A model generated the notes under the pieces. That model saw only the letters and a list, made by a program, of their open reading frames with translations. It had not been told where the DNA came from and searched no databases. A DNA stretch of 63,102 bases, the filler included, from Klebsormidium nitens (taxonomy: Eukaryota; Plantae; Klebsormidiophyceae): assembly GCA_000708835.1 (NCBI GenBank). It is 4 parts of 4 records of this genome, joined end to end, with 100 filler letters (N's around TTAATTAATTAA, not from the genome) between each part and the next. Parts side by side here need not be neighbours in the genome. Positions count along the whole stretch, not along the records: positions 12,594 to 42,211 come from DF237792.1; 3 more parts are not named here. One strand, given 5' to 3'. Within the stretch, counting starts at the first letter, position 1. Each line of letters starts with the position of its first letter. The translations under genes and the position numbers were made by a program. This document shows, piece after piece, positions 1 through 63,102 of the stretch.

Positions 1-208
1 TGTAGACCTAGAGGGGAGAATGGAGTCGAGGCCGCCAATCAGAGGCTCAGAAAATGATTTTAAACAACCGTACGGGCCGGCCCTTTACCAGAAGAGTGGA
101 CGCCGCTAGGAGAAGAAAATCAAAAGCCCAATAAACCTCCAACATATCATTGTTGGTTATAAAAGGGGGTGTGAAGCGTTTGCATTAAAACTATACCACC
201 ATTTGCAG

Positions 209-342
209 CGGGCATCATTGCGGGGTGTGCAGTAGCGGCCATGGTTGGAGCTAGCGCGTTGGCGGTTACTGTTTGGCGCAAAAGGAACCGGCAAGGAGTA
301 CCAGAGGATGGGGAAACGCCAGCAAGGACTATCTTAATTTAG
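209..342 (+). CDS. Terminal exon of an upstream type-I membrane protein gene (TM helix plus basic stop-transfer tail)
   Basis: Acceptor TTTGCAG ends at 208. The exon reads GIIAGCAVAAMVGASALAVTVW-RKRNRQGVPEDGETPARTILI*: a hydrophobic 21-mer followed by a basic cluster and a stop. The rest of the gene is outside the window. Confidence 0.6.
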
Positions 343-2229
343 GTTAGGCCTTGAAGCTGACGTAGTACGGTGGTTGATGTTATTTGCCTTCCATTTTGCA
401 AGGATACTAGCTATAGTTCGAGACATTCGGCAGATAGTCCCGAGATCAATCATTATTTCTACCAATACAGGTTAAGTGAGCACAGATTAAACAACGTACG
501 GTGACAACGCTGTACTGTATGTAGCTTGATTACGCCCACGAATCGGAGTTGTTTTCTAAGGTGTTTTTTAGATTAGAGCAAATACCCTGGTAGCCAGACA
601 AAAACTAGATACAACATATAGTACATGGCGCGCGAAGAGAAGCTATAGTATGGGCGGACAAGCCACAACTAGCCGCGCAGATGCACCACGTCGACAAAAT
701 GTGACTCATACTATATGAGGGCACATGAACGAACTCCATGCCATACGCATGCTCATGAACACAAAGAATGCTAACTGTTGGAAAATAAGAGCACGAGAAG
801 CTGTAGAGCCTTCAGCGCTTTGCCTGTCCAAGATCTCAAGTAGAAGGATCGAAGCTTTCGTCCAAAATCAAGTCATGGCACTGGGCGCCCTTTTGAACGT
901 TGTGGTTTAAAACGTTGTACTGCGTAGCCTGGCAACGAGCAAACCATGTGTTTCTGTTGGCCTTGTGTTTTTGTTATAGGTTTGTTGACTATCAATCTAC
1001 CTGGGATCTACCTGCCTTCACTGGCAAGGCTTGTTCCTATCTGGCGGCTAATGAGGCTAGGCATAAGCTAGCTTGCTTTTCCAATCGGGCAATAATCATT
1101 ACCTCCTTCTAAAATGGTCTGCATGCCGCCCGGGCCGTTTTGAAAGTTTTGAGAACGGCTTTTTCTGCCCGCTTATTCTAACGCGATCACACCGTTTTGA
1201 AGCGGTTAGCACCATCCTCGATTCCTCGTGCTCCAGTGAAGATCACGTGGACCGACTGTCACTTGAAGCATGCAGTGGTAGTCTGAACATTTTCTTCTGC
1301 GCTCCCGCTTCCACGTTCCCTCTGTACGCCACCTTTCACGCTTCCAGACGGGCAGTGCGCACTGAATGCGCAATCCACAGGGGTCCGAGTAACCGACGTT
1401 CAGCCTGAAAGTGTCATGATGCAGACTTGTCACCAGTCAGGATTGACTGGACCTCGAACATATAAACCAGCTGCCTGCGTGCCGAGTCTTGCCCGGGTAC
1501 TAAGGCGGTTCCCCATATCTTCGTGCTTTTGAAGATGACGTGGGCTGACTTTCACGTGAAGTACGTCAAACACCTCTGATCACTTTCGTCCACGGGCCGG
1601 CGTGCTTTTGCATAACCGTTCTTTAGTCAGCAGGGCAGACTCATGATGGTCACCGTGACAGCGCCATCCAACGCGACGTCGACCGTTGGATGCAGCTGAT
1701 CGAGGTTGGGCAGGCGCGGTGGTGCGCCGGCGTGCATTTACGTGAGTACGGTTTGACAGTTGATATTTCTTTTCTGTACTTGCGACGTACTTCAAGCTCA
1801 GCTGACCTTGATGTTTTGAGCAGGCGTCGGCGGCTGCGGGGAACATAGAAGTAGAATATGCCGTACCCTCTGTGTCAGACTTTGACGGTTAAAGTGTACA
1901 AAAGGCTTGACTTTCAGCAGTCAGCATGTATGTATGTTTGAGGAGACGTTGCACTGCTCATGTACTTACCTTACAGTCATCATGTGATGCTTCAACTTCC
2001 TTCAAGGGGCGACAGACGTACTCGTGCTTGCATTCCAAACAGAGACTTCTTCTACGAGTTCCAAGACCACCCACATGAGTGACTCAGATCCCTCATGAGC
2101 CCGTGATCTTCCAACCAAAGGTTGTCTTCCGTTCTTCATCAGAGACTTGTTTACGTTCAACCAGCCGGCTCAGCAGCAGCTTACTTTTCCTCTGCCTCGC
2201 AATACCTTCACTCAATCGACGCTCTCCCA

Positions 2230-5200
2230 ATGGCTTCAACACTGAGCGAGCGACGGCTTGCACCTCTCATGCTTCTCGTTCTGACTCTGGTGGTTCATCC
2301 TGGCCGCTTTTGCTTGGGGCAATCGGACCCCAACAACTCAACTAGTGCGCCAGCACCAGTCATTTCCCCTAGTACTGCCAACGTCTCCGTGAATGAGAGC
2401 ATATTTCCAACAGCGCCGGAGGCGGCACCCTTCTGGCCTCCGGTGGGAAACAATGCCTCTGGCAACTTCAGCCCATCTACGCCTACCGCCACGGCTGGTG
2501 CGACCCTGCAGTCGGTCGGCTCAATGACGACGAAGTCATTTGCTCCCTCGACTTTCACCAAGATCTCGATGCAGCCTCTACAGGGCAGCAACAAGGCGTG
2601 CACGTACAAGTTCCAGTTCCAGGTTGGCCTCTTTACCCCGTTGCATACTAAGCGGATGATTGAGCTGATCGTTGTGTCCCGATTTAGTACGTACTGTATC
2701 TGCATTGGCAAGCCCTCAGTCCAGGGTATACCCAAGAAAGCTGATCTCTAAGACGAGCTAGGACATTGCAGATTATTTTCTGATTGACAAGAATCATCAG
2801 TGGGCTTCTGTCCCTCTCTCCGAACACTCCAGTGCCAGTTGGGCTTGCTTTTAATTATTGTTTGATGGGGTCGTCGAGGAGTATGCAATGCCTTAGCAGT
2901 TTTCGTCAGTTCGGCCAAATGAAGTGCAAGATCAAAGCACCCAATATGGACTTCACGTCTCTGAAGATTGCGCAGGAATGCAGTGGGAGCAGAATCACCA
3001 CACATTCAAATGTTGATCAGTTTGAATGTACTCGCAATTATCTGCTCCAGAACGCTGCTTCGATAGTCTGATCATGTCATCCCTAGAAGTGAAATAATGG
3101 CATCATGCTTTCAGGAAGTCTCTACACTGGAAGCTCGGCCTTTAGGTCTTCTTATAACCCCAAGCTAGTAGGCTTACCCCTCAAGCCTGCACCCGTGTCA
3201 AAGAGACCTGATTTGGGAAGACAGCACTTGACTCATGTCGCTGATATACATTGTTTTGAACTTTCAAAGGATGCACTAAAGTCGACTGTAAAATGCTCCG
3301 GTCTTTACTACAGGTGGCAGATGACTCCAACCTCGAGTACTGGATCACATCTGGGTCATTGTGCAACGCAAACCCTCCTACCACCTACGATAGCCACGCA
3401 ACCTTTACTTCAAACGATGGCCTACTCTTGAAGTCGGACACTATATTCAATGGTAGAGATGGTGCTTGTATCATCTTCAAATGCAACAACAATTATTGGT
3501 ATAACCAGTACTGCCAACTGAACACCTACGACATGTCCTCGGAGACCAAATGCGATTCTTCCTGCCCTCAAAGCACCAGGTAAGTGAGGCCGAACCTTAC
3601 GTGTTTGGATTCGTGTGACTAGTTCGTATCCCTTGCTCTCGTCTTCAATTGCCCAACCTACCGTCCAACGAAAGACCCCGGGGTTGCACTGGCAGTTATC
3701 CACGTTCAATGTGGAGCCCAGAAAAGAATGCGTGTGAGTGAAGTAGAGCGGGCTTGGTGCTAGACTAACTAATTTCGTCCTCGACCTTGACAAAACTCTC
3801 ATATGCCAGATCGGAATGGTCAGACCTGCAAGAAGAACTTATTTATCTGGTTTTCAATTGTCGACAAGACTGTGAGAAAGTGAGATCTTGACACCCCAGT
3901 ACTTTCGACAAGAGAAGTATCCTTCAGCTCGGTGCAAGATTCAGCTGACGTTTAACCTTCCTAACTCGAAGAGGATGAAGATTGCATGTCGAAGTTCGCT
4001 ATTGAGATTGATTCTGTCACCGCTGTTTCATTCTGACCGCAGCCACGTCTTTGTGGAGTCTTCCAACGGTTGTGGTTCTTTGGCTTTTTCAGTCGATACA
4101 CTAGAAGAATCCTTGTCCGGCTTGACCTTGTTCGGATTCCTAAGACTTACTGGAATCCCCTCGGGCTGTCAAAAGACGTTGCTTTCTTAGGACGTCTTGA
4201 CTCTTTCTTACCGTCTAAAACATGATTGGCTGGGAGCAATGGCGTATGTTGGCCGTGTTTGAGTTTGTTGCGGCTTTGCTAGTTCAGCTCCGGTTAGGCT
4301 ATTGGCGTGCATGCGGCAGTACTGGAAAGGTCATTTTCTCGACTCCAAGCCAAGATCAGGGGGCCTCTCTCTGGACCCTAATTGGATGATTCGAAGCAAT
4401 TACCTGTCAAACACCAAGCCAGCTTGCAGGTCATGATGTTTCCACCGACCAACGACGTTTTGGTTTCTTGACGTCAGAGTTGCGTTTTCTCTTGACAGGG
4501 AGCGCCCGATCCATTGGGTACTTTACTTCCTGCGCGCGAGACAGCCCAACTTCCTGTAAGACAGCACACCGGCTCCGTTTCAAACAGAATTCCACGACCT
4601 TGCCTTGCAGTTCCTACATGGGCGATGGCGGCCAGAAGGTCACCATCAACTCGGCCGACTACTATCTGTCTCGCCGGGCGGCGCAGGGTCTGAGCCTCGA
4701 CCTTGGGAAAATATGGACAGGCAAAAGCCTGTCAACGGTTGCTGCACAAATCACCGTATCCGACTACGGGTATAGTCAAAATGCGCATGGCGTCTACCTC
4801 CCTAAAGTAGGTGCCCCGGGGACCTACTGGTGCGGTTCAGGCAACATGGGAGCAACCTCCTGCAGCCTTAGGGCGCCCTTCACTGCCTCCGACCGGGTTT
4901 CCGTCTCTTTGAACTCTGGCGGGTCAGTCGTTGTCCCTGGAGGCGCCGTTGACTTTAACACGGTTGTGCTGAACAATATGTATTACAATCTGTTCACGGG
5001 CTACGGGAGCTCGGACGGCCAAGTGTGGATGTACATTGGCGTTTCCTGCACTAGCAGCTCTAACGACGAGTGCAGTCTTGTCCCGGTCTCGTGTCTCAAC
5101 AGCCCCCCGGTCTACGTTCCACCGCCGACAAACGCCCCGGTTTATGTGCCACCACCCACAAACGCCCCGGTTTATGTGCCACCACCCACAAACGCCCCGG

Positions 5201-5658
5201 TTTATGTGCCCCCGCCCACATATAATCAGCAGCAGCCAGCTGTCAACACGCCGGCGCCCTATTGGTCGAGCAATCCAAGTCCGCCTCCCACCAACCAGCA
5301 GCAACAATATCAAGGCAGCAGTGTTACTGGAGCGGGAATCATCGGCAGCTCCGGTGAGAACCGCAGCAACCTCCTCCTCCATGCAATCGGCCAATCAGAT
5401 CTGATTAGATTGATATCGTGAATTCAACGCTGATGATTGTGCAGTAGTCCAAAATTCAAACGGCTGGGCAGCTGACTGTGGAGTGCCTCTCTGAAGTTTG
5501 GTTCGGGAGGTCACAGAGGTCGAGAGAACACTAAGGTCCGGTAATAAATTGCTTTTTCCGCCTAATCTGCAGGAGCTGGGGAGTTTGCTCAGCCAAGCCT
5601 ACATCAAATCTTGGCTGTTTTCGCGGCAGCACAGGTGCTTCTGGCGATCTTGGCTTAA
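2230..5658 (+). CDS. Secreted, probably GPI-anchored, Pro/Ser/Thr-rich and Cys-containing cell-surface glycoprotein, ~495 aa; exons 2230-2622, 3314-3579, 4611-5353, 5573-5658
   Basis: All three introns are GT-AG with matching phases (0, 2, 1), total 1488 nt. N-terminal signal peptide (LAPLMLLVLTLVVHPGRFCLG), AP/SP/TP-rich stalk, Cys-rich globular region, (NAPVYVPPPT)x4 and C-terminal SSGAGEFAQPSLHQILAVFAAAQVLLAILA* (small residues, spacer, hydrophobic tail, no cytosolic tail). Confidence 0.85.
5101..5220 (+). repeat. Coding 30-bp tandem repeat x4 encoding (N/S)(A/P)PVYVPPPT
   Basis: AACGCCCCGGTTTATGTGCCACCACCCACA and variants in exact 30-nt register. Confidence 0.95.
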
Positions 5659-6511
5659 CATCCTTTTGAAATTCAAACTCGGTAAGCAAGGCTTTGATTG
5701 TTCACCGGTGCACACGAAGACAACTTGAACGGGGCTTGAACGACCGATTCTGCATTTGCTAGGCCAGACATAGGACCAATGATTAGCAGCAACTAGGGAG
5801 CCACTTTCCGATCAGCCTTTAGCGACCACCGTGTAATACTTCGAGAAAGATGCTAAAGGCCGAGCAGCCGCGTGCGCCATTAGACGTTGGTTCAGATGGA
5901 TATTATTACAACATGCCTTTCTCGACTGGCCGCCAAAGGGGTTTGATAGACATACTGGTTTATAAGCAGCAAGTGCCACGACTTCATCTATGTACCATCC
6001 TGAGCATGCATAATTGCAACGATCAAAAAGCTATATGACATGATAACTCGAATGAACGGTATAAGCTGAGCAAAACTCTGTGTACGGTCACATACAATCA
6101 CTACTATACGAGCAAGTCGCCGATCTGAATCTGACTCAGCACTGAAGTCTTGCACTTATCATATAAGTGCGATCAAATGGATTTTGGAAGCGTTGACTGC
6201 AAATGAAGTAAGCAAAATCTCCGAATCCAATTAAGTCTCGCTCGTATAACTTGGCATGCACACTTTGTTGAGTCGTTCTCCAAAACTTGCACTTACTGAC
6301 CTGGCTTCTAAAGGCCTCACGCCATACGGCCCTACTGCTAAGAAGGCGCGGCTCGCAGGTGTACACGTACTAATTTGAGCTCGAATGTGTTGCAATGAAC
6401 CGCAGGCTTGTGGCAACTAATTGGATTTGGCATCCAAAGGGCAAGTATGAGGATCCCGTCAGTTGGCAGGACCAATGATGGTACGTTCCTCACTACCACC
6501 AACTAGCAAAC

Positions 6512-7187
6512 CTGGTCTATGTGTTGTCTGCAGTAGGCTAAGCGGCTCGAGCCCTTAGGTGTCGCCATGATAAAGATGGGCAAGCGCTCTACACGGCAGC
6601 AGTATGGATGCAACGGCGTATTGCAGCCAGGGGCACTACAACGGATGCAAGCGCCCTCTCGTCTTTGGCAGAGAGAGCACGTGAGTCGCCATCGATCCTG
6701 CAAAAACAACGTGCTCATTGAATCACAAGCAGCATCTCATGCATACCTAGGATGCAGCAGAGGACAAGCGGCCATCCAAAACAAGCCAGAGCAGCTTAGA
6801 GCTTGGCACCTCCTCTAAGAGGAGAGTGCAGCATTGGTACAGAGTATCCAGCCCCCTCTCTTAGATCATCACGTTCGCACGGCTCGATCCAAGCCCTCGC
6901 AAGCTAGCAAGTGCGTAGTGCGCCGGAGAGTCTGGTTGACTGGTCTCGCCTTACGAGTCGCATGGCTCTAGCAAGGGACTACAGATCCTGCTTCGATCTG
7001 TTTGATGCGCAATTGCAGTCCTCTTTGGACTCTTTGCGTACCTTGGGAATCTTTGCGATATCCACAACCCGTCCCTCGTCGTCCACAAACGTCTGGGGGT
7101 GCCAGATTGCGCAGGTCAGATGAGCCCACGTGCCTTCTGACGTGGGGATGAGCGGGCCGCCGAGTTGCGAGCACAACACGCATGCAC
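6512..7187 (-). CDS. Two exons (7187-7042, 6697-6512) encoding a zinc-knuckle/extended PHD finger (PZP, zf-HC5HC2H type) of a chromatin protein; remainder not located
   Basis: Spliced reading ACVLCSQLGGPLIPTSEGTWAHLTCAIWHPQTFVDDEGRVVDIAKIPK|DRWRLTCSLCQRREGACIRCSAPGCNTPLHPYCCRVERLPIFIMATPKGSSRLAYCRQH. This is the ePHD pattern of BRPF/JADE/ATX-type proteins. AG/GT boundaries are in phase. Confidence 0.75.
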
Positions 7188-7274
7188 CTGGACAAACAGC
7201 AAAGGCTTGAGTCCTAACGAGTTACTCCTTGACTTCGTCTTGCAGCAGCTTTAAGCTTCGGTTCTCTGCGGACA

Positions 7275-7578
7275 AAAGAGATATCTGATCAGCAATCAGC
7301 TTGCAATAATCTAGCTTCATTCTGCATGTAAGCGCTTGCCCCGACTTTTGTCATCTACTCCAACGCGTGAGATTCATAGCCAGATTTTAGTCGAATCCCC
7401 GAAAGGCCTTTGAACTGTCCTCGATGTTGTACACGGCTATCCGTGAACCGACCGTCTGCAACCACCCGATTCTGTCCTTCAGCATACTCCAAGATGCGCT
7501 TTTTCAGCGCCGTTGCCGACAAAGAGCTAGTCAAGTCTTCTTCTTTCAACCAAGCTCGGAACGCCTCCCCACTGTACA
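7275..7578 (-). pseudogene. Isolated 3' tail of the D5-like primase-helicase gene plus downstream flank (second copy of ~55970-56280)
   Basis: GEAFRAWLKEEDLTSSLSATALKKRILEYAEGQNRVVADGRFTDSRVQHRGQFKGLSGIRLKSGYESHA aligns colinearly with the C-terminus of ORF 55231-56184. Nucleotide similarity continues ~90 nt past the stop. Confidence 0.9.
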
Positions 7579-7579
7579 G

Positions 7580-7790
7580 TTTGTGCCAGACCTTGGACAC
7601 TTTGGACACCGTGAAGCCGAGACAGGCCGAAGCTCTGATGAAGTCAGCGAAGGACGACCATGAAGAGTTTGTGCCAGACCTTGGACACTTCGGACATCGT
7701 GAAGCGGAGACAGGCCCAAGCTCTGATGACGTCAGCGAAGGACGACCACGAAAAGTTTGTGCCAGACCTTGGACACTTGGACACGATGTC
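7580..7790 (-). repeat. Repeat family A array (~80-bp units with GTGTCCAA(A)GTGTCCAAG and a TGACGTCA-type core), minus orientation
   Basis: CCAGACCTTGGACACTTTGGACAC...GATGACGTCAGCGAAGGACGACCA units, the reverse complement of those at 48860-49410. Confidence 0.9.
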
Positions 7791-7964
7791 GATCGCAACG
7801 GCTTTAGAAATCGAAAGACAGATCCACCTTGATCTAGATTTACAACGGCATTCATCTATTTGAAGGCGCCCTCTTTGTCTGATTTAAGAACGTCACTGCT
7901 GCTGAGTCGGTTTAGGGCTCGTCGAGCGCCCTCTCTACAAATATCCTCGGTCTGAAAGTCTATT

Positions 7965-8528
7965 ATGTCTGCCGTTAGTCCACCAGATGTTGCCGCAGCA
8001 TCAACGACCACGGCTTCGTCACTGCTCTGGAAGCGGGACGGAGGACGCTTTATTTGCCTCGAACGGCACTGTAACGAATCCGAAATTTGCAGCAAGAGCT
8101 TCATGTCGAAGCAAGCTTTGGAAGGTCACCGAGAGAGGATGGGATGCGAGCCTTACAAGCTTCCGAGCGATCGTGCGCCCTCGAAATATTGCGGCTTGGA
8201 TTCCAAAGCTTTTCTTCAGTTGAAGCGTCAGAGCAACACCGCTGCGGTTTCGAAGTATCGAAGCACTCTTGATGGAGAACGCGCTGTCTTTAGAACACGG
8301 CATATGGCGAGGTACCGCATCATGGCTCGCAACGCGATCCCTGCTCCACCCATGCCGAAGGCACCGGCGTATGTGCGACCGCCCCTGTCGTGGCTCATCG
8401 CGGATGCCGAGCTTCTTCCTAGCAAAGCGTGGGAGATGTTCGATCGCGGCGAGGTCGTATTACACCATAAGACTTGGTCGCTGCACTTCCACCCTGACAA
8501 GGTCGAGGTACGCGCAAGTCATACCTAG
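7965..8528 (+). CDS. Intronless 187-aa ORF: C2H2-like zinc finger, bZIP-like basic segment, C-terminal HPDK motif; probably element-borne
   Basis: CLERHC...CSKSFMSKQALEGHRER; KRQSNTAAVSKYR (N-x7-R); WSLHFHPDK. A diverged inverted copy of the zinc-finger part lies at ~11890-12030. Confidence 0.5.
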   Translation: MSAVSPPDVAAASTTTASSLLWKRDGGRFICLERHCNESEICSKSFMSKQALEGHRERMGCEPYKLPSDRAPSKYCGLDSKAFLQLKRQSNTAAVSKYRSTLDGERAVFRTRHMARYRIMARNAIPAPPMPKAPAYVRPPLSWLIADAELLPSKAWEMFDRGEVVLHHKTWSLHFHPDKVEVRASHT

Positions 8529-8597
8529 CAACGGAGAGCGACACTAGCATCGACTCAGCCAATCTTCGTGTGCTAGGCATCAACAATGTTCCTCTTT

Positions 8598-8752
8598 GGA
8601 CAGAGATTCGTGTACATTTTTAGTAATTGATGTACATCACTCGATATTTTGGACGGATTGGACAGGGATTCGTGTACATTTTTAGTAATTGATGTACATC
8701 ACTCAATATTCTAGACAGAATTTTGTGTACATTTCTAGTAATCGATGTACAT
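8598..8752. repeat. Three tandem ~50-62-bp units, each with two TGTACA palindromes (GTGTACATTTTTAGTAATTGATGTACAT)
   Basis: Directly visible triple repeat between ORFs 7965 and 8872. Confidence 0.9.
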
Positions 8753-9009
8753 TGCTCAAAATTCAAAACAACTGGAAAAGGATATATGTACATCCGTTTT
8801 CAATAAATGGAGCAGCGACTGTGCACAGCAGGGGGCAAGAATAAACCAGCAATGTTCCATTCACCAACGGCGTGCACACTATCTCGCATTCCGGCCACAG
8901 CACATCAACATTCTTCTTTTTGCACCAGGAGGCGAGAGCAAAGACCCTGCAAACATTCGTTGAGCATTTTGCGTGCTCCACGGTTGGCGGCTTGAACCGA
9001 GACGAGACG

Positions 9010-9303
9010 ATGGCTCGCTACGCTACGGAGCTCTTTGGCCCTTTGTACGACAGGCGATTTAAACCGGGCTCCATCGCCCAAAAGTCTGGCGGCATGCCGT
9101 GGAGGGCGTGGATGAACGAAGAATGCGCACTCATCAATGAGTACCGCAAATATCTTCTGGACTTTGGAAGATATAAGACGGAACTAGAGCGCGCGCATCG
9201 AGAGCTAGAAGAGTCCTGGAGGAGATGGATTGAGGAGAATCTTGAGCGGAGGTTTAAGAACTCCAAGGCGTACAAGCGATACGTAGCGCAAGATGCGAAC
9301 TAG
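9010..9303 (+). CDS. Small intronless helical/coiled-coil ORF of unknown function (3' half duplicated at ~12100-12216)
   Basis: MARYATELFGPLY...ELERAHRELEESWRRWIEENLERRFKNSKAYKRYVAQDAN*. The second copy EDLERGHRELEESRRRWIEENLERKFKDSKAYKRNVVQDTN* keeps the frame and stop position. Confidence 0.5.
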   Translation: MARYATELFGPLYDRRFKPGSIAQKSGGMPWRAWMNEECALINEYRKYLLDFGRYKTELERAHRELEESWRRWIEENLERRFKNSKAYKRYVAQDAN

Positions 9304-9439
9304 AGACGCTCGAGCCACTGCGAACATAATCTTGTGACCGTGGCTACATGCATCGATATCGACCGTTCATTGATCGTGCATCAATGCGTGCTTGTAAGCA
9401 ATCGTTTCTGTTGCATGTGCCGGTGCCCATTCGAGTGCA

Positions 9440-9690
9440 GTAGGTGTCCAAGTGTCCAAGCTCCGGCGCAAACTTTCCGCGGTCGCTCATCGCTGACGTC
9501 ATCGGAGCCAGGGGCTGTGTCGGCTCGAAGCTGTCCAAGTGTCCAAGCTCTGGCGCAAGCCTTCCGCGGTCGCTCATCGCTGACGTCATCGGAGCCAGGG
9601 GCTGTGTCGCTTGAAGCTGTCCAAGTGTCCAAGCTCTGGCGCAAGCGTTCCGCGGTCGCTCATCGCTGACGTCATCGGAGCGCGGACATG
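9440..9690 (+). repeat. Repeat family A array, plus orientation
   Basis: GTGTCCAAGTGTCCAAGCTC...GGTCGCTCATCGCTGACGTCATCGGAGC, three units. Confidence 0.9.
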
Positions 9691-10641
9691 TCTCAGCTTC
9701 GCGGGGTCCAAGACGTCATCCATCAAGCCAAGCAAAAAACTACACTCGACACATTTGTTGATAAGATCATTATGGCAATTGTTGAATGGAATCATGATGG
9801 TTGAGCCTTGACAAGTTTAAGTATCGTCATTACACATTCAATCAATTCAACAAGTACCAAATACAAGTTTGCGGAGTATGTACAAATGGGATCCCAATGT
9901 AACGAGAGCATACGAAGCTCGTCCAACGTCCGGCTTGCATTGCTAGTCACTTTGTCATTACCATGTATCCTAACCCGCGCAAGCAACGGACCGTATCAAG
10001 TAGTGTAAGAGCACCCAATCCCTCGATAATAAAATTGCCGCGGCGAGTCGTTGTTCTTTGCCCTCTTATATCCTTTTGTTTCGGCTGTAGTCGTGTTTAC
10101 AAGGACAGATTGCGTGAGCAGAAGAATGCCCTAGAACAATTGAATGAAGCCCAGTATATCTAGAGCACGCCGAGGGCTGAAGCAATCAGTATCAACCCAG
10201 AAGCTCTCATTACAGAGATAGATCTGCTGGCATACATGGGAGGTGGCCAAAAAAGCAGATGCTCGCATGCTGATGTCGAATCTCTCCTGAAGCGAAACTC
10301 AGACTTTTTCGGCCTAAAGCTTAGCCAGCTGAGATATGCATAATCTATCCCACAGCTTGAATGAGCCATAAAACGCCGGCTATGAGTTCTGAACCCTTTC
10401 AATGATAGGCTTCTCATCTTAGACAAACAACATATGTCATCACTGTGCATCAAGTGTCATCTTTCTATTCTACCAACCGAACACGGTGAGCTCATTTGCT
10501 CGACTGATGTAACCAGCAAGCCTTGGACATGCACAAAATTACAAGCAGGTGCTGCCGCTGTTGTCACTATAAGAGGTCTGGAGTTGTTGCTTAAAAATCG
10601 GTTAGCTTCTTGACATGAGGTCTTCATGAAGCTTATCCTTC

Positions 10642-11034
10642 TTATTCCACACAGTTCTTACAAGGCCTTAAGTTCCTCCTATTAGCCTCTTCTATTGTAG
10701 CTTGTTGGGCCTCTTTGGTTTTCCCACAATTTGGGTTCCTGTGGTAGCATTCCCCCGTCTTAGTGATGTAACAAAGGTTAGGGCGAACGTTGGGATTGTG
10801 CAGCGTTGCGACCTGCCACTCCAATGCCTGGACTTGCCGTACATACATCTCGAGTTGACGCCGAAGAACTACTGCCGCCTCATCGGCATTCTTCAACTGT
10901 TGAAGAAGGAGTACACGTTCTGCTTGGCGCTGATGCTTCTCCTTCTCGAGTTCGACTTTGACATTCTCCAATTGCTCTTCCGCTCCTGCAAGGGCGAAAG
11001 ATGAGTGTTGAAACGCACCAGCATTCTCCCACAA
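10642..11034 (-). CDS. Intronless 130-aa ORF: coiled coil plus C-terminal Ada-like His/Cys metal-binding motif
   Basis: Heptad-rich middle; C-terminus YITKTGECYHRNPNCG...ATIEEANRRNLRPCKNCVE* follows the YITxTGxxYH-x3/4-C...A-x3-(G/N)(Y/L)xPCxxC pattern I recall from bacterial and phage proteins. Confidence 0.6.
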   Translation of the reverse strand: MWENAGAFQHSSFALAGAEEQLENVKVELEKEKHQRQAERVLLLQQLKNADEAAVVLRRQLEMYVRQVQALEWQVATLHNPNVRPNLCYITKTGECYHRNPNCGKTKEAQQATIEEANRRNLRPCKNCVE

Positions 11035-11311
11035 GAGCAGAGTTCAAGCGGAAAGTTCACGACGAGCATCATGCTCTCCCTTCGAGAAGGTCAAACCAGA
11101 CTTCGGACGTCAAGCATCACAAAGAAAGAGAACCGATTGCAGATCAAGACGTTCGTTACGCGGCGTTCAGCGCTTACCAATCTTTGATGATCCTGGACAA
11201 CAGAAGCACCAGAGACCTTTCATTGTCACTCTTGCAGAAGGACTGGTGTTGTTAGCTTGGTTGCTGCTTGGTAGATCCCAAGTGTCAACATGCAGTGGCA
11301 GGCTCTAAAGC

Positions 11312-11776
11312 TTATAACGTGCAGTTGATGGATGGAAAGTTAAAGTTTGAAGATGTTCGAGGGAAATTGTTCACTTCATTGTAGAAACTCACGAAGCTTG
11401 TCCTTTGAGTCCATGCTTTCTCCTCTTGATGTTCAAGTGTGCCAATAGACGCCATCATGCCAAAAAGTAAGACTTCCTTTTGGACTAGGTCGAAGACGGC
11501 ATAGACTCGCACCAGACGGGTCTGAAGTTTCACGTTGTCGGACAGAAAGTGAAGAAGCGCGGCCATACCCAAAAAGTTGGCAACATAGACATACGCGCGG
11601 TCTAAGTCGTATCCGCATTGTGACATACAATCTCGGCCGTCCAAAAGTCCGATGAAGGATAGCCGACGGTCGACGATCTGCATGCGTCGCTCGCGCACAT
11701 TTCCATCTCGTGATAGGAGATGCTCGTATGGCACCGTGGAACTCCGAAAAAGCGCCGAGGGGCTAGAACAGAGCAC
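11312..11776 (-). CDS. Intronless ORF of unknown function (154 aa) in the cassette block
   Basis: Open frame with protein-like composition; no motif recognised. Confidence 0.25.
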   Translation of the reverse strand: MLCSSPSALFRSSTVPYEHLLSRDGNVRERRMQIVDRRLSFIGLLDGRDCMSQCGYDLDRAYVYVANFLGMAALLHFLSDNVKLQTRLVRVYAVFDLVQKEVLLFGMMASIGTLEHQEEKAWTQRTSFVSFYNEVNNFPRTSSNFNFPSINCTL

Positions 11777-11889
11777 ATTCGGCTACAGAGACTCGGCCTT
11801 GACCTTTTTGGAACATCCTAAGCGTCAATTAGCGGAGGGGGAGGAAGAAGGCTTGAAGGCTTGTAGCTGCTTTGCAGATGATACGAATA

Positions 11890-12493
11890 AAGTGGGCGTA
11901 TCTGCGCACCCGGTCGCTCTCGGTGGCCTTCCAATGCCTGCTTCGCCGTGAAGCTCTTGCGGCAGGGCTCGGATGCATCAGCATGCCGCTCCAGACAAAG
12001 GAAGCAGCCGATGTCCCTTCCAGAATAACGGAGCCGCTTGACGGTACTGCTGTCGTGGCAAGCAAGGGGCAAAAGGTCGCCATGATGACTGAGGACCTAG
12101 AGCGCGGGCATCGAGAGCTAGAAGAGTCCCGGAGGAGATGGATTGAGGAGAATCTTGAGCGCAAGTTTAAGGACTCCAAGGCATACAAGCGCAACGTAGT
12201 GCAAGATACAAACTAGCAGACGCTCGAGCCATTGCAAACATAACCTTGTGATCGTAGCTACATGCATTGTTATCGACCGTGTATCCATCGTGCATCAATG
12301 CGTGCTTGCAAGCAATCGTTTCTGTTGCATGTGCCGGTGCCCATTCGAGTGCAGTAGGTGTCCAAGTGTCCAAGCTCCGTCGCAAACTTTCCGCGGTCGC
12401 TCATCGCTGACGTCATCGGAGCGCGGACATGTTCGCTCGTGCTTGCAAGCAATCGTTTCTGTTGCATGTGCCGGTGCCCATTCGAGTGCAGTA
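11890..12493. mobile_element. Rearranged second copy of the 7.9-9.5 kb cassette: inverted zinc-finger fragment, ORF-9010 tail, flank and repeat A unit
   Basis: The minus strand encodes CLERHADASEPCRKSFTAKQALEGHRERPG. Positions ~12100-12425 are near-identical to ~9190-9510. The copy ends at an N-gap. Confidence 0.75.
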
Positions 12494-13301
12494 NNNNNNN
12501 NNNNNNNNNNNNNNNNNNNNNNNNNNNNNNNNNNNNNTTAATTAATTAANNNNNNNNNNNNNNNNNNNNNNNNNNNNNNNNNNNNNNNNNNNNCCCTCTG
12601 GCCTGTTGGAAGGGGGAAGGCGGTCAAGCGCAAAAAGCGATGTCAGAAAGGGGCCGTTTTTAACGATCAGGCGAGCTATCTCGCGGGGTAAAGCGGCCGT
12701 TTCTTGAAGTATCGTCAAAGCCGGCTTGAAATGTTCCGTCAAAGCTTCCTTTGAACTTTCGGGAAGGAAGGGTAGTCTATTACCAATGAAGATGGAAGCT
12801 GGATCAGTGGCTACAAAGCTGGCCCTATTCGATCTCTACAGCTACAGCTAGAGCAGCTTTGGAAGAAGCACTAGGGAGGCGCAGGCAGCTGCCAGGCGGC
12901 TCAATGTACTGTTTTACAAGCTGCAATTCTGGTTTCAAAGCCCTTAGGTAGCACCAAGGAGACAGCATTTACAAATCTTGTTGGGGTTTAAGCAAACATC
13001 CTGCAGTAAATCTAGAGATAGCAAGCTGCAGAAACAATGCTCGAGGAACGAGTGGCAGACTGATTGTTACAACCTGTCTTTCAATGCAAGTAAGGGAATA
13101 GGAAGCATGGTAGGAGTGGAATCAACTACCTAGGGCAGACTCACTGACAAGTTGGTACAGTTGGTGCAGCTCAATAAGGGTTTTCCAAATGAGGCTCCAG
13201 CACCAAGAGAACTCCTCCTTGTCCTGCTAACATAAACAGCAACTGGTGCACATCTAGGAGAATGGCTGCTGATAAGACGTGCCGGCGCAAAGGCTGCCGA
13301 T

Positions 13302-14972
13302 ATGAGGTGCTCCAGGTGTAGTGCAAATGGGATTGACGTGTGGTACTGCACAAGAGAGTGCCAGGCTGCAGACTACAAGGCTCACAAGCAGGTTTGTCAC
13401 CGCTAACAATATTGCAATTTATGTGGAGAAACATCCCTCTTCACTTCTGATCTTCCTGCTTGCTCGGTTCAGCACGTACCTCAGTCCCAGCTTCTGACTG
13501 CCTCACTGCATTTCTGCATGGTTCGCAAGCTGTATTGCTGAGGGTCTGAATGCTGCAAGATTATGTTCTGGCTCAAATTGAACACGATCAGCCTACTATC
13601 AAGGATTTGATTGTTTTGAATCAAATGCTGTTGCATAATTCTCTCGTTTTGCTGTGTTTGTTTGCACCTAAATCCTGTGAGCTTGCAAGTGTTATGACTA
13701 TTAGGGTCTGGATGAGAGATGAGGGGCTTGCCCAGACTGGGGTGTGTCAGGATCAGCCTTGTCATCGCTCTGCCAGATTCAAGCCAAGTCAATGTCTCAA
13801 GTTCAAGGGGCACACATTTTGCATTCCGCTCTATGTGCTCCTTATGGTATGCCTTACACAAGGTTCAACTACGAGGCAGTTCTTGCCCGCACGCCGTCTG
13901 ACTGAGTTCCTAACATAGTTTTGGAATGCTTGAACCTCATCTGAGCATGTCCCAGGGACTCACAGGATCCTTCTCATGATCGTGCAAAGGCCAAGCCCCT
14001 AGTCTCCATTTGTAATGTCCAAGAAATTCTGCTCACTCTTACGTGCTTTTCTTTCTTAGCGCAGGCCTGCAAAGCTGGGGTAGCAAGCTTCGACTCCACC
14101 CATCCAGAAACCACTTCCTATGGAAACCGCATGTTCACGTCGCAAGGCCTTCCAAAGGGCCTCCAAACAGTTGCCGCTTCCAAAGACAATCCCCGGCAAT
14201 GGTGCGAAGGTCCGAGCGAAAAGCGGACATACATACGGTTTGTAGACTCATTCCGACTTCGAACAGAGGACGAGTATTCGTTCAATGGGGACGTGTCAGG
14301 ACTGTATGCGCAAGAAGACCCGATGCCGTGCTTCAAGCGGTACTTGAAGAAGGCCAAGGCAAAAGGGCTGATGCCAGGTGAGGAGCAAGATTCATCGACG
14401 ATTTTCAATACAAGAAATTCAAAAAGCCCACTCGAGCTGACAATCACACCCTTATTATGGCTTAAGACTTGAGCGAAGGAACTGATGAAGATGAGGAGAT
14501 ACTGTCCAGATGCTTGGAGGCCGGTCTTTGACCTTCAACCGTAGGAACGTTGATTAGATTGCCTCTGACGATTTAAGATAGCGGGGAGAAACTTGACTTG
14601 ACAATCAGCGTGGCAACTTTTGACTAAAAGAGATATACCAAAAGAAGCAGCCGCTCGTTGCAACACTGTTTAAGGGTTGGTCTCTGTACCCTTTAATCAC
14701 GGTATTGCCCTTCGACCTGCCTCGTAAAACACACCCCTCTCGCAAGTGCAATCCCGATTCTCAGTGCTGCTCTCCTTTGGCCAGACTGGTGGAACGCTGA
14801 AAAAGAGGCCGAGCTTCTGGACGTGGCGCGCTCCGACAAGTGGGCGGCGATCCACTTAGCGGTCGAAAAGAGTGACATCACTGAGCATTACGGGTATGCT
14901 TCGATGGAGCATATGGTCCTCCGCGGTTTGGCCGAGCAGGTTACGGGAAGTAGTGTTATGTCGATGTTCTAA
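13302..14972 (+). CDS. zf-MYND protein with a conserved helical C-terminal domain; exons ~13302-13391, 14065-14377, 14785-14972 (5' end uncertain)
   Basis: Spliced: RCSRCSANGIDVWYCTRECQAADYKAHKQ|ACKAG...FVDSFRLRTEDEYSFNGDVSGLYAQEDPMPCFKRYLKKAKAKGLMP|DWWNAEKE...WAAIHLAVEKSDITEHYG...LRGLAEQVTG...*. Splicing completes HKQAC in phase 0 and GAC in phase 1. The first CxxC of MYND is not clearly present. Confidence 0.8.
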
Positions 14973-16723
14973 GCAAGCCAATGCCATCCGGTTATGAAAG
15001 GAAACCTCAGTTTGAGAATTGATTGGGCCTGGGTGCGTCGACAACACTGTCATGCAAATACTCTGATCCTGATTGCAAAAAAGTGCTACAAGGTCGGAGT
15101 GCGTCAAAGGCAAGGAAGATGTTGGGAAACTATTGTCGCTCTACATGCAAAGGCGGCTGATTTGAGCAGTTTGCAAACCAGAAGTTCAAATAGTACTGCA
15201 ACTAAAGAATCATGAGCTACCGCCCGAACCCATGCCGATTTGCAATTGAACAGGAGCCAGACAATCATTGGTTCATGTTCCTTACCTAGTTGCTTGGGCA
15301 AACACATGGCCTACTAGCTAGAAGCGCTGGTACGGGCTGCGCCACCGCCCAGCGACTAGGCTGGGCGGTCATTCGAGTCGAACCTAACGTATCCGATCTG
15401 GACAATGGTCGGTCTGATCGAGTCAAGGGCTGCGCGCTTCCGTCGGAAGTTCCACGAACACTTATATCGAGGTTCTAACTTTTGAGCACACAGGGCGCGC
15501 GCGGCGGCACGGCATGCCATGCAAGCTATAGTATCAAAGTTTTGGCCATATCCTTGGAGCCGCGCGGGGCGCGGGTCCAGCTGCTTTAATTTACATGTTT
15601 CCATATCGGACTCAGGCACGCACTCCCAAGTTATAATAGTGACGTACAAATCAGGCTAACTGCGACCATGATCCGATCGTGGTCATATGCTACGCAGACA
15701 TATCCAATCATATCGATCAACGTCTACCTGCGCAGGCTAATGGCCAGCATGTGGGCCACGCGCGGCAGGAGTGTTTCTGATCGCTTCAATTGTACGAGCT
15801 GCGGGTTAGTACCTGCCCGTAGCACAGTTGAATACATGCATGCAGTGCACTTATGCTGCATCGGCCTGTAAGGGTTCAGATTGCCTCCAGCATTCCGTAC
15901 TCGAGTATGTTGAGAAGCCGAGCTCGGTCAAAGACGGTACCTATTGCATGCTCGGCCGATTAGCACTCCCGGGCGGAAGAAGCAGCAGCATGGTGGCACG
16001 TTGGTAACCTTCAAGAGGGAGGCTCTGGTAGGCTCAACTACATAATTGAACGAAGCCTCAGTGCTGAAGTTTCTGTGTGGCAAAGAAACGTTTGGGCAAG
16101 GCTTTACCTTTTCGAAAGGCTTTAAAGGACGTATGATTTCCAGGAGCGCTATGAGATCTTGAGTGTCAACCTTTTCCATTTCAAGCAGGCCCCAGGACTC
16201 TGACTTTGCTGGCTTCTTATCTCATTTCGAAACTTCCCTTAGTTGCTTTACATAACGTACGTATATACTTCGTGGATAGAGTCTACTGTACAGTCACAAA
16301 CAAAGAACACTGGTGAATGCACTGCCGGCTCAGCCAACGTCGGGATGTTGATCGAGTGTCGTCCCGATGTCCATCGCGCTCCCCGGTCGTACAAGTAGGT
16401 CACCCCAGCTTTGGTCAAGTGCTGTCACCGACTGTCAAGGAAACATGCCTTGCGAACCCTTCAGTCGATCGAAGATTACCGCAATATCTTGAGCAACGAG
16501 CCACTCTCAAGGCGAAACCTGCCGCGCTACTGTAAAGTTGAGACCCCTTCGGCATTTGTCGAGACCAAAAACCTGACAACAATCAAGCAGGAAAAGCAAG
16601 ACGGCATGTAACCGAAACCCATGGATGCATATTCTGGCATCCCCTTGGTGCAATTAGATACCCATTCTCCAACGTCATCACGAAAACAGACAGAACAGAC
16701 ACATAGCGCCAGCGAAAGGATAC

Positions 16724-19700
16724 GTTCTTCCTCAAAGAGCTCGTCGATCCCCGGGCCAACACCGCCGTCGTCCAGACTGCCCAGCCAGTAGTCGTCCTCC
16801 CCCTGCAAAAAGGTGGTGTCTCGGTCACTTCGGCAGCAGCAGAAAACGAACATTGACAGAAGCGTCGAGACTCGAGTCATCTCTCGAATATGTTTGTGCA
16901 GGTACTTACGGAACCGCGGCTGATTGCCTGAAGGGCAAGATTTGCATGAGAATCTAGCTCTTCCAAAACCGTTCACCATTCATGAGACATTTAAATGTCT
17001 GCGCAACGTGCACGGATATCAAAAGAATAAGCAAGTTCCCCTCGCCCACTAGTCGACCACCACTTCTCAGTTGATACTTCGTCTCCTCTTCATGGATAAC
17101 AAGCAGAAAGACAGTTCCTCCGCGAACACGTTCAGGAAAGGCTGACGTAAGCAAGGCTGACCTCAGCAGCCGTCAGCGATCGAATCCGCGACGGGCTGGT
17201 GGGCATTTGCGCCGCCTCCGCCATTCCCGCCTCGTCCCGCAAGAGCGCCCCTTCTCGCAGAATCGCCCCCTCTTCCGGCCTTACTGGCCGGGGCTGGGCC
17301 GGCTCTGCAACCGCCCCGTGGGCGTCATCCGTTTGCATCTCCTCCAAGTCGGGTTCGTGACGGCTGCAGAAAGTGGGTTAAGTTTGAATAGCTAATAGCA
17401 GCCTGCCTCACCAGTGGGTTACGGGATTGTTGAGAGACCATTGTTTTGCATCGTTCAAGTTGGGTTCGTGACGGCTGCCAAAAGTGGGTTGAAAAGCATG
17501 ATCTGGGAGAAAAGCAGCCTACCTCACCGGTGGCATACGGGATTTGTGTTCTTTGAAGAAGGAATCATTGTTTGTAATTCCTCAAATCAAGTTTGTGACG
17601 GCTGCAAAAAACGGGTTGTCTTTAAACTGAGGGGAAGCAGCCTGCCCAACAGTGGATTACGGGGATTGTGTGAAGAAGCAGATCATGGGTTTGCAAGTCC
17701 TCTAAAGTCAAGGTCGTGACGGCTTCCGAACATGGAATTTTGCAAATCCAGGGGAAAGCAACCGGGGGTCCTAAGAGACTAGTTGGTCACGGGGTCTGTG
17801 TTGTGGCGAAGAAGCAAATCGAAGTCTGCGCTTACATGAAGTCGGCTTCGTGACGGCTGCGGACAAGTGATGAAAGGGAGCGGGGCAAACAACGGGGGGG
17901 CTGTGCGGTTTGGTACTCATGAATTTTTTGCTCCATCATCAGATATTTGGGTATCCAACAAAGACACTCACCAGAGGTAGTTGGTGAATCTTCAGCTTCG
18001 TCCCATTCAGACGGCTCCGGAAAAAGGGATGCTGGAATTTGTCACTGCAGTGTCACCTTTCCTTCAAGAACGCTGAGCACGACCAGAGTGATCGACCGAA
18101 GAACTAAAGAGAAAGGGTGGCCGCATGTCTTCGTCACAAGTGCTCACCTCACAAGGTAGACGTCAATCGGCCCGGCAGTGCTCCGCAAAATGATTTGATA
18201 GTTACCCTGCAGGAAATGACAGACTTTCACTTCGTATAGAAACAGAGAACGCCTTCATCTGCAATTCCCTTAGACAGCTTCGAAAATTGCTGTCCGCTGT
18301 CCTTATGCGTTCTCTGATGGCTGCTTACATCAGTTGAGTGACGAAACCATGGGTCTTTAGGTTCCTCTCGTTCCTGAATGTCTCCCGCACATCTACAGCA
18401 GAAGTCATGTTTCACTTCATTTATCATTGTCCGCAATGAGCTTCAACAGTACCCTTCCAGGTATTTTCTCTCGTCTCTTGAAGATAAACATGCCCTTAAT
18501 CCTGGGGACATGTCATTCTGAGCCACTTTCCTGTTTCAGCATCCCAAAATGGCTCTATGAGCCACAAACCCGAAGTTATGAAGGAAAGTTTGAAATTGTT
18601 AAGAGGAAGGAGAGTCACGAGCTGCGCATTTCTTACTGTATCCTCCACATTCGGCGCTTCGACTTCGGTCCCCGGCGGCGCCTTGATCGCGATCAAGGTT
18701 TCCCTCTGTGCACAGAAGACGCTAGATGAGCCGCCGAGACTCAACTTCGTGCAAAGAGGTGGCGAGTATGTTACTTCGGACCCATTTCAATATCTAGAGG
18801 CGGCAGCCAAACATGAAAGCGATCTGCGCGGACTTGGCTAATGGCCCCAGTAAAAGCAGGCAGCAGAGGGTTGCGCAACCTAGTACCGTCTTCAAGGGCA
18901 CAACGCGGTTTCGATACCAACACTGAACAATCTGAGGACTCGGCGTCAGACCACACCACGGGAATCGAGCAGATGCTTACATTGGACAACTATCCGCGGA
19001 AACATAAAAGTGCTGGCATTTTTCATAAATTCTGCCTCCTAATCTCAAAAGCGCTGCGCTAAAACCCCTAAAACCCCAAAAGCTCGAAGCCTGGCGAGCT
19101 TACCTCGAAGCCTGGCAAGCTTTTGATGTCCTGCTCCGTCACGTAGAGCCATCTGAGAAACGTCCGTCAAGGAAGCGACAAACGCAAGAAACCCGTTCAG
19201 GGAAATTCGATGGAAAGCAAAGTTGTGAAACGTTGCAAGCTTTGAATGCTCGAAAAGGTTGTAGGCAAACCGTTTCTCGAAAGAACTCAAGAAGTCTGAT
19301 CCGACGTATCGCACAAATAGGTAGTGTGTGGTGGATACTGTTTACTGTGCTCATCCTCCTGAAACGCTGCCACCCTTTCTCGCATCATCCTGCAAAGGGA
19401 TCCAGCGAAGTATATAACATATTCGACACGCTTATGGATGATTGCAGCAGCAAGGCTGATGGGATAAGGATCGTCTTGTGAAGTATGCTCTGACGATTAT
19501 CGTTTCCGTCCACGTACACGAAAGATCTGGGCTTGGATGCTCTGCACGTCAACGAAGTCATCTCACCCTTAAACCATCGACGGACGAACGGACGTTAGAA
19601 AGAAGCGGAAGCGGAATCTAAGGTCTAAATTCTACCCTTGTCACCTTCCTTTGATGAATCGTCGACTCGAGCTAGGAAAGAATGACAGCACCGTCGAGTC

Positions 19701-22700
19701 GCACTAAGGTTCGACAGAAAAGCCGGTCAGTTGCGCTTAGGTAACGATTACACTTTGACCCGAGCTCTAAGCCAGACTCTAAGCAAGTTTAAGCTTGGAG
19801 TTGACGCTCACTGTATCTGTTCGTCGAGCGCCATCTCCTGTTGCTGCAAGTGATCCAGCTCCGCTTGCAGCTGGGCCGTCTCGTCCAGCGACTCGACCGT
19901 CGTCGTTCCCGCAGCACCCCTGCAACCGCGGAGCGATGGGTTAGCTTAACGATGCGGGTTAGGGTTTGACCGATTGGAAGTCGCTTCATTTACCAGATGC
20001 AGTTTTGAGTCTCGATCAGCGACTCGACCGCTGTTGTGCCCGCAGCGCCCCTGCAACGGGTTAGGCTTAACGAATCAGGTTGAGGTCTGAGCAAACGGGA
20101 CGCAGCTGCATGTACCAGATTGCTGTTTGGAGTGTCCTTCAGCAACTCGACCGTTGTTGTGCCCGCAGCGCCCCTGCAATTGCGGCTTTATGGGTTAGCC
20201 TTAATGTCTCAGGTTAAAATTTGAGCCGATTGGAGTTGCTGCAGTCACCAGATATGGTTTCGAGTCCCGTCTAGCAACTCTACCGTCGTCGTGCCCGCAG
20301 CGCCCCTGCGATTTGCGTAATTTTGGGTTAGGCTTAACGATTCGGGTTAAGGTTTTAGCATCCGGGAGTCGCTGCATTTACGAGATGCTGTTTGAGGAGG
20401 GGCGTTCAGCGACTCGACCGTTGTCCTGCCCGCAGCGCCCCTGCAACCGCGGATTCATAGGTTTGGCGTAACGACTCGACTTAAGGGCGAGCAAACGGGA
20501 GACGCTGCATGTACCAGATTGCTGTTAAAGTCGCGTTCAGTGACCCAACCGTCGTTGTAGCCCCAGCGCCCTGCAATTGCCACTCATGGGTTAGGCTTAA
20601 CGTCTCAGGGTAAAGGTTTGAGCATTTGGGAGTTACCGCATGTACGAGATGCTGTTTGTGGAACGTTCAGCGACTGAACCGTGGTCGTGCCTGCAGCGCC
20701 CCTGCAATCGTGGATTCCTAGGGTAGGCTTAACGAGTCGGGTTAAGGTTTGAGCGGTAGGGAGTCGCTGCATTTACCAGATGCTGTTTCGAGTCTCGTCC
20801 AGCAACTCGACCGTCGTTGTGCCTGCAGCACCCCTGCAACGGACTTTATGGATTAGGCTTGACGACTCGGATTAAGGTCGGGAGTGGCTGCATTTACCAG
20901 ATGCTGTTTCGAGTGACGTTCAGCGAAGCGCCCGTCGTTGTGCCCGCAGAACCGCAACTGCGGATGATGTGTCAGTTTTAAGGTTTACTCTCAGGTCCGA
21001 GCAACTCTTGTCTGACCAGAAATAGCGGGTCGTAATGCTGTCGTCCGCAAATGCGACTATCGGTGCCCGGAGCACCCCTGCAACCGCCAATCTGGGTGGG
21101 CTTTACGGTTTGAGGTTTTAGTATGAGCAGCTCTTGTCTGACCAGGACGATGTCGTAAGACTTTCGGTTAGCGACTTGACGGCCGCCGGGCCCAAAGCGC
21201 CTCTGCAATCGCGGGGGAATTATTTTTGCTTAACGGTTCACGTTCAGGTCCAACCATGTGAAGTTGACTCTGCCTGGGCCAACAAAGAAAGGCCTTAATT
21301 TACTCTCCCCTATTCATCTCCCCGTGCATGAAAGAAACTTTCCGAAGCAAGATGATGAATACGGACCCTATGAAAAACGGCGTCTTCAACTGAAATCAAG
21401 AGCGTTACGTGCGAGTTGAGTCATCTGGACGTCTGCTAGGCACCTCGTCGTCGAACGGATACACGGCCGCAACAAGAAGCGGTCAAAACTTTCTGACTTC
21501 TGCTTTCCGAACCTCTTGCCACGTCCTCACACGCTACTTGTGTTCACGTCACAAATACAGGTCTGGTAATGTTGCTATGGCGACCAGAATATAGCTTAGG
21601 GGAAGGTTCCCGAACATAAGCGTGTAGAGCGTGAAATGGACTTACTTCCACAGAATGTTGTTCTTCGACTTCTTCTCGATCAACCCGATCCCCTCCAGCA
21701 CGTTCGTGATGTCGTATATTCGTCGCTTTTGTACCTGGAAGCGGGACAAGAGGTTGGTCGCTTGCAGCGACATTTCGGTTCTAGTGTTCCAATGGATCTT
21801 GACGTCTCTTAATCTAGTACGCAAACTTCAGCAGGAACGCGACATGGAGCGAAGCGGACCTAGTGACCAGTGAAAAGACCCCTGCATGTCACTACCGTCT
21901 AGGTTCTTCAAAAAGCATGCAGACTAAAAGATCATGCAGCTTTATTAGTCTGTCTCTTCATGCAATGCTCGTGCCTTCATCCCAACGGGGATTAGACCAG
22001 CGACTCGTGACTGTCCTGTACCGGTGGTAAGAACTGCCTGCTATACTTACCTGCAGCGTTTCAGCAGCTTTATTTAGGTCAACGACACCGTCAACCGCCT
22101 GCTTTATAAGGTCGATGAAGCGCTTCGTAAGCAACCCTGCAAAGATCGCAGGAGGAGGATTGGAAGGATGACGGGGAACGGTGGCAAGTGGCGCTAACAT
22201 CAGGAGTGCGATTGTTTCAAGGGAACTCTGAATTGGCCGATTCCTGTCTTCGGCGCAAGAACAAAGTTTACGAAGTTGCAGACACGGATAGCTCCCACTA
22301 CATACAATCAGCGACCATGTCATAAAAAACCCTAGGTGCTGACGCCCAAAACTGGAAGCCAAACTACAAAGGCTTGGCAAGTCGTCTTTGTCCACCTGGT
22401 GGATTCCGCCGGATATATCGGGAAGTAGGTCGCACTCACCAAGAGACTGGTCGTATCTGCTGCAAGAGCTGCCGGGAGTTTGCTGTGACGCACTCGGAGG
22501 TGACCCTGCAGAAAAAGAAAGAACCTTTGTGAGCTTTAGCTGGAAAGGTAGCAAACAGGGAAGAAGACACGAAAGCCTGATGCATTATCGGGTCAGGGCA
22601 ACAAAAGATTAATGAAACAAACTGCCTGAATAAAGGGAAAATGACGAATGCTTTCCAGATGTCTAGGTGCAGAATGAAGGACAAAGTGGCTTTCATCACG

Positions 22701-24868
22701 CGCTCCAGCAAATATTTCTAAGTCGATCCAACTCTTATCTAGTGCGGCACAAGTCGACTGCTGACAGAGATTGTTCCGGACAAACGGTTTTGGATGTCAA
22801 GCTGTGTGTGTGAATCAGAAAGGCGGCAGCTTTAGGCACACCAGGTATCCAGCAATCAGAAGAATGCTGCTGAAACGGATTGTAGGAAGGGTGACAGATC
22901 CGTTTTGCAAATCTCGACCAGATTGCATAGACAGTGTAACAGAAGTCCCATTTGTTGATCGAGTCCATCAATGCGGCCAAGCGCACACCGGATGTATTGC
23001 AGTTCGTAGTCTGCAAGAGCAGCAAAGCCCCAACTGGAGGACACAGAGACATCGAAAGCCTCACCAAACGACATCTGTTCTGCCGGAGTCACAGGCCCTG
23101 TACTGAGCCGGCGAGCGGCACTCCCCCTCTGGTTTCCCCTTCCCCCACCCCGCTGCTGAGGCGCCTGCTGCAGGGGGGTGACTGCCATATTGTAGTCGAT
23201 GCCATTGGCACCCCCCCACTGATCCCTTAGCCCCTGGTCCGCCCCCTCTGACTTCACAGCCATGCGTTTCGCCTGGAGAAAGTTTTGAAAGTTACATGAG
23301 TAATCGCCAGTGGGACACGAAGCCTCTGCTTGAGCCAGGTGAGTAATGAAAATTACAACAGCCACTGGCTGTCAAATTCTAGTAAGCGAAACAACAATGC
23401 GTTCGCACCGTAATAGGAATCTCAGTTCTTTGTCTGATAAGTGCTCATGACTGTCACTGACTTTGACAGAAAGCAGCGCGAATTCCAAATCTCATGAAAA
23501 TGGCAAGCTATCCGCATAAGCTTTGAGAGCAGGCATATGCAGTGTTCTACATAAACATCGTGTCTTTCCAGAGCCTAAGATGGAACTTATCAGAACCCAT
23601 CTGTCCTGGCAGATTTGATAAAAAAAATATACAAGCAAGGAACAACTAAGCAATGTCCAGTATGTGCTTACCCCTGGATGACTTGTTGCCGGCGGGGACT
23701 GCATCATGTTATCCTGGCACATACCAACGAAAACATCTTTTCAAGCAGTTGTCAATCATGTCAAGATCAATATCCTTCATCTGGTGCAACTATGAACTCA
23801 AGTCAACGACAAGCAACTCAGTAGACAGAGGGGAGGAGAATCAAGCACAAGGAAAAGACATGAGAGTAAGCTGGAGCAGTCAAAGAGCGAGATTAAGAAT
23901 CAAGGTTAAGAGTATGTCCAACAGAAGGCCTTTCTTTGCAGCATATGATGAAAAGCAATTGTTCCACTCTCTGATACAAGCATGTGCACCAGTTCAGAAC
24001 TTGCTGGAGCAGAAGTAAAACGCCATGCATTGAAATTCACAGGAGGATATCCCTTGTTCTGTGCAATGTGAGATAAAATTATTACATGAAAAGCAACTTC
24101 TGACGCGCATATCAATCCTTGACAAGATTGCACTTTGCATGAGTCCATGCATTTTTCTGAAATCAAAGGGTAACTGAAGTAGGCGGTGGAATTTTGTGCA
24201 ACCACTACACTTCCAGTGTTTTAGTGTTTCCAGAACAGAATGCGAGAAAAGAAAGTTTCTACAACCTGCTGATGTGACCAACATCATCAAGATCTCAGGT
24301 TATCGATAAACCTTGGCCTAATCTTTTACATCCCATAAATCCCACAAGGAGAGAGCCGGGGTCGAGGAACCTGCCACTGCTCCTTCTAGCTCCTTCTAGA
24401 TCTATCCACGTAATATGATGAGGACTGCGCTTTATGCATTGGATTGCACAAGCCCTTGCACCCTGGCCAGGCAAGGCAATTCTCCAAAGCAGAAACCTCA
24501 TGCATTTAAGAAAAACGTGTGTTTTTCATTCAGTTTCACCAAGAGTTTCCGTCTGAACATCGGACTCAAGGAGAATACCCGGCAGATAGCAAATGCAGAA
24601 CCCGCAACCAATATGTGCTCGAATCTGCTCGTTGCAAGCTCACCGGAAAACGGGCATACAGTACCTCCTGCGGATGCCCCTGCGGCTGAAAGCCCGGCCC
24701 TTGGCCCCCTTCCTGAAACTGATGGTACTCCTCGGGCGCAGCGAACGCAGGCCGATTGTGATCGAATGTCATCTGCTGAAATTGGGGTTGTGCTGCCATT
24801 TGCCTGGGCTGTGCTAGGCCCCCTATTTGCGTTTGGACTGGGCCTGCGCTCTTTGATTGAGTTGCCAT
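16724..24868 (-). CDS. E2F: E2F transcription factor (plant E2Fa/b/c type). Exons 24868-24665, 23272-23065, 22505-22440, 22136-22051, 21734-21646, 19919-19812, 19389-19339, 19152-19104, 18705-18637, 18206-18148, 17363-17162, 16802-16724; final exon(s) not resolved
   Basis: [14 protein letters not shown]-terminal motif; RYDQSLG|[28 protein letters not shown]|[33 protein letters not shown]-binding domain; coiled coil [20 protein letters not shown]|MMRERV...|[16 protein letters not shown]; marked box [17 protein letters not shown]|[19 protein letters not shown]; Rb-binding DDYWL. All junction phases are consistent. Confidence 0.95.
17364..17870 (-). repeat. About four tandem ~110-130-bp copies of the acceptor plus 5' end of E2F exon 17363-17162
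   Basis: (T/G)GCAG|CCGTCACGAACC recurs at ~17474, ~17601, ~17724 (degenerate) and ~17858. The first two copies end in CTG|GTGAGG or CCG|GTGAGG donors. Confidence 0.85.
19920..21206 (-). repeat. Ten tandem ~120-135-bp units, each an acceptor, a 56-61-nt copy of the start of E2F exon 19919-19812, a GT donor and a short intron
   Basis: Minus-strand unit TTGCAG|GGG(T/C)GCTGCGGGCACAACGACGGTCGAG...CATCTG|GTAAAT...CTAACC.... Nine units retain AG and GT; one (~20898-20953) has lost the AG. Confidence 0.92.
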
Positions 24869-26539
24869 GGCTCAAATGAGCGATAAAACTGCACTCTTGC
24901 ACGACAAGCTTGTAGGCAAGGTTGTTTTGAACCAAAAATCCGTCTACTTACTCATGCAGGCTGCTGAAAAGGTGACTGTGGCATGCATTCTAGAAGCTCT
25001 GGTTGTGCAACAGCTACAATCAGGTGATCCTTCGTGAGGTTAGGGATAAGCCATCTCGACGATTAAATGGGCGAGCGGAGGAGATTGGAATGCTGCAGAC
25101 CTCACAAACCGAGAAGAGTTTTCATACTCTGAGGAAAAGAAAGAAGAGAGCCCCTCTAGCAAGCCTATGGCCAGGACAGGAGCCTGTCAGAGGAGGTAAC
25201 GGTCTCGTTAAGAATGCAAGTACCCGCTCTTTCACTTAAAGCACCTCTTGCCGATATCCTTGAACGGAGAAGACGCCTGGCAACTGTCCGGGAAACGAGC
25301 CGTGCAGCTGCTCTTCAGCAGGATCTTCAACCTCCTGAACCTCCTCCCCCCAAGAAGCCATGCAAGTGCTGCGTTTTGCTGAGTGGGGAGTCCAGTTCAG
25401 CTGATCAGCCAAAATTCAGCACTTTCTTCAAATGTGGCTTTTAGAAGCAGCCCCTTGCATCCTCTAACTACACCGCCTAACCCACGTTTATGACGTTAAT
25501 TTGCGCGCCTTCAGAGCAATGAAGGTGGAAGTATGGCAATCAACCGCCTGCAGAACCCTAGGTCACGTTTCGGGTCACGAAATGGTCAAACCNNNNNNNN
25601 NNNNNNNNNNNNNNNNNNNNNNNNNNNNNNNNNNNNNNNNNNNNNNNNNNNNNNNNNNNNNNNNNNNNNNNNNNNNNNNNNNNNNNNNNNNNNNNNNNNN
25701 NNNNNNNNNNNNNNNNNNNNNNNNNNNNNNNNNNNNNNNNNNNNNNNNNNNNNNNNNNNNNNNNNNNNNNNNNNNNNNNNNNNNNNNNNNNNNNNNNNNN
25801 NNNNNNNNNNNNNNNNNNNNNNNNNNNNNNNNNNNNNNNNNNNNNNNNNNNNNNNNNNNNNNNNNNNNNNNNNNNNNNNNNNNNNNNNNNNNNNNNNNNN
25901 NNNNNNNNNNNNNNNNNNNNNNNNNNNNNNNNNNNNNNNNNNNNNNNNNNNNNNNNNNNNNNNNNNNNNNNNNNNNNNNNNNNNNNNNNNNNNNNNNNNN
26001 NNNNNNNNNNNNNNNNNNNNNNNNNNNNNNNNNNNNNNNNNNNNNNNNNNNNNNNNNNNNNNNNNNNNNNNNNNNNNNNNNNNNNNNNNNNNNNNNNNNN
26101 NNNNNNNNNNNNNNNNNNNNNNNNNNNNNNNNNNNNNNNNNNNNNNNNNNNNNNNNNNNNNNNNNNNNNNNNNNNNNNNNNNNNNNNNNNNNNNNNNNNN
26201 NNNNNNNNNNNNNNNNNNNNNNNNNNNNNNNNNNNNNNNNNNNNNNNNNNNNNNNNNNNNNNNNNNNNNNNNNNNNNNNNNNNNNNNNNNNNNNNNNNNN
26301 NNNNNNNNNNNNNNCGGTACACGACACCACAGGCGTGGCGCAGAGGCGCAGGAGCCTGAGGCAGAGGAACAGCCTGACGAAGCGTTAAAACGAGGAACAG
26401 CAAAGCTTTTTCTGTCCAGGTTGCTGGAAGAGGGCCAGGGACATTTTGCAGGAAGGCTCCGCTTGCTGTGCTCGGTCAAAGGAAGGAATTGTGACGGTCC
26501 CAGATCTTTCCTGTCAAAAGTCTGTCTCCTGCTCTCCTC

Positions 26540-29500
26540 ATGGACCCGTCAGGGGCCGCAGAAAATGCTCCCGTAGGCGGCAAGGGAACGCCGCGGGGGG
26601 CTCGGGAGAGCAGCACTGGAAGCCCCCGCCGTGCTTTGCGGGAGGAAGATGAGAACGCAGTAAACTCGGTGCTTCTGGGGCCTGCAGCGCGGGAGGCCGC
26701 CAGTGGGAGGACGCAGTATGACGCTGACTTGGCGCTCGCACGAGCACTGCAGGTACTATCCAGGCTTTGTTGTCCTTGCTGGCTTGGCGCCTTTTGTTCT
26801 TGGGCTTTCATGTGAGGAGGTTTACCTGTGCAAGTTTGGGGAGGATGTCCTTGCCACGGAGATTGCACAGTGTTCCTGCAGGATTGTGGTCATCCGATTC
26901 CTGACTTGGAAGTGGCAGAGTGCTGATAAAGTGGTTTTCCTAACCTCCAGTCTTGTCAATAAGCAACTTGGTGCACCCGCAAGTCTTTGAAAGCTGTCAT
27001 GTTCTATTTTTAGAGGCCATGCACAAATATCAGCTTTTGTTTGTTTTGTCCGTGCATGGCCAGGGTGAGTTGGAGACTGCAGTGTAACTTTTGGAGGAAT
27101 AGACAGCATTGCAATACTTCACGAGATCCGCAAGCCTGTCAATCTGGCATGCAGCGCTTTGAAATCAGTGCGAATATCAGATTTCCTGCTGATGGTAGTG
27201 GTTACGATAAGCTTTCTTTGAAAATATTGAAACTTGGAGCATGCTCCCAAGTAAGTGAGCGGCAACACAGATGCTTTAGTGATGCTGCGGATGTCAATGT
27301 CAAAGCGGCTTTAGGAGATGATTCAGGCAGTGACAGCATTGTAGAAGATCAAAGTGGTGCACGAGATTCCAAGGGGCAAGGTCCTGCTTACAGACGTTGA
27401 TTTGAAGAGCGGCATGAAGATCTGGAACTTTAGCAAGCCCCTTCCCGTGGTCTGTTATTTTACCCTGCTGTGGAGTCTTTGACCTCAAACCTGCTGCTAC
27501 TGGAATTCTTCGAATCTAGAGGAATTTGTAGGAGTGGTTTGTTGCTGCTTGTAGGCTTCGGTGCTCCTATAAGCCCATGGGTTTCATTATCTATTTCAGA
27601 TGATCTGCCTCATACTTATGGCCAAGAGGATTTGAGAGGCTTGCAGTGGCTACGTGCCCTTTTCTCTTCACTAAAGGCGCCCACATCAGAACTGCGGCAC
27701 TCTTACAACAACATCTGAACCCAGCATCAGTCAAGAAGCTCTTACGTTCAGCATGCATCACCCAGCAAGTTTCTGTTACCATCTTGTGTTTGGTGCAGGA
27801 AAGCAAGATTACACCATGAACTGAATTGCACCATTATCTTTACTGACAGGAACAAGAGCGCGCATACTACCTGCTCAGGGAACAGAGCATGGCGGCGCGC
27901 AGCGCGTCCGACCTGGAAAATGACGCTGAGGGGTATGCCGGGGGGGAGGGAGAAGACGACATCTACGAAGGGGGCGAGTACGTGCCTGGCGAAGAGGGGG
28001 GAGAGGGCAGCGCCGAGGGGGCCCCGTTCGATGACGAGGCGTTTGCGAGGGCGCTGCAGGAAGCAGAGGAGCGGGAGGCGGAGGAACGAGTGATGGCGCT
28101 GGCGGGGATGAATGTTGCCTCAGGTGATGTGCCGTGTCTGGGCTGGCCTTCAATTGTAAAGACTGAAGTAGTGAAGTCGATTGGAGTGTTCCTTGAGTTG
28201 GAGTGGTCGATCTAGCCTCTTTTTCGTTTCAGACAAGGCTTTCTATGGTTGGGGTTCAGATTCCGCTGGTCGCTTCAGGTTCCCAGCTTCCGTTTGCAGA
28301 ACGTTGGAGGTGCTCTTTGGATGCTCAGTTGTCAACCCACGTCTTTTCTGCACGTTGTCTGCTTAAGTCTTCTTTGCACATTGTCAGCCCACGTCTCTTC
28401 TGCACGTTGTCCGCCCATGTTTCTCCTGCGCGTGTCAGCCGAGCAGCTTGCAAGCTGGTCACTGAAACGTGTGCCCCTATCGACCACAGATGACGCGTAT
28501 GGGAGCGAGGATGAGGAGGACGACTGGGAGGAGGACGGCATCGATCCAGACAATATGACTTACGAGGTGGGCAGGTTCTTGATTCGATTGGTTTCAACCC
28601 CCTCTGTCGCAAGTCCGTAAGAGTGTCTGTTTTGTTTGGTTAGTGCTAAGGAGTCCGTCTGCTGAAAGCTCGTGTTTGAATTGTGTTTGGCAAGAGCTTG
28701 TGCCCGACGGTCCGGTTTGGTAAGAGCGAGTGTCCGAAGGTTGTTTGTTAAGGCTTGTTCGAAGTTTGTACTGTTGCTAGGTTTTCTCAAGTGCCCACAT
28801 GCTGACGCAATGTGCTGGCCTGATGTTTTAGGCGATTGTAACGTACCTGGATACGACCCACGTCAAAAGTGATCCTTCTTGAGCTTGTTGCAGTTGCAGA
28901 ACATCAAGTCCGACCAGCGCAGTAACTTGCCGTTTGCACTTCCTTGGAATGGCTGTCAGCTTCTGCTAAGCATTTCATACTCTTCGTTCACGGAAGTTGC
29001 CTCTCGGTCCGATACAAGGTAACGAAAGGTCAACAGCAATCTGTTCGGAATCCTTCCTGACCAAGGTTGACAACTATTCATATTTACTGGACATCCTTCT
29101 ACCAGTGATCCGTGCTGACAAGCACAGCCCTTCCTTCATAATTTCGATATTCTATCCTCCGAAATTCATTAGCGCCCAATCCGACGGCAGAAGAGCACAA
29201 GTTGAACCCTTGATACATGTTCCACCCGATTGATCCGTTCAATCGGTTGGCGGCGCCCTATGCCCACTTTACTAGATTTATTAGGCGTTAAGTGGCACTG
29301 GTGACACTTGAGTGCAAGAGAATATGTTCGTTTGCGGACCATATCGCATCTTGAGTTCTGCCTCGGGCGCCCGTTATGCCCAGCTGCCCCGACTCTAGTC
29401 GTCAGGCTCTACAGGTCACACGGCGCTCTGTGTTAATTCCGCCTGCATTTTTGCTGAGCAGGATTCGACGGCGCTGGCAGAGGTGGTGGGTAGCAACGTT

Positions 29501-32500
29501 GCCGGTATGATGCTGTATGCCCGATTCACCATTTTATTATCATCTTTGGATTACTGAGTCACTCGAATTCTTGATGCTGTCTGCTTTTCCGGTGTGCAGG
29601 AGCTGACGGCGCTGGCGGAAGTGGTGGGCAGCAACGCTGCCGGCATGGCGCCATGTGCCTGATCTTAGCATTTCATTATCATTTTTGGACAAATGAGTTA
29701 CTGATCTTTGAGGCTGCCTGCTTTTCCGCTGTGCAGGAGCTGACGGCGCTGGCAGAAGTGGTGGGCAGCGAGAGCAAGGGCCTCCCCGCGGAGGCGATTG
29801 CGCGGCTGCCAAAGAGCGCCTACAAGGCGACGCGCCGGCGGAGGAGCTCCTCCAGCGGCCAGGAACAGTGAGACACCTGTTCCTGCAAACCTGTTAAACG
29901 ATCGCTTCTCGTTGGGTTCAGTTGTCTGATCAATCTTCCGGCATTATCTTTTACTGGGTTGGTCGTCGTTTCTTTCTTTGTCTGGGTTGTATGCTTCGGT
30001 TGGAAGACCGCCGCTCATAACCAGGGGCAAAGTTAGTTTCCAAAAATGGCCAAAGAAGTAAGAGGATTTGTCCTGGATACTTTGGCTGAACTCTTTTGCC
30101 TCGAAACCACCATTCTTTTTGGCGCTATTCTTCCTGATCCATTGCAAAATAGTTTTTAAGGTTGGAGTGAATCTGCACGAGATCCTGTCCGGTCTTGCTG
30201 CAAAACCGTGCTTTCTTTAGGTTACTCGTGTAGCACAACCTGCCTCTTTTCGAGTTGATGTTTATTTCTGAGGTCCAACTTCGCAGTCAGAGACGGTTTT
30301 TTCAAAACTGAGGATCTTAGTACCTTTTGTGTGCTGTCTGTAGCTTGAGAAAACGCTGAAATCAAAGTAGAGTTGTTGGGGTGTCTGCAACGTCAAAACA
30401 TTTAGGTCTGACTCCTGTCAACCCGTTGATTGCTGCACCTATGCTTATGCCTACTCTCTTACGCCTGACCGGAGCGTCGCATGCATGCTGAGCTGACTGG
30501 ATCAAGCCTAGGACGTTGAGAGGCGACGTTTTCAATTGGGAACACTGAGCTAAGAGGATTTTCTGGACTGCTTCCTCGTGCTACTTTTCTTGCCAGCGTC
30601 AGGGCTCGCTGGCAACTCTTTTCTTCGGCATTTGCATCCCTTCATCTGCATGATGAAGTGGTTCCAGTCATGCTTCGGTCGAAGACATTGTTGTCGGGAG
30701 CACTTTCCGTCGTCCTTACAGTCATTTGGCAAGACCCTAACTGCCCGGGGCTGCTGGTTGCACTTCGTGTAGCAACAATCACAAGTCTCTCGAGCAGAAT
30801 TGGCAGTGACGTGCTTATGCAGTGACGTTGCTCCTTGGATGTCACTGAATACCATTTCGGACCGAAGCCAGAGTCAAGAACAATTCTAAATCCTCATCTG
30901 AGGATGTCTGATCAACCTTCTCGACTTTGCCAGACTTGCGGGCCAGTTACGCCAGTCACCAGGTTGTAGAATGGGACTGTCGGTTCATAATTTCCGCATT
31001 CTGACCTCTGAATGTGCCCAAATGAGCAACGTTTCCTCAGATTGTCTCCTACCTGACCGTTTTGTCTCGGTGGGTTTTTTTTTCTGGTCTTTTCTCTGCC
31101 TTTCGTTTGAGAATCATATTGTCACAAGGCATGGAGTCACTGGAGGGGGTCCACACCAAAGCACCAGATCAGAACGCAAATGGCAAATGCTTGCTGACCT
31201 GCAAGTCGTTGGTGAAGATGCTGGCACATCCGATATTTCAGCTTGTCAGCCCATCTCCTGCTGCCTGAAGCCACTTTGTCCTATCGCTTGCATTGCTCAT
31301 CACCCATTTCTGCGAAGACTTCAATGATAAAGCGCAAATTCGTTGTCCTTGCCGGGCCTCATGCTGGTTCTGATTCGTTTGCTGGGTTTGCAGAAAGTGT
31401 ATATTAGGTTCAGCACAATCGAAAATTGTGGATTAATGTTGTTCTGAAAGCAAATCATCACGTGGCTTGCTTCGGCTGTTCTGCTGGGAATAGGAAGAGC
31501 TGGCAGCCCTTGCGGCAAGCAACCACGGCCCCCTTGCAAAGACAAGGAACTCGTGGTGTACTTTGAGAGTGAAAGTGTGGCATGTGGCACTTCTTCGCTG
31601 GATCAAAGCGCTTGCTGTGCTTGAGACTTAACTGTTGCGCCTCGTCCATCTATTCATCGTCACGATCTTATCATCCGTTACACTTGAATCTCCTCGTCTT
31701 GCTAGCACGTCAAGTATTCGTTCCACTGAAAGTCCACCCCTGTTAACAAAGAAGATACTGCAGCACATAGGAAACGGTGCAGGAGGCACGCCTGCGCTCG
31801 ACTGCTTAGCTTTTCCAACTGCACCCGTGAGCAGACAACTTACAGAACGTTTGAAACCTAGAAAAACCTTGAAGTCGCATCATTTCGCACTCAGATTCTT
31901 GCCGGCCAGGATAAAGCCCTTGGTGACGCTGATGGCTCGCTACTCTGCAACATTTCCTTGATGCTGGCTATCGAAAGTTGGAGTGATTTTGCAACCACCG
32001 CTGTTCCTGTTCGGATCTGTTGAGCGAGAACTTTTGCACATTGATTGCCCGGAGGTTTGCCCTGCGAAATCCGTCAGTTATGCGGAAATCTCAGGCTATT
32101 GAAAAGTTGCATCATCTGTGGTCCCTTGACACGCGCGTCGGTATCTTGATTGCTTCTCAGCATCATGCATTCGGAAGCGGGCAATGACGAGATGGGCATA
32201 GTCTGGCGGGCTGAGGAACGCCACACCTCTATGCAGGCTTCCACTGACCCGATTTGGAGCCATTCTCGCTGCGTTGCTCGTTTGATCACATCTGCTTGAA
32301 GTTTTGTGCCCTTGCCAGTGTCAGTCGGCGCAACCGTGTCCTGCGCTGATCGACGAACTTCCTTTTGACGTTCGGTTGCCAACTCAGTTATCCGACAAGC
32401 ATCCAGAGTTTTGCTCCTGCGCTAATCTTTTGCCGATGATGGAAACGTGTTGAGTGTTACTCGGGTCGAGCTGTGGTTTGGCTCCGTTTGCTCCTTGAAG

Positions 32501-34626
32501 CAAAAAGCGAACAAAGGACGGTGATCGGCAGTGAAGACTTGAGAAGCTTCTGACGTCGCTCTGCATGCCGAGACGGCTCTTGGACAAGCTCAGAAGCTGG
32601 CTTTGCAATTCTGACGGCAGGGTCTAATCACCTTCGCCGAGATGCTTCGCAGATACAGGCTGAAAAGGCTGTAGATATCCGGCACTCCAGGCGTTTTGTT
32701 TTGTAAACATTGCTGGTCGCAGGGTCGGAAAGAGCGACGTTCCGTTTTTTGCGACGTGCTTTGCTCACCAGTTCGTTCCGATTCGACTGCTATAACGGTT
32801 CGAATAGTCTGCTTTTCATCCGGATTCCTGTGCACACAAACCAAGCCGGCTGCGATTGCAAGTGTCGCGAGTGAGCTCTCGCTTTTTGGACGGCTGCCAC
32901 TGAAGACGCCCTGTGGCAACCAAGTCAGACGGCGGTTTCGTTTGTTCCTTTGTTCGTCTGTTTGCCGCGGTCAATATGCGAGTTCTTGGTCGAAGCTTGA
33001 GCATAAGGTCCCTCGTTGATGTCGCCTGGACATTGCATCCCAAGGATGTCTCACCGGAATTGCCTCTGTCTTTCCCGTTCTTTCTACTGACCGCCGTGTT
33101 TCAGCTGCGAATCTGGCACAGCTCGGTCACGGTCCTCTGGTCTCATGCACGCACCATTTTAGTTGCCAGCTGCATCAACGGCTGAACAGTGGGCGTATGA
33201 GTCAGACCTGCTGCACATTCTCATCATCCTGAAAGATGCACGGGAGTTGTCTGGGACACATTCAAAATTCTCGGCAAGGATGACTGGATAGCGCATGATG
33301 CGTAACATCAAATGTGAACTTCCCCCAGTCTGAAGCCTTGCTTAAGCTATGACCATGTTATGTTTCCAAATGCGCCCTTTCGGCTCTTTCACAGAAGCTA
33401 TCATTTGCCTTCCGGATCGCTTTTGGGCATTCGCGGTGTAAGCATGCAGACTGCTTCTTCAGACCTAGGCGAATGGAATTGAAGCTCCTTCTCTGATCAG
33501 CAGCTCAATAGCGCGGAGTCTTGAACGAAAGAGTCTCGTTGCTGCCGCAGGTGCGTCATCTGCCGGGTGGAGTTCGAGGATGATGACGTCATCACGACGC
33601 TGCCGTCGTGCAAGCACCACTACCACTCCCCCTGCATCGAGCAATGGCTCTCCATCAACAAGGTCAGCCTCAGAAACCTGCCACCTTGTCTTTCCTTTCC
33701 TTTCTCCTCTTTCTTGACAAAGCCCGTTGAAGCCCACAACCGTCCGAGACTTCGCTCCAGTCTCCAATCCTCAGTCGGCGGATGAGAGAAAGACGAGCCG
33801 ACTATCCAGTTCTATGAAAATGTACCCTCGACAGCTGTTGAATGTTACGGTTTGGTTTTGGTCACATATGCTGGCGGATGCAGGGCTGTTGGCCGCAGCC
33901 ATAACGAAATTAACCTTATAAGTAAGGACTTCACCGTAGTCAGACCCCTAGCACGGCCGTCTTTCCAAGCGGTCACCGCAGTAATGATGCTAGTCCCCGG
34001 CACAACTTTGCAGCCGTCTCGTGACGGGAATCGTCACTATATAATTCCTGGAAAGACCGCGATGTTCCGTCCCAGATCTGGCCGATATGCACACTGATAG
34101 ATAGGTTGCTTCTCAGAATCGGATATTATGGGCAAAGAGTGCCACAACTGTGACCTCCTCTCAACGTATTTCATCAGTAGGCAGATGGAGGAAACGGCTT
34201 CCCTTGCAGCATGTTCACAACTTGAAGCCTTTGCGATGGTAAAGTGGGTAAACAATGATCTGCTGAGATCCTCAACTGGATCCTGAAAATTTATACCCAA
34301 GGGCTTACACTTTTGATACTTGCGTGCAGTTGAGCGGTGGGGTACTCAGAAGCACTCCCCCAAATGCTGCTAGTTGTCCTATTTGTTCGACGATTCACTT
34401 TTGGAGCGGACAAAGGCTACCGAGCAGATGGGTCTTCTTTCAACGAAGACATCCGCCCGCTTTTCCAAATCCGAGCGTCAAAGCTGAACTGGCGACTGTT
34501 TTTTCTCTGCAGATCTGCCCTATGTGCCTGACAGAAGTGACCCCAATGAAGAGTAGAGCTGCGAGCAGGCGACCCTCTCACCTCGGCGCGGCAAAGTCTG
34601 AGCCGTCCAGTAGTGACTCCAAGTAA
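26540..34626 (+). CDS. BBR: BIG BROTHER-RELATED-like RING-H2 E3 ubiquitin ligase; exons 26540-26752, 27850-28123, 28490-28566, 29737-29867, 33551-33662, 34513-34626
   Basis: DADLALARALQ|EQERAYYLL; DDEAFARALQEAEERE; DPDNMTYE|ELTALAEVVGSESKGL; Q|CVICRVEFEDDDVITTLPSCKHHYHSPCIEQWLSINK|ICPMCLTEV. This is the motif order of plant BBR. All phases are consistent. The start may extend into the upstream gap. Confidence 0.92.
29447..29736 (+). repeat. Two upstream duplicates (~138-bp period) of the acceptor plus first 43 nt of BBR exon 29737
   Basis: GCAG|GATTCGACGGCGCTGGCAGAGGTGGTGGG...GCCG|GTATGA and GTGCAG|GAGCTGACGGCGCTGGCGGAAGTGGTGGG...GCCG|GCATGG precede the true exon. Confidence 0.9.
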
Positions 34627-34649
34627 GGTCCTCCTTGGGAAGTCAGAGT

Positions 34650-36960
34650 AGGCCTTATGTAGATGAAGCTGAAACCCAGCTGTCAAATTGGCGGCGGTCA
34701 TATTGAGTAGTGGGTTAACTAGATTAAGGGGGGCCTAGGAATGCAAAGACCTGTACTTTCGGCCTCCAAAGATGCATCGTGGAACTACCTTTTGAGTATG
34801 CACTCATGGAAGCTTACGTTTCCTTCTCTTCTCGTCCGGTTCTCCTATTTGCTCATGGCCTTTGTGGTTGCACCTGGGGCTACCAAACCCAGCTCAAGAT
34901 CTGCGATTGCGAAGCCCATTGCTTTTTGAATCCAAAAATCTCTGCTAGTCAGCTATTGAGTCTTCGGCTCTTTGTACATACGGTCAGCCCTAGTTGTTTG
35001 GTCGCATCCTTTTCTGTGGGTCGACCTCAATACATGAGTCTTTGCAAAACATACGGTTGCAAGCTGTCGGACCCCATCATTCGATTGATCCGACCTGATC
35101 CAGATTGCATTGTCCACTTTGTACACTGGGTCGCATGTTGGTGGCCGAGCCCGATTGTCACGGTGCTCACTAGCGGTTCCCTCGATATCTAGGGCGATGA
35201 AGAGCGGACTTTTGATGCAACGTCACTTGACGAAGTCACCACTTGCGGAGACACTCTTGTCCGCTGAAGCCTTACTTGCGGCCTGCTGGCCTCTGATACC
35301 CGTGTGTAAATTCTGTTGAATAACATCTGTGCCTTACGATCAATCAGTGCGATCGACCATCTCCAGCTAGCCTCTCACACGTACAGCTAGCGATAAAACC
35401 AGCGGGTGTGAAGTACGGAGCGCCTTTTTGCGAAGCCAGGTTGGCCTTGTTTGTGGCGCTCGCACCAGAGCTCGTGATTAATAGCGTCACCGTCAATGGA
35501 AAGTTGGCCTCAGCCCAATGATGGCAGCTTTGTCAAGATCGACTCAGTGAGGCAGAGTCAGGAAAGCGGTTGATCGAGGCTCGAGTCTTGGGATAAATAA
35601 AGAACCAGGTTCTGACTTGGTCGTCCCACAGACGGCTTTTCCACCCGAGCTTGTCATCCATGTCTGAATCTTTTTGCCTTCAGATGTGCGCGGTGACTTT
35701 CCGTGTGACTAAACGGTCTCAGAGAGATTTGTATAAGAAGACTGCTTGAATGCGGAGAATCCATTCGAGGAGGTGGAGCCGGCAATGATAACTAGAAGGG
35801 ATGTTGCGCAACGTCGTGACATTGGTGAAGGAAACGAAGCCGGTCCAAATCTACAGCAATTGCTCCATCCTCATCCGCGGATATGTGATAGCTAGTTGTC
35901 GGAATCACGGAAACAAGAGCGCCAACCTGATTTAGAACAAACCAGATTTTGCCCGGCCCGTATTTTCGGATTGGTAAGCAGTGCAAGAGCTGCTTCAATT
36001 TCAATTCAAAATGCCTGAGATTAGCTCAACGATCCTGTTTTCGGCTGGTAGTAGATGCCAAAGCCAGCTTCTCGTCCAGTTTTTATACAAAGCCTTGTGG
36101 AGAATTTCCGACGCTCTGATCAGTAGCTTGCCGTCAGTGCTTTTCTAAGAGATTCTGCACCGTAAGAGCAAGCCGTCAGCAGTCTGAGCTTGTTGGCGGA
36201 ACTTGTCACTTGGATATTTCAGCCAACATGTTCGAGATTCTCAGATTGGTCGGGTTCTTAACAATCTGCTCGAGCAAAATCCCTAGGCCTTGCTTGAGTC
36301 CGTTATGCACGTGACGTGCCGCGCTCTGAAAACGTGCTGCAAGGTCTGCCTTTGAACCCCCTTTGACTTAGCTGGCTCTGTCGTTCATCTCACCCCTGGC
36401 CAACGATGCAAACTAGCGGCACTCCTATGCCGCGAATCTCCAGAGCACGTTCCGCGCGGTTTCCGTCCTACTAGTTCCTTGCTGTTCAAGGCATTACTCA
36501 AGGAAAGGAGGCGAGGACTGATGGGCAGCCATTGACGTTACTGCAAAACGTCAAGGTTGATCGTACATCAATGAGGCCGTCTCAAGAAAGCAGATTGGTG
36601 GTGTGTCGGTCCACTTGAGCGTCCATCTGATTGGCTTTGTACGGGCCAAGGAGGACGGTTGAGAATGACGCAGGTTTTGCAAGTCCGCTTTCTAGCTTCT
36701 GAGTCTTCGCAGCAAACTACGGCCCCTTATCGGTCCACCGTGACATAGCAAAGTTCTCTCGTTGAATGAACTGTGAGAATGTTTGAGCCAAAATAGCCCT
36801 ATACTTGTGCAGCTTTTGTCTGGAGGCATGCTTTGAGTGGGCGAGTACGAAGTGACCCCTTTGGTGTCCAGCCAAGTCTGGACCATCAATGTAGAGGTGT
36901 TTTTGTATAACCTGAAGCCGGTTGTGCAGATTTGCATGAGTTCATGTCTTTGACGGACCT
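34650..36960. repeat. Copy 1 of a diverged ~2.3-kb direct duplication (copy 2 at ~39760-42000)
   Basis: Colinear matching blocks, e.g. 34900 GATCTGCGATTGCGAAGCCCATTG vs 40020; 35220 CGTCACTTGACGAAGTCA vs 40404; 36303 TTATGCACGTGACGTGCCGCGCTCT vs 41300; 36911 CTGAAGCCGGTT vs 41957. Confidence 0.8.
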
Positions 36961-39759
36961 TTAGCTAAAGTGGCAGGCGGTTGCTTTTCTGTCTTAAAAA
37001 AGGGTTTGCTTCGCTTCGAGGAGCGGAGTCTGTTGAGTTTGTTAGATCCTTCTTGGCAGCAGTGACCGTAATTGGGAAGCTCTACATTCTTTGGTGGCGC
37101 AATCGTTCTGATTCTTTGGCCGCCCTTGGTCGTCGAGGCGTATCAATCCTTCATTCTAACAACTCCTGACTTTTTGGCACTAAGTGATCCGGAGCCTTGA
37201 AGGCTTCCTGACACTTCTCGGAGCGGAGAGGCTTCGAGGATTCACATATCACTCGACCAGCGTTTATCCTAGCGTGCGGTTAGGGTACGCACCAATTTTA
37301 ATACGCCTCGTTTTTGGTGTCCTACCCACTCGTTTAGCTGTACGTTGTCTGAAACCGTGATGCAGGTTTCTCGTTGCTTTTCAATGTTCTGATTCTGCTT
37401 TGGTCTCCAAAGCTTTGCAGCTTGCATGGTGACTGCTTCAGCAATTCGAAGGCTATGATAAGCAAAGCAAACTCCGGGACTTTCGGTCTCATCCAGCGGC
37501 TCGGAGCATTTGACTGAAGCGATATGAGTCTACCTTATCCAAATACAGAGGACCTCGCACTGCACGTACGCGCTAAGGTTGTTTCCATCCGGAACAACTG
37601 ATTGCGGAGGAGTCTCTCGGGTCGTTGAATGAATCTATTCAGTGAATCGAGGTATTTCGGAACGTTCACATCAGGTCTCGATTCTGAAAGTCAGCGTTTT
37701 TCAATTCTTAAGAAAACCGTTGGTTAGCTCGTTTCAGTCACGCATGTTTCGAGTCCACCGGGATTCTGCAAGGCCGTACTTTTGTCGTTCATTTTTCCTA
37801 CTCGTGGCACGCCGTGCCAACGAAATAGAGAAGGCTCTGTTGTTAAGGAGGTGGCGTTCGCACGAAGAGGCAATGAAGGATCCAGCTGGGATGGAACACT
37901 AAACTTCCCATCTTCACTTGGTTTGGTTTTCTCCTGATGCTCTTGAATCGGCGCTCCTGTGTCCCCGTGTCTACGTCACGATTCTCATGTCCAGTTGGGG
38001 CCAGTCATCGAAAGTCGCTCAGTCTGGTGCTCTTTGTGGGTGCTAAGGATGGATCCGTCTTTGACAGACAGCGGCGACGTTGTCGCGCTCCATCATGATG
38101 CATCGGTGCGTGCGCTTCTCTTTTCGTGTTGACGTCTACACCGCAACTCGCTATATAGCTGCCGAAACTCGCTGAACGGGATTGAAACCCGGGTGCTTCA
38201 GCGACTGCCGATTGGTATTTCAGCATCTGACCCGACGGCATTTACAAGTCGATCAATGAGATTCTTGGAGCTTTTTCCGCTCGTTAGTGTGTAACCTGTG
38301 AGGATACCAGTAGTGCAGTTAGCCAGAAACGTACGGTAAACCCAAGCTGTTAGTCTAGTTATGGTAGTAGAACGAACTCGTGACGTACCATCTCATCTCA
38401 TGTAACCGAACTCAAAAGCTCCAGGCTTCAGTACGGGATTGTTAATTGATGTATGTATGTATGTATCTTGTACTTTTGATATTGAGTGGCTGCTCATGAA
38501 ATCGCTTCGACGGTTCTCAATGATCGACGCGGTACGATCGCGAAGCGTTTCAGTCCTGCACCACATGTCGTCCCTAGCTCATGCAGTCAGTCGAGATCCT
38601 GATCACTAGGTACCTCATTCATGACTCTGGAATTCGAACAGGATTTTTGCAATATTCTTTTGTCCCCGAGGGTGTTTGAGCGGGGCGTATAGGAAGAGAC
38701 GATTCAAATGGATGGGCTAAAAGTGCTCGTGACCTCAGGTCTCCTTACCGTCCCCAGAAACCAAGTTCTAAACCGCAAGTCCCTTATAGCTGAAGACCTT
38801 TTCCCGGGTGGCCGCGTGAAGATCAGCTTGTTGGGCAGCTGCTCATCAGAACCCGAATACCTGAAGCCCGCTTTCTCGTCTGCTTGCGCTCTTGTGATGC
38901 CATCCTGTTTCGTTTTTATGGCTGCGCATTGGCTTGCGCGGGTGTAATCAGCTAGAACCTTCTCGAAGTCGGATGTCTGTGAGTCTAATCATTGGCGGAC
39001 TGAAATTCTTCCTGCTACCGTACGATTTTGCGCATCTGATCAGAGCCGCAGTTTTCAGGAGCCTTGCGGTTCTAAAGTACCAGCTTCGTATTCCAGAGAG
39101 CTTCTCGATGGCATCTCCACAACATCGCATTGTTTCTTACCCGAGTCCAAACGAGGTCTACATTTGTCCCGTGCGCACGCCGGTAAGGGCCGACATATCG
39201 TGCTCAAAGTCCTTGAAGCGTCGCCTTCTCGTAATGCTTCTGCCACTGGTGCTGATCCTCAAAAAGAAATTGAAATTAAAATAAGAATTAAACGGCCTAA
39301 TTCGTTTTGAGGGCAAGGTACTTGAAGTTATATTTAGCGGCGAAGAGTAAGGGATTCGGCAGTGAAGCGTGAGGCGTGGCGACGCTCAGTAAGCACGCCA
39401 CAAGCTGGCTCGAATGGGCGTGGACGGATGCCGGGAAATACTCCAACACATTCCCTATGCGGAGCACTCAAGAAGCCTCGTGGAAAGTCGAGCATCAGTT
39501 GCTCTCTGACGAACATCAGATATTCTGGGCAGATACGATTTGAAAGTTTGAAGTCTTTACGTGCGCTTGTACGATCTCTGGTTGCGAGCTGGGCATTTCA
39601 AACGCTACATTTCAAACGCTAGTACAGGTACCCAGAAGGAGGTGGACTTTCTGCAGCCTGAAAGATAAGCTACGTCTCTGTTCTTCGTTGAGGATGGTTT
39701 CGAGGGACGGCGCCATTTTGACACGAATGTGAGAATCTTCTCAAGTAAAGTAATCAGGC

Positions 39760-42000
39760 CCTTCGTAGACCAGGGCATTGAGAGATCCAGCTGCCAGATG
39801 GGCAGCCGTCTTTCTGATGAAAGGGAATCTACTAGGGGCAGGCCTAGGAGAATCGGTGTAATTTTGGCCGGCAAATATGTATCTTCAAGTGGACCTACTG
39901 TAAATCATTGTTGTGGAAGTCTTGAATCCTGCTATTTTTGTCCACTTGATACGATTTTTCCATCTGCTCACGGCCTTTTCGGTTGCACTAGGCTACTCAA
40001 CCGATTCCAACTCAACCAGAATTTGCGATTGTGAAGCCCGTTGGCTTTTGAATCCAACTCAACCAGAAGTTGCGATTGTGAAGCCCGTTGGCTTTTGAAT
40101 CAAATCAAACGTTTCTGCCCAGACTGCTGGTGAATTACCTAGGCTCTCTTTACAGATGGGCGGGAGACGGTTAGGCTTTAGCCCTAGTTGTCTGGTTTTG
40201 CAGCCTGTTTTGTCCGTCGATCTCCAGATATTCATCTCTAACCCCGATATTGCAAGCAGTTGGACCTTATGGATGTCGACCGGATTAGGTCTGATCGGAC
40301 TTTGGTGAAGGCCACATTTTGCGGCTGTGCACGGTCTCGATTATGTTTGCCAGCCAATGGTTCCCTTGCTGGGCTGGAGCTATGAAAAGCGGACAGTTTG
40401 ATGACGTCACTTGACGAGGTCATCGTCCGCACCGTACCTCTGTTCGCTGAAGCCCTAGTCCACTGGCCCTATTAGTATGAGGTCAGCCTAGTGCCTATAT
40501 GCAATATTGTTTTGTCTCTGGTATGTTACCTCTGGTGTATTCTGCTTCTGAAGTAACAAGAACTGTTGTGCCTCATGAAACTGATTCTGCGTGCTCTGTC
40601 TGGTCCATTTCCATGAGTATCCCCGGTTGTGACGGACAGACTTTTCCTATTCGACTTAACAGTCTCAGCGTAATTTCTGATTGTAGAATATCGGAACTAG
40701 AGGCAAAAGAATGAACGAGACTGTGAGCCTGCCGCCTGGCAATGATGGCTAGAAGGGTACTTGCCCTCCATGAAGCGTGATTGTTCAATCAGGCGTCAGC
40801 AAAGCAAAGTATTTGTTGCTCCCATCGCCAGATGCGCATGCGTATCGATACTCACTGATAATCAGAACCAAGAGACAGAAGCGCCGTTTCGATCTTGGAC
40901 AGGCTCGGCGCAAACGTTGCCGGCCCTGCCTGCACTGTCGTGTTTGATAAGCAACAAAACTTTTTCAGTTCCAAGTTAAGATGCTCAGACCACTGTCGAC
41001 CCCTGTTTTTGCGGTTGGTAACAAATGTCGGATCGAGCTGGCCGTTGCCGGCTTTTTGTTCTTGTTATACAAACGTTTGAGGAGACGGTTTCCGAAGTTA
41101 CAAGTAGTAGCTTACCGTTAGTGCTTTACTTTGATCAAAGAGCACCATCAAAGCAGGCCGTCAGTAGTCTGAGGTTGTGGGGAAGTTTGTGGGACACCTT
41201 TTGTTTAGATACCAAATTACCACGTCAAATTTTCAAAATTGTTGGGTTCACGGTTGTCACCACTTTGTTAGGGCAAGATCTCTTTGTCTCTGAGTCCGCT
41301 ATGCACGTGAAGTGCCGCGCTCTCCAGAAACGTGCTGACAAATGCAAAGTCTGCCTTTGAGCCCGCGTTGGCGTGTCCTTAGCTGGTTCTGTCCTTCAAT
41401 CTCATTCTTGAAGGGCGAAGTAGCGGCACTCCTAAGCCGCGGGTTCTCTCAGAGACTGACGTTCCGCTCTGTTTCCGACCTACTGATTGTTGCTGTCAAG
41501 GTAGTGGTCAAGACAGGCGGCGAGGATTGTTGGGCAGCCGTTGACGTTGCTGCAAAATATGAAGGTTGATTGAGTGGGTTCAAAGTAGGAGCCTTCAACA
41601 TGAGGCCGTCTCAAAAGAGTCAGATTGCTGATGTGTTGGTCGGACCCTTCTTCTACTTGGCTTCGTAAGAGCTAAAGCGGTTGACGAAAGACGCCGATTT
41701 TTGCGGCGAACCTGCTTTCTATTTTCCGGGTCTTTGCAGCAATCTGCATCCGTTTGTGGATCGCGATCGCGACACTTGATGATCTTTCGTCAAATGGAGT
41801 TAGGCAGATTGGAGTCACAGAACAAGATTTTACCCATGATATCAAAGACCTGACGGTCCGGAGACATGGTTTGAGTAGGCGAGGACGAAGTGACCCCTTC
41901 GGTGTTCGGCCCAGCCCTGCGCCATCATCAAGAGGTGCTTTTGTACGAAGCATGATCTGAAGCCGGTTATCCAAAGTTTTCATGGTTTGTATCTCTCGAA
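39760..42000. repeat. Copy 2 of the diverged ~2.3-kb direct duplication; may be a decayed multi-exon gene on the minus strand
   Basis: Same blocks as copy 1. Short exon-like segments with AG/GT ends on minus (e.g. NVNGCPTILAACLDHYLDSNNQ) are frameshifted in copy 1. Confidence 0.75.
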
Positions 42001-42311
42001 GACTTTGAGTGGCCACAGATCGCATGTTTGATGAAAAAATGACAGGGATTTTGCCTAAACGAGACGAGCTCCAGTGCTGGCAGGTTCAGGTTGCACTTGG
42101 CCGCTCGTGAACGTACTTAAGGAGCTTCAGTTGTTTGACCTTGCATCCGTTGTGACCTTGAGCCGTTCTGGATCGCTGAGGCATATCAGTACTTCTTGAG
42201 ATTTGCGTCCCNNNNNNNNNNNNNNNNNNNNNNNNNNNNNNNNNNNNNNNNNNNNTTAATTAATTAANNNNNNNNNNNNNNNNNNNNNNNNNNNNNNNNN
42301 NNNNNNNNNNN

Positions 42312-43265
42312 ATGATCCTGCTGACAGCACCTGAGGAGGCGCGCTCTCTCCTCCGGGCCGAGGTCCCGTTCCAGTGGTTCATGCTGCTTGGAGAAATACC
42401 GAAGAGGGATCTGTCGCTCGTTGACACGGCCCTGCGCCGTGCGACTCGAGGTACCACCCACTCCAGCCGCTTCATTATATCGTTGCAGCGGTCGGACGTC
42501 GATCTTGTGCGCGCGCGCCAGTTCTTGCTCATCGCGAACTCCGATGAGGTGGTCGGAGACACGCTCAGAGCTACTCTCGTCTGGGCAGAGGATGCGCGTG
42601 CTTCCAAGTTTGCTTGAGCGGAGGGTGCGCCAGTTTCGATTCCTCGAGTAGACGGAATCATCCCAGATCTTTTCTCTCTTTCCGCTGTCGGGCTTCGTGT
42701 AGCCAATGAACTCGGCGCTGCGTGCTAGCTCTGCAGGGGGGTGGTCCAAGAAGTGGCTGAAGGCCGTCTTGAATTCCGCACGTGCCTCCAGATCCGAGAA
42801 GTAGACTCCTTTCCAAACCTCGTGAACGCTGTTCTTGTAAAGACCATGGGAAAGGGCTCCGTGGGATGCAGCAACTTGGGGGCCCTGGAGTAGACCGGAA
42901 GGAAGTTGCATGACGTGGGTGCAGAAGTGCTCGAGGAGGCGGTGGAGATGGTGAAGCCTCTCGAGAAAGTCATGTGGATCGTCGGCACGCGACGTGTAGT
43001 CGAGGTCCGAGTAGAGCCAAGAAGCTTCTGAAGCGAGCAGGATCTCGTACAAGTGCGGCGTTCGGCGGCTTGCGATCATCCTCGCAGTGTACTCCTCGAA
43101 GGCTTGTGTGCTGTTAAACGCGGTATACATCTTGGACCCGCCGGTGTTGACGTCGCGTGACGCAATGAAAGCGCCCGGTGGCATCGAGCTTGTCTGGAAG
43201 GCAGCTTGTACAGGTGCAAACCGGGAGTACCATGTCTGACCCCATTCGTCCACCTCGGAGGTCAC
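42312..43265 (-). CDS. Archaeo-eukaryotic primase of the PrimPol/herpes-NCLDV type; one long exon, C-terminus lost in a gap
   Basis: HLYEILL...WLYSDLDY (motif I, DxD), KNSVHEVW (SxH motif II), WDDSVYSRNRNWRTLRSSKLGSTRIL (motif III, DxxVYSRNRxxR...SSK). Preceded by the acceptor-like CTTCTTTCTTTAG|GAG. Confidence 0.8.
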
Positions 43266-43544
43266 CTCCTAAAGAAAGAAGCCACACAACATTTACTGTT
43301 CCATACTTCTGCGCCGTTTTCAAGCGGTTCCTCAGAGGAGATAATGGACCCTTAGCCTGCGGAAGCACGTGCAAGCCCAAACAAGTTTGTTTCTAAGCGA
43401 GACCTTCATGTTGCTTCCGATTGTGGGCGGATAAGCTTCGACTTTGCAAAAGGCTGCCCTTGATCTTCCTCGAATCGACGAACAAGGCGTTCTACTTCGA
43501 GTGCCGTTCTCCAAGTGAGGGCGTCATAGCTCCATAGGGGCAAT

Positions 43545-44152
43545 CAGTCAAAAGGCGCCCATCATTTCTTAGAAGAAAGGAGGGCCGTTCTGACTCTGGC
43601 GGGCCGGATGCTTAGGACTCGGCGCCAGTCAAAAGGCGTCTGTCATTCCTCTAAGGAAGGGAGGGCAGTTCTGACTCTGGCCCATTCTTTGACTGACTGC
43701 GGCAGGCCGGATGATCGAGAGAGCCAGTCAAAAGGCGCCCATAGTTTCTAGAGAGAGGGCGTGCCGTTCTGACTGCAGCATGCCGGTTGTTTGAGAGAGG
43801 GCAGTCAAAAGGCGCCCATCATTTCCCAGAGACGGGGAGAGGCGTTCTGACTGCGGTGGGACGGATGTTCGAGAGAGGGCAGTCAAAAGGCGCCCATCAT
43901 TTTCTGGAGAGAGGAAGGGCCGTTCTGACTACGGTGGGCCGGGTGATTGACAGGCCACTACAGGCCACTAAGGGATTGCTAGAAGGGCTACATGCCAACG
44001 CTCTGCTACGAGTTTGCTCCTGCAAGCCTTGAGGCTTCCCCTCCCGCAACCTTGCTCGGGTTGTCGGCACGTTGCAACACATCCCTTTGGTAAAGGGGTC
44101 AGTCAAAAGTCGCCCATCATATTCTAGAAAGACAGAGGCGACTTCTGACTGT
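43545..44152. repeat. Array of ~six 48-50-bp imperfect hairpin units (AGTCAAAAGGCG...CGTTCTGACT) with related linkers
   Basis: Units at ~43546, 43627, 43726, 43802, 43881 and 44100. Left arm AGTCAAAAGGC pairs with right arm GCCGTTCTGACT. Confidence 0.9.
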
Positions 44153-47100
44153 AGTACCTCAGTTTGTTAGAGCCGAAAGAAGGAGTGAGATTTCATGCGC
44201 GCTCGCTTCGAGCAGCTTGCTTGCAAAGTCTGGCGTGTCAGAGGCGCACCTGATTGCTTGCATTGTCTCGAGCTGCGTCCTCGAAGACTCGGAGAGCGGG
44301 CTCCGAACCCCTCCGATCGGCATCGATAAGCTTAGTTTCGGCTTCCGCTTCGACTCGCATCTCCTGTTTCGGCAACATCTTGGCTGCCTCAGTGAGAAAC
44401 AAACCCTTTGCTTTGATTGTAGTATCGAAAGCGGCTAGCATCTTGAGAAGATTGCGGGCGCACGTTTCACAGACAGCGTTGGTTCATCACAAGATTCTGT
44501 TGAGACGGCCTAGAAAAGCGTACAGATTTGCCGAGTTTCGAGGAGACTACAAAGGGATCAACATGTGGCTGAGCCGCCTTGCTTGCAACATGGGTCAAAC
44601 ATTTACAAGTGTTGCAAGCAACATCAACATGCAATGCGGCGGTACCATACGTCTATACAATGGAGCCGCATCCGTTCTAGCGGATCTCTCAGCGGATTAT
44701 GCGGCGGACCACTCCTCACTTTCTACATTTCCATTGCCGCTTGCAGCTTGTCAATGATTATACCTGGGCTTGCTCAATCGGACTGCAAATCTCCACTGGA
44801 CACCCAACCAGAGCACGTGCCGCAATCTGCTTCAGAGCGCCTTGCCCCTGCACACCATGGGATGGATCAGGCGAGCGCAACAGGTATACGATTTCAATAC
44901 AAGCTCACTCTTCAAGAAGATGACGCAAGACGGCAGAATTCGGGTCAACCTAGGCCTGCTATGCATCAATACACTCATTCTACGAATTGTGATTTTCGGA
45001 AAAAGGAGCCTATCTTTTTTGGGGATTGTGCAAGGCGCAAAAGCTTACCCGTTTCAGACCAACGAGCGGCTTACCTGTCTAAGTGGTTGCAGTGTGGGTG
45101 CAGTCTCCTCCTCTGATTTTTACGAGTGAATCACGCGGCAACGCTTTCTCTCGAGCTCTTGGCCTGTTGGTACGACCCCACCAACGTCCTCCGCAAGCGG
45201 ATCATCATTTGTCTCTGAGCAACACTGATCTTCCCGTTTGGGTGATTGAGAAAAAAGGACGCAACAAGCCGATTTAGAGCGCGGGAGAAAAGCTCACCGG
45301 TGATCAGCGCCACTGATCGATCAATCACGCATTCGCGACGGGATTGATGGGTTTGTCCGACGCCTCTAAGCTTGCGCCTCAGCAATGCAAGAGACTCCAT
45401 GACAGTGAAATCAAATCAAATAAGGCGCAGAGAAAAGGTTGATAGCATCAGATTTTCGCCATCCAGTCGTGAAGTGTCGTCTTGCTGACTGTGGTATGAG
45501 AATTTCTAAGAACCAGCTTCTGAAACAGCTGCCAGTAGACCAAATAACATCTGGAAAGGTGAATGACTCATCTTGTACAGCATAGGAAACCCATGAGTGG
45601 CCTCACAGCAGCAGGCACCACTTCGACCTAAGAGCAATTTAAAGAGAAAGCCGATCAGAGATTTAATGCTGGAAACGGAAATCTTCGAGCCAATCATCGA
45701 TCCGGGACGGTGTATGCGACTCACTGGAGGCCTCTTCCTCTTGCCAATGGGCCCAAGGGCAACCTTAACCGGGCTTAAAGTGTCCTCGTTGTCGAGTGCC
45801 CTGTAGAAGCTTGGCCCTTGCATGTTGCTGGCGAAATCATGATCGTCGAAGAAACCCTGTAGTGACTTTCCAGACTGGGACCCATCAACGGATCGATAAG
45901 CGTATTCAACGCCTTCGATGTCCTCTCCTTGGGAATCCTCCGACTCTGACGAGTCACTGTAATCACAGCTGCAACAACTATGTAAAACGTCCATAACCAG
46001 GTGTAAAAAGACAAAATTCTTTTGCCGCAATCCGCAATCCGCGGCCCCGCTTGAGACTCGCAACTCACTCCGCCTGAGGTGAAAGAGTACAGTCCGTTTG
46101 TATCATGGAATGCAACGTTGAATTAGGTTATCGAGTGCTTCGTTCGTGCGCACTTTTCAACGTGCCTATCTCTTAACCCTTGAACAATTCTCAGACCCGA
46201 GGTTGTGTTCAGAAATGCACTCACCTTTGCCAGGGAAGGCGCATGTCACTGGCCATCACCCTAGCTCTGGTGACGCTCACAGCCAACCAGCAAGCAGTCG
46301 GGTCCGCAGCTCAGCAGCGCTCACCGCCCGGGTCAGCTCTAGCTGCTCATGAGCTGCACACGGTTTGAGCTTCCAAGGGCTGATCAAACTGCAGCGTGCA
46401 CACTGGCACCACACTTAAGACTGGCACCACTGGCGGGAATCACCACTGGCTCCGTACAATTTGATCCACTGGCAAACTGGCACCACCAGCGCGGATAATT
46501 AGTGGCATGTACGGCTGGCATCACTGGCACCCAGTGGCATCTCTGGCGCGGATCGTCACTGCCATCACCACCGGCTCTGGCACCACTGGCATCTCTCAGC
46601 AGCTCCGAGCCTGACGGTTTCGAAGCGGACGCCACGCACTGCCGCTGTGCTGACTCTTGGAATGGATCGCTACTTCGTCTATAGTATAATAGCCTGTACC
46701 CGAACGAGTCAGCTCAACGTGCTACAGAACAAGGCGCTTAGCCTAGTTCAAAGTTGGGATGTGTTTCTGAGGATGCATTGAGCTTGGAATAGAAGGATTC
46801 GGAAGTGCTCTACTTGGGAATGAATGAAATGAGAGAGTTTCTGAGCTTTTATACCTCATTTTCCGGCCGGCCCAGACCGTCCGAAGCAGGCTTGCAGCGT
46901 GCTCACGTGGCTTGCAGCCTGCTCACGTGGCCGGGGCAGGCTTTACGTGACCTTCTAGAACCGCTGAGTTGGCGTAAAACTAAGCAGTCTAACCTAGTCA
47001 AAGTCGGTCCAAGCCGGGTTGCTGAGTCAGTACTCTTCAGGGTGCCAGGTCAGACTGAACCTTCTGAAAAATGCAACCGCCTGAACTTTTATCGACGGTG

Positions 47101-48859
47101 GGGTGTCCTTCCAGTTCCTTCCATTGGACGGTGAGGTGTCCTTTCCTTTCTCGAGTCCGACCGTACTCGGAGTCGGAGTGACACGATCGGACGGCCCATC
47201 CACACTGGCAAACCGGCAGCCCGGGCCGCCCGCCAGTCACTCCCTCAGTGACGGCTCAAGTCTGAAACCTGCGCGCGCTGCTCGCGACAGGACGTCGATT
47301 CTTGTTCGGACGGCAAAACTTCATAACTGCGATGGTCAGCGGCCGGTTTCGGGGCGACCTTGATGCGGAGGGGCAGCGGGTCTTGCCTAAAGGGGGGACA
47401 CGTGTCACTTTTGCGTTGGTCCGTTTCTGGCAAGTTGTCTGAAATCCGGCATATAATCGGCCGAAGCCGAGCCGCCACGTGCCCCCCTCTTCGCTTCTGC
47501 CGGTGCCCTTGAGATTCCGCTACGGGGTCTCTCCGACCGGGTCTGTTCCCGAGTGCAACATTTTGAGGGCAAGAAAACGCGCCTCGCACAGTTCACGACG
47601 AATGCGCGTAGGGCCCCGTACTTATGCGCATACTTCTGGCCATCCGTGTACGCATTTGATCGACCACCTCGACCAGACTCAGCCTCGACTGCAGCGGACT
47701 GCGGGCTTGGAACATTCAAGTCGGCGAAGGCAAATTTTCAATCTCTAATTTCTATATGCCTTCGGCAACAGAACGCCAGTGCGACCCGGGTTGCAGCACT
47801 TAAAGCCTGGACCCATGGCTTTGGAGAAAATTTGCAAATTTGTGCATGTTCGGTTGATCGATGGATTGAATCGGCAGCACGTTACTATTTCAGCCTTTGA
47901 CGGACCCTCATGTGCCTTATGATGGAAACCCCTGCAAAAGAGCAGGTGTACGTCAAACATGCTTAATCAATCACCATTCTTTCTCCGTTGTGGTCGAGAT
48001 GTTCTGGAAAGTACATGTACGTTCCATGCCGGGGAACAAGTATCCAACGTGTTTTTTAAGTCAAGAGCTCCATATTGGATGGTGTACCACATTAAGACTT
48101 GCATGATCGTCCTTCGAGATTGGATTTACTACTGAAGGGACCGACATATGAAGTGCTGTCAATGAGTGCCATACTTCTATGCTTACGGAGCCATTTGGGC
48201 GCAGATATGCAATGTTGAGTGATAAGTGTTAATATTTTTAGCTTGAAGTCAGTATGCAACGCTCTACAATCGAAGCATTGGAAGGAGTGCTTGGCAAATG
48301 ATATCCGTCAATAGCGAGAAAAGTGAACGAAATTGAGCAGCGTCAAGTCATGTTTCGCAGCACTTGTTACAACACCAAGGCCTCTCTTCTTGGCTCGTCA
48401 TGCAATATCACGTAGGTTTCAATGCCCATTTTGGGTTCACACTTGAGGACGCAAATATAGTACAAGTACAGCAACCTGATTGCTGCAAACTTCCATGGTC
48501 CTCAATAACGAGGTTCAGAGAAATATGTAATCGGCTCCCTTTTAATGCACATGCAGCGCTATCAGGGCACATTCCAGAATGTTCAAACAGGCGCCTCCCG
48601 TTGGTCCAAGTGTACACCAGTGTACACCAGACTTCGGCACCAGACTTGGGACTTCTAACCAGCCAGTAGTCCTCTTGAATGCATCCGTACCTTCTTTACT
48701 TCCCACTTGCACCGTCCCCTGTTATCGCCAAAGACTTGCGAGATTACACGNNNNNNNNNNNNNNNNNNNNNNNNNNNNNNNNNNNNNNNNNNNNTTAATT
48801 AATTAANNNNNNNNNNNNNNNNNNNNNNNNNNNNNNNNNNNNNNNNNNNNTTTATCCGA

Positions 48860-49410
48860 TGCAAGGCCTGGCACAGACTCTACATGGTCGTCCATCGCTG
48901 ACGTCATCCAAGTGCGGGCCTGTGTTGGCTTCACATTATCAGAGCCTGTGCTTGTCTTGGCTTTGCGGTGTCCAAAGTGTCCAAGGCCTGGCACAGACTC
49001 TTCATGGTCGTCCATCGCTGATGTCATCAGAGCTCGGGCCTGTCTCGGCTTTGCGGTGTCCAAAGTGTCCAAGGCCTGGCACAGACTCTTCATGGTCGTC
49101 CATCGCTGACGTCATCAGAGCTCGGGCCTGTCTCACAGTGTCCAAGTGTCCAAGGTGTCTAAGCTCTGGCACAGACTCTTCATGGTCGTGTGTCCAAGGT
49201 TTGGCACAAACTCTTCATGGTCGCCCATCGCTGACGTCATCAGAGCTCGGGCCTGTCTTGGCTGCACGGTGTCCAATGTGTCCAAGGTCTGGCAGACAAT
49301 CTTCACGGTCGTCCATCGCCGACGTCATCAGAGCTCGGCCTCTCTCACCGTGTCCAAGTGTCCAAGGTCTGGCAGACAATCTTCGCGGTCGTCCATTGCT
49401 GACGTCATCA
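48860..49410 (+). repeat. Repeat family A array (~6-7 units, ~78 bp) at the left end of the virus-like module
   Basis: GTGTCCAAAGTGTCCAAGGCCTGGCACAGACTCTTCATGGTCGTCCATCGCTGACGTCATCAGAGCTCGGGCCTGTC repeated; begins at an N-gap. Confidence 0.95.
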
Positions 49411-49477
49411 TTCTCTATTGTCATTCGGACCTCTTATCTAAGCACCTGCAACTTGAAACCACTTCGAGGCTCTGCAA

Positions 49478-49981
49478 TTAGTTTGATTCTGACTGTGAAT
49501 CAGAATTGGAATCGACAGATTCTGCTCTCTTTCTTGGAGCCGCCTTCTTTCTAAAGCTTTTCTTTGTGGTGGTCTTGCTAGTCATTTTTGCCCTCGAAAC
49601 CTTCTTTGAAGAACTCATACTCTCGATGTCTTTGATCTCCATCTTTGTAGCTATACTCTGAAAGGTGCCCTCGAATGGCAAACCTGTCGGGCAATTACTT
49701 TTCTTCACCGGACCAATCTCGACCGAATACCCGTACTTCTTGTTCAATGAACGTCGCGAAGTCTCTTGTATGGGGACTACCACCTTCTGTGGAAGAGAAA
49801 CCTTTTTTCCCTGACATTTCTGCGTCCGAAAGAGTCGGGACCCTGCGCGGGCTCTTGCTTGACAGATGCGCCCCTTCTTCGCGTCGATCTCGAGTCGCGT
49901 ATCTTTCAATAGAGCAAGGGCATCATTCCCCTTCGCATCGTAGGCAGCGATCAGCCGAAAGCTTCGCTTCGCGGTTTCCAT
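49478..49981 (-). CDS. Basic 167-aa protein, possibly MC1-like DNA-architectural protein with a Lys-rich tail
   Basis: KRSFRL...KGND, KKGR...ARAGSRLFR and IQETSRRSLNKKYGYSVEIGPV resemble the RxFxL / GR...AA.KA / RETTRGS.KKxYxY pattern I recall for archaeal MC1 and its giant-virus homologues; tail KKVSRAKMTSKTTTKKSFRKKAAPRKR. Confidence 0.5.
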   Translation of the reverse strand: METAKRSFRLIAAYDAKGNDALALLKDTRLEIDAKKGRICQARARAGSRLFRTQKCQGKKVSLPQKVVVPIQETSRRSLNKKYGYSVEIGPVKKSNCPTGLPFEGTFQSIATKMEIKDIESMSSSKKVSRAKMTSKTTTKKSFRKKAAPRKRAESVDSNSDSQSESN

Positions 49982-50152
49982 ATCGGTTGGCCTGGTGCAC
50001 TTTTAATAATAGCTTCGTAGAAAATAATCCCGCCCCCTGAGGCATGTTGTACTATGCGGATTCAAGAATATCCGTTGCATGCAAGAACATAGAGTGCATT
50101 TGGTGTGAAATGCCCGCGGGGAGACAATGAAAACGTAACAAGTGCATTTTAA

Positions 50153-50195
50153 ATAACTAGTTATTCTCCTGAGAAATCCCGGGATTCCTAAGGAA
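50153..50195. promoter_or_regulatory. Cluster of three palindromes in the AT-rich divergent intergenic region
   Basis: ATAACTAGTTAT (50153-50164), AATCCCGGGATT (50175-50186), TTCCTAAGGAA (50185-50195). Function is inferred only. Confidence 0.4.
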
Positions 50196-50352
50196 TTTTC
50201 GGCCCCCCGCACGCAGTTTCAAGAAAATAAGCGTTTAGGAGAGGTTTCGATGTCATTTTATTGTGACCGACCTTTTTGAAATAACTTGTTGCGAGATGGA
50301 AGACATTAATTATAAAATTATTTTCTTGCGTCATCGTAGACGGGTGATAACT

Positions 50353-51168
50353 ATGGATGCTCTACGGAAGGTCTTAGCTGATGGGATTAGGACCGAGAGT
50401 TCCACCGAGCAGTATCTCAAGGGGATTCAGCTTCTATGGAACATGGTCTTTGAGGATGAAATGCCGGAGGATCCATCGTGGATCAAGAACAAGGCTCAGA
50501 AGATCGTTGCAGCTGTTCTAGAGCGCTATGATAACCCTGGTTCCAGGCGTACTCGCTTAGCCCTTTTTCTTGCTATTTGTCGCAAACTCGGCTATGCGGA
50601 GGCTTATCAGACCTACTATGAGCCGTTCCGAAAGGAAAACAAGGCTCTGAAGGAGACCGCTCAACGAAAGATTGAGACAAAGGCCTTGGACGCCGTACCA
50701 GAGATGACCGTTGAAGAAGTCGAAACATTTGGAAAGAAGCTCGCACGCAAGGTCAGACAGTTGAGTCTCGAAGACATGGATCGAGATCTCACTCCTAAGG
50801 AGGTAAAGATCTGCATGTGGCATCTCGTCCTTGAATGGCACATGCTTCTGAGTAAGGAGCATCGTCGTCGCGTAAAATTGCACGAGTTTCCACTCCTGCA
50901 AAAGGGCCAACAGATTGAGGGAGCGAGTTATTTGCTGCAGACCTCACGACGCAAGGGAGATTACAAACTCGTCTTCGAAGACGGAGATCGAATCCCTCTA
51001 ACCAAGATGCTGATCAAGTATCTCCATCGAACCCTTCGATTGATACCTCGAGATTACTTTTTGACTTCTGTCACCCAGCCGCAAACGGCTATGACCGCTA
51101 GCAACTGGTCAATGTTCTTGAGTAAGATTCAATACAATGGAAAGCGCTTCAATCCAGATCGAATGTGA
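50353..51168 (+). CDS. Tyrosine-recombinase-like paralogue lacking the catalytic C-terminus (~271 aa)
   Basis: Same layout as the adjacent YR: TESSTEQYLKGIQLL (cf. SDSTVSVYIRQLKTV), CMWHLVLEWH (cf. VMDHLILALY), LRLIPRDYFL (cf. FNLIPRKHLI). It ends at YNGKRFNPDRM* with no LRH, GHS or catalytic Tyr. Confidence 0.6.
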   Translation: MDALRKVLADGIRTESSTEQYLKGIQLLWNMVFEDEMPEDPSWIKNKAQKIVAAVLERYDNPGSRRTRLALFLAICRKLGYAEAYQTYYEPFRKENKALKETAQRKIETKALDAVPEMTVEEVETFGKKLARKVRQLSLEDMDRDLTPKEVKICMWHLVLEWHMLLSKEHRRRVKLHEFPLLQKGQQIEGASYLLQTSRRKGDYKLVFEDGDRIPLTKMLIKYLHRTLRLIPRDYFLTSVTQPQTAMTASNWSMFLSKIQYNGKRFNPDRM

Positions 51169-51230
51169 GACGTCTGTATCTTACAAAAAATATCTATAAA
51201 GATTAGTAACAACGAGGTGGTTTCACGGCA

Positions 51231-52269
51231 ATGGATTCTAATTTCGAAGCAGAGATTCGCAGAAAACTGAAGGTTCAATCTCCTGATAAGGTTCTCCGCG
51301 GAGATCCGCCAAACAGATCAGATTCAACGGTGTCTGTTTACATCAGGCAACTTAAGACCGTATATGCGGCTGGAGACTTTGGGCCGGACGTGATGAACGA
51401 TCTTGACTGGATCAAGGATCACGAGCAGGTGATTTCGACCATCGAGAGTCTAACGTCGCGTGATGGCAAACTTCTTAAATCATTGACGAAGAGTAATTAT
51501 GCAGCCCCTTTTGCTATTCTTGCTGCTGGAGAGACGCAATCGGTTTACTCGAAGTACATGCAAAGGATGAAGCCAACCGAGGAGGAGCTCGATCATTCTA
51601 TGCAGAGGAAGACACCAAAGGAAGTCGACAACTGGTTGGGCCGAGCTCTTAGAAAAGCGATCGGAACTCGACGATCAGATCCACCGCTATGTCGTGCCGA
51701 GATTCCATAACAAGGAACGCTTAGATCGTTATGATAAGCAGCTGGTGATGGACCATTTGATCCTTGCACTCTACACGATGCCACTGGGACCTTTGCGAAA
51801 TGAATATGCGGAATGCATCTTTTTCATGAGGGATCACGAGAATGATCGCGTTGCGATCGAACCGGGTGACATCAACGTCGTCGAGCCGAAGGACGATCCC
51901 GAGCAGTGTTTCTTTCACATCGGTCGACACAAGACCCTCGAAAAGGATGGAGTTCGGCGCCTTGATATTCCCGAGGATCTCGTAAAGGTTATACTCAGAT
52001 CCTTCAATCTGATTCCTAGAAAACATTTGATCCTTAAGAGGCATTATCTCGTCTGGAAAGATGAACCAATATCGAACTTCACCGTAGTTCTCAACGACCT
52101 TGGTCAACGTCATTTCGGTAGAAATCTTAGCTGCACTCTGCTTCGACACATCTCACATACTGAACAGAGTCCAAAGCTAACGTCTCGTGGTGAAGTGAGA
52201 GCAAAGGCACAATACATGGGCCATAGCATGAGGACTGCGGATGAACTCTATAATAGACGATTCAAATGA
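51231..52269 (+). pseudogene. Tyrosine recombinase/integrase of PLV/virophage type, split by one frameshift near 51636
   Basis: Catalytic set intact in the second frame: PLRNEY (R), RHKT (K), TLLRH (R-H), MGHS...LY (H, Y). The second frame is open from 51637 (WAELLEKR), and joining it to the first frame's DNW restores an NW-x-x-W motif. Confidence 0.85.
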
Positions 52270-52365
52270 GTGGGCAATTCTCTTCTTTCTGTACTTTGTG
52301 TGCGTTCTCTGAGGAGCAATTTTTCTATGTTAGAGTTATCAGGAGGCATCAACTGCACTCCAGCT

Positions 52366-52560
52366 ATGGAATCGACGAATCACAAACATGGATCGACCAC
52401 GTGTGCTGCTTGTCTCGAGGCGAGCATCTATAAGGACGAGCATCAGGCCAAGAAGAGAGAATATTCGAAGAGTTACTATCAGATACATAAAGACGAGATC
52501 CTCTTGAAGAAGGCTCTTGAACGATTGCGAAGGGAAGCAAGACAAGCAGACGGACGAGGC
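52366..52560 (+). CDS. Small ORF segment upstream of and in frame with the primase (CxxC plus KREYSKSYYQIHKDEIL); possibly once a separate gene
   Basis: TCAACLE...KKREYSKSYYQIHKDEILLKK resembles low-complexity helical motifs in small DNA-virus proteins; weak. Confidence 0.3.
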
Positions 52561-52725
52561 AGCGACTTTATGAGGCACAGGCTGCTCTTCCTTGGATTCG
52601 ATCGTACTAGACAATTACACCTCTTTGGCAAGCGTGGGCTCCGTCGGGAGCCGCGTTCCATGTCAAAAATTTTTTGGGGTTGGAAATATAAGGAGGCTCC
52701 GAACCTCCTTCGGTCTGTTGAAACC

Positions 52726-55700
52726 ATGGCAACGAACTCGATTGCGCACGTGTTAGAAGCGTATGCACAAGAAGGACTATACGCTATCCCGGCAAAAGTC
52801 AAAGCAACGGACGAAGGATCGAAGCACATTCTGGCAACGATGCCGCATGCGAAAGGCAATGACGCTATACGAACGGTGTCCGATTGGAGAATGGCAAGGG
52901 ATCGAATCATGGAAAAGATTGAAAAAGATCGATTCAACTTTCTGGCGATAAAGACGGGAACCATTTCAGACATCTTCGTGCTCGATATAGACACACAAGA
53001 CAAACTAGAAAAAGATCTCCAAGCTGGCATGCCTCTCTGGAATAGATTGATTGCGGAACACGGAGAATCAGGCACTTTGAAAGCCACTTCAGCCAGCGGA
53101 GGCCTCCATTACTACTTCTCGTACGGTGAATCACTCAACGAGGGACTCCAATCAGGGAAGTGTTTCGCTGGAGTAGACTATGAGGGCCAGTATTGTGGAA
53201 TAGATGGGCGCGGAGACGAAGGCGTTGTTCTGGCCCCGCCAGGCTCACCTCAGATTGGATTGAATTACACTTGGTGCGCACAACCCTTAAGGACGAACAT
53301 CCGACCAGCTCCATCATCGTTGATCCGATTTCTCAACGATTCTGCTGAGAGATCCGCAAACAAGAGTCCCGTGTCGACTTCGAGCGATCGAATTCAAGAT
53401 TTGTTAGCAAACGGTGCTGATATCAAGCAAACAAGGGGGCTTGAATCAAGCACCGTCGAAGAAACAATGCGAGTGGAGGTGGATACCGATGACTCACACA
53501 ATAGACAAGCACTCCAGCACAAGAGGATTGCTGATGCGATGATGCAGCTGTTACAAGACCGTGCTGGACTCGACACGGAGGTTCGCTTCTCTGGCAACGT
53601 GACCTTTCGCGGTTCGTACGGTATGCTCTATTCATTCATCTGTGATGGTCCTCGAACCTGCATACATGGTCATCAACACACTGGTAGCAACGATTTGACT
53701 CTTGTGAAGCGAGAATGGACGGTGTTCTATCGATGCTTTGGCTCCGAATGCACCGAGAAGCCTCTTACGGAGCTTGGCAACATTCCAATACCAATATCGT
53801 TGTTGGATGCAAATCCTGTACGTCTGCACCCGGCTCATGATTGGAGTACCTTTCCAAATAACATAAGAACGATGTTGCAGGATGCGGTGGAAGCACACAT
53901 GAATCTTATCCGACGTAACGTGACGCAGCGCTATCGAGGCATGGCTGCGATCTTCTCGGCCATGTATCTCGTTAATTGACGGACGCATCATTGCTGAGGG
54001 CAAATGCTTTCACTACTGAAACGGTCGCAGATGGATAATCGATAACGCGTTCCATATACAAACCGTCTTCAGTAACCACATGGCTCGTATCATGACCTGG
54101 TATTCGAAACAGAGATTGAAAGCTTTCAAGCATGAGATTTTTGCACATATGAGAGGCTCTGCAACAGAGCAGAACGTCTTATCAACGCTAGAGTCAGTTC
54201 TTCCAGATTGGGCAATGAACCCAACGACCGAAGAAGAAAGAAAAGCATGCAACACTNNNNNNNNNNNNNNNNNNNNNNNNNNNNNNNNNNNNNNNNNNNN
54301 NNNNNNNNNNNNNNNNNNNNNNNNNNNNNNNNNNNNNNNNNNNNNNNNNNNNNNNNNNNNNNNNNNNNNNNNNNNNNNNNNNNNNNNNNNNNNNNNNNNN
54401 NNNNNNNNNNNNNNNNNNNNNNNNNNNNNNNNNNNNNNNNNNNNNNNNNNNNNNNNNNNNNNNNNNNNNNNNNNNNNNNNNNNNNNNNNNNNNNNNNNNN
54501 NNNNNNNNNNNNNNNNNNNNNNNNNNNNNNNNNNNNNNNNNNNNNNNNNNNNNNNNNNNNNNNNNNNNNNNNNNNNNNNNNNNNNNNNNNNNNNNNNNNN
54601 NNNNNNNNNNNNNNNNNNNNNNNNNNNNNNNNNNNNNNNNNNNNNNNNNNNNNNNNNNNNNNNNNNNNNNNNNNNNNNNNNNNNNNNNNNNNNNNNNNNN
54701 NNNNNNNNNNNNNNNNNNNNNNNNNNNNNNNNNNNNNNNNNNNNNNNNNNNNNNNNNNNNNNNNNNNNNNNNNNNNNNNNNNNNNNNNNNNNNNNNNNNN
54801 NNNNNNNNNNNNNNNNNNNNNNNNNNNNNNNNNNNNNNNNNNNNNNNNNNNNNNNNNNNNNNNNNNNNNNNNNNNNNNNNNNNNNNNNNNNNNNNNNNNN
54901 NNNNNNNNNNNNNNNNNNNNNNNNNNNNNNNNNNNGTCCGAGATTCGTGTATGTCTCGAATTTGTCATGAACTCCTTGCAGGCTCCCCAACCTTTCAGCG
55001 AGATGATGGATATTGCCAATCCGTTCTTGTTTGCGTGTGCAAACGGTGTCATTAACACCGAAATCGGAAAGTTGCTTGCATTCCATCCTGCTCACATGTG
55101 TTCGCGCGCGTCGAAAGCAACTTTTCGTGGAATGCCAAATGCCGGGAGCCGATTCGAGAGGTTCCTGCTTGATTGCTTCAACGATGACAAAGAAGTACTC
55201 GAATAGTATCAGCTCTTCTGCGGCTATTGTATGATGGCAGATACGAGTGAACAATTGTTCCTCGTCAAGCAAGGCAGTGGAGCTAATGGAAAATCGTTGA
55301 CAAAGCTGGCAAGTCTCGAAGTTCTAGGCACTTACGCTGTTGTTATGTCAGAAGGCTGCATCATTGAGGCTGGTAAACGGTCGGCTGGCGCGGCTTCGAG
55401 CCACATTATGGCTCTTCGAGGCGGGCGGCTCGCTGAGACCGACGAGTCGGGAGAGAAAGCAATCTTGAATGAGGCCGCAATGAAAGCCCTATCGAGCGGG
55501 GGGACCACTACAAGGCGCGAGCTGCATAGCAGACAAGAGACGTTCGAGCTCACTGTGAAGACCGTCTCCAACACGAACTACAAGCCTATTCTTCAGAACG
55601 TATCCTACTGTGTCACTCGACACTTGGCACTACTCCCGATGTTGGTCACTTTTTTACCTTCCAAAAAGCTTGACTCTAGCAAACCACGCCAAAAGCTTAT

Positions 55701-56184
55701 TGATACGACATTGGAAACCTATTTGAAAAGCGACCAAGGTCGAGACGAGGGTCTTTCATGGTACGCAGAAGGAGCAAGACGTTATCATGAATTCAAGCGA
55801 GCGAATCCCAACACGCTGCCACTGATGCGCAGACCTCGTGTCATGGAAGAAGCTGTTAGAGCATACATCAACGACTCGGACATAGCTAGGCAATGGATCG
55901 TCGACTGTCTCGAATTCGAAGATCTCCAACCCGGGGAAAGAGCGACATGGCACTTAGCCGTTGGCGAACGGCTCGGAGAGGTGTTCCGAGCTTGGTTGAA
56001 GGAAGAAGACTTGACTAGCTCTCTGTCAGCAACGGCGCTAAAAAAGCGCATCGTGGAGTATGCTGAAGGCAGGAATCGGCTGGTTACAGACGGTCGATTT
56101 ACGGATAGCCAGATTCAATCCCGAGGACAGTTCAAAGGCCTTTCGGGGGTTCGACTGAAGTCTGGCTTCGAACCTCATGCGTAA
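52726..56184 (+). pseudogene. Prim-Pol (bifunctional primase/polymerase), Zn-binding domain and D5-like SF3 helicase; decayed and interrupted by gap 54257-54935
   Basis: AIKTGTISDIFVLDID, TSASGGLHYYF, IDGRGDEGVVLAPPGS (Prim-Pol); CDGPRTCIHGHQH...FYRCFGSEC (Zn); FACANGVIN (D5_N); GSGANGKS Walker A, RLAETDES Walker B, SNTNYKP motif C. Frameshift at ~53976 and stops at ~54016 and ~55204. Confidence 0.9.
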
Positions 56185-56294
56185 GAGTGGACGACGACGG
56201 TCGGAGCACGCGTTTGCATGCAGATGAGAGCTATAGAACTTGCAAGCTGGTTGTTTGATAAGATATACATTCCTTGTCTGAGTTCTCGTCTGAA

Positions 56295-56615
56295 GGTCTG
56301 CAGACCAGATGTCTATAAGACCACGATTTCAAGTAATTTCGATCTCGGAATTCTTGGAGACTTCTGGTCTGCAGACCAAAAGTCTATAAGACCACGATTT
56401 CAAGTAATTTCGATTTCAGAATTCTTTTAGGGACCATGATTGCTATAATAGAAAAGACCTGGGATCCGGGTCTTCTGGGCTTCTGGTCTGCAGACCAATA
56501 GTCTATAAGACCACGATTTCCAGTAATCTCGACTTCAAAATTCTTCAGGGACCATGATTGCTATGATAGAAAAGACCTGGAATCCGGGTCTCCTGGGCTT
56601 CTGGTCTGCGGCCCC
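56295..56615. repeat. Tandem ~70/120-bp repeats containing the perfect palindrome GGTCTGCAGACC (14 bp TGGTCTGCAGACCA in two units), just downstream of the helicase
   Basis: Palindromes at 56295, 56365 and 56484 (degenerate at 56604), each followed by TCTATAAGACCACGATTTC in the first three. Confidence 0.92.
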
Positions 56616-56803
56616 ATCTAGGCACGATTGTGCCACTGGCACAAGTACCTTTCACGTTTGCACCGAAGTGGCATAGCTTCTTCAAGTGATAATAACCATA
56701 CATTAAGCACATCGATGCTGTTGGACCATGCATGCAACATATGATAGAACATACAAGTCATGGTAACAATTCGGTTGGTGTTTCGATTGTTTCGACAGTG
56801 TTT

Positions 56804-59800
56804 TCAGTACATCAAGAGTCGTTGCCGTACAGACGGGCTCCATGTGTCTGCTCTGCCCGCAATGCGCAGCTTTGGTTCGTCAACGCGTGCTAGATCGCTA
56901 TTCCGTCCGCTGACCAGGTTAGCGAGAATGACCATGAACGCTATGAGGCTGCTATACCACGCTTGCGTCTTGAAGTTTACGAGAAACGCGCTGCACGACT
57001 CCACTGCCGATGTATTGACCCATCGCACGGAGTCGTAGTAGTGTGCATGTGATTCATACGAGGTCTAAGTTAGTCATCATAGAAAAGCTTTCAGACATGG
57101 CGTTGTAGAAGAATGTTGCATAGACATGCACTTTCGAAAGGCAGTCAGAACTTGCCTCCCTATTCTATAGAAGAGAGAGGGCGTTTTTGACTGAGTCTTA
57201 TTAAACTTGCTTCTTTGCACACACAATCTGGATGGGTGGCCCCTTCGAGCCAAGTCAAAGTACATGTGCCTTGCAGATGCATCAGGGTCTTACCTGTGTT
57301 GTATGATGGACCGCACTTGTGCGCCTCGGCGGTTGTATGGTGGAAGTGGAATCTGCAAGGATCAAGCACGGATTGAGAACAAAATATGTACAGCGGTGCA
57401 CAGCTGAGGAAAGTCGCAATGCACTATGGCAATGGCATGGAAGATTACACGCATTGCTCTCAACAAAGAAGCCCCCTTGGCTTGCGCAATCTTCGGACCT
57501 TACCTATCGACCAGGAACCGAACGTGCGCAAAGAACGCCGGCTCTCTCCGCATCGCGTAGGCGCGCAGCTTGCAGGCGTTGTCGTGGACGAGAATCAGGG
57601 GAAGATTTCTCCGATTGAGTCGAGTGTAGAGGATGGTGAAGGGATCTCGCGGCGATTCCCCCCGTAGCATGACGTGGAAACCATAGATGACACAATGAGG
57701 GCACGTAAAGACGAAGCCGCCCTTTGTGTGCCGTTGCAAGCGCTTGTTCTTCTTTATCCCGCTTTCTAGAGCAACCTTGGCATCGAATTCCCCGAAGGTG
57801 AGCCCGCTTCGACACCGGTGCTCCTCGTCGCTCTCGCGAGACCTACCGAGGTCGTCTTCAAATGGTTCGTACTGCGGGAGGGGCCGTTTCTGCTCCCACC
57901 CCGGAAGCGGGTAGCAGCCTAGCTCTCGTTGCTCACGGCAATAGGGATGATCGGAGGGAAGAGGACCAGGCTCCGATCCGTCCGCCTCGAGACCGAGCCG
58001 CTCGTTCAGCAAGATCCGCTCTGGCGGAAGGAGGGCGTACTCGTGCGGATCTGGAGGGGACAGGCTTTCGACCCCTGGGAGAAGAGCATTTGCTCGGGCC
58101 GCCCAGAAGTCGAAGGCTTGCTGCTGCTCGAAGCTCAAGGGTTTCGGCTCCCGCTCCAGCATCACGCAGACATCGAGGCCTTCGATGGCCGATTACGCCC
58201 ACCCCGCCCGCCCGACCCCAAGACCCATCGCCCCCCGCGCAAACAACGTCAAACGGTATAGGTGGTGTAGCACAGGATGGAAATACCCAGGAAAGCGGTC
58301 ACCGTAGTGGTCTAGCAGCCGGTGCAGGATTGGAGAATGCTCGGCCAACACGACCCTGTCGTCGTCGTTTGCGGCTCCCCCTAGCAGAAGCTTGCGGACC
58401 ACTCCCAGGGCCTTCCCATGCTGGATGAGGTTGGAGTCGTCCGAGACCAAGAACGGCGCCCCGAGAGTGTAGAGCAATTCCGCCCATCTGTGGGGGCAGC
58501 GGGGAGGCCATCGGAGCTCGACTTGCATTGATTCTCTCTCGACGCCCTCAAGCAGCTCGCACACCGCTTTGTTCTTCGATTTTATCTGGCCGACTTGATG
58601 GCGCAGGACCCGTCGACGCCAGTGCAAGAGAACGGGGTCGGCATCGGCATCATCCGGATCTTGGACGAAGTCCACGGCGACCTGCACGTCGTCTCTGTCA
58701 ACCGCGACCTGCACAAAAAGAGTCCGGCTCCGGTCAGGGATTAAACAATACTCGATGTCTAGTCCGTTTGAATGCATTGTTTGAATCAATGACAAACGCA
58801 TGGTGTCGGAAAGACAGACATGCTTACGATGGGCATGCTTGGATTGATATCAGAACTCACCAGGAGCTCCCCGTATTCTCGTGCACTGAGCGCCTTCCCC
58901 AACTCTGGATCAGCAGCATGGTGTCCGCTGAACCGCGCTAGAAGCGTCCGGAGCTCGGGTTGATGCAAGAGACGCTTTTTCAGGCCCCCTCCCAACAAAG
59001 ACGCCGCCAAGTAGTTGCTTCCGGCCTCCATTACTTTCCGCACGTTGACTCCATCGGAGCCTTGACTTGGCGCAGTGAAGGGCCGAAGCAAGGCGGCATC
59101 CGTTCCGGCAAGCCCACCCTTCTGACGTGTGCCGTCAGCGCAAGCAAGCCCCACGATGCCGTCGCATAGGAGTACCTTCACAAAGAGACAACATAGTACT
59201 CTTGAAAGGGTGAATCTCATATGTCTTGATTGCCCACGCTCCGATGACGTTAGCAACGCGCGACCGCAAAAAGTTTGTGCTAGACCTTGAACACTTGGAC
59301 ACGCCAAGACGGGGTCTCCCTCCGATGACGTCAGCAACAAACGACCGCGAAAAGTTTGTGCTAGACCTTGGACACTTGGACACGCTAAGACGGGGCCTCC
59401 CTCCGATGACGGCAGCAACGAGCAACAGCAAAAGTTTGTGCTAGACCTTGGACACTTGGACACGCCGAGACGGGCTCTTCTTCCGATGACGTCAGCAACA
59501 AGCGACCGCAAAAAATTTGTGTCAGACCTTGGACACTTGGACACGCCAAAATATGCAAACCGTGACTTGGTTGATATCTGACGATATGATCATAAGGTAA
59601 GGTGCGTAAGAATTTCGATGGTGGTAGGAACTGAGCACCAAGTGCCATCATGCTTGCGAACGTGGGCGTTAAGTGTTGCAAGACATACCTCCGGATGTGG
59701 CCCGCACAGAGAGCAGCACTCCATGATCTGCCGCCCACACAGCTTGAAGAAGCCAAGGTTGCCTTACGCCAACACTCCTCTGACAAGATGGTCGCATCGG

Positions 59801-62450
59801 GGTTGTATTGACGCCGCACAGTCCTTGCAGCTGCAACGAGCGAGCTGAAAGCAGCACCCGTATTCTGAACGTCTCGTAGCAGTATCTGACAGGCTTTTTG
59901 CGTGATGACCACCCCGCGCGTCCAAGCGTACAAGCCGAGGGCCTCCCCGTTGAAATGAACGGTATGCTTCTCGGGGCATGCGCAGCAGTAGATACGGAGC
60001 TTGACCTGCACAAAAACGAAGACCAAGGTGCCGTCTGATGATTTGACAGCTTCGATTGGAAGCACGGCTGAGAGCTCTAGGATGACTCGCAATTAGAAGT
60101 GACTCAACATCACACGAGTTTAATCTGCGTCAAGCATCTCTCTTGACTAAAATCTTTCTCTTACTCTTTTCATATGTTCGTTGGACGTTGTGCCATCCAA
60201 TCAATCTTTGCAAGAGGGTCAACTACAGGCGTGCACGATGGTGATCTTACCTCTTGCGACCAATACAAGTCGTATATTTGTGCACTCTGCCACAGACACG
60301 ACCATTGGGTCTTGCAAGGGGTTGGCCCTCGCGGGCACGGGGCGGAGAGTCTCTCCGCAGCGCTCAGCTCCTCAAAACCCCGGGCCGTGAGCTCGCTCAC
60401 TCGAACGGGCCTTTGCAGCAGCGACACCTCGGGGTCGTGGACCTGCCAAGAGTCCATCGGGCGAACGAGCTTGGGCACTTCCAGCTGCACGCCCTCAACT
60501 TCCATGGGCAACACCGTCGCAACACCGCGGGAGGCACCATGCGTGCACACGTTTGAGGGGCACACGCAGATGTTACACACTGGAATCGAGAAAGCGTTCC
60601 GATCATCGATCTGGGGGGCGCTCTCCGTTCCCCGCTTTCTCTCCTCGGCTGCATCCAACCCAACCTCCCCCATGCTGCCCGTTGCAGCGTCCACCTCCTC
60701 CCGCTCTATGCCTTTTGCCGCCCAGAGCGATTTGGTTCTCCGTTTGCCTGATTTCGCACTCGCCTCCCCAACGCCACCGGAGTTTTCTCCTTGCTCCGAT
60801 CGGACTCGTTTTTCGTTCGTCTGAGCAGACGCGCAGCACCTTGCTGCACAAGGCTCCTCGTCCACATCAACGCCGCCAAACACCCTCGGATGCTGCTTAC
60901 AGAAGCAACTTGGCCCTTCGCATGCGGCCCTCTCGTGACTGCCGACGACCAACTCCGCGAGGTACCCGTCCACGTCGGCGTCTGGCGCACACTCCTTGCC
61001 GTGCGCCATGCCGTCACCACCCTGGCGATCCCCCAGCCCGTCCTTCATAGACGTTTTTGCGAGCTCGAGCTGCTCCTCCGAAAACGAACTCCTGCTCAGC
61101 TTTTCCACTCCGCTAGGTCTGCTCAAAGCTCGCTTCACCCCTTGAATGTGCAAACAGTCAGCCGTCTTGCTGCATCCGCCACGCTTCTGACCCTCACAAT
61201 ACCAGCCTTTCTGCACCCCCTCTCCATAGTGGACCATCGTCCTCTTAGGGGAGGGCGAACCGACATTCCAGTACACCCCAAAAACCCGCTCTCCGGTTCT
61301 ATCGCATGGTATTTCCACTACACGCGGCCCCTTCTGCAGCGATATGGCGCTCGCTAGCCCTGGCGGCTCCAATGCCTGTAGCACAAGCTTGTGCACGCAC
61401 GGCGCCCGAGAGTACCGTCGGCCGCAATCGCATGTGCAGCTCAGGTTCCCCGTGGTTTCTCAATGCACCGTCTCGAGCAATGCGCGCACTTTGCTGGGGC
61501 GCCCGAGAGGTTTGGGTCTGGCGGTGTTGTGATTCCAAGTGCTAGCCAGGTAGACAGGACTGGCGGATCCAGGCTCGCCAACGCTGTAGAAAGCGCACTC
61601 TCCTGATCGGAGGCCATCGAGATACATCACAGCTTGGTCGATGATGGTCCGGCAACCCTCCATGTCGGACGCTTCGCCGTTCTCCGAGTGAAGTTGCCCC
61701 TGCATCCACAACAACAACATCTGGTTAGACATGCCGCAATTGGTGGAAGACTTGTAGACGCTCCACAAGGCTCCTAGCCGCGGTGTGATCCATCAGCATG
61801 AGATTCTTGACTTTTCCTCTATTCCTGAATGGATTTTTCTTGTTGTGCACACTTGGATCAATTACGCAGCATTCTCTAGGCTTAAAAAGAGCATACGGAT
61901 AGTGCTCAATCAAACATTCACAAACAGATGCAGAGACTTCCAGGAATGGAAAATCTGCATTCCCGCTTACCTCCACTTGCGCGCTGGACCTTGCTGTCTC
62001 CCCCACCTTTCAACCCCTGTTCACCGCTGCTTGCGCTGCAGTAGTCTTGCGGCGCCCGCCTGGCCGTTCCTCCTCTGCCTTCTCTTGCAGTCTGCCAATC
62101 TCGGCCCCAGACACCGAGTCTTTCACTTGGCTCCATGGCTCCCCTAGTTTTTCGCGCTGGAACCAGACTTCGGCTGAACCCACCGAGCTCCGGGTGGTCC
62201 TTGCTACGCTGATTGTGAGCTTGTTAGCACACTGGGTGACGGGACCGAAATGCCGCTTTACGCACTCAAGACAAAGAGGCCAGCGCTTTTTCTGACCTCT
62301 GGCGACCGATTCGGGTGAGCTGATTGCAAAGCCCTTCAGTGCATGGTTTTTCCGGAATGTGAGTTGGTAGTTCTGTCACAAGTGTTTGTTTGCAAAGTGG
62401 GCATTTGGTAGCTAGTGAATTGGCGGGGTCGGCTCCGTAGGCTTGTGGAT
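56804..62450 (-). mobile_element. Decayed intron-containing KDZ-superfamily (Kyakuja-Dileera-Zisupton/HMGXB3-like) transposase gene
   Basis: SWIM-like SCTCDCGRRYSRAPCVH and WYCEG...CSKTADCLH; CxC-type CPRGPTPC, YCCACPEKH, CCSLCGPHPE|VLLCDG; core GGFVFTCPHCVIYGFHVMLRGESPRDPFTILYTR...VHDNACKL...FLVDR|FHF...CGPSY; last exon VNTSAVESCSAFL...FMVIL. In-frame stops at ~61460 and ~62004 and frameshifts at ~59760 and ~58200. The 5' end is beyond or near the window edge. Confidence 0.85.
59235..59550 (-). repeat. Repeat family A array (4 units, ~79 bp) inside a KDZ intron, minus orientation
   Basis: AAGTTTGTGCTAGACCTTGGACACTTGGACACGCC...CCGATGACGTCAGCAAC units between exons CGPHPE and VLLCDG. Confidence 0.92.
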
Positions 62451-63102
62451 CTACAATAATGTTGCCACAGCTAACCTCCCTCTGACTGGAGATGTTCAGT
62501 CGGGCCAGACTGAATCCCGGGGTTGATTGCATGTTCCCCGAGCTCCCTCAAGATGTCAAGAGGGGTGGCCGGACTGCTTGCTGGTTAGCGATGGTTGTCT
62601 CTGGTAGAGTGCTAGATAGGTCGGAAAGACTCGGATGCGGAAGAGGGCCAGTTAGAAAATGAAAAGAAATGAGCGAATATCTGACCTTTTGTACCCTGAT
62701 TTCCGGGTCGGGTGCCCTGTTGGCAGACCTTCTCGGACGGTCCAGTAGCCTGCTTACGTGGTCGGGTGCTCTGTTGGCAGGCTTTCCAAAAGGTCCACTC
62801 AATTGTACATATCCGGCGGGCAGTCCGGCGGGTTGTTGTCGTCAGATGGGTCAGACTGTTAACCCGATCGACCGCCCCGGGCCCTAAACCGACACTTGCG
62901 GCACCCGGAACGATTCACTTCCGCGCTCCATGTCGAGCAGGGGGTCTCGGGGGCCGTCAATTTTATGCCATTGAACAGATGGTGAACCCTGCCCTGGCCG
63001 AAAAGCTCCATCGAACTACGCCACCCGAAACGGCAGTTGACGCCAGCTTGACCGTCAGGAAGCGCGGGGCAGCCATCGTGGTTTGTTGCAGCACTGAATC
63101 CA

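Follow-up and report, generated by a model that had tools for sequence, protein, structure and literature searches.

In Chlamydomonas, tandem repeats are over-represented in introns, as noted in a passage of PMC9940879 that cites Zhao et al. 2014. Tandem exon duplication (e.g., PMC8373072) places copies of exon sequence with their acceptor beside the parent exon, decoy exons (SF3B1 intron 4; PMC6097662) and NMD poison exons are non-productive intronic exons flanked by splice-like signals, and intron gain by AGGT-segment duplication (e.g., PMC4974935) proceeds by exon-containing tandem duplication, with splice signals derived from the copies. In the literature searched, we met no account of 3′ splice junctions arrayed in tandem. 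Here, we analyze such an array, in an E2F gene of Klebsormidium nitens (assembly GCA_000708835.1), that resembles each of these systems in part. Like intronic minisatellites, it consists of head-to-tail units of ~130 nt within one intron, of local origin and showing internal higher-order periodicity at 267 and 395 nt; like tandem exon duplications, its copies hold exon sequence plus acceptor and adjoin the parent exon. It shares with decoy and poison exons the splice-like signals around intronic exon copies and a location inside an intron of a dosage-sensitive regulator, and with AGGT-segment intron gain the tandem duplication of exon-containing DNA that brings its own splice signals.

The window, a stretch of 63,102 nt joined from four parts of the assembly, contains the array in its part from record DF237792.1 (positions 12,594 to 42,211). 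An earlier note had described a ten-unit ladder in an intron of an E2F gene, in the region between the DNA-binding and dimerization domains, and both the host gene and the ladder were confirmed. Protein searches, run exon by exon, matched PF02319 at 21642–21824 on the minus strand (E = 1.5e-16) and on the exon before it (E = 1e-4), and, for this domain, identity to E2F homologues is 80–97%. PF16421 matched the marked-box exon at E = 5e-5, a value under the curated cut-off because a single exon was covered. Downstream of the DNA-binding domain, tblastn with E2F homologues recovered the coiled-coil and marked-box exons in the order seen in homologues. Joining 21646 directly to 19919, across a junction that reads GGAA/GGGT (slash, splice site), gives a linker between the DNA-binding domain and the zipper of ordinary E2F length relative to homologues.

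The ladder comprises ten tandem, diverged copies of the intron's own 3′ splice junction, each 122–135 nt long and ordered as an intron tail containing TTGCAG, ~42 nt copied from the start of the real exon, ~15 nt more, and a GT (Table 1). TRF reported periods of 132, 267, and 395 over 19882–20878, and an offset scan placed the ladder at 19861–20985, with zero matches in shuffled sequence. Units U1 and U2 and the partial first unit also match the unit consensus (z = 13.6, 4.5, and 6.5, respectively); the ladder therefore spans about 21250–19920, or ~1.33 kb, inside intron 21645–19920. The coordinates and lengths proposed earlier for the mini-exons, including the single lost acceptor (U3), agree exactly with ours, and the donors at their ends are those listed at the time: GTAAAT in four units, GTACAT in three, GTCAGA in two, and GTGACT in one. 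The acceptor is identical to the real one in nine of ten units. Copying extends over the first 42 of the real exon's 108 nt only, and the tail of the unit aligns to the end of the real exon and the next intron with a score of 15, against an average of 14.7 for shuffles. The units are thus copies of a junction and not of a whole exon, and we rejected whole-exon tandem duplication on these grounds. Copies of the unit are absent from the rest of the window, and the ladder has no stable fold (z from 0 to −1.7).

Decoy exons in the ladder are 56–61 nt long and differ in length by indels of 1–2 nt. Reading frames bore out the claim that units of 57 or 60 nt (U1, U4, U8, and U10) have phase 2-2 and contain no stop and that the other lengths shift the frame; four lengths in ten divisible by three is the chance expectation. 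The remaining six decoys would break the frame if included and could thus, in principle, act as poison exons.

Table 1. Features of the three ladders and of the genes that carry them (positions along the window)
Feature	Position	Strand	Remarks
E2F DNA-binding-domain exon 2	21646–21734	−	Ends in phase 2; donor GTAAGT at 21645; PF02319, tblastn with E2F homologues
Ladder-carrying E2F intron, 1,726 nt	19920–21645	−	Borders GTAAGT...TTGCAG; joining 21646 and 19919 restores the frame
Intron head, unique, outside the repeat	21251–21645	−	z about −1 against the unit consensus
Partial first unit, intron-tail part alone	21203–21250	−	Ends in first decoy acceptor, ATTGCAG; z = 6.5; alignment
Decoy exon U1, 60 nt, in frame, stop-free	21143–21202	−	Donor CTG/GTCAGA; ~55–60% identity to other units
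Decoy exon U2, 61 nt, frameshifting	21017–21077	−	Donor CTG/GTCAGA; strongly diverged
Decoy exon U3, 58 nt	20898–20955	−	Acceptor lost (TTGCAG to TTGCGG); donor GTAAAT intact
Decoy exon U4, 57 nt, in frame, stop-free	20777–20833	−	Donor GTAAAT
Decoy exon U5, 56 nt, frameshifting	20646–20701	−	Donor CTC/GTACAT
Decoy exon U6, 56 nt, frameshifting	20515–20570	−	Stops in incoming frame; donor GTACAT
Decoy exon U7, 59 nt, frameshifting	20382–20440	−	Donor CTC/GTAAAT
Decoy exon U8, 57 nt, in frame, stop-free	20249–20305	−	Donor GTGACT
Decoy exon U9, 58 nt, frameshifting	20116–20173	−	Donor GTACAT
Decoy exon U10, 57 nt, in frame, stop-free	19994–20050	−	Donor GTAAAT; its intron tail is the intron's true 3′ end
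Real E2F exon, linker and leucine zipper start	19812–19919	−	Donor GTGAGC; tblastn to coiled-coil region of homologues
Second ladder, same E2F gene	17364–17870	−	Four decoy copies of ...GCAG/CCGTCACGAACCCGACTTG...; period 111–134 nt; z = 18.8
Third ladder, neighboring RING-H2 gene	29400–29736	+	Two decoys of ...TGTGCAG/GAGCTGACGGCGCTGGCAGAAGTGGTGGGCAGC; period 137–138 nt; z = 35.6
Third-ladder decoy exons, 43 nt each	29462–29504, 29600–29642	+	Donors GTATGA, GCATGG; both out of frame
Real RING-H2 gene exon (ELTALAEVVGSESKGLPAEAIARLPKSAYKA...)	29737–29867	+	First ~33 nt copied in third ladder
RING domain of RING-H2 gene	33525–33782	+	PF13639, E = 1e-10

Two further ladders lie nearby. In the second, the decoy copies begin at 17856, 17722, 17601, and 17474, with donors GTAAGC, GTTGGG, and GTGAGG (twice), and the array sits upstream of a probable E2F exon starting at 17363; the last copy, at that start, is probably the real exon. 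All three ladders join 33–42 nt of exon start to 70–105 nt of intron tail with periods of 111–138 nt, and they are unrelated in sequence (z below 3 in all comparisons). The earlier note had proposed an array tuning one core cell-cycle regulator; the recurrence of the architecture in a second E2F intron and in the RING-H2 gene gives this part of its reading no support and points to a genome-wide process, so that the ladder looks like a habit of the genome rather than a device specific to E2F.

Units U3–U10 of the first ladder are 72–83% alike, and mutual divergence among all of its units is 17–45%. Retention of the splice signals in spite of this divergence, as claimed earlier, is borne out, though at modest significance. 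Among 139 hexamer windows of the unit, TTGCAG ranks first in conservation, followed by the donor window (ATCTGG and TCTGGT), and from the seven AG and six GT dinucleotides of the unit consensus, the splice AG and the splice GT alone are kept in 8/8 units (13.7% of all dinucleotides are kept to this degree; p about 0.02). Whether AG and GT are conserved beyond background had been set beforehand as a possible refutation, and their conservation came out above it. The exon-like part of the unit is conserved no better than the intron-like part (pairwise difference, 0.22 versus 0.25), and the most variable segment lies directly upstream of the AG, as it does at working 3′ splice sites. When the exon-like 42 nt are read in the real frame, pN/pS is 0.54, compared with 0.9 and 2.8 in the other frames, a mild synonymous bias with p = 0.014–0.04 by simulation. 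The conserved splice signals and the pN/pS bias fit decoys that are visible to selection.

The donors of all ten decoys are weak. A G at +5, present in most real donors of the gene, is absent from every one of them. The decoy donors score from −2.8 to 4.7, whereas nine of the ten donors from which the matrix was built score 6.9–10.3; two of these ten were misplaced, one being the tenth (score −0.9), and both are still included in the matrix. The decoys stand at about the 90th percentile (4.6) of all 316 GTs in the E2F gene or lower. One real E2F donor, GTATCC, which was inferred from frame, is as weak as they are. Recursive splice sites of the form AG/GT are absent from the ladder, in which all unit acceptors read CAG/GGG or CAG/AGG.

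One alternative is a regulated decoy or poison-exon array, in which spliceosome-bound decoys would divert pre-mRNA to NMD isoforms or stall intron removal, thereby setting E2F dose, with ten copies multiplying the effect. We consider such regulation a live but less likely alternative. Conservation within the unit peaks at the acceptor and donor windows, nearly all decoy acceptors match the real one, more than half of the decoys shift the frame, and, over the three ladders pooled, AG is kept in 15/16 decoy acceptors and GT in 15/16 decoy donors; moreover, human erythroblasts offer documented cases of intron retention promoted by decoy exons (PMC6097662). Set against this are the weak donors, the modest significance of the conservation (p about 0.01–0.02), the acceptor of U3 that has already decayed, and the similar architecture in unrelated introns and genes, by which the arrays are not tied to E2F biology. 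Of the earlier proposal of a combinatorial cassette or poison-exon array, then, the ladder, its frames and lengths, and the conserved splice dinucleotides stand; a combinatorial cassette specific to E2F finds no support, given the chance-level share of in-frame units, the weak donors, the ordinary linker produced by the direct join, and the partial nature of the exon copies.

The placement of the ladders raises another alternative, that of a duplication mechanism aimed at the 3′ splice site, with arrays as its mutational signature whatever their later fate. Such a process might, for instance, involve cDNA made from splicing intermediates, or else breakage or a template switch where the polymerase or the spliceosome pauses, ~35–40 nt into the exon. 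Within 29 kb, all three arrays with a period above 100 nt end exactly on an acceptor, a result that random placement would give with a probability of ~0.01 by rough estimate, and both the exon overlap and the periods fall within narrow ranges. In the same 29-kb piece, copies of donor junctions were found at 0/8 junctions checked, and no purely intronic ladder of similar size was seen. These are, however, three cases from one 30-kb piece, and a selective filter could yield an equal bias, since under exon definition the only harmless partial copies would be those on the acceptor side. Breakpoints are no longer readable in the diverged units, and we know of no duplication mechanism coupled to 3′ splice sites. 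A mechanism of this kind, which we judge unlikely, would also be compatible with a minisatellite origin and not exclusive of it.

It is very improbable that the four in-frame units serve as coding cassettes, that is, as alternative exons adding 19–20 residues each to the linker. Their common phase and freedom from stops, a low pN/pS confined to the true frame, and a peptide start (GAAGTTTVE) retained in most units are what such exons would display. Against them, in-frame units are no more frequent than chance, adjacent units differ by 1–2 nt indels, a hand count on the alignment puts most private substitutions in the non-synonymous class, and the RING-gene decoys are both 43 nt long and out of frame. 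A repeated linker motif occurs in 0/21 full-length E2F homologues, and the synonymous bias may also stem from copying of a constrained exon at different times or from CpG hot spots.

An assembly artefact, a transposon or introner insertion, or a hidden cluster of RNA genes (e.g., intronic snoRNAs) is hardly credible: a gap elsewhere in the piece (about 25600–26320) does mark the assembly as draft, but unit differences of 17–45% are beyond what read mis-assembly can produce, the unit is confined to the E2F intron in the window while the three ladders share no sequence, and the array has neither a stable structure nor an Rfam match even at E = 1, which also excluded a snoRNA, miRNA, or other RNA family. 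Coding on the opposite strand was rejected as well, with no Pfam match within the array on either strand. Searches for a dinoflagellate spliced-leader relic and for a telomere-type repeat were negative.

In searches for relatives, a word search with a 198-aa ORF gave no match, and a full HMMER search returned 2,781 E2Fs with no close relative among them. A 60-aa ORF from the DNA-binding domain matched 1,228 E2F fragments; no fragment identical to the window was among the matches listed (120 of 1,228), and in 13/13 fragments examined the reading frame runs straight past NI(Q/L)WK, so that these have no intron there. A degenerate DNA pattern used on JGI metagenomes led to four loci, from other organisms and all without the ladder-bearing intron.

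We favor, at roughly an even chance of being right, an explanation in which the E2F ladder is an old minisatellite formed in place and its decoys are a neutral by-product of a genome-wide tendency rather than an adaptation of E2F. A segment of ~131 nt across the intron's 3′ splice junction, made up of ~89 nt from the intron's 3′ end, including branch-site-like CTAAC/TTAAC motifs and TTGCAG, and the first ~42 nt of the exon, would have been duplicated head to tail about ten times, and the copies would later have diverged to their present 17–45%. Productive E2F mRNA would join 21646 straight to 19919. The upstream copies would act as decoy exons with a perfect acceptor and a weak donor, lacking the exon's remaining 66 nt and its strong donor. 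With the short exons and long introns of this genome, exon definition is probably active, and the decoys would mostly be skipped; their occasional, low-level inclusion would yield a frameshifted NMD substrate (six units) or a linker insert of 19–20 residues (four units). More generally, the genome would be prone to generate, or to put up with, tandem duplications that span 3′ splice junctions; because two more introns of the 30 kb carry ladders alike in geometry but unrelated in sequence, we take the cause to be a property of the genome. The ladder's structure, local origin, divergence, frames, weak donors, retained AG and GT, and recurrence are seen directly in the sequence, whereas skipping, low-level inclusion with NMD, and neutrality are inferred.

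The better retention of the decoys' splice AG and GT than of the rest of the unit counts against purely neutral duplication, which also does not explain why 3/3 arrays span an acceptor with 33–42 nt of exon. We also entertain, as a rather unlikely but conceivable extension, that acceptor-junction ladders are a systematic feature of the genome with splice sites kept by selection, either as decoys that set gene dose by way of unproductive splicing or intron retention, or as a footprint left at 3′ splice sites by a duplication process coupled to them and so far undescribed. If so, E2F would be a single visible case of a system acting across the genome, and in the footprint version the duplication process would both enlarge introns and seed new exons.

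In an essential cell-cycle gene, the real acceptor is preceded by ten near-perfect copies of it, a natural experiment on 3′ splice-site choice by the spliceosome. Should the geometry and the retention of splice signals hold genome-wide, they would point either to a new way for introns to grow and exons to arise or to decoy exons being widely used in a eukaryote outside the animals. Even neutral ladders would be a caution for annotators, since gene predictors could easily thread pseudo-exons into their models.

Returning to the described systems, the ladder departs from each of them. It does not conform to intron gain by duplication of an AGGT segment: here, an existing intron with a unique 395-nt head (21645–21251) is enlarged, the start of the intron is not an exon copy, and the junction reads AA/GGG (GGAA/GGGT in full) and not AG/GT. 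Tandem exon duplication produces two to four copies, whereas the ladder has ten, which reproduce 42 of 108 nt, end in a donor that is not the parent's, and mostly break the frame. Known decoy exons are single, conserved across species, and supported by RNA; those of the ladder form a tenfold tandem array and have weak donors. Unlike anonymous intronic minisatellites, finally, the E2F array has a 3′ splice junction as its unit, so that each copy carries an acceptor and an exon start, its best-kept positions are the splice dinucleotides, and its last copy is the working junction itself.

We confirmed the ten-unit ladder described in the earlier note: its units (U1-U10, numbered 5' to 3' on the minus strand) measure 122-135 nt, and their pseudo-exons are, in order, 60, 61, 58 (AG lost), 57, 56, 56, 59, 57, 58 and 57 nt long, with coordinates exactly as that note gave them; the ones of 57 and 60 nt are open in the incoming phase, as it had held. 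Each unit runs from a copy of the real exon's first ~42 nt through ~15 nt more, a GT and ~70 nt with CTAAC/TTAAC-like motifs to TTGCAG, and the repeat far exceeds what chance would give: shuffled sequence produced zero hits. Likeness to the real exon ends after GGACGAGAC (42 of its 108 nt); beyond that point the unit resembles neither the exon's end nor the following intron. Judged from its sequence, what the unit copies is the 3' splice junction, not the exon. U3-U10 share 72-83% mutual identity, and U1 and U2 are ~45-60% identical to the other units with homology still clear, a divergence that indicates an old array, not an assembly artefact. We found no further copies of the unit elsewhere in the window, no Rfam family for it even at E = 1, and no Pfam match in the array on either strand; the units fold no better than shuffles. 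Telomere-like AACCCTAACCC motifs occur within the units, for example in U10 at ~19960-19970 (minus strand).

The E2F gene extends from ~23.2 kb to 16.7 kb on the minus strand; Pfam matches assign two exons to the winged-helix DNA-binding domain and one more to the marked box. The gene's exons, compared one at a time, fall in family order by tblastn with 21 full-length E2F homologues picked from a HMMER search. For exon 19389-19339, frame and homology (EDEHSKQ/WLYVTEQDI) demand a 3' boundary at 19339, where the donor is the weak GTATCC, and rule out the GTAAAC six bases upstream. The ladder intron consists of a 395-nt unique head and then the tandem array (~21250 to 19920); a short (TTTTAGGGG)-like run lies at 19059-19081 (plus strand), in the next E2F intron.

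Coordinates of the E2F exons and of the ladders in the 30-kb piece
Feature	Coordinates	Strand	Details
E2F exon	22137-~22051	-	tblastn; donor GTAAGT
E2F exon (second DNA-binding)	21734-21646	-	Pfam, tblastn
Ladder-bearing intron, 1,726 nt	21645-19920	-	GTAAGT...TTGCAG; follows second DNA-binding exon
E2F exon (real exon after ladder), 108 nt	19919-19812	-	tblastn
E2F exon	19389-19339	-	tblastn; end inferred from reading frame
E2F exon	19152-19104	-	tblastn
E2F exon	18705-18637	-	tblastn
E2F exon	18206-18148	-	tblastn
Second ladder, another E2F intron	17870-17364	-	four decoy copies ...GCAG/CCGTCACGAACCCGACTTG..., each with GT donor
E2F C-terminal DYW...IDELF motif	16799-16728	-	tblastn
Third ladder, RING-H2 gene	29400-29867	+	two decoy copies of the junction of real exon 29737-29867, which reads ELTALAEVVGSESKGLPAEAIARLPKSAYKA
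Third-ladder decoy exons, 43 nt, out of frame	29462-29504; 29600-29642	+	copies of exon start

Joining exon end 21646 directly to exon start 19919 gives a linker as long as in E2F homologues, and none of those compared has a repeated linker. The frame passes from NI(Q/L)WK into the linker without a break in all 13 database E2F fragments read (including P0001, P0004, P0007, P0013, P0071, P0092, P0096, P0112 and P0114, from other organisms) and in four metagenome loci (L001-L004). All of these thus lack the ladder intron at this site, and its position is therefore not widely shared. The protein and metagenome collections searched yielded no close relative and no protein from the same genome. In two E2F representatives from other organisms, P0121 and P0122, a single predicted protein contains two copies of the entire DNA-binding region; either a tandem duplication in those genomes or an artefact of their annotation or assembly could account for this.

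Five tandem arrays occur in the 30-kb piece, and all three with a period above 100 nt share one architecture: decoys, or intronic copies of a 3' splice junction, upstream of the real one. The second ladder, with copies of GCAG/CCGTCAC... at a period of 111-134 nt, precedes an exon at 17363 that is probable only; phase 0 from exon 18044-17972 into this exon leads to a stop after 12 codons. Its first decoy (17856-17836) has a strong donor, GTAAGC, and would make an in-frame micro-exon of 21 nt. In the third, one decoy has a GT donor and the other GC at that position. The three ladders have no common sequence, and each therefore arose from its own junction, copying 33-42 nt of exon and 70-105 nt of intron tail. 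Upstream copies were present at three of the ten acceptor junctions tested (the ladders, z = 19-36) and at none of the other seven, and none of eight donor junctions tested had downstream copies. Across the three ladders, decoys keep AG at 15/16 acceptors and GT at 15/16 donors.

Two short-period repeats, at 28322-28440 (26 nt, 4.4 copies) and 40003-40096 (47 nt, 2.2 copies; both plus strand), have 94-96% identity and span no recognisable splice junction. A run of N (assembly gap) at ~25600-26320 separates the E2F and RING-H2 genes, which are divergently oriented, and marks a draft scaffold. An open frame at 13236-13403 (plus strand) shows, by visual inspection only, a putative zinc-finger pattern of MYND type (CSRCSANGIDVWYCTRECQAADYKAHKQVC).

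Among 139 hexamer windows of the U3-U10 alignment, conservation is highest at the acceptor TTGCAG and second highest at the donor window ATCTGG/TCTGGT, a ranking that holds in 59 CpG-free windows too; these conservation statistics rest on 8-10 related units and are indications only. Variation within the unit is greatest in the 18 columns preceding AG. The unit consensus contains seven AG and six GT, among which the splice AG and splice GT alone are kept in 8/8 units. The comparison with background proposed in the earlier note places both above it, weakly: only 13.7% of all dinucleotides are kept equally well (p ~0.02, from 8 related units). In the true frame, pN/pS over the exon-like 42 nt is 0.54, versus 0.9 and 2.8 in the others, a synonymous bias with p = 0.014-0.04 in two simulations. 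Taken as a whole, the exon-like part shows no better conservation than the intron-like one (0.22 versus 0.25). Because 1-2 nt indels separate the pseudo-exon lengths, frame is kept in only 4/10. G at +5 is absent from all ten decoy donors, which score -2.8 to 4.7; the gene's GTs as a set have their 90th percentile at 4.6. Nine of the ten matrix donors score 6.9-10.3; two of the ten were later reassigned by frame and homologues (to GTATCC, exon 19389-19339, and GTAAGT, exon ending near 22051), and all scores are those of the original matrix. The GTATCC donor belongs to a real exon and is just as weak as those of the decoys, so weakness is no ground for dismissing a donor.

Recurrence of the same architecture in unrelated introns argues against a ladder that evolved as a device for E2F, and for one that would be the product of a genome making or tolerating duplications across 3' splice junctions. 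We lean, with about even confidence, towards a junction minisatellite that is old and was amplified locally, with decoy exons that would mostly be skipped. Exon definition probably operates here, given that exons measure 44-131 nt and introns reach 1.7 kb; a partial copy would bring along an acceptor but neither the bulk of the exon nor its strong donor and would be largely ignored by splicing, and we therefore propose that junction duplications may be nearly harmless. Either a selective filter or a splice-site-tied mutational process could explain why each of the three arrays lies on an acceptor and overlaps the exon only narrowly.

More tentatively, the decoys may be poison or decoy exons that reduce the amount of productive E2F mRNA, or that lead to intron retention; the AG/GT retention above background and the synonymous bias are real though weak, and keep such a functional reading alive. 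In-frame coding cassettes are decidedly unlikely. The frame count, the weak donors, the ordinary-length direct-join linker and the exon-like part's lack of better conservation all speak against a designed cassette. Decoy exons with intron retention are described for SF3B1 (PMC6097662), and the likeness to the E2F ladder would lie in the retention by decoys proposed for it.

What the first reader, a model, noticed from the sequence alone, without database searches (positions are those of the whole stretch)
48860..56615. Capsid-less virus-like replicon integrated in a plant-lineage genome: MC1-like, paired tyrosine recombinases and Prim-Pol/D5 helicase
Seen: four intronless, tightly packed genes amid intron-rich host genes, bounded by two different repeat arrays. 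Known: this YR type and Prim-Pol/D5 SF3 fusions are hallmark genes of Polinton-like viruses, virophages and transpovirons. Seen: no double-jelly-roll capsid, penton, A32 ATPase or pPolB between the arrays. Inference: a compact self-replicating, self-integrating element, or a reduced PLV, with its own DNA-packing protein. I do not recognise this combination as a described family.
Basis: partly seen in the sequence, partly recalled or inferred. Interest (0 to 1): 0.85.

Follow-up and report, generated by a model that had tools for sequence, protein, structure and literature searches.

The report
Capsid-less virus-derived mobile element in alga
This is a broken copy of a multi-copy mobile DNA family with relatives in the green alga Klebsormidium; it carries a primase-helicase gene, a likely recombinase with an inactive-looking twin and a likely DNA-packing protein but no visible capsid gene, is probably joined to a cut-and-paste transposase gene, and likely copies and re-inserts itself without making virus particles.

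Summary
The virus-type cassette is real and belongs to a multi-copy family with named relatives in Klebsormidium nitens. It has five genes, not four: MC1-like protein, a tyrosine-recombinase (YR) paralogue that ends before its catalytic motifs in all relatives that reach the C-terminus, a giant-virus/PLV-type YR, an ~80-aa protein, and Prim-Pol/D5 helicase. This copy is broken in the last three; relatives are intact and appear co-located. The 679-N gap hides only ~75 bases, so no capsid gene fits inside. But the arrays are not the ends: the 88-bp repeat occurs five times in the window, and related DNA in other runs continues collinearly through an intron-bearing SWIM-CxC4-KDZ transposase-like gene to ~62.2-62.8 kb. 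The unit is probably >=13 kb and composite; no single record spans the join. The left end lies behind an assembly spacer, so capsid genes there are not excluded. Best reading (0.5): a capsid-less element that excises and integrates by YR and copies itself by Prim-Pol/D5, in this subfamily fused to a KDZ gene. Not found in nine literature searches.

The parts
48862..49410 (.). Array of ~88-bp repeats; starts at the contig edge, so its left end and the element's left end are unseen; same repeat family at 7578, 9445, 12356 and 59232
49478..49981 (-). MC1-like small basic protein (167 aa, Lys/Ser-rich tail); likely DNA-bending or compacting; frame open
   Evidence: 9 relatives at 67-88%; Foldseek BFVD: 18 of the top 21 rows are named, all giant viruses, 5 labelled MC1 or non-histone chromosomal protein, best E 1.6e-3, model pLDDT 57; no Pfam hit
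50353..51168 (+). YR-derived protein (271 aa; an upstream ATG at 50296 is possible) without the catalytic Lys loop, HxxR box, second His and Tyr; predicted inactive; frame open
   Evidence: hhalign 99.7% to a full-length YR family, 95.2% to the neighbouring YR family; 5 of 5 relatives that reach the C-terminus stop at the same place
51231..52269 (+). Tyrosine recombinase of giant-virus/virophage/PLV type; frame break near 51637 in this copy; intact relatives 347-374 aa with R, K, xxLRH, GHS and Y motifs
   Evidence: Foldseek top 10 PDB rows all XerH/Cre/Tre (E 0.02-0.4); 11 BFVD rows at E<=0.001 incl. Harvfovirus integrase, HaV01 Tyr recombinase, Qinghai Lake virophage
52366..52600 (+). Small ~80-aa gene (CxxC, basic helix), unknown role; broken here so that its frame runs into Prim-Pol; 3' coordinate approximate
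   Evidence: P0036 aa 2-59 matches 52372-52542 at 64%; many 80-aa members beside YR
52660..56184 (+). Prim-Pol (AEP) - D5_N - SF3 helicase fusion; frame break near 53975, stop at 55204-55206; intact relative 968 aa at 92%
   Evidence: profile hits ASFV C962R structures at E 2.7e-18
54257..54935 (.). Assembly gap of 679 N that stands for about 75 bases of the primase gene
   Evidence: contigs of two runs cross it with 75 and 77 letters; 23 residues of P0061 are missing there
56281..56617 (.). 71/118-bp repeat array with a repeated palindrome; joins the 3' ends of D5 and the KDZ-like gene; candidate origin or recombination site (untested)
   Evidence: joints
56807..61792 (-). Decayed, intron-bearing SWIM - CxC4 - KDZ transposase-like gene, tail to tail with D5; ends approximate
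   Evidence: Pfam SWIM E 0.014, CxC4 E 0.003, KDZ E 0.041, each under the curated cut-off but in canonical order on one strand; GT..AG introns; collinear relatives
59232..59550 (.). 81-bp variant of the 88-bp repeat, inverted against the left array, inside an intron of the KDZ-like gene
61800..62800 (.). Region 5' of the KDZ-like gene, still covered by relatives in other runs; the unit's right end probably lies near here
   Evidence: X6 to 62210, X8 to 62487, repeat joints at 62745-62782 in three runs
7281..7570 (-). Second, 83% identical fragment of the D5 3' end, joined directly to an 88-bp array; lies next to host PHD-like exons; no 71/118 array or KDZ behind it

Best explanation
This is a decayed copy of a multi-copy algal mobile DNA family whose five-gene core encodes a Prim-Pol/D5 primase-helicase, a likely tyrosine recombinase, a predicted inactive recombinase twin, a likely MC1-type DNA-packing protein and a small unknown protein, and which likely spreads without a capsid by recombinase excision, self-replication of a circle and re-integration. 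Shown: gene content and order, the breaks in this copy, intact relatives, many divergent family members, no room for a capsid gene between 49478 and 62 kb. Inferred from family knowledge: YR cuts the element out as a circle and puts it back; Prim-Pol/D5 primes and unwinds for copying, with host polymerases or Prim-Pol itself extending; MC1 compacts or bends the free DNA. Speculative: the truncated YR keeps DNA binding and acts as accessory or repressor; the palindromic 71/118-bp array is the origin or a recombination site. In this subfamily the core is probably fused tail to tail with a KDZ transposase gene into a unit of 13 kb or more (about 0.6), which would give it a second route of insertion.
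For: Family: 17 YR clusters at 55-94%, 6 long Prim-Pol/D5 proteins at 60-92% of 25 hits, 9 MC1-like, 9 YR-like relatives of the twin among 11 hits. Co-location, indirect: ten shared longest-contig lengths tie two or three of the genes together, e.g. 54068 (YR, Prim-Pol/D5, MC1), 91093 (YR, Prim-Pol/D5, twin), 50077 (YR, MC1, twin); 4 of 6 long Prim-Pol/D5 and 5 of 9 MC1 share a length with a YR. Direct: the K. nitens gene model P0062 begins with YR residues and P0039 reads from YR into the small gene. Catalytic motifs intact in relatives. Gap holds ~75 bases. Run X6 (another study) has collinear pieces 49684-50686, 50838-51823, 51902-52693, 52695-56324, 56580-59354, 59501-62210, 86-98% alike, the right-hand pieces breaking at the two arrays. 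Run X1 has variant contigs that tie the D5 3' side to the array (56171>56373, 56310>56382) and the array side to the KDZ last exon (56499>56787, 56644>56787, 56663>56788). YR integration through a circle is the accepted reading for PLVs (PMC4642659, PMC12220804, passages).
Against: No end, attachment site, target duplication or empty site was seen; the left end is behind a spacer. No circle, transcript or activity shown. No single record spans D5 to KDZ across the array, and the second fragment at 7281-7570 stops matching at the 56266 equivalent, without array or KDZ. KDZ linkage was seen only for close relatives, not for the 55-60% subfamilies. Pfam is weak on PLV capsids: the likely capsid of the PLV-like contig L001 scored only E 0.11. 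Both folds are low-confidence (pLDDT 56-57). Identities of YR and Prim-Pol/D5 between putatively co-located pairs are not congruent (53 vs 81%, 73 vs 59%): module exchange, or wrong links.
Confidence: 0.5

Rival explanations
1. A large KDZ cut-and-paste transposon that carries the virus-derived cassette as cargo: the KDZ transposase moves the unit, and YR and Prim-Pol/D5 are helpers or passengers.
For: SWIM-CxC4-KDZ order as in Cryptococcus KDZx1 (PMC11343200, passage); collinear relatives and variant joints across the array; KDZ elements carry cargo genes and reach 11 kb (PMC12730594, PMC11343200, passages); fusion of a transposase with a virus genome is known from Teratorn (PMC10175614, abstract).
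Against: The core is conserved across subfamilies down to 55% identity with intact catalytic motifs, which fits a self-sufficient replicon; no inverted termini found; second fragment lacks KDZ; all three KDZ-type Pfam hits are under the cut-off.
Confidence: 0.25
2. One arm of an ordinary Polinton-like virus, virophage or giant-virus insertion whose capsid genes lie beyond the left spacer or were deleted in this copy.
For: The YR's nearest outside relatives are on PLV-like viral contigs (23-24%; L001 has an A32 ATPase) and in giant viruses and a virophage; primase-helicase plus YR is a common PLV set (PMC10120064, passage); the left end is unseen; MC1 is a giant-virus gene.
Against: No relative of the Prim-Pol/D5, MC1 or twin-related YR alignments in viral contigs; nothing capsid-like in 295 frames or by tblastn with 11 L001 proteins apart from YR; what lies left of the array in the second fragment (7785-12493) shows no capsid hit either; an intron-bearing transposase gene is not a PLV trait.
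Confidence: 0.2
3. A chance nest of dead elements, amplified by segmental duplication, or a contaminant or mis-assembly.
For: This copy is broken throughout; the scaffold has four 100-base spacers and two sized gaps; repeats break every assembly seen.
Against: Intact, divergent relatives with kept gene order; in X6 exons of the KDZ-like gene align while two GT..AG introns do not, as under selection; named eukaryotic homologues; nothing in prokaryotic genomes or phages.
Confidence: 0.05

Closest known systems
Polinton-like viruses and virophages with an OLV11-type tyrosine recombinase (PMC4642659; PMC10120064; PMC12220804)
   Same: Related YR (23-24% to PLV-like contigs, fold hits to virophage and algal giant-virus YRs); primase-SF3 helicase as replication gene; compact intronless genes; many integrated copies.
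   Different: No capsid, penton, A32 ATPase or terminal inverted repeats seen; MC1-like gene and an inactive-looking YR twin; likely fused to a KDZ gene. The label OLV11-type for this YR is my reading, not a tested assignment.
KDZ DNA transposons (Kyakuja, Dileera, Zisupton; Cryptococcus KDZx1)
   Same: SWIM-CxC4-KDZ gene with introns; large size with cargo; present in green algae (PMC8226300, passage).
   Different: Known cargo is TET/JBP and unknown genes; a replication plus recombinase cassette was not found in the passages read. Ends and target duplication not seen here.
Teratorn (piggyBac-herpesvirus fusion, PMC10175614)
   Same: A cut-and-paste transposase joined to a DNA-virus-derived gene set.
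   Different: Teratorn is 180 kb and fused to a herpesvirus genome; this unit is ~13 kb+, PLV or giant-virus derived, with no visible virion genes.
Amoebidium Plavaka-associated giant repeats (PMC11244446)
   Same: Intron-poor YR genes clustered beside a DNA transposase in a eukaryote with many viral insertions.
   Different: Plavaka is unrelated to KDZ (PMC12730594); up to 50 kb tandem clusters; no Prim-Pol/D5 or MC1 in the passages seen (the supplementary figure is a picture and was not readable).
Transpovirons (PMC3671162)
   Same: Small capsid-less elements of the giant-virus mobilome.
   Different: Linear plasmids of giant viruses with a superfamily 1 helicase; this is host-integrated with YR and SF3 helicase.
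Cryptons (features recalled; named in PMC12220804)
   Same: Eukaryotic DNA elements moved by a YR.
   Different: Cryptons have no own replication gene; this YR's fold hits are viral.
Prokaryotic integrative replicons with YR plus Prim-Pol/helicase (P4-like satellites, recalled; Thermus ICETh2, search listing only)
   Same: Same functional logic: integrase, primase-polymerase, helicase, no capsid.
   Different: Prokaryotic; no close sequence relative (outside D5 hits 26-36%).

Membership tests
Polinton-like virus | Major and minor capsid proteins plus packaging ATPase | tested here: inconclusive
   None in 295 frames or by tblastn with L001 proteins; no room in 49478-56184; but left end unseen and Pfam weak on such capsids
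Polinton-like virus | Own replication gene (pPolB or primase-helicase) | tested here: met
   Prim-Pol/D5 SF3
Polinton-like virus | Integrase (YR or rve), in many members | tested here: met
Polinton-like virus | Terminal inverted repeats, 15-30 kb | tested here: inconclusive
   No terminal repeat found; the inverted 88/81-bp arrays are 71-86% alike and one lies in an intron; ends unseen
Transpoviron | Superfamily 1 helicase | tested here: not met
   Helicase is D5/SF3; definition from PMC3671162
Transpoviron | Linear episome carried by a giant virus | not testable with these tools
   Integrated next to intron-bearing DNA here; free forms not testable
Crypton | YR as the only enzyme, no replication gene (recalled) | tested here: not met
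   Prim-Pol/D5 is linked to YR in window and relatives
KDZ transposon | KDZ transposase with CxC and SWIM domains | tested here: inconclusive
   All three domains in canonical order, each under the Pfam cut-off (E 0.041, 0.003, 0.014); gene is broken
KDZ transposon | Defined ends with 7-8-bp target duplication | not testable with these tools
   Ends not in view; no whole genome held
Active tyrosine recombinase (first ORF, 50353-51168) | R-K-HxxR-H/W-Y catalytic set | tested here: not met
   Lys loop absent and protein ends before HxxR, His and Tyr, in the window and 5 of 5 relatives reaching the end
Active tyrosine recombinase (second ORF family) | R-K-HxxR-H/W-Y catalytic set | tested here: met
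   LRNE, HKT, LLRH, GHS and a C-terminal Tyr in intact relatives; the first His position of the box is not a His; residue roles assigned from recalled YR motifs; window copy has a frame break
MC1-like protein | MC1 fold as in giant-virus homologues | tested here: inconclusive
   Foldseek rows point to giant-virus MC1 proteins but none reaches E 0.001 and the model is weak; no PDB chain at Z>=5; Atlas gave no usable hit

The most novel reading that the evidence does not exclude
A new class of eukaryotic self-replicating DNA transposon: a never-encapsidated, virus-derived replicon (YR, inactive YR partner, MC1, Prim-Pol/D5) that has radiated in Klebsormidium and in at least one subfamily is fused to a KDZ transposase, so that one element holds two unrelated integration enzymes and its own primase-helicase.
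Probability: 0.35. Interest if true: 0.85.

Novelty: new variant of a known kind. Interest (0 to 1): 0.66.

Why it matters
Whether capsid-less self-replicating elements are ancestors or descendants of Polinton-type viruses is stated as open in PMC3671162 (passage). A multi-copy, capsid-less YR plus primase-helicase family in a cultured, sequenced streptophyte alga would give a testable case, add a eukaryotic counterpart of integrative plasmids to transposon classification, and show virus-transposon fusion at small scale. A conserved inactive recombinase beside an active one and a giant-virus-type MC1 gene raise direct questions on control of excision and on a possible helper giant virus.

Tried and rejected
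No whole genome is held, so no genome-wide search for copies or capsid genes. Two metagenome scans found nothing (YR alignment: 94 pattern matches, 0 confirmed; array pattern: 0). Seven viral scans: only the YR gave loci, 2 distant PLV-like ones; D5, Prim-Pol/D5, MC1, twin-related YR, array and KDZ gave none. Prokaryotic genomes and phages: none. No RNA holder listed; this says nothing on expression. Summed contig depth was not used as copy number. Complex prediction of YR with its twin was not available. Atlas: no usable hit for MC1; for Prim-Pol/D5 only general phage and giant-virus primases. D5 tree (quick method, 25 rows): the 6 family members form one clade on a long branch, with no supported sister. 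YR tree (17 chosen rows; fragments left out): the twin groups with P0057/P0098 at 100/100, not with its neighbour, with a long-branch warning, so a recent tandem duplication is rejected with caution. P0059 and P0060 dropped as low-complexity chance hits. 88/81-bp arrays as terminal inverted repeats: rejected (five sites, one intronic). Earlier findings: four look-ups, nothing. Literature: nine searches listed no paper on this family; Iyer 2014 not held; Repbase and subscription journals could not be searched.


Full report
1. What is in the sequence. Between 49478 and 56184 lie five intronless genes with short spacers. On the minus strand is a 167-aa basic protein; on the plus strand a 271-aa protein, a recombinase gene, a small gene and a primase-helicase gene. 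Mapping intact relatives onto the window shows a frame break in the recombinase near 51637, a break in the small gene, a frame break near 53975 and a stop at 55204-55206 in the primase-helicase. The 679-N gap is over-sized: contigs of two runs cross it with 75 and 77 letters and only 23 residues of the 968-aa relative are missing there. So this copy is decayed, and nothing large hides inside it.

2. What the genes are. Prim-Pol and D5_N pass Pfam cut-offs; relatives keep the primase and Walker motifs and their profile hits ASFV C962R structures. The recombinase has no Pfam match (0 of 18 aligned members). Its family keeps R, K, LRH, GHS and Y motifs (roles recalled), the top 10 PDB fold hits are XerH, Cre or Tre although weak, 11 viral models match at E<=0.001, among them giant-virus and virophage recombinases, and two PLV-like contigs carry a 23-24% relative. 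The 271-aa protein is YR-derived but lacks the Lys loop and ends before the catalytic C-terminal motifs, as do 5 of 5 relatives that reach the end: a conserved, predicted inactive twin, closer to another YR family than to its neighbour (long-branch warning). The 167-aa protein has no profile hit; its low-confidence model retrieves giant-virus proteins, five of the top 21 labelled MC1 or non-histone chromosomal protein, best E 1.6e-3. MC1-like is likely, not proven. MC1 is proposed to compact mimivirus DNA (PMC11464507, passage).

3. A family. Searches gave 17 YR clusters, 6 long Prim-Pol/D5 proteins, 9 MC1-like proteins and 9 relatives of the twin. Two are named Klebsormidium nitens gene models; the window's host is therefore inferred to be of that lineage, in line with E2F, PHD-like and RING exons elsewhere in the window. 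Ten shared longest-contig lengths tie two or three of the genes together; this is indirect. Two gene models that run from YR into the next genes are direct evidence of order. A second D5 fragment at 7281-7570, 83% identical, sits beside host exons. No relative was found in prokaryotic genomes or phages.

4. The 88-bp repeat occurs at five places. To the right of the 71/118-bp array lies a decayed gene on the minus strand with SWIM, CxC4 and KDZ matches in canonical order, each under its cut-off, and GT..AG introns; one intron holds the 81-bp array. This order is that of Cryptococcus KDZx1 (PMC11343200, passage). In run X6, from another study, six collinear pieces cover 49684-62210; those on the right break at the arrays, and two introns fail to align while exons do. 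In run X1 two variant contigs tie the D5 side to the array and three tie the array side to the KDZ last exon. The runs were found with 49420-54256 only, so cover of the KDZ side was not selected for. Against this: no single record crosses the array, the second fragment has no KDZ behind it, and linkage is unknown for distant subfamilies. I put the composite unit at about 0.6. The left end lies behind a 100-base spacer.

5. Capsid-less? None of 295 frames of 75 aa or more hit a capsid, A32 or pPolB family, and of 11 proteins of a PLV-like contig only YR matched significantly. Pfam is weak on such capsids, so the stronger argument is space: everything from 49478 to about 62 kb is accounted for. 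The left arm is unseen and no whole relative could be fetched, which leaves about 0.2 for an ordinary PLV or giant-virus remnant.

6. Mechanism. Committed reading (0.5): YR excises the unit as a circle and re-integrates it, Prim-Pol/D5 copies it, MC1 compacts it, the twin binds DNA as accessory or repressor, and the palindromic array is origin or recombination site. Only the gene content and its conservation are shown; each mechanistic step is inferred from the families (PMC4642659 and PMC12220804, passages). The main rival (0.25) has the KDZ transposase move the whole unit with the cassette as cargo, as KDZ elements do with TET/JBP genes (PMC12730594, passages) and as piggyBac does with a herpesvirus in Teratorn (PMC10175614, abstract).

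7. Comparison and novelty. It works like a PLV without its virion module, or like a prokaryotic integrative replicon. It fails the tests for transpoviron and Crypton; PLV and KDZ membership stay open. The nearest reported arrangement is the Plavaka-flanked YR clusters of Amoebidium (PMC11244446, passages and supplement text; its figure could not be read and may bear on the comparison). Nine searches of open literature listed no description of this family; Repbase and subscription papers were out of reach. Also seen as passages: PMC10120064, PMC3671162, PMC8226300.

8. Verdict. Real, multi-copy and apparently undescribed; larger and more composite than reported, and broken in this copy. New variant of a known kind, interest 0.66; 0.35 that it is a new class of capsid-less self-replicating eukaryotic transposon, which would deserve 0.85.

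Noticed in passing
window 42312-43268 (-), with 78-bp array 43545-44160: A second, unrelated primase-like frame (weak match to AEP_C962R, E 0.05-0.07) cut by a spacer, beside its own repeat array and intronless frames; possibly another virus-derived element.
   Followed up: partly
window 46753-46945 and 62584-62786: A diverged ~200-bp direct repeat (local score 94, shuffle maximum 40); perhaps a shared terminal or promoter motif of two related elements; too diverged for the two ends of one insertion.
   Followed up: partly
window 7785-12493: Block beside the second D5 fragment with two more 88-bp arrays, internal duplications (9180-9508 and 12093-12422) and intronless frames (C2H2-like 7965-8528, coiled coil plus small Cys domain 10645-11043); may be further cargo of the same family.
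   Followed up: partly
proteins P0056, P0057, P0098: A sister family of full-length YRs, closest to the inactive twin, on contigs of 18-75 kb; context unknown.
   Followed up: partly
L001 1-16990: PLV-like viral contig with YR, A32 ATPase, likely capsid, fibre-like protein and a primase-helicase with an origin-binding-protein match.
   Followed up: no
window 12494-12593, 42212-42311, 48751-48850: Three 100-base spacers with a central stop linker; order and linkage of the contigs across them is not assured.
   Followed up: no
window 19878-20984: 132-bp tandem array within the E2F gene region.
   Followed up: no
window 34847-36938 and 39962-41984: Diverged duplication of about 67-79% identity without a recognised protein.
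   Followed up: no
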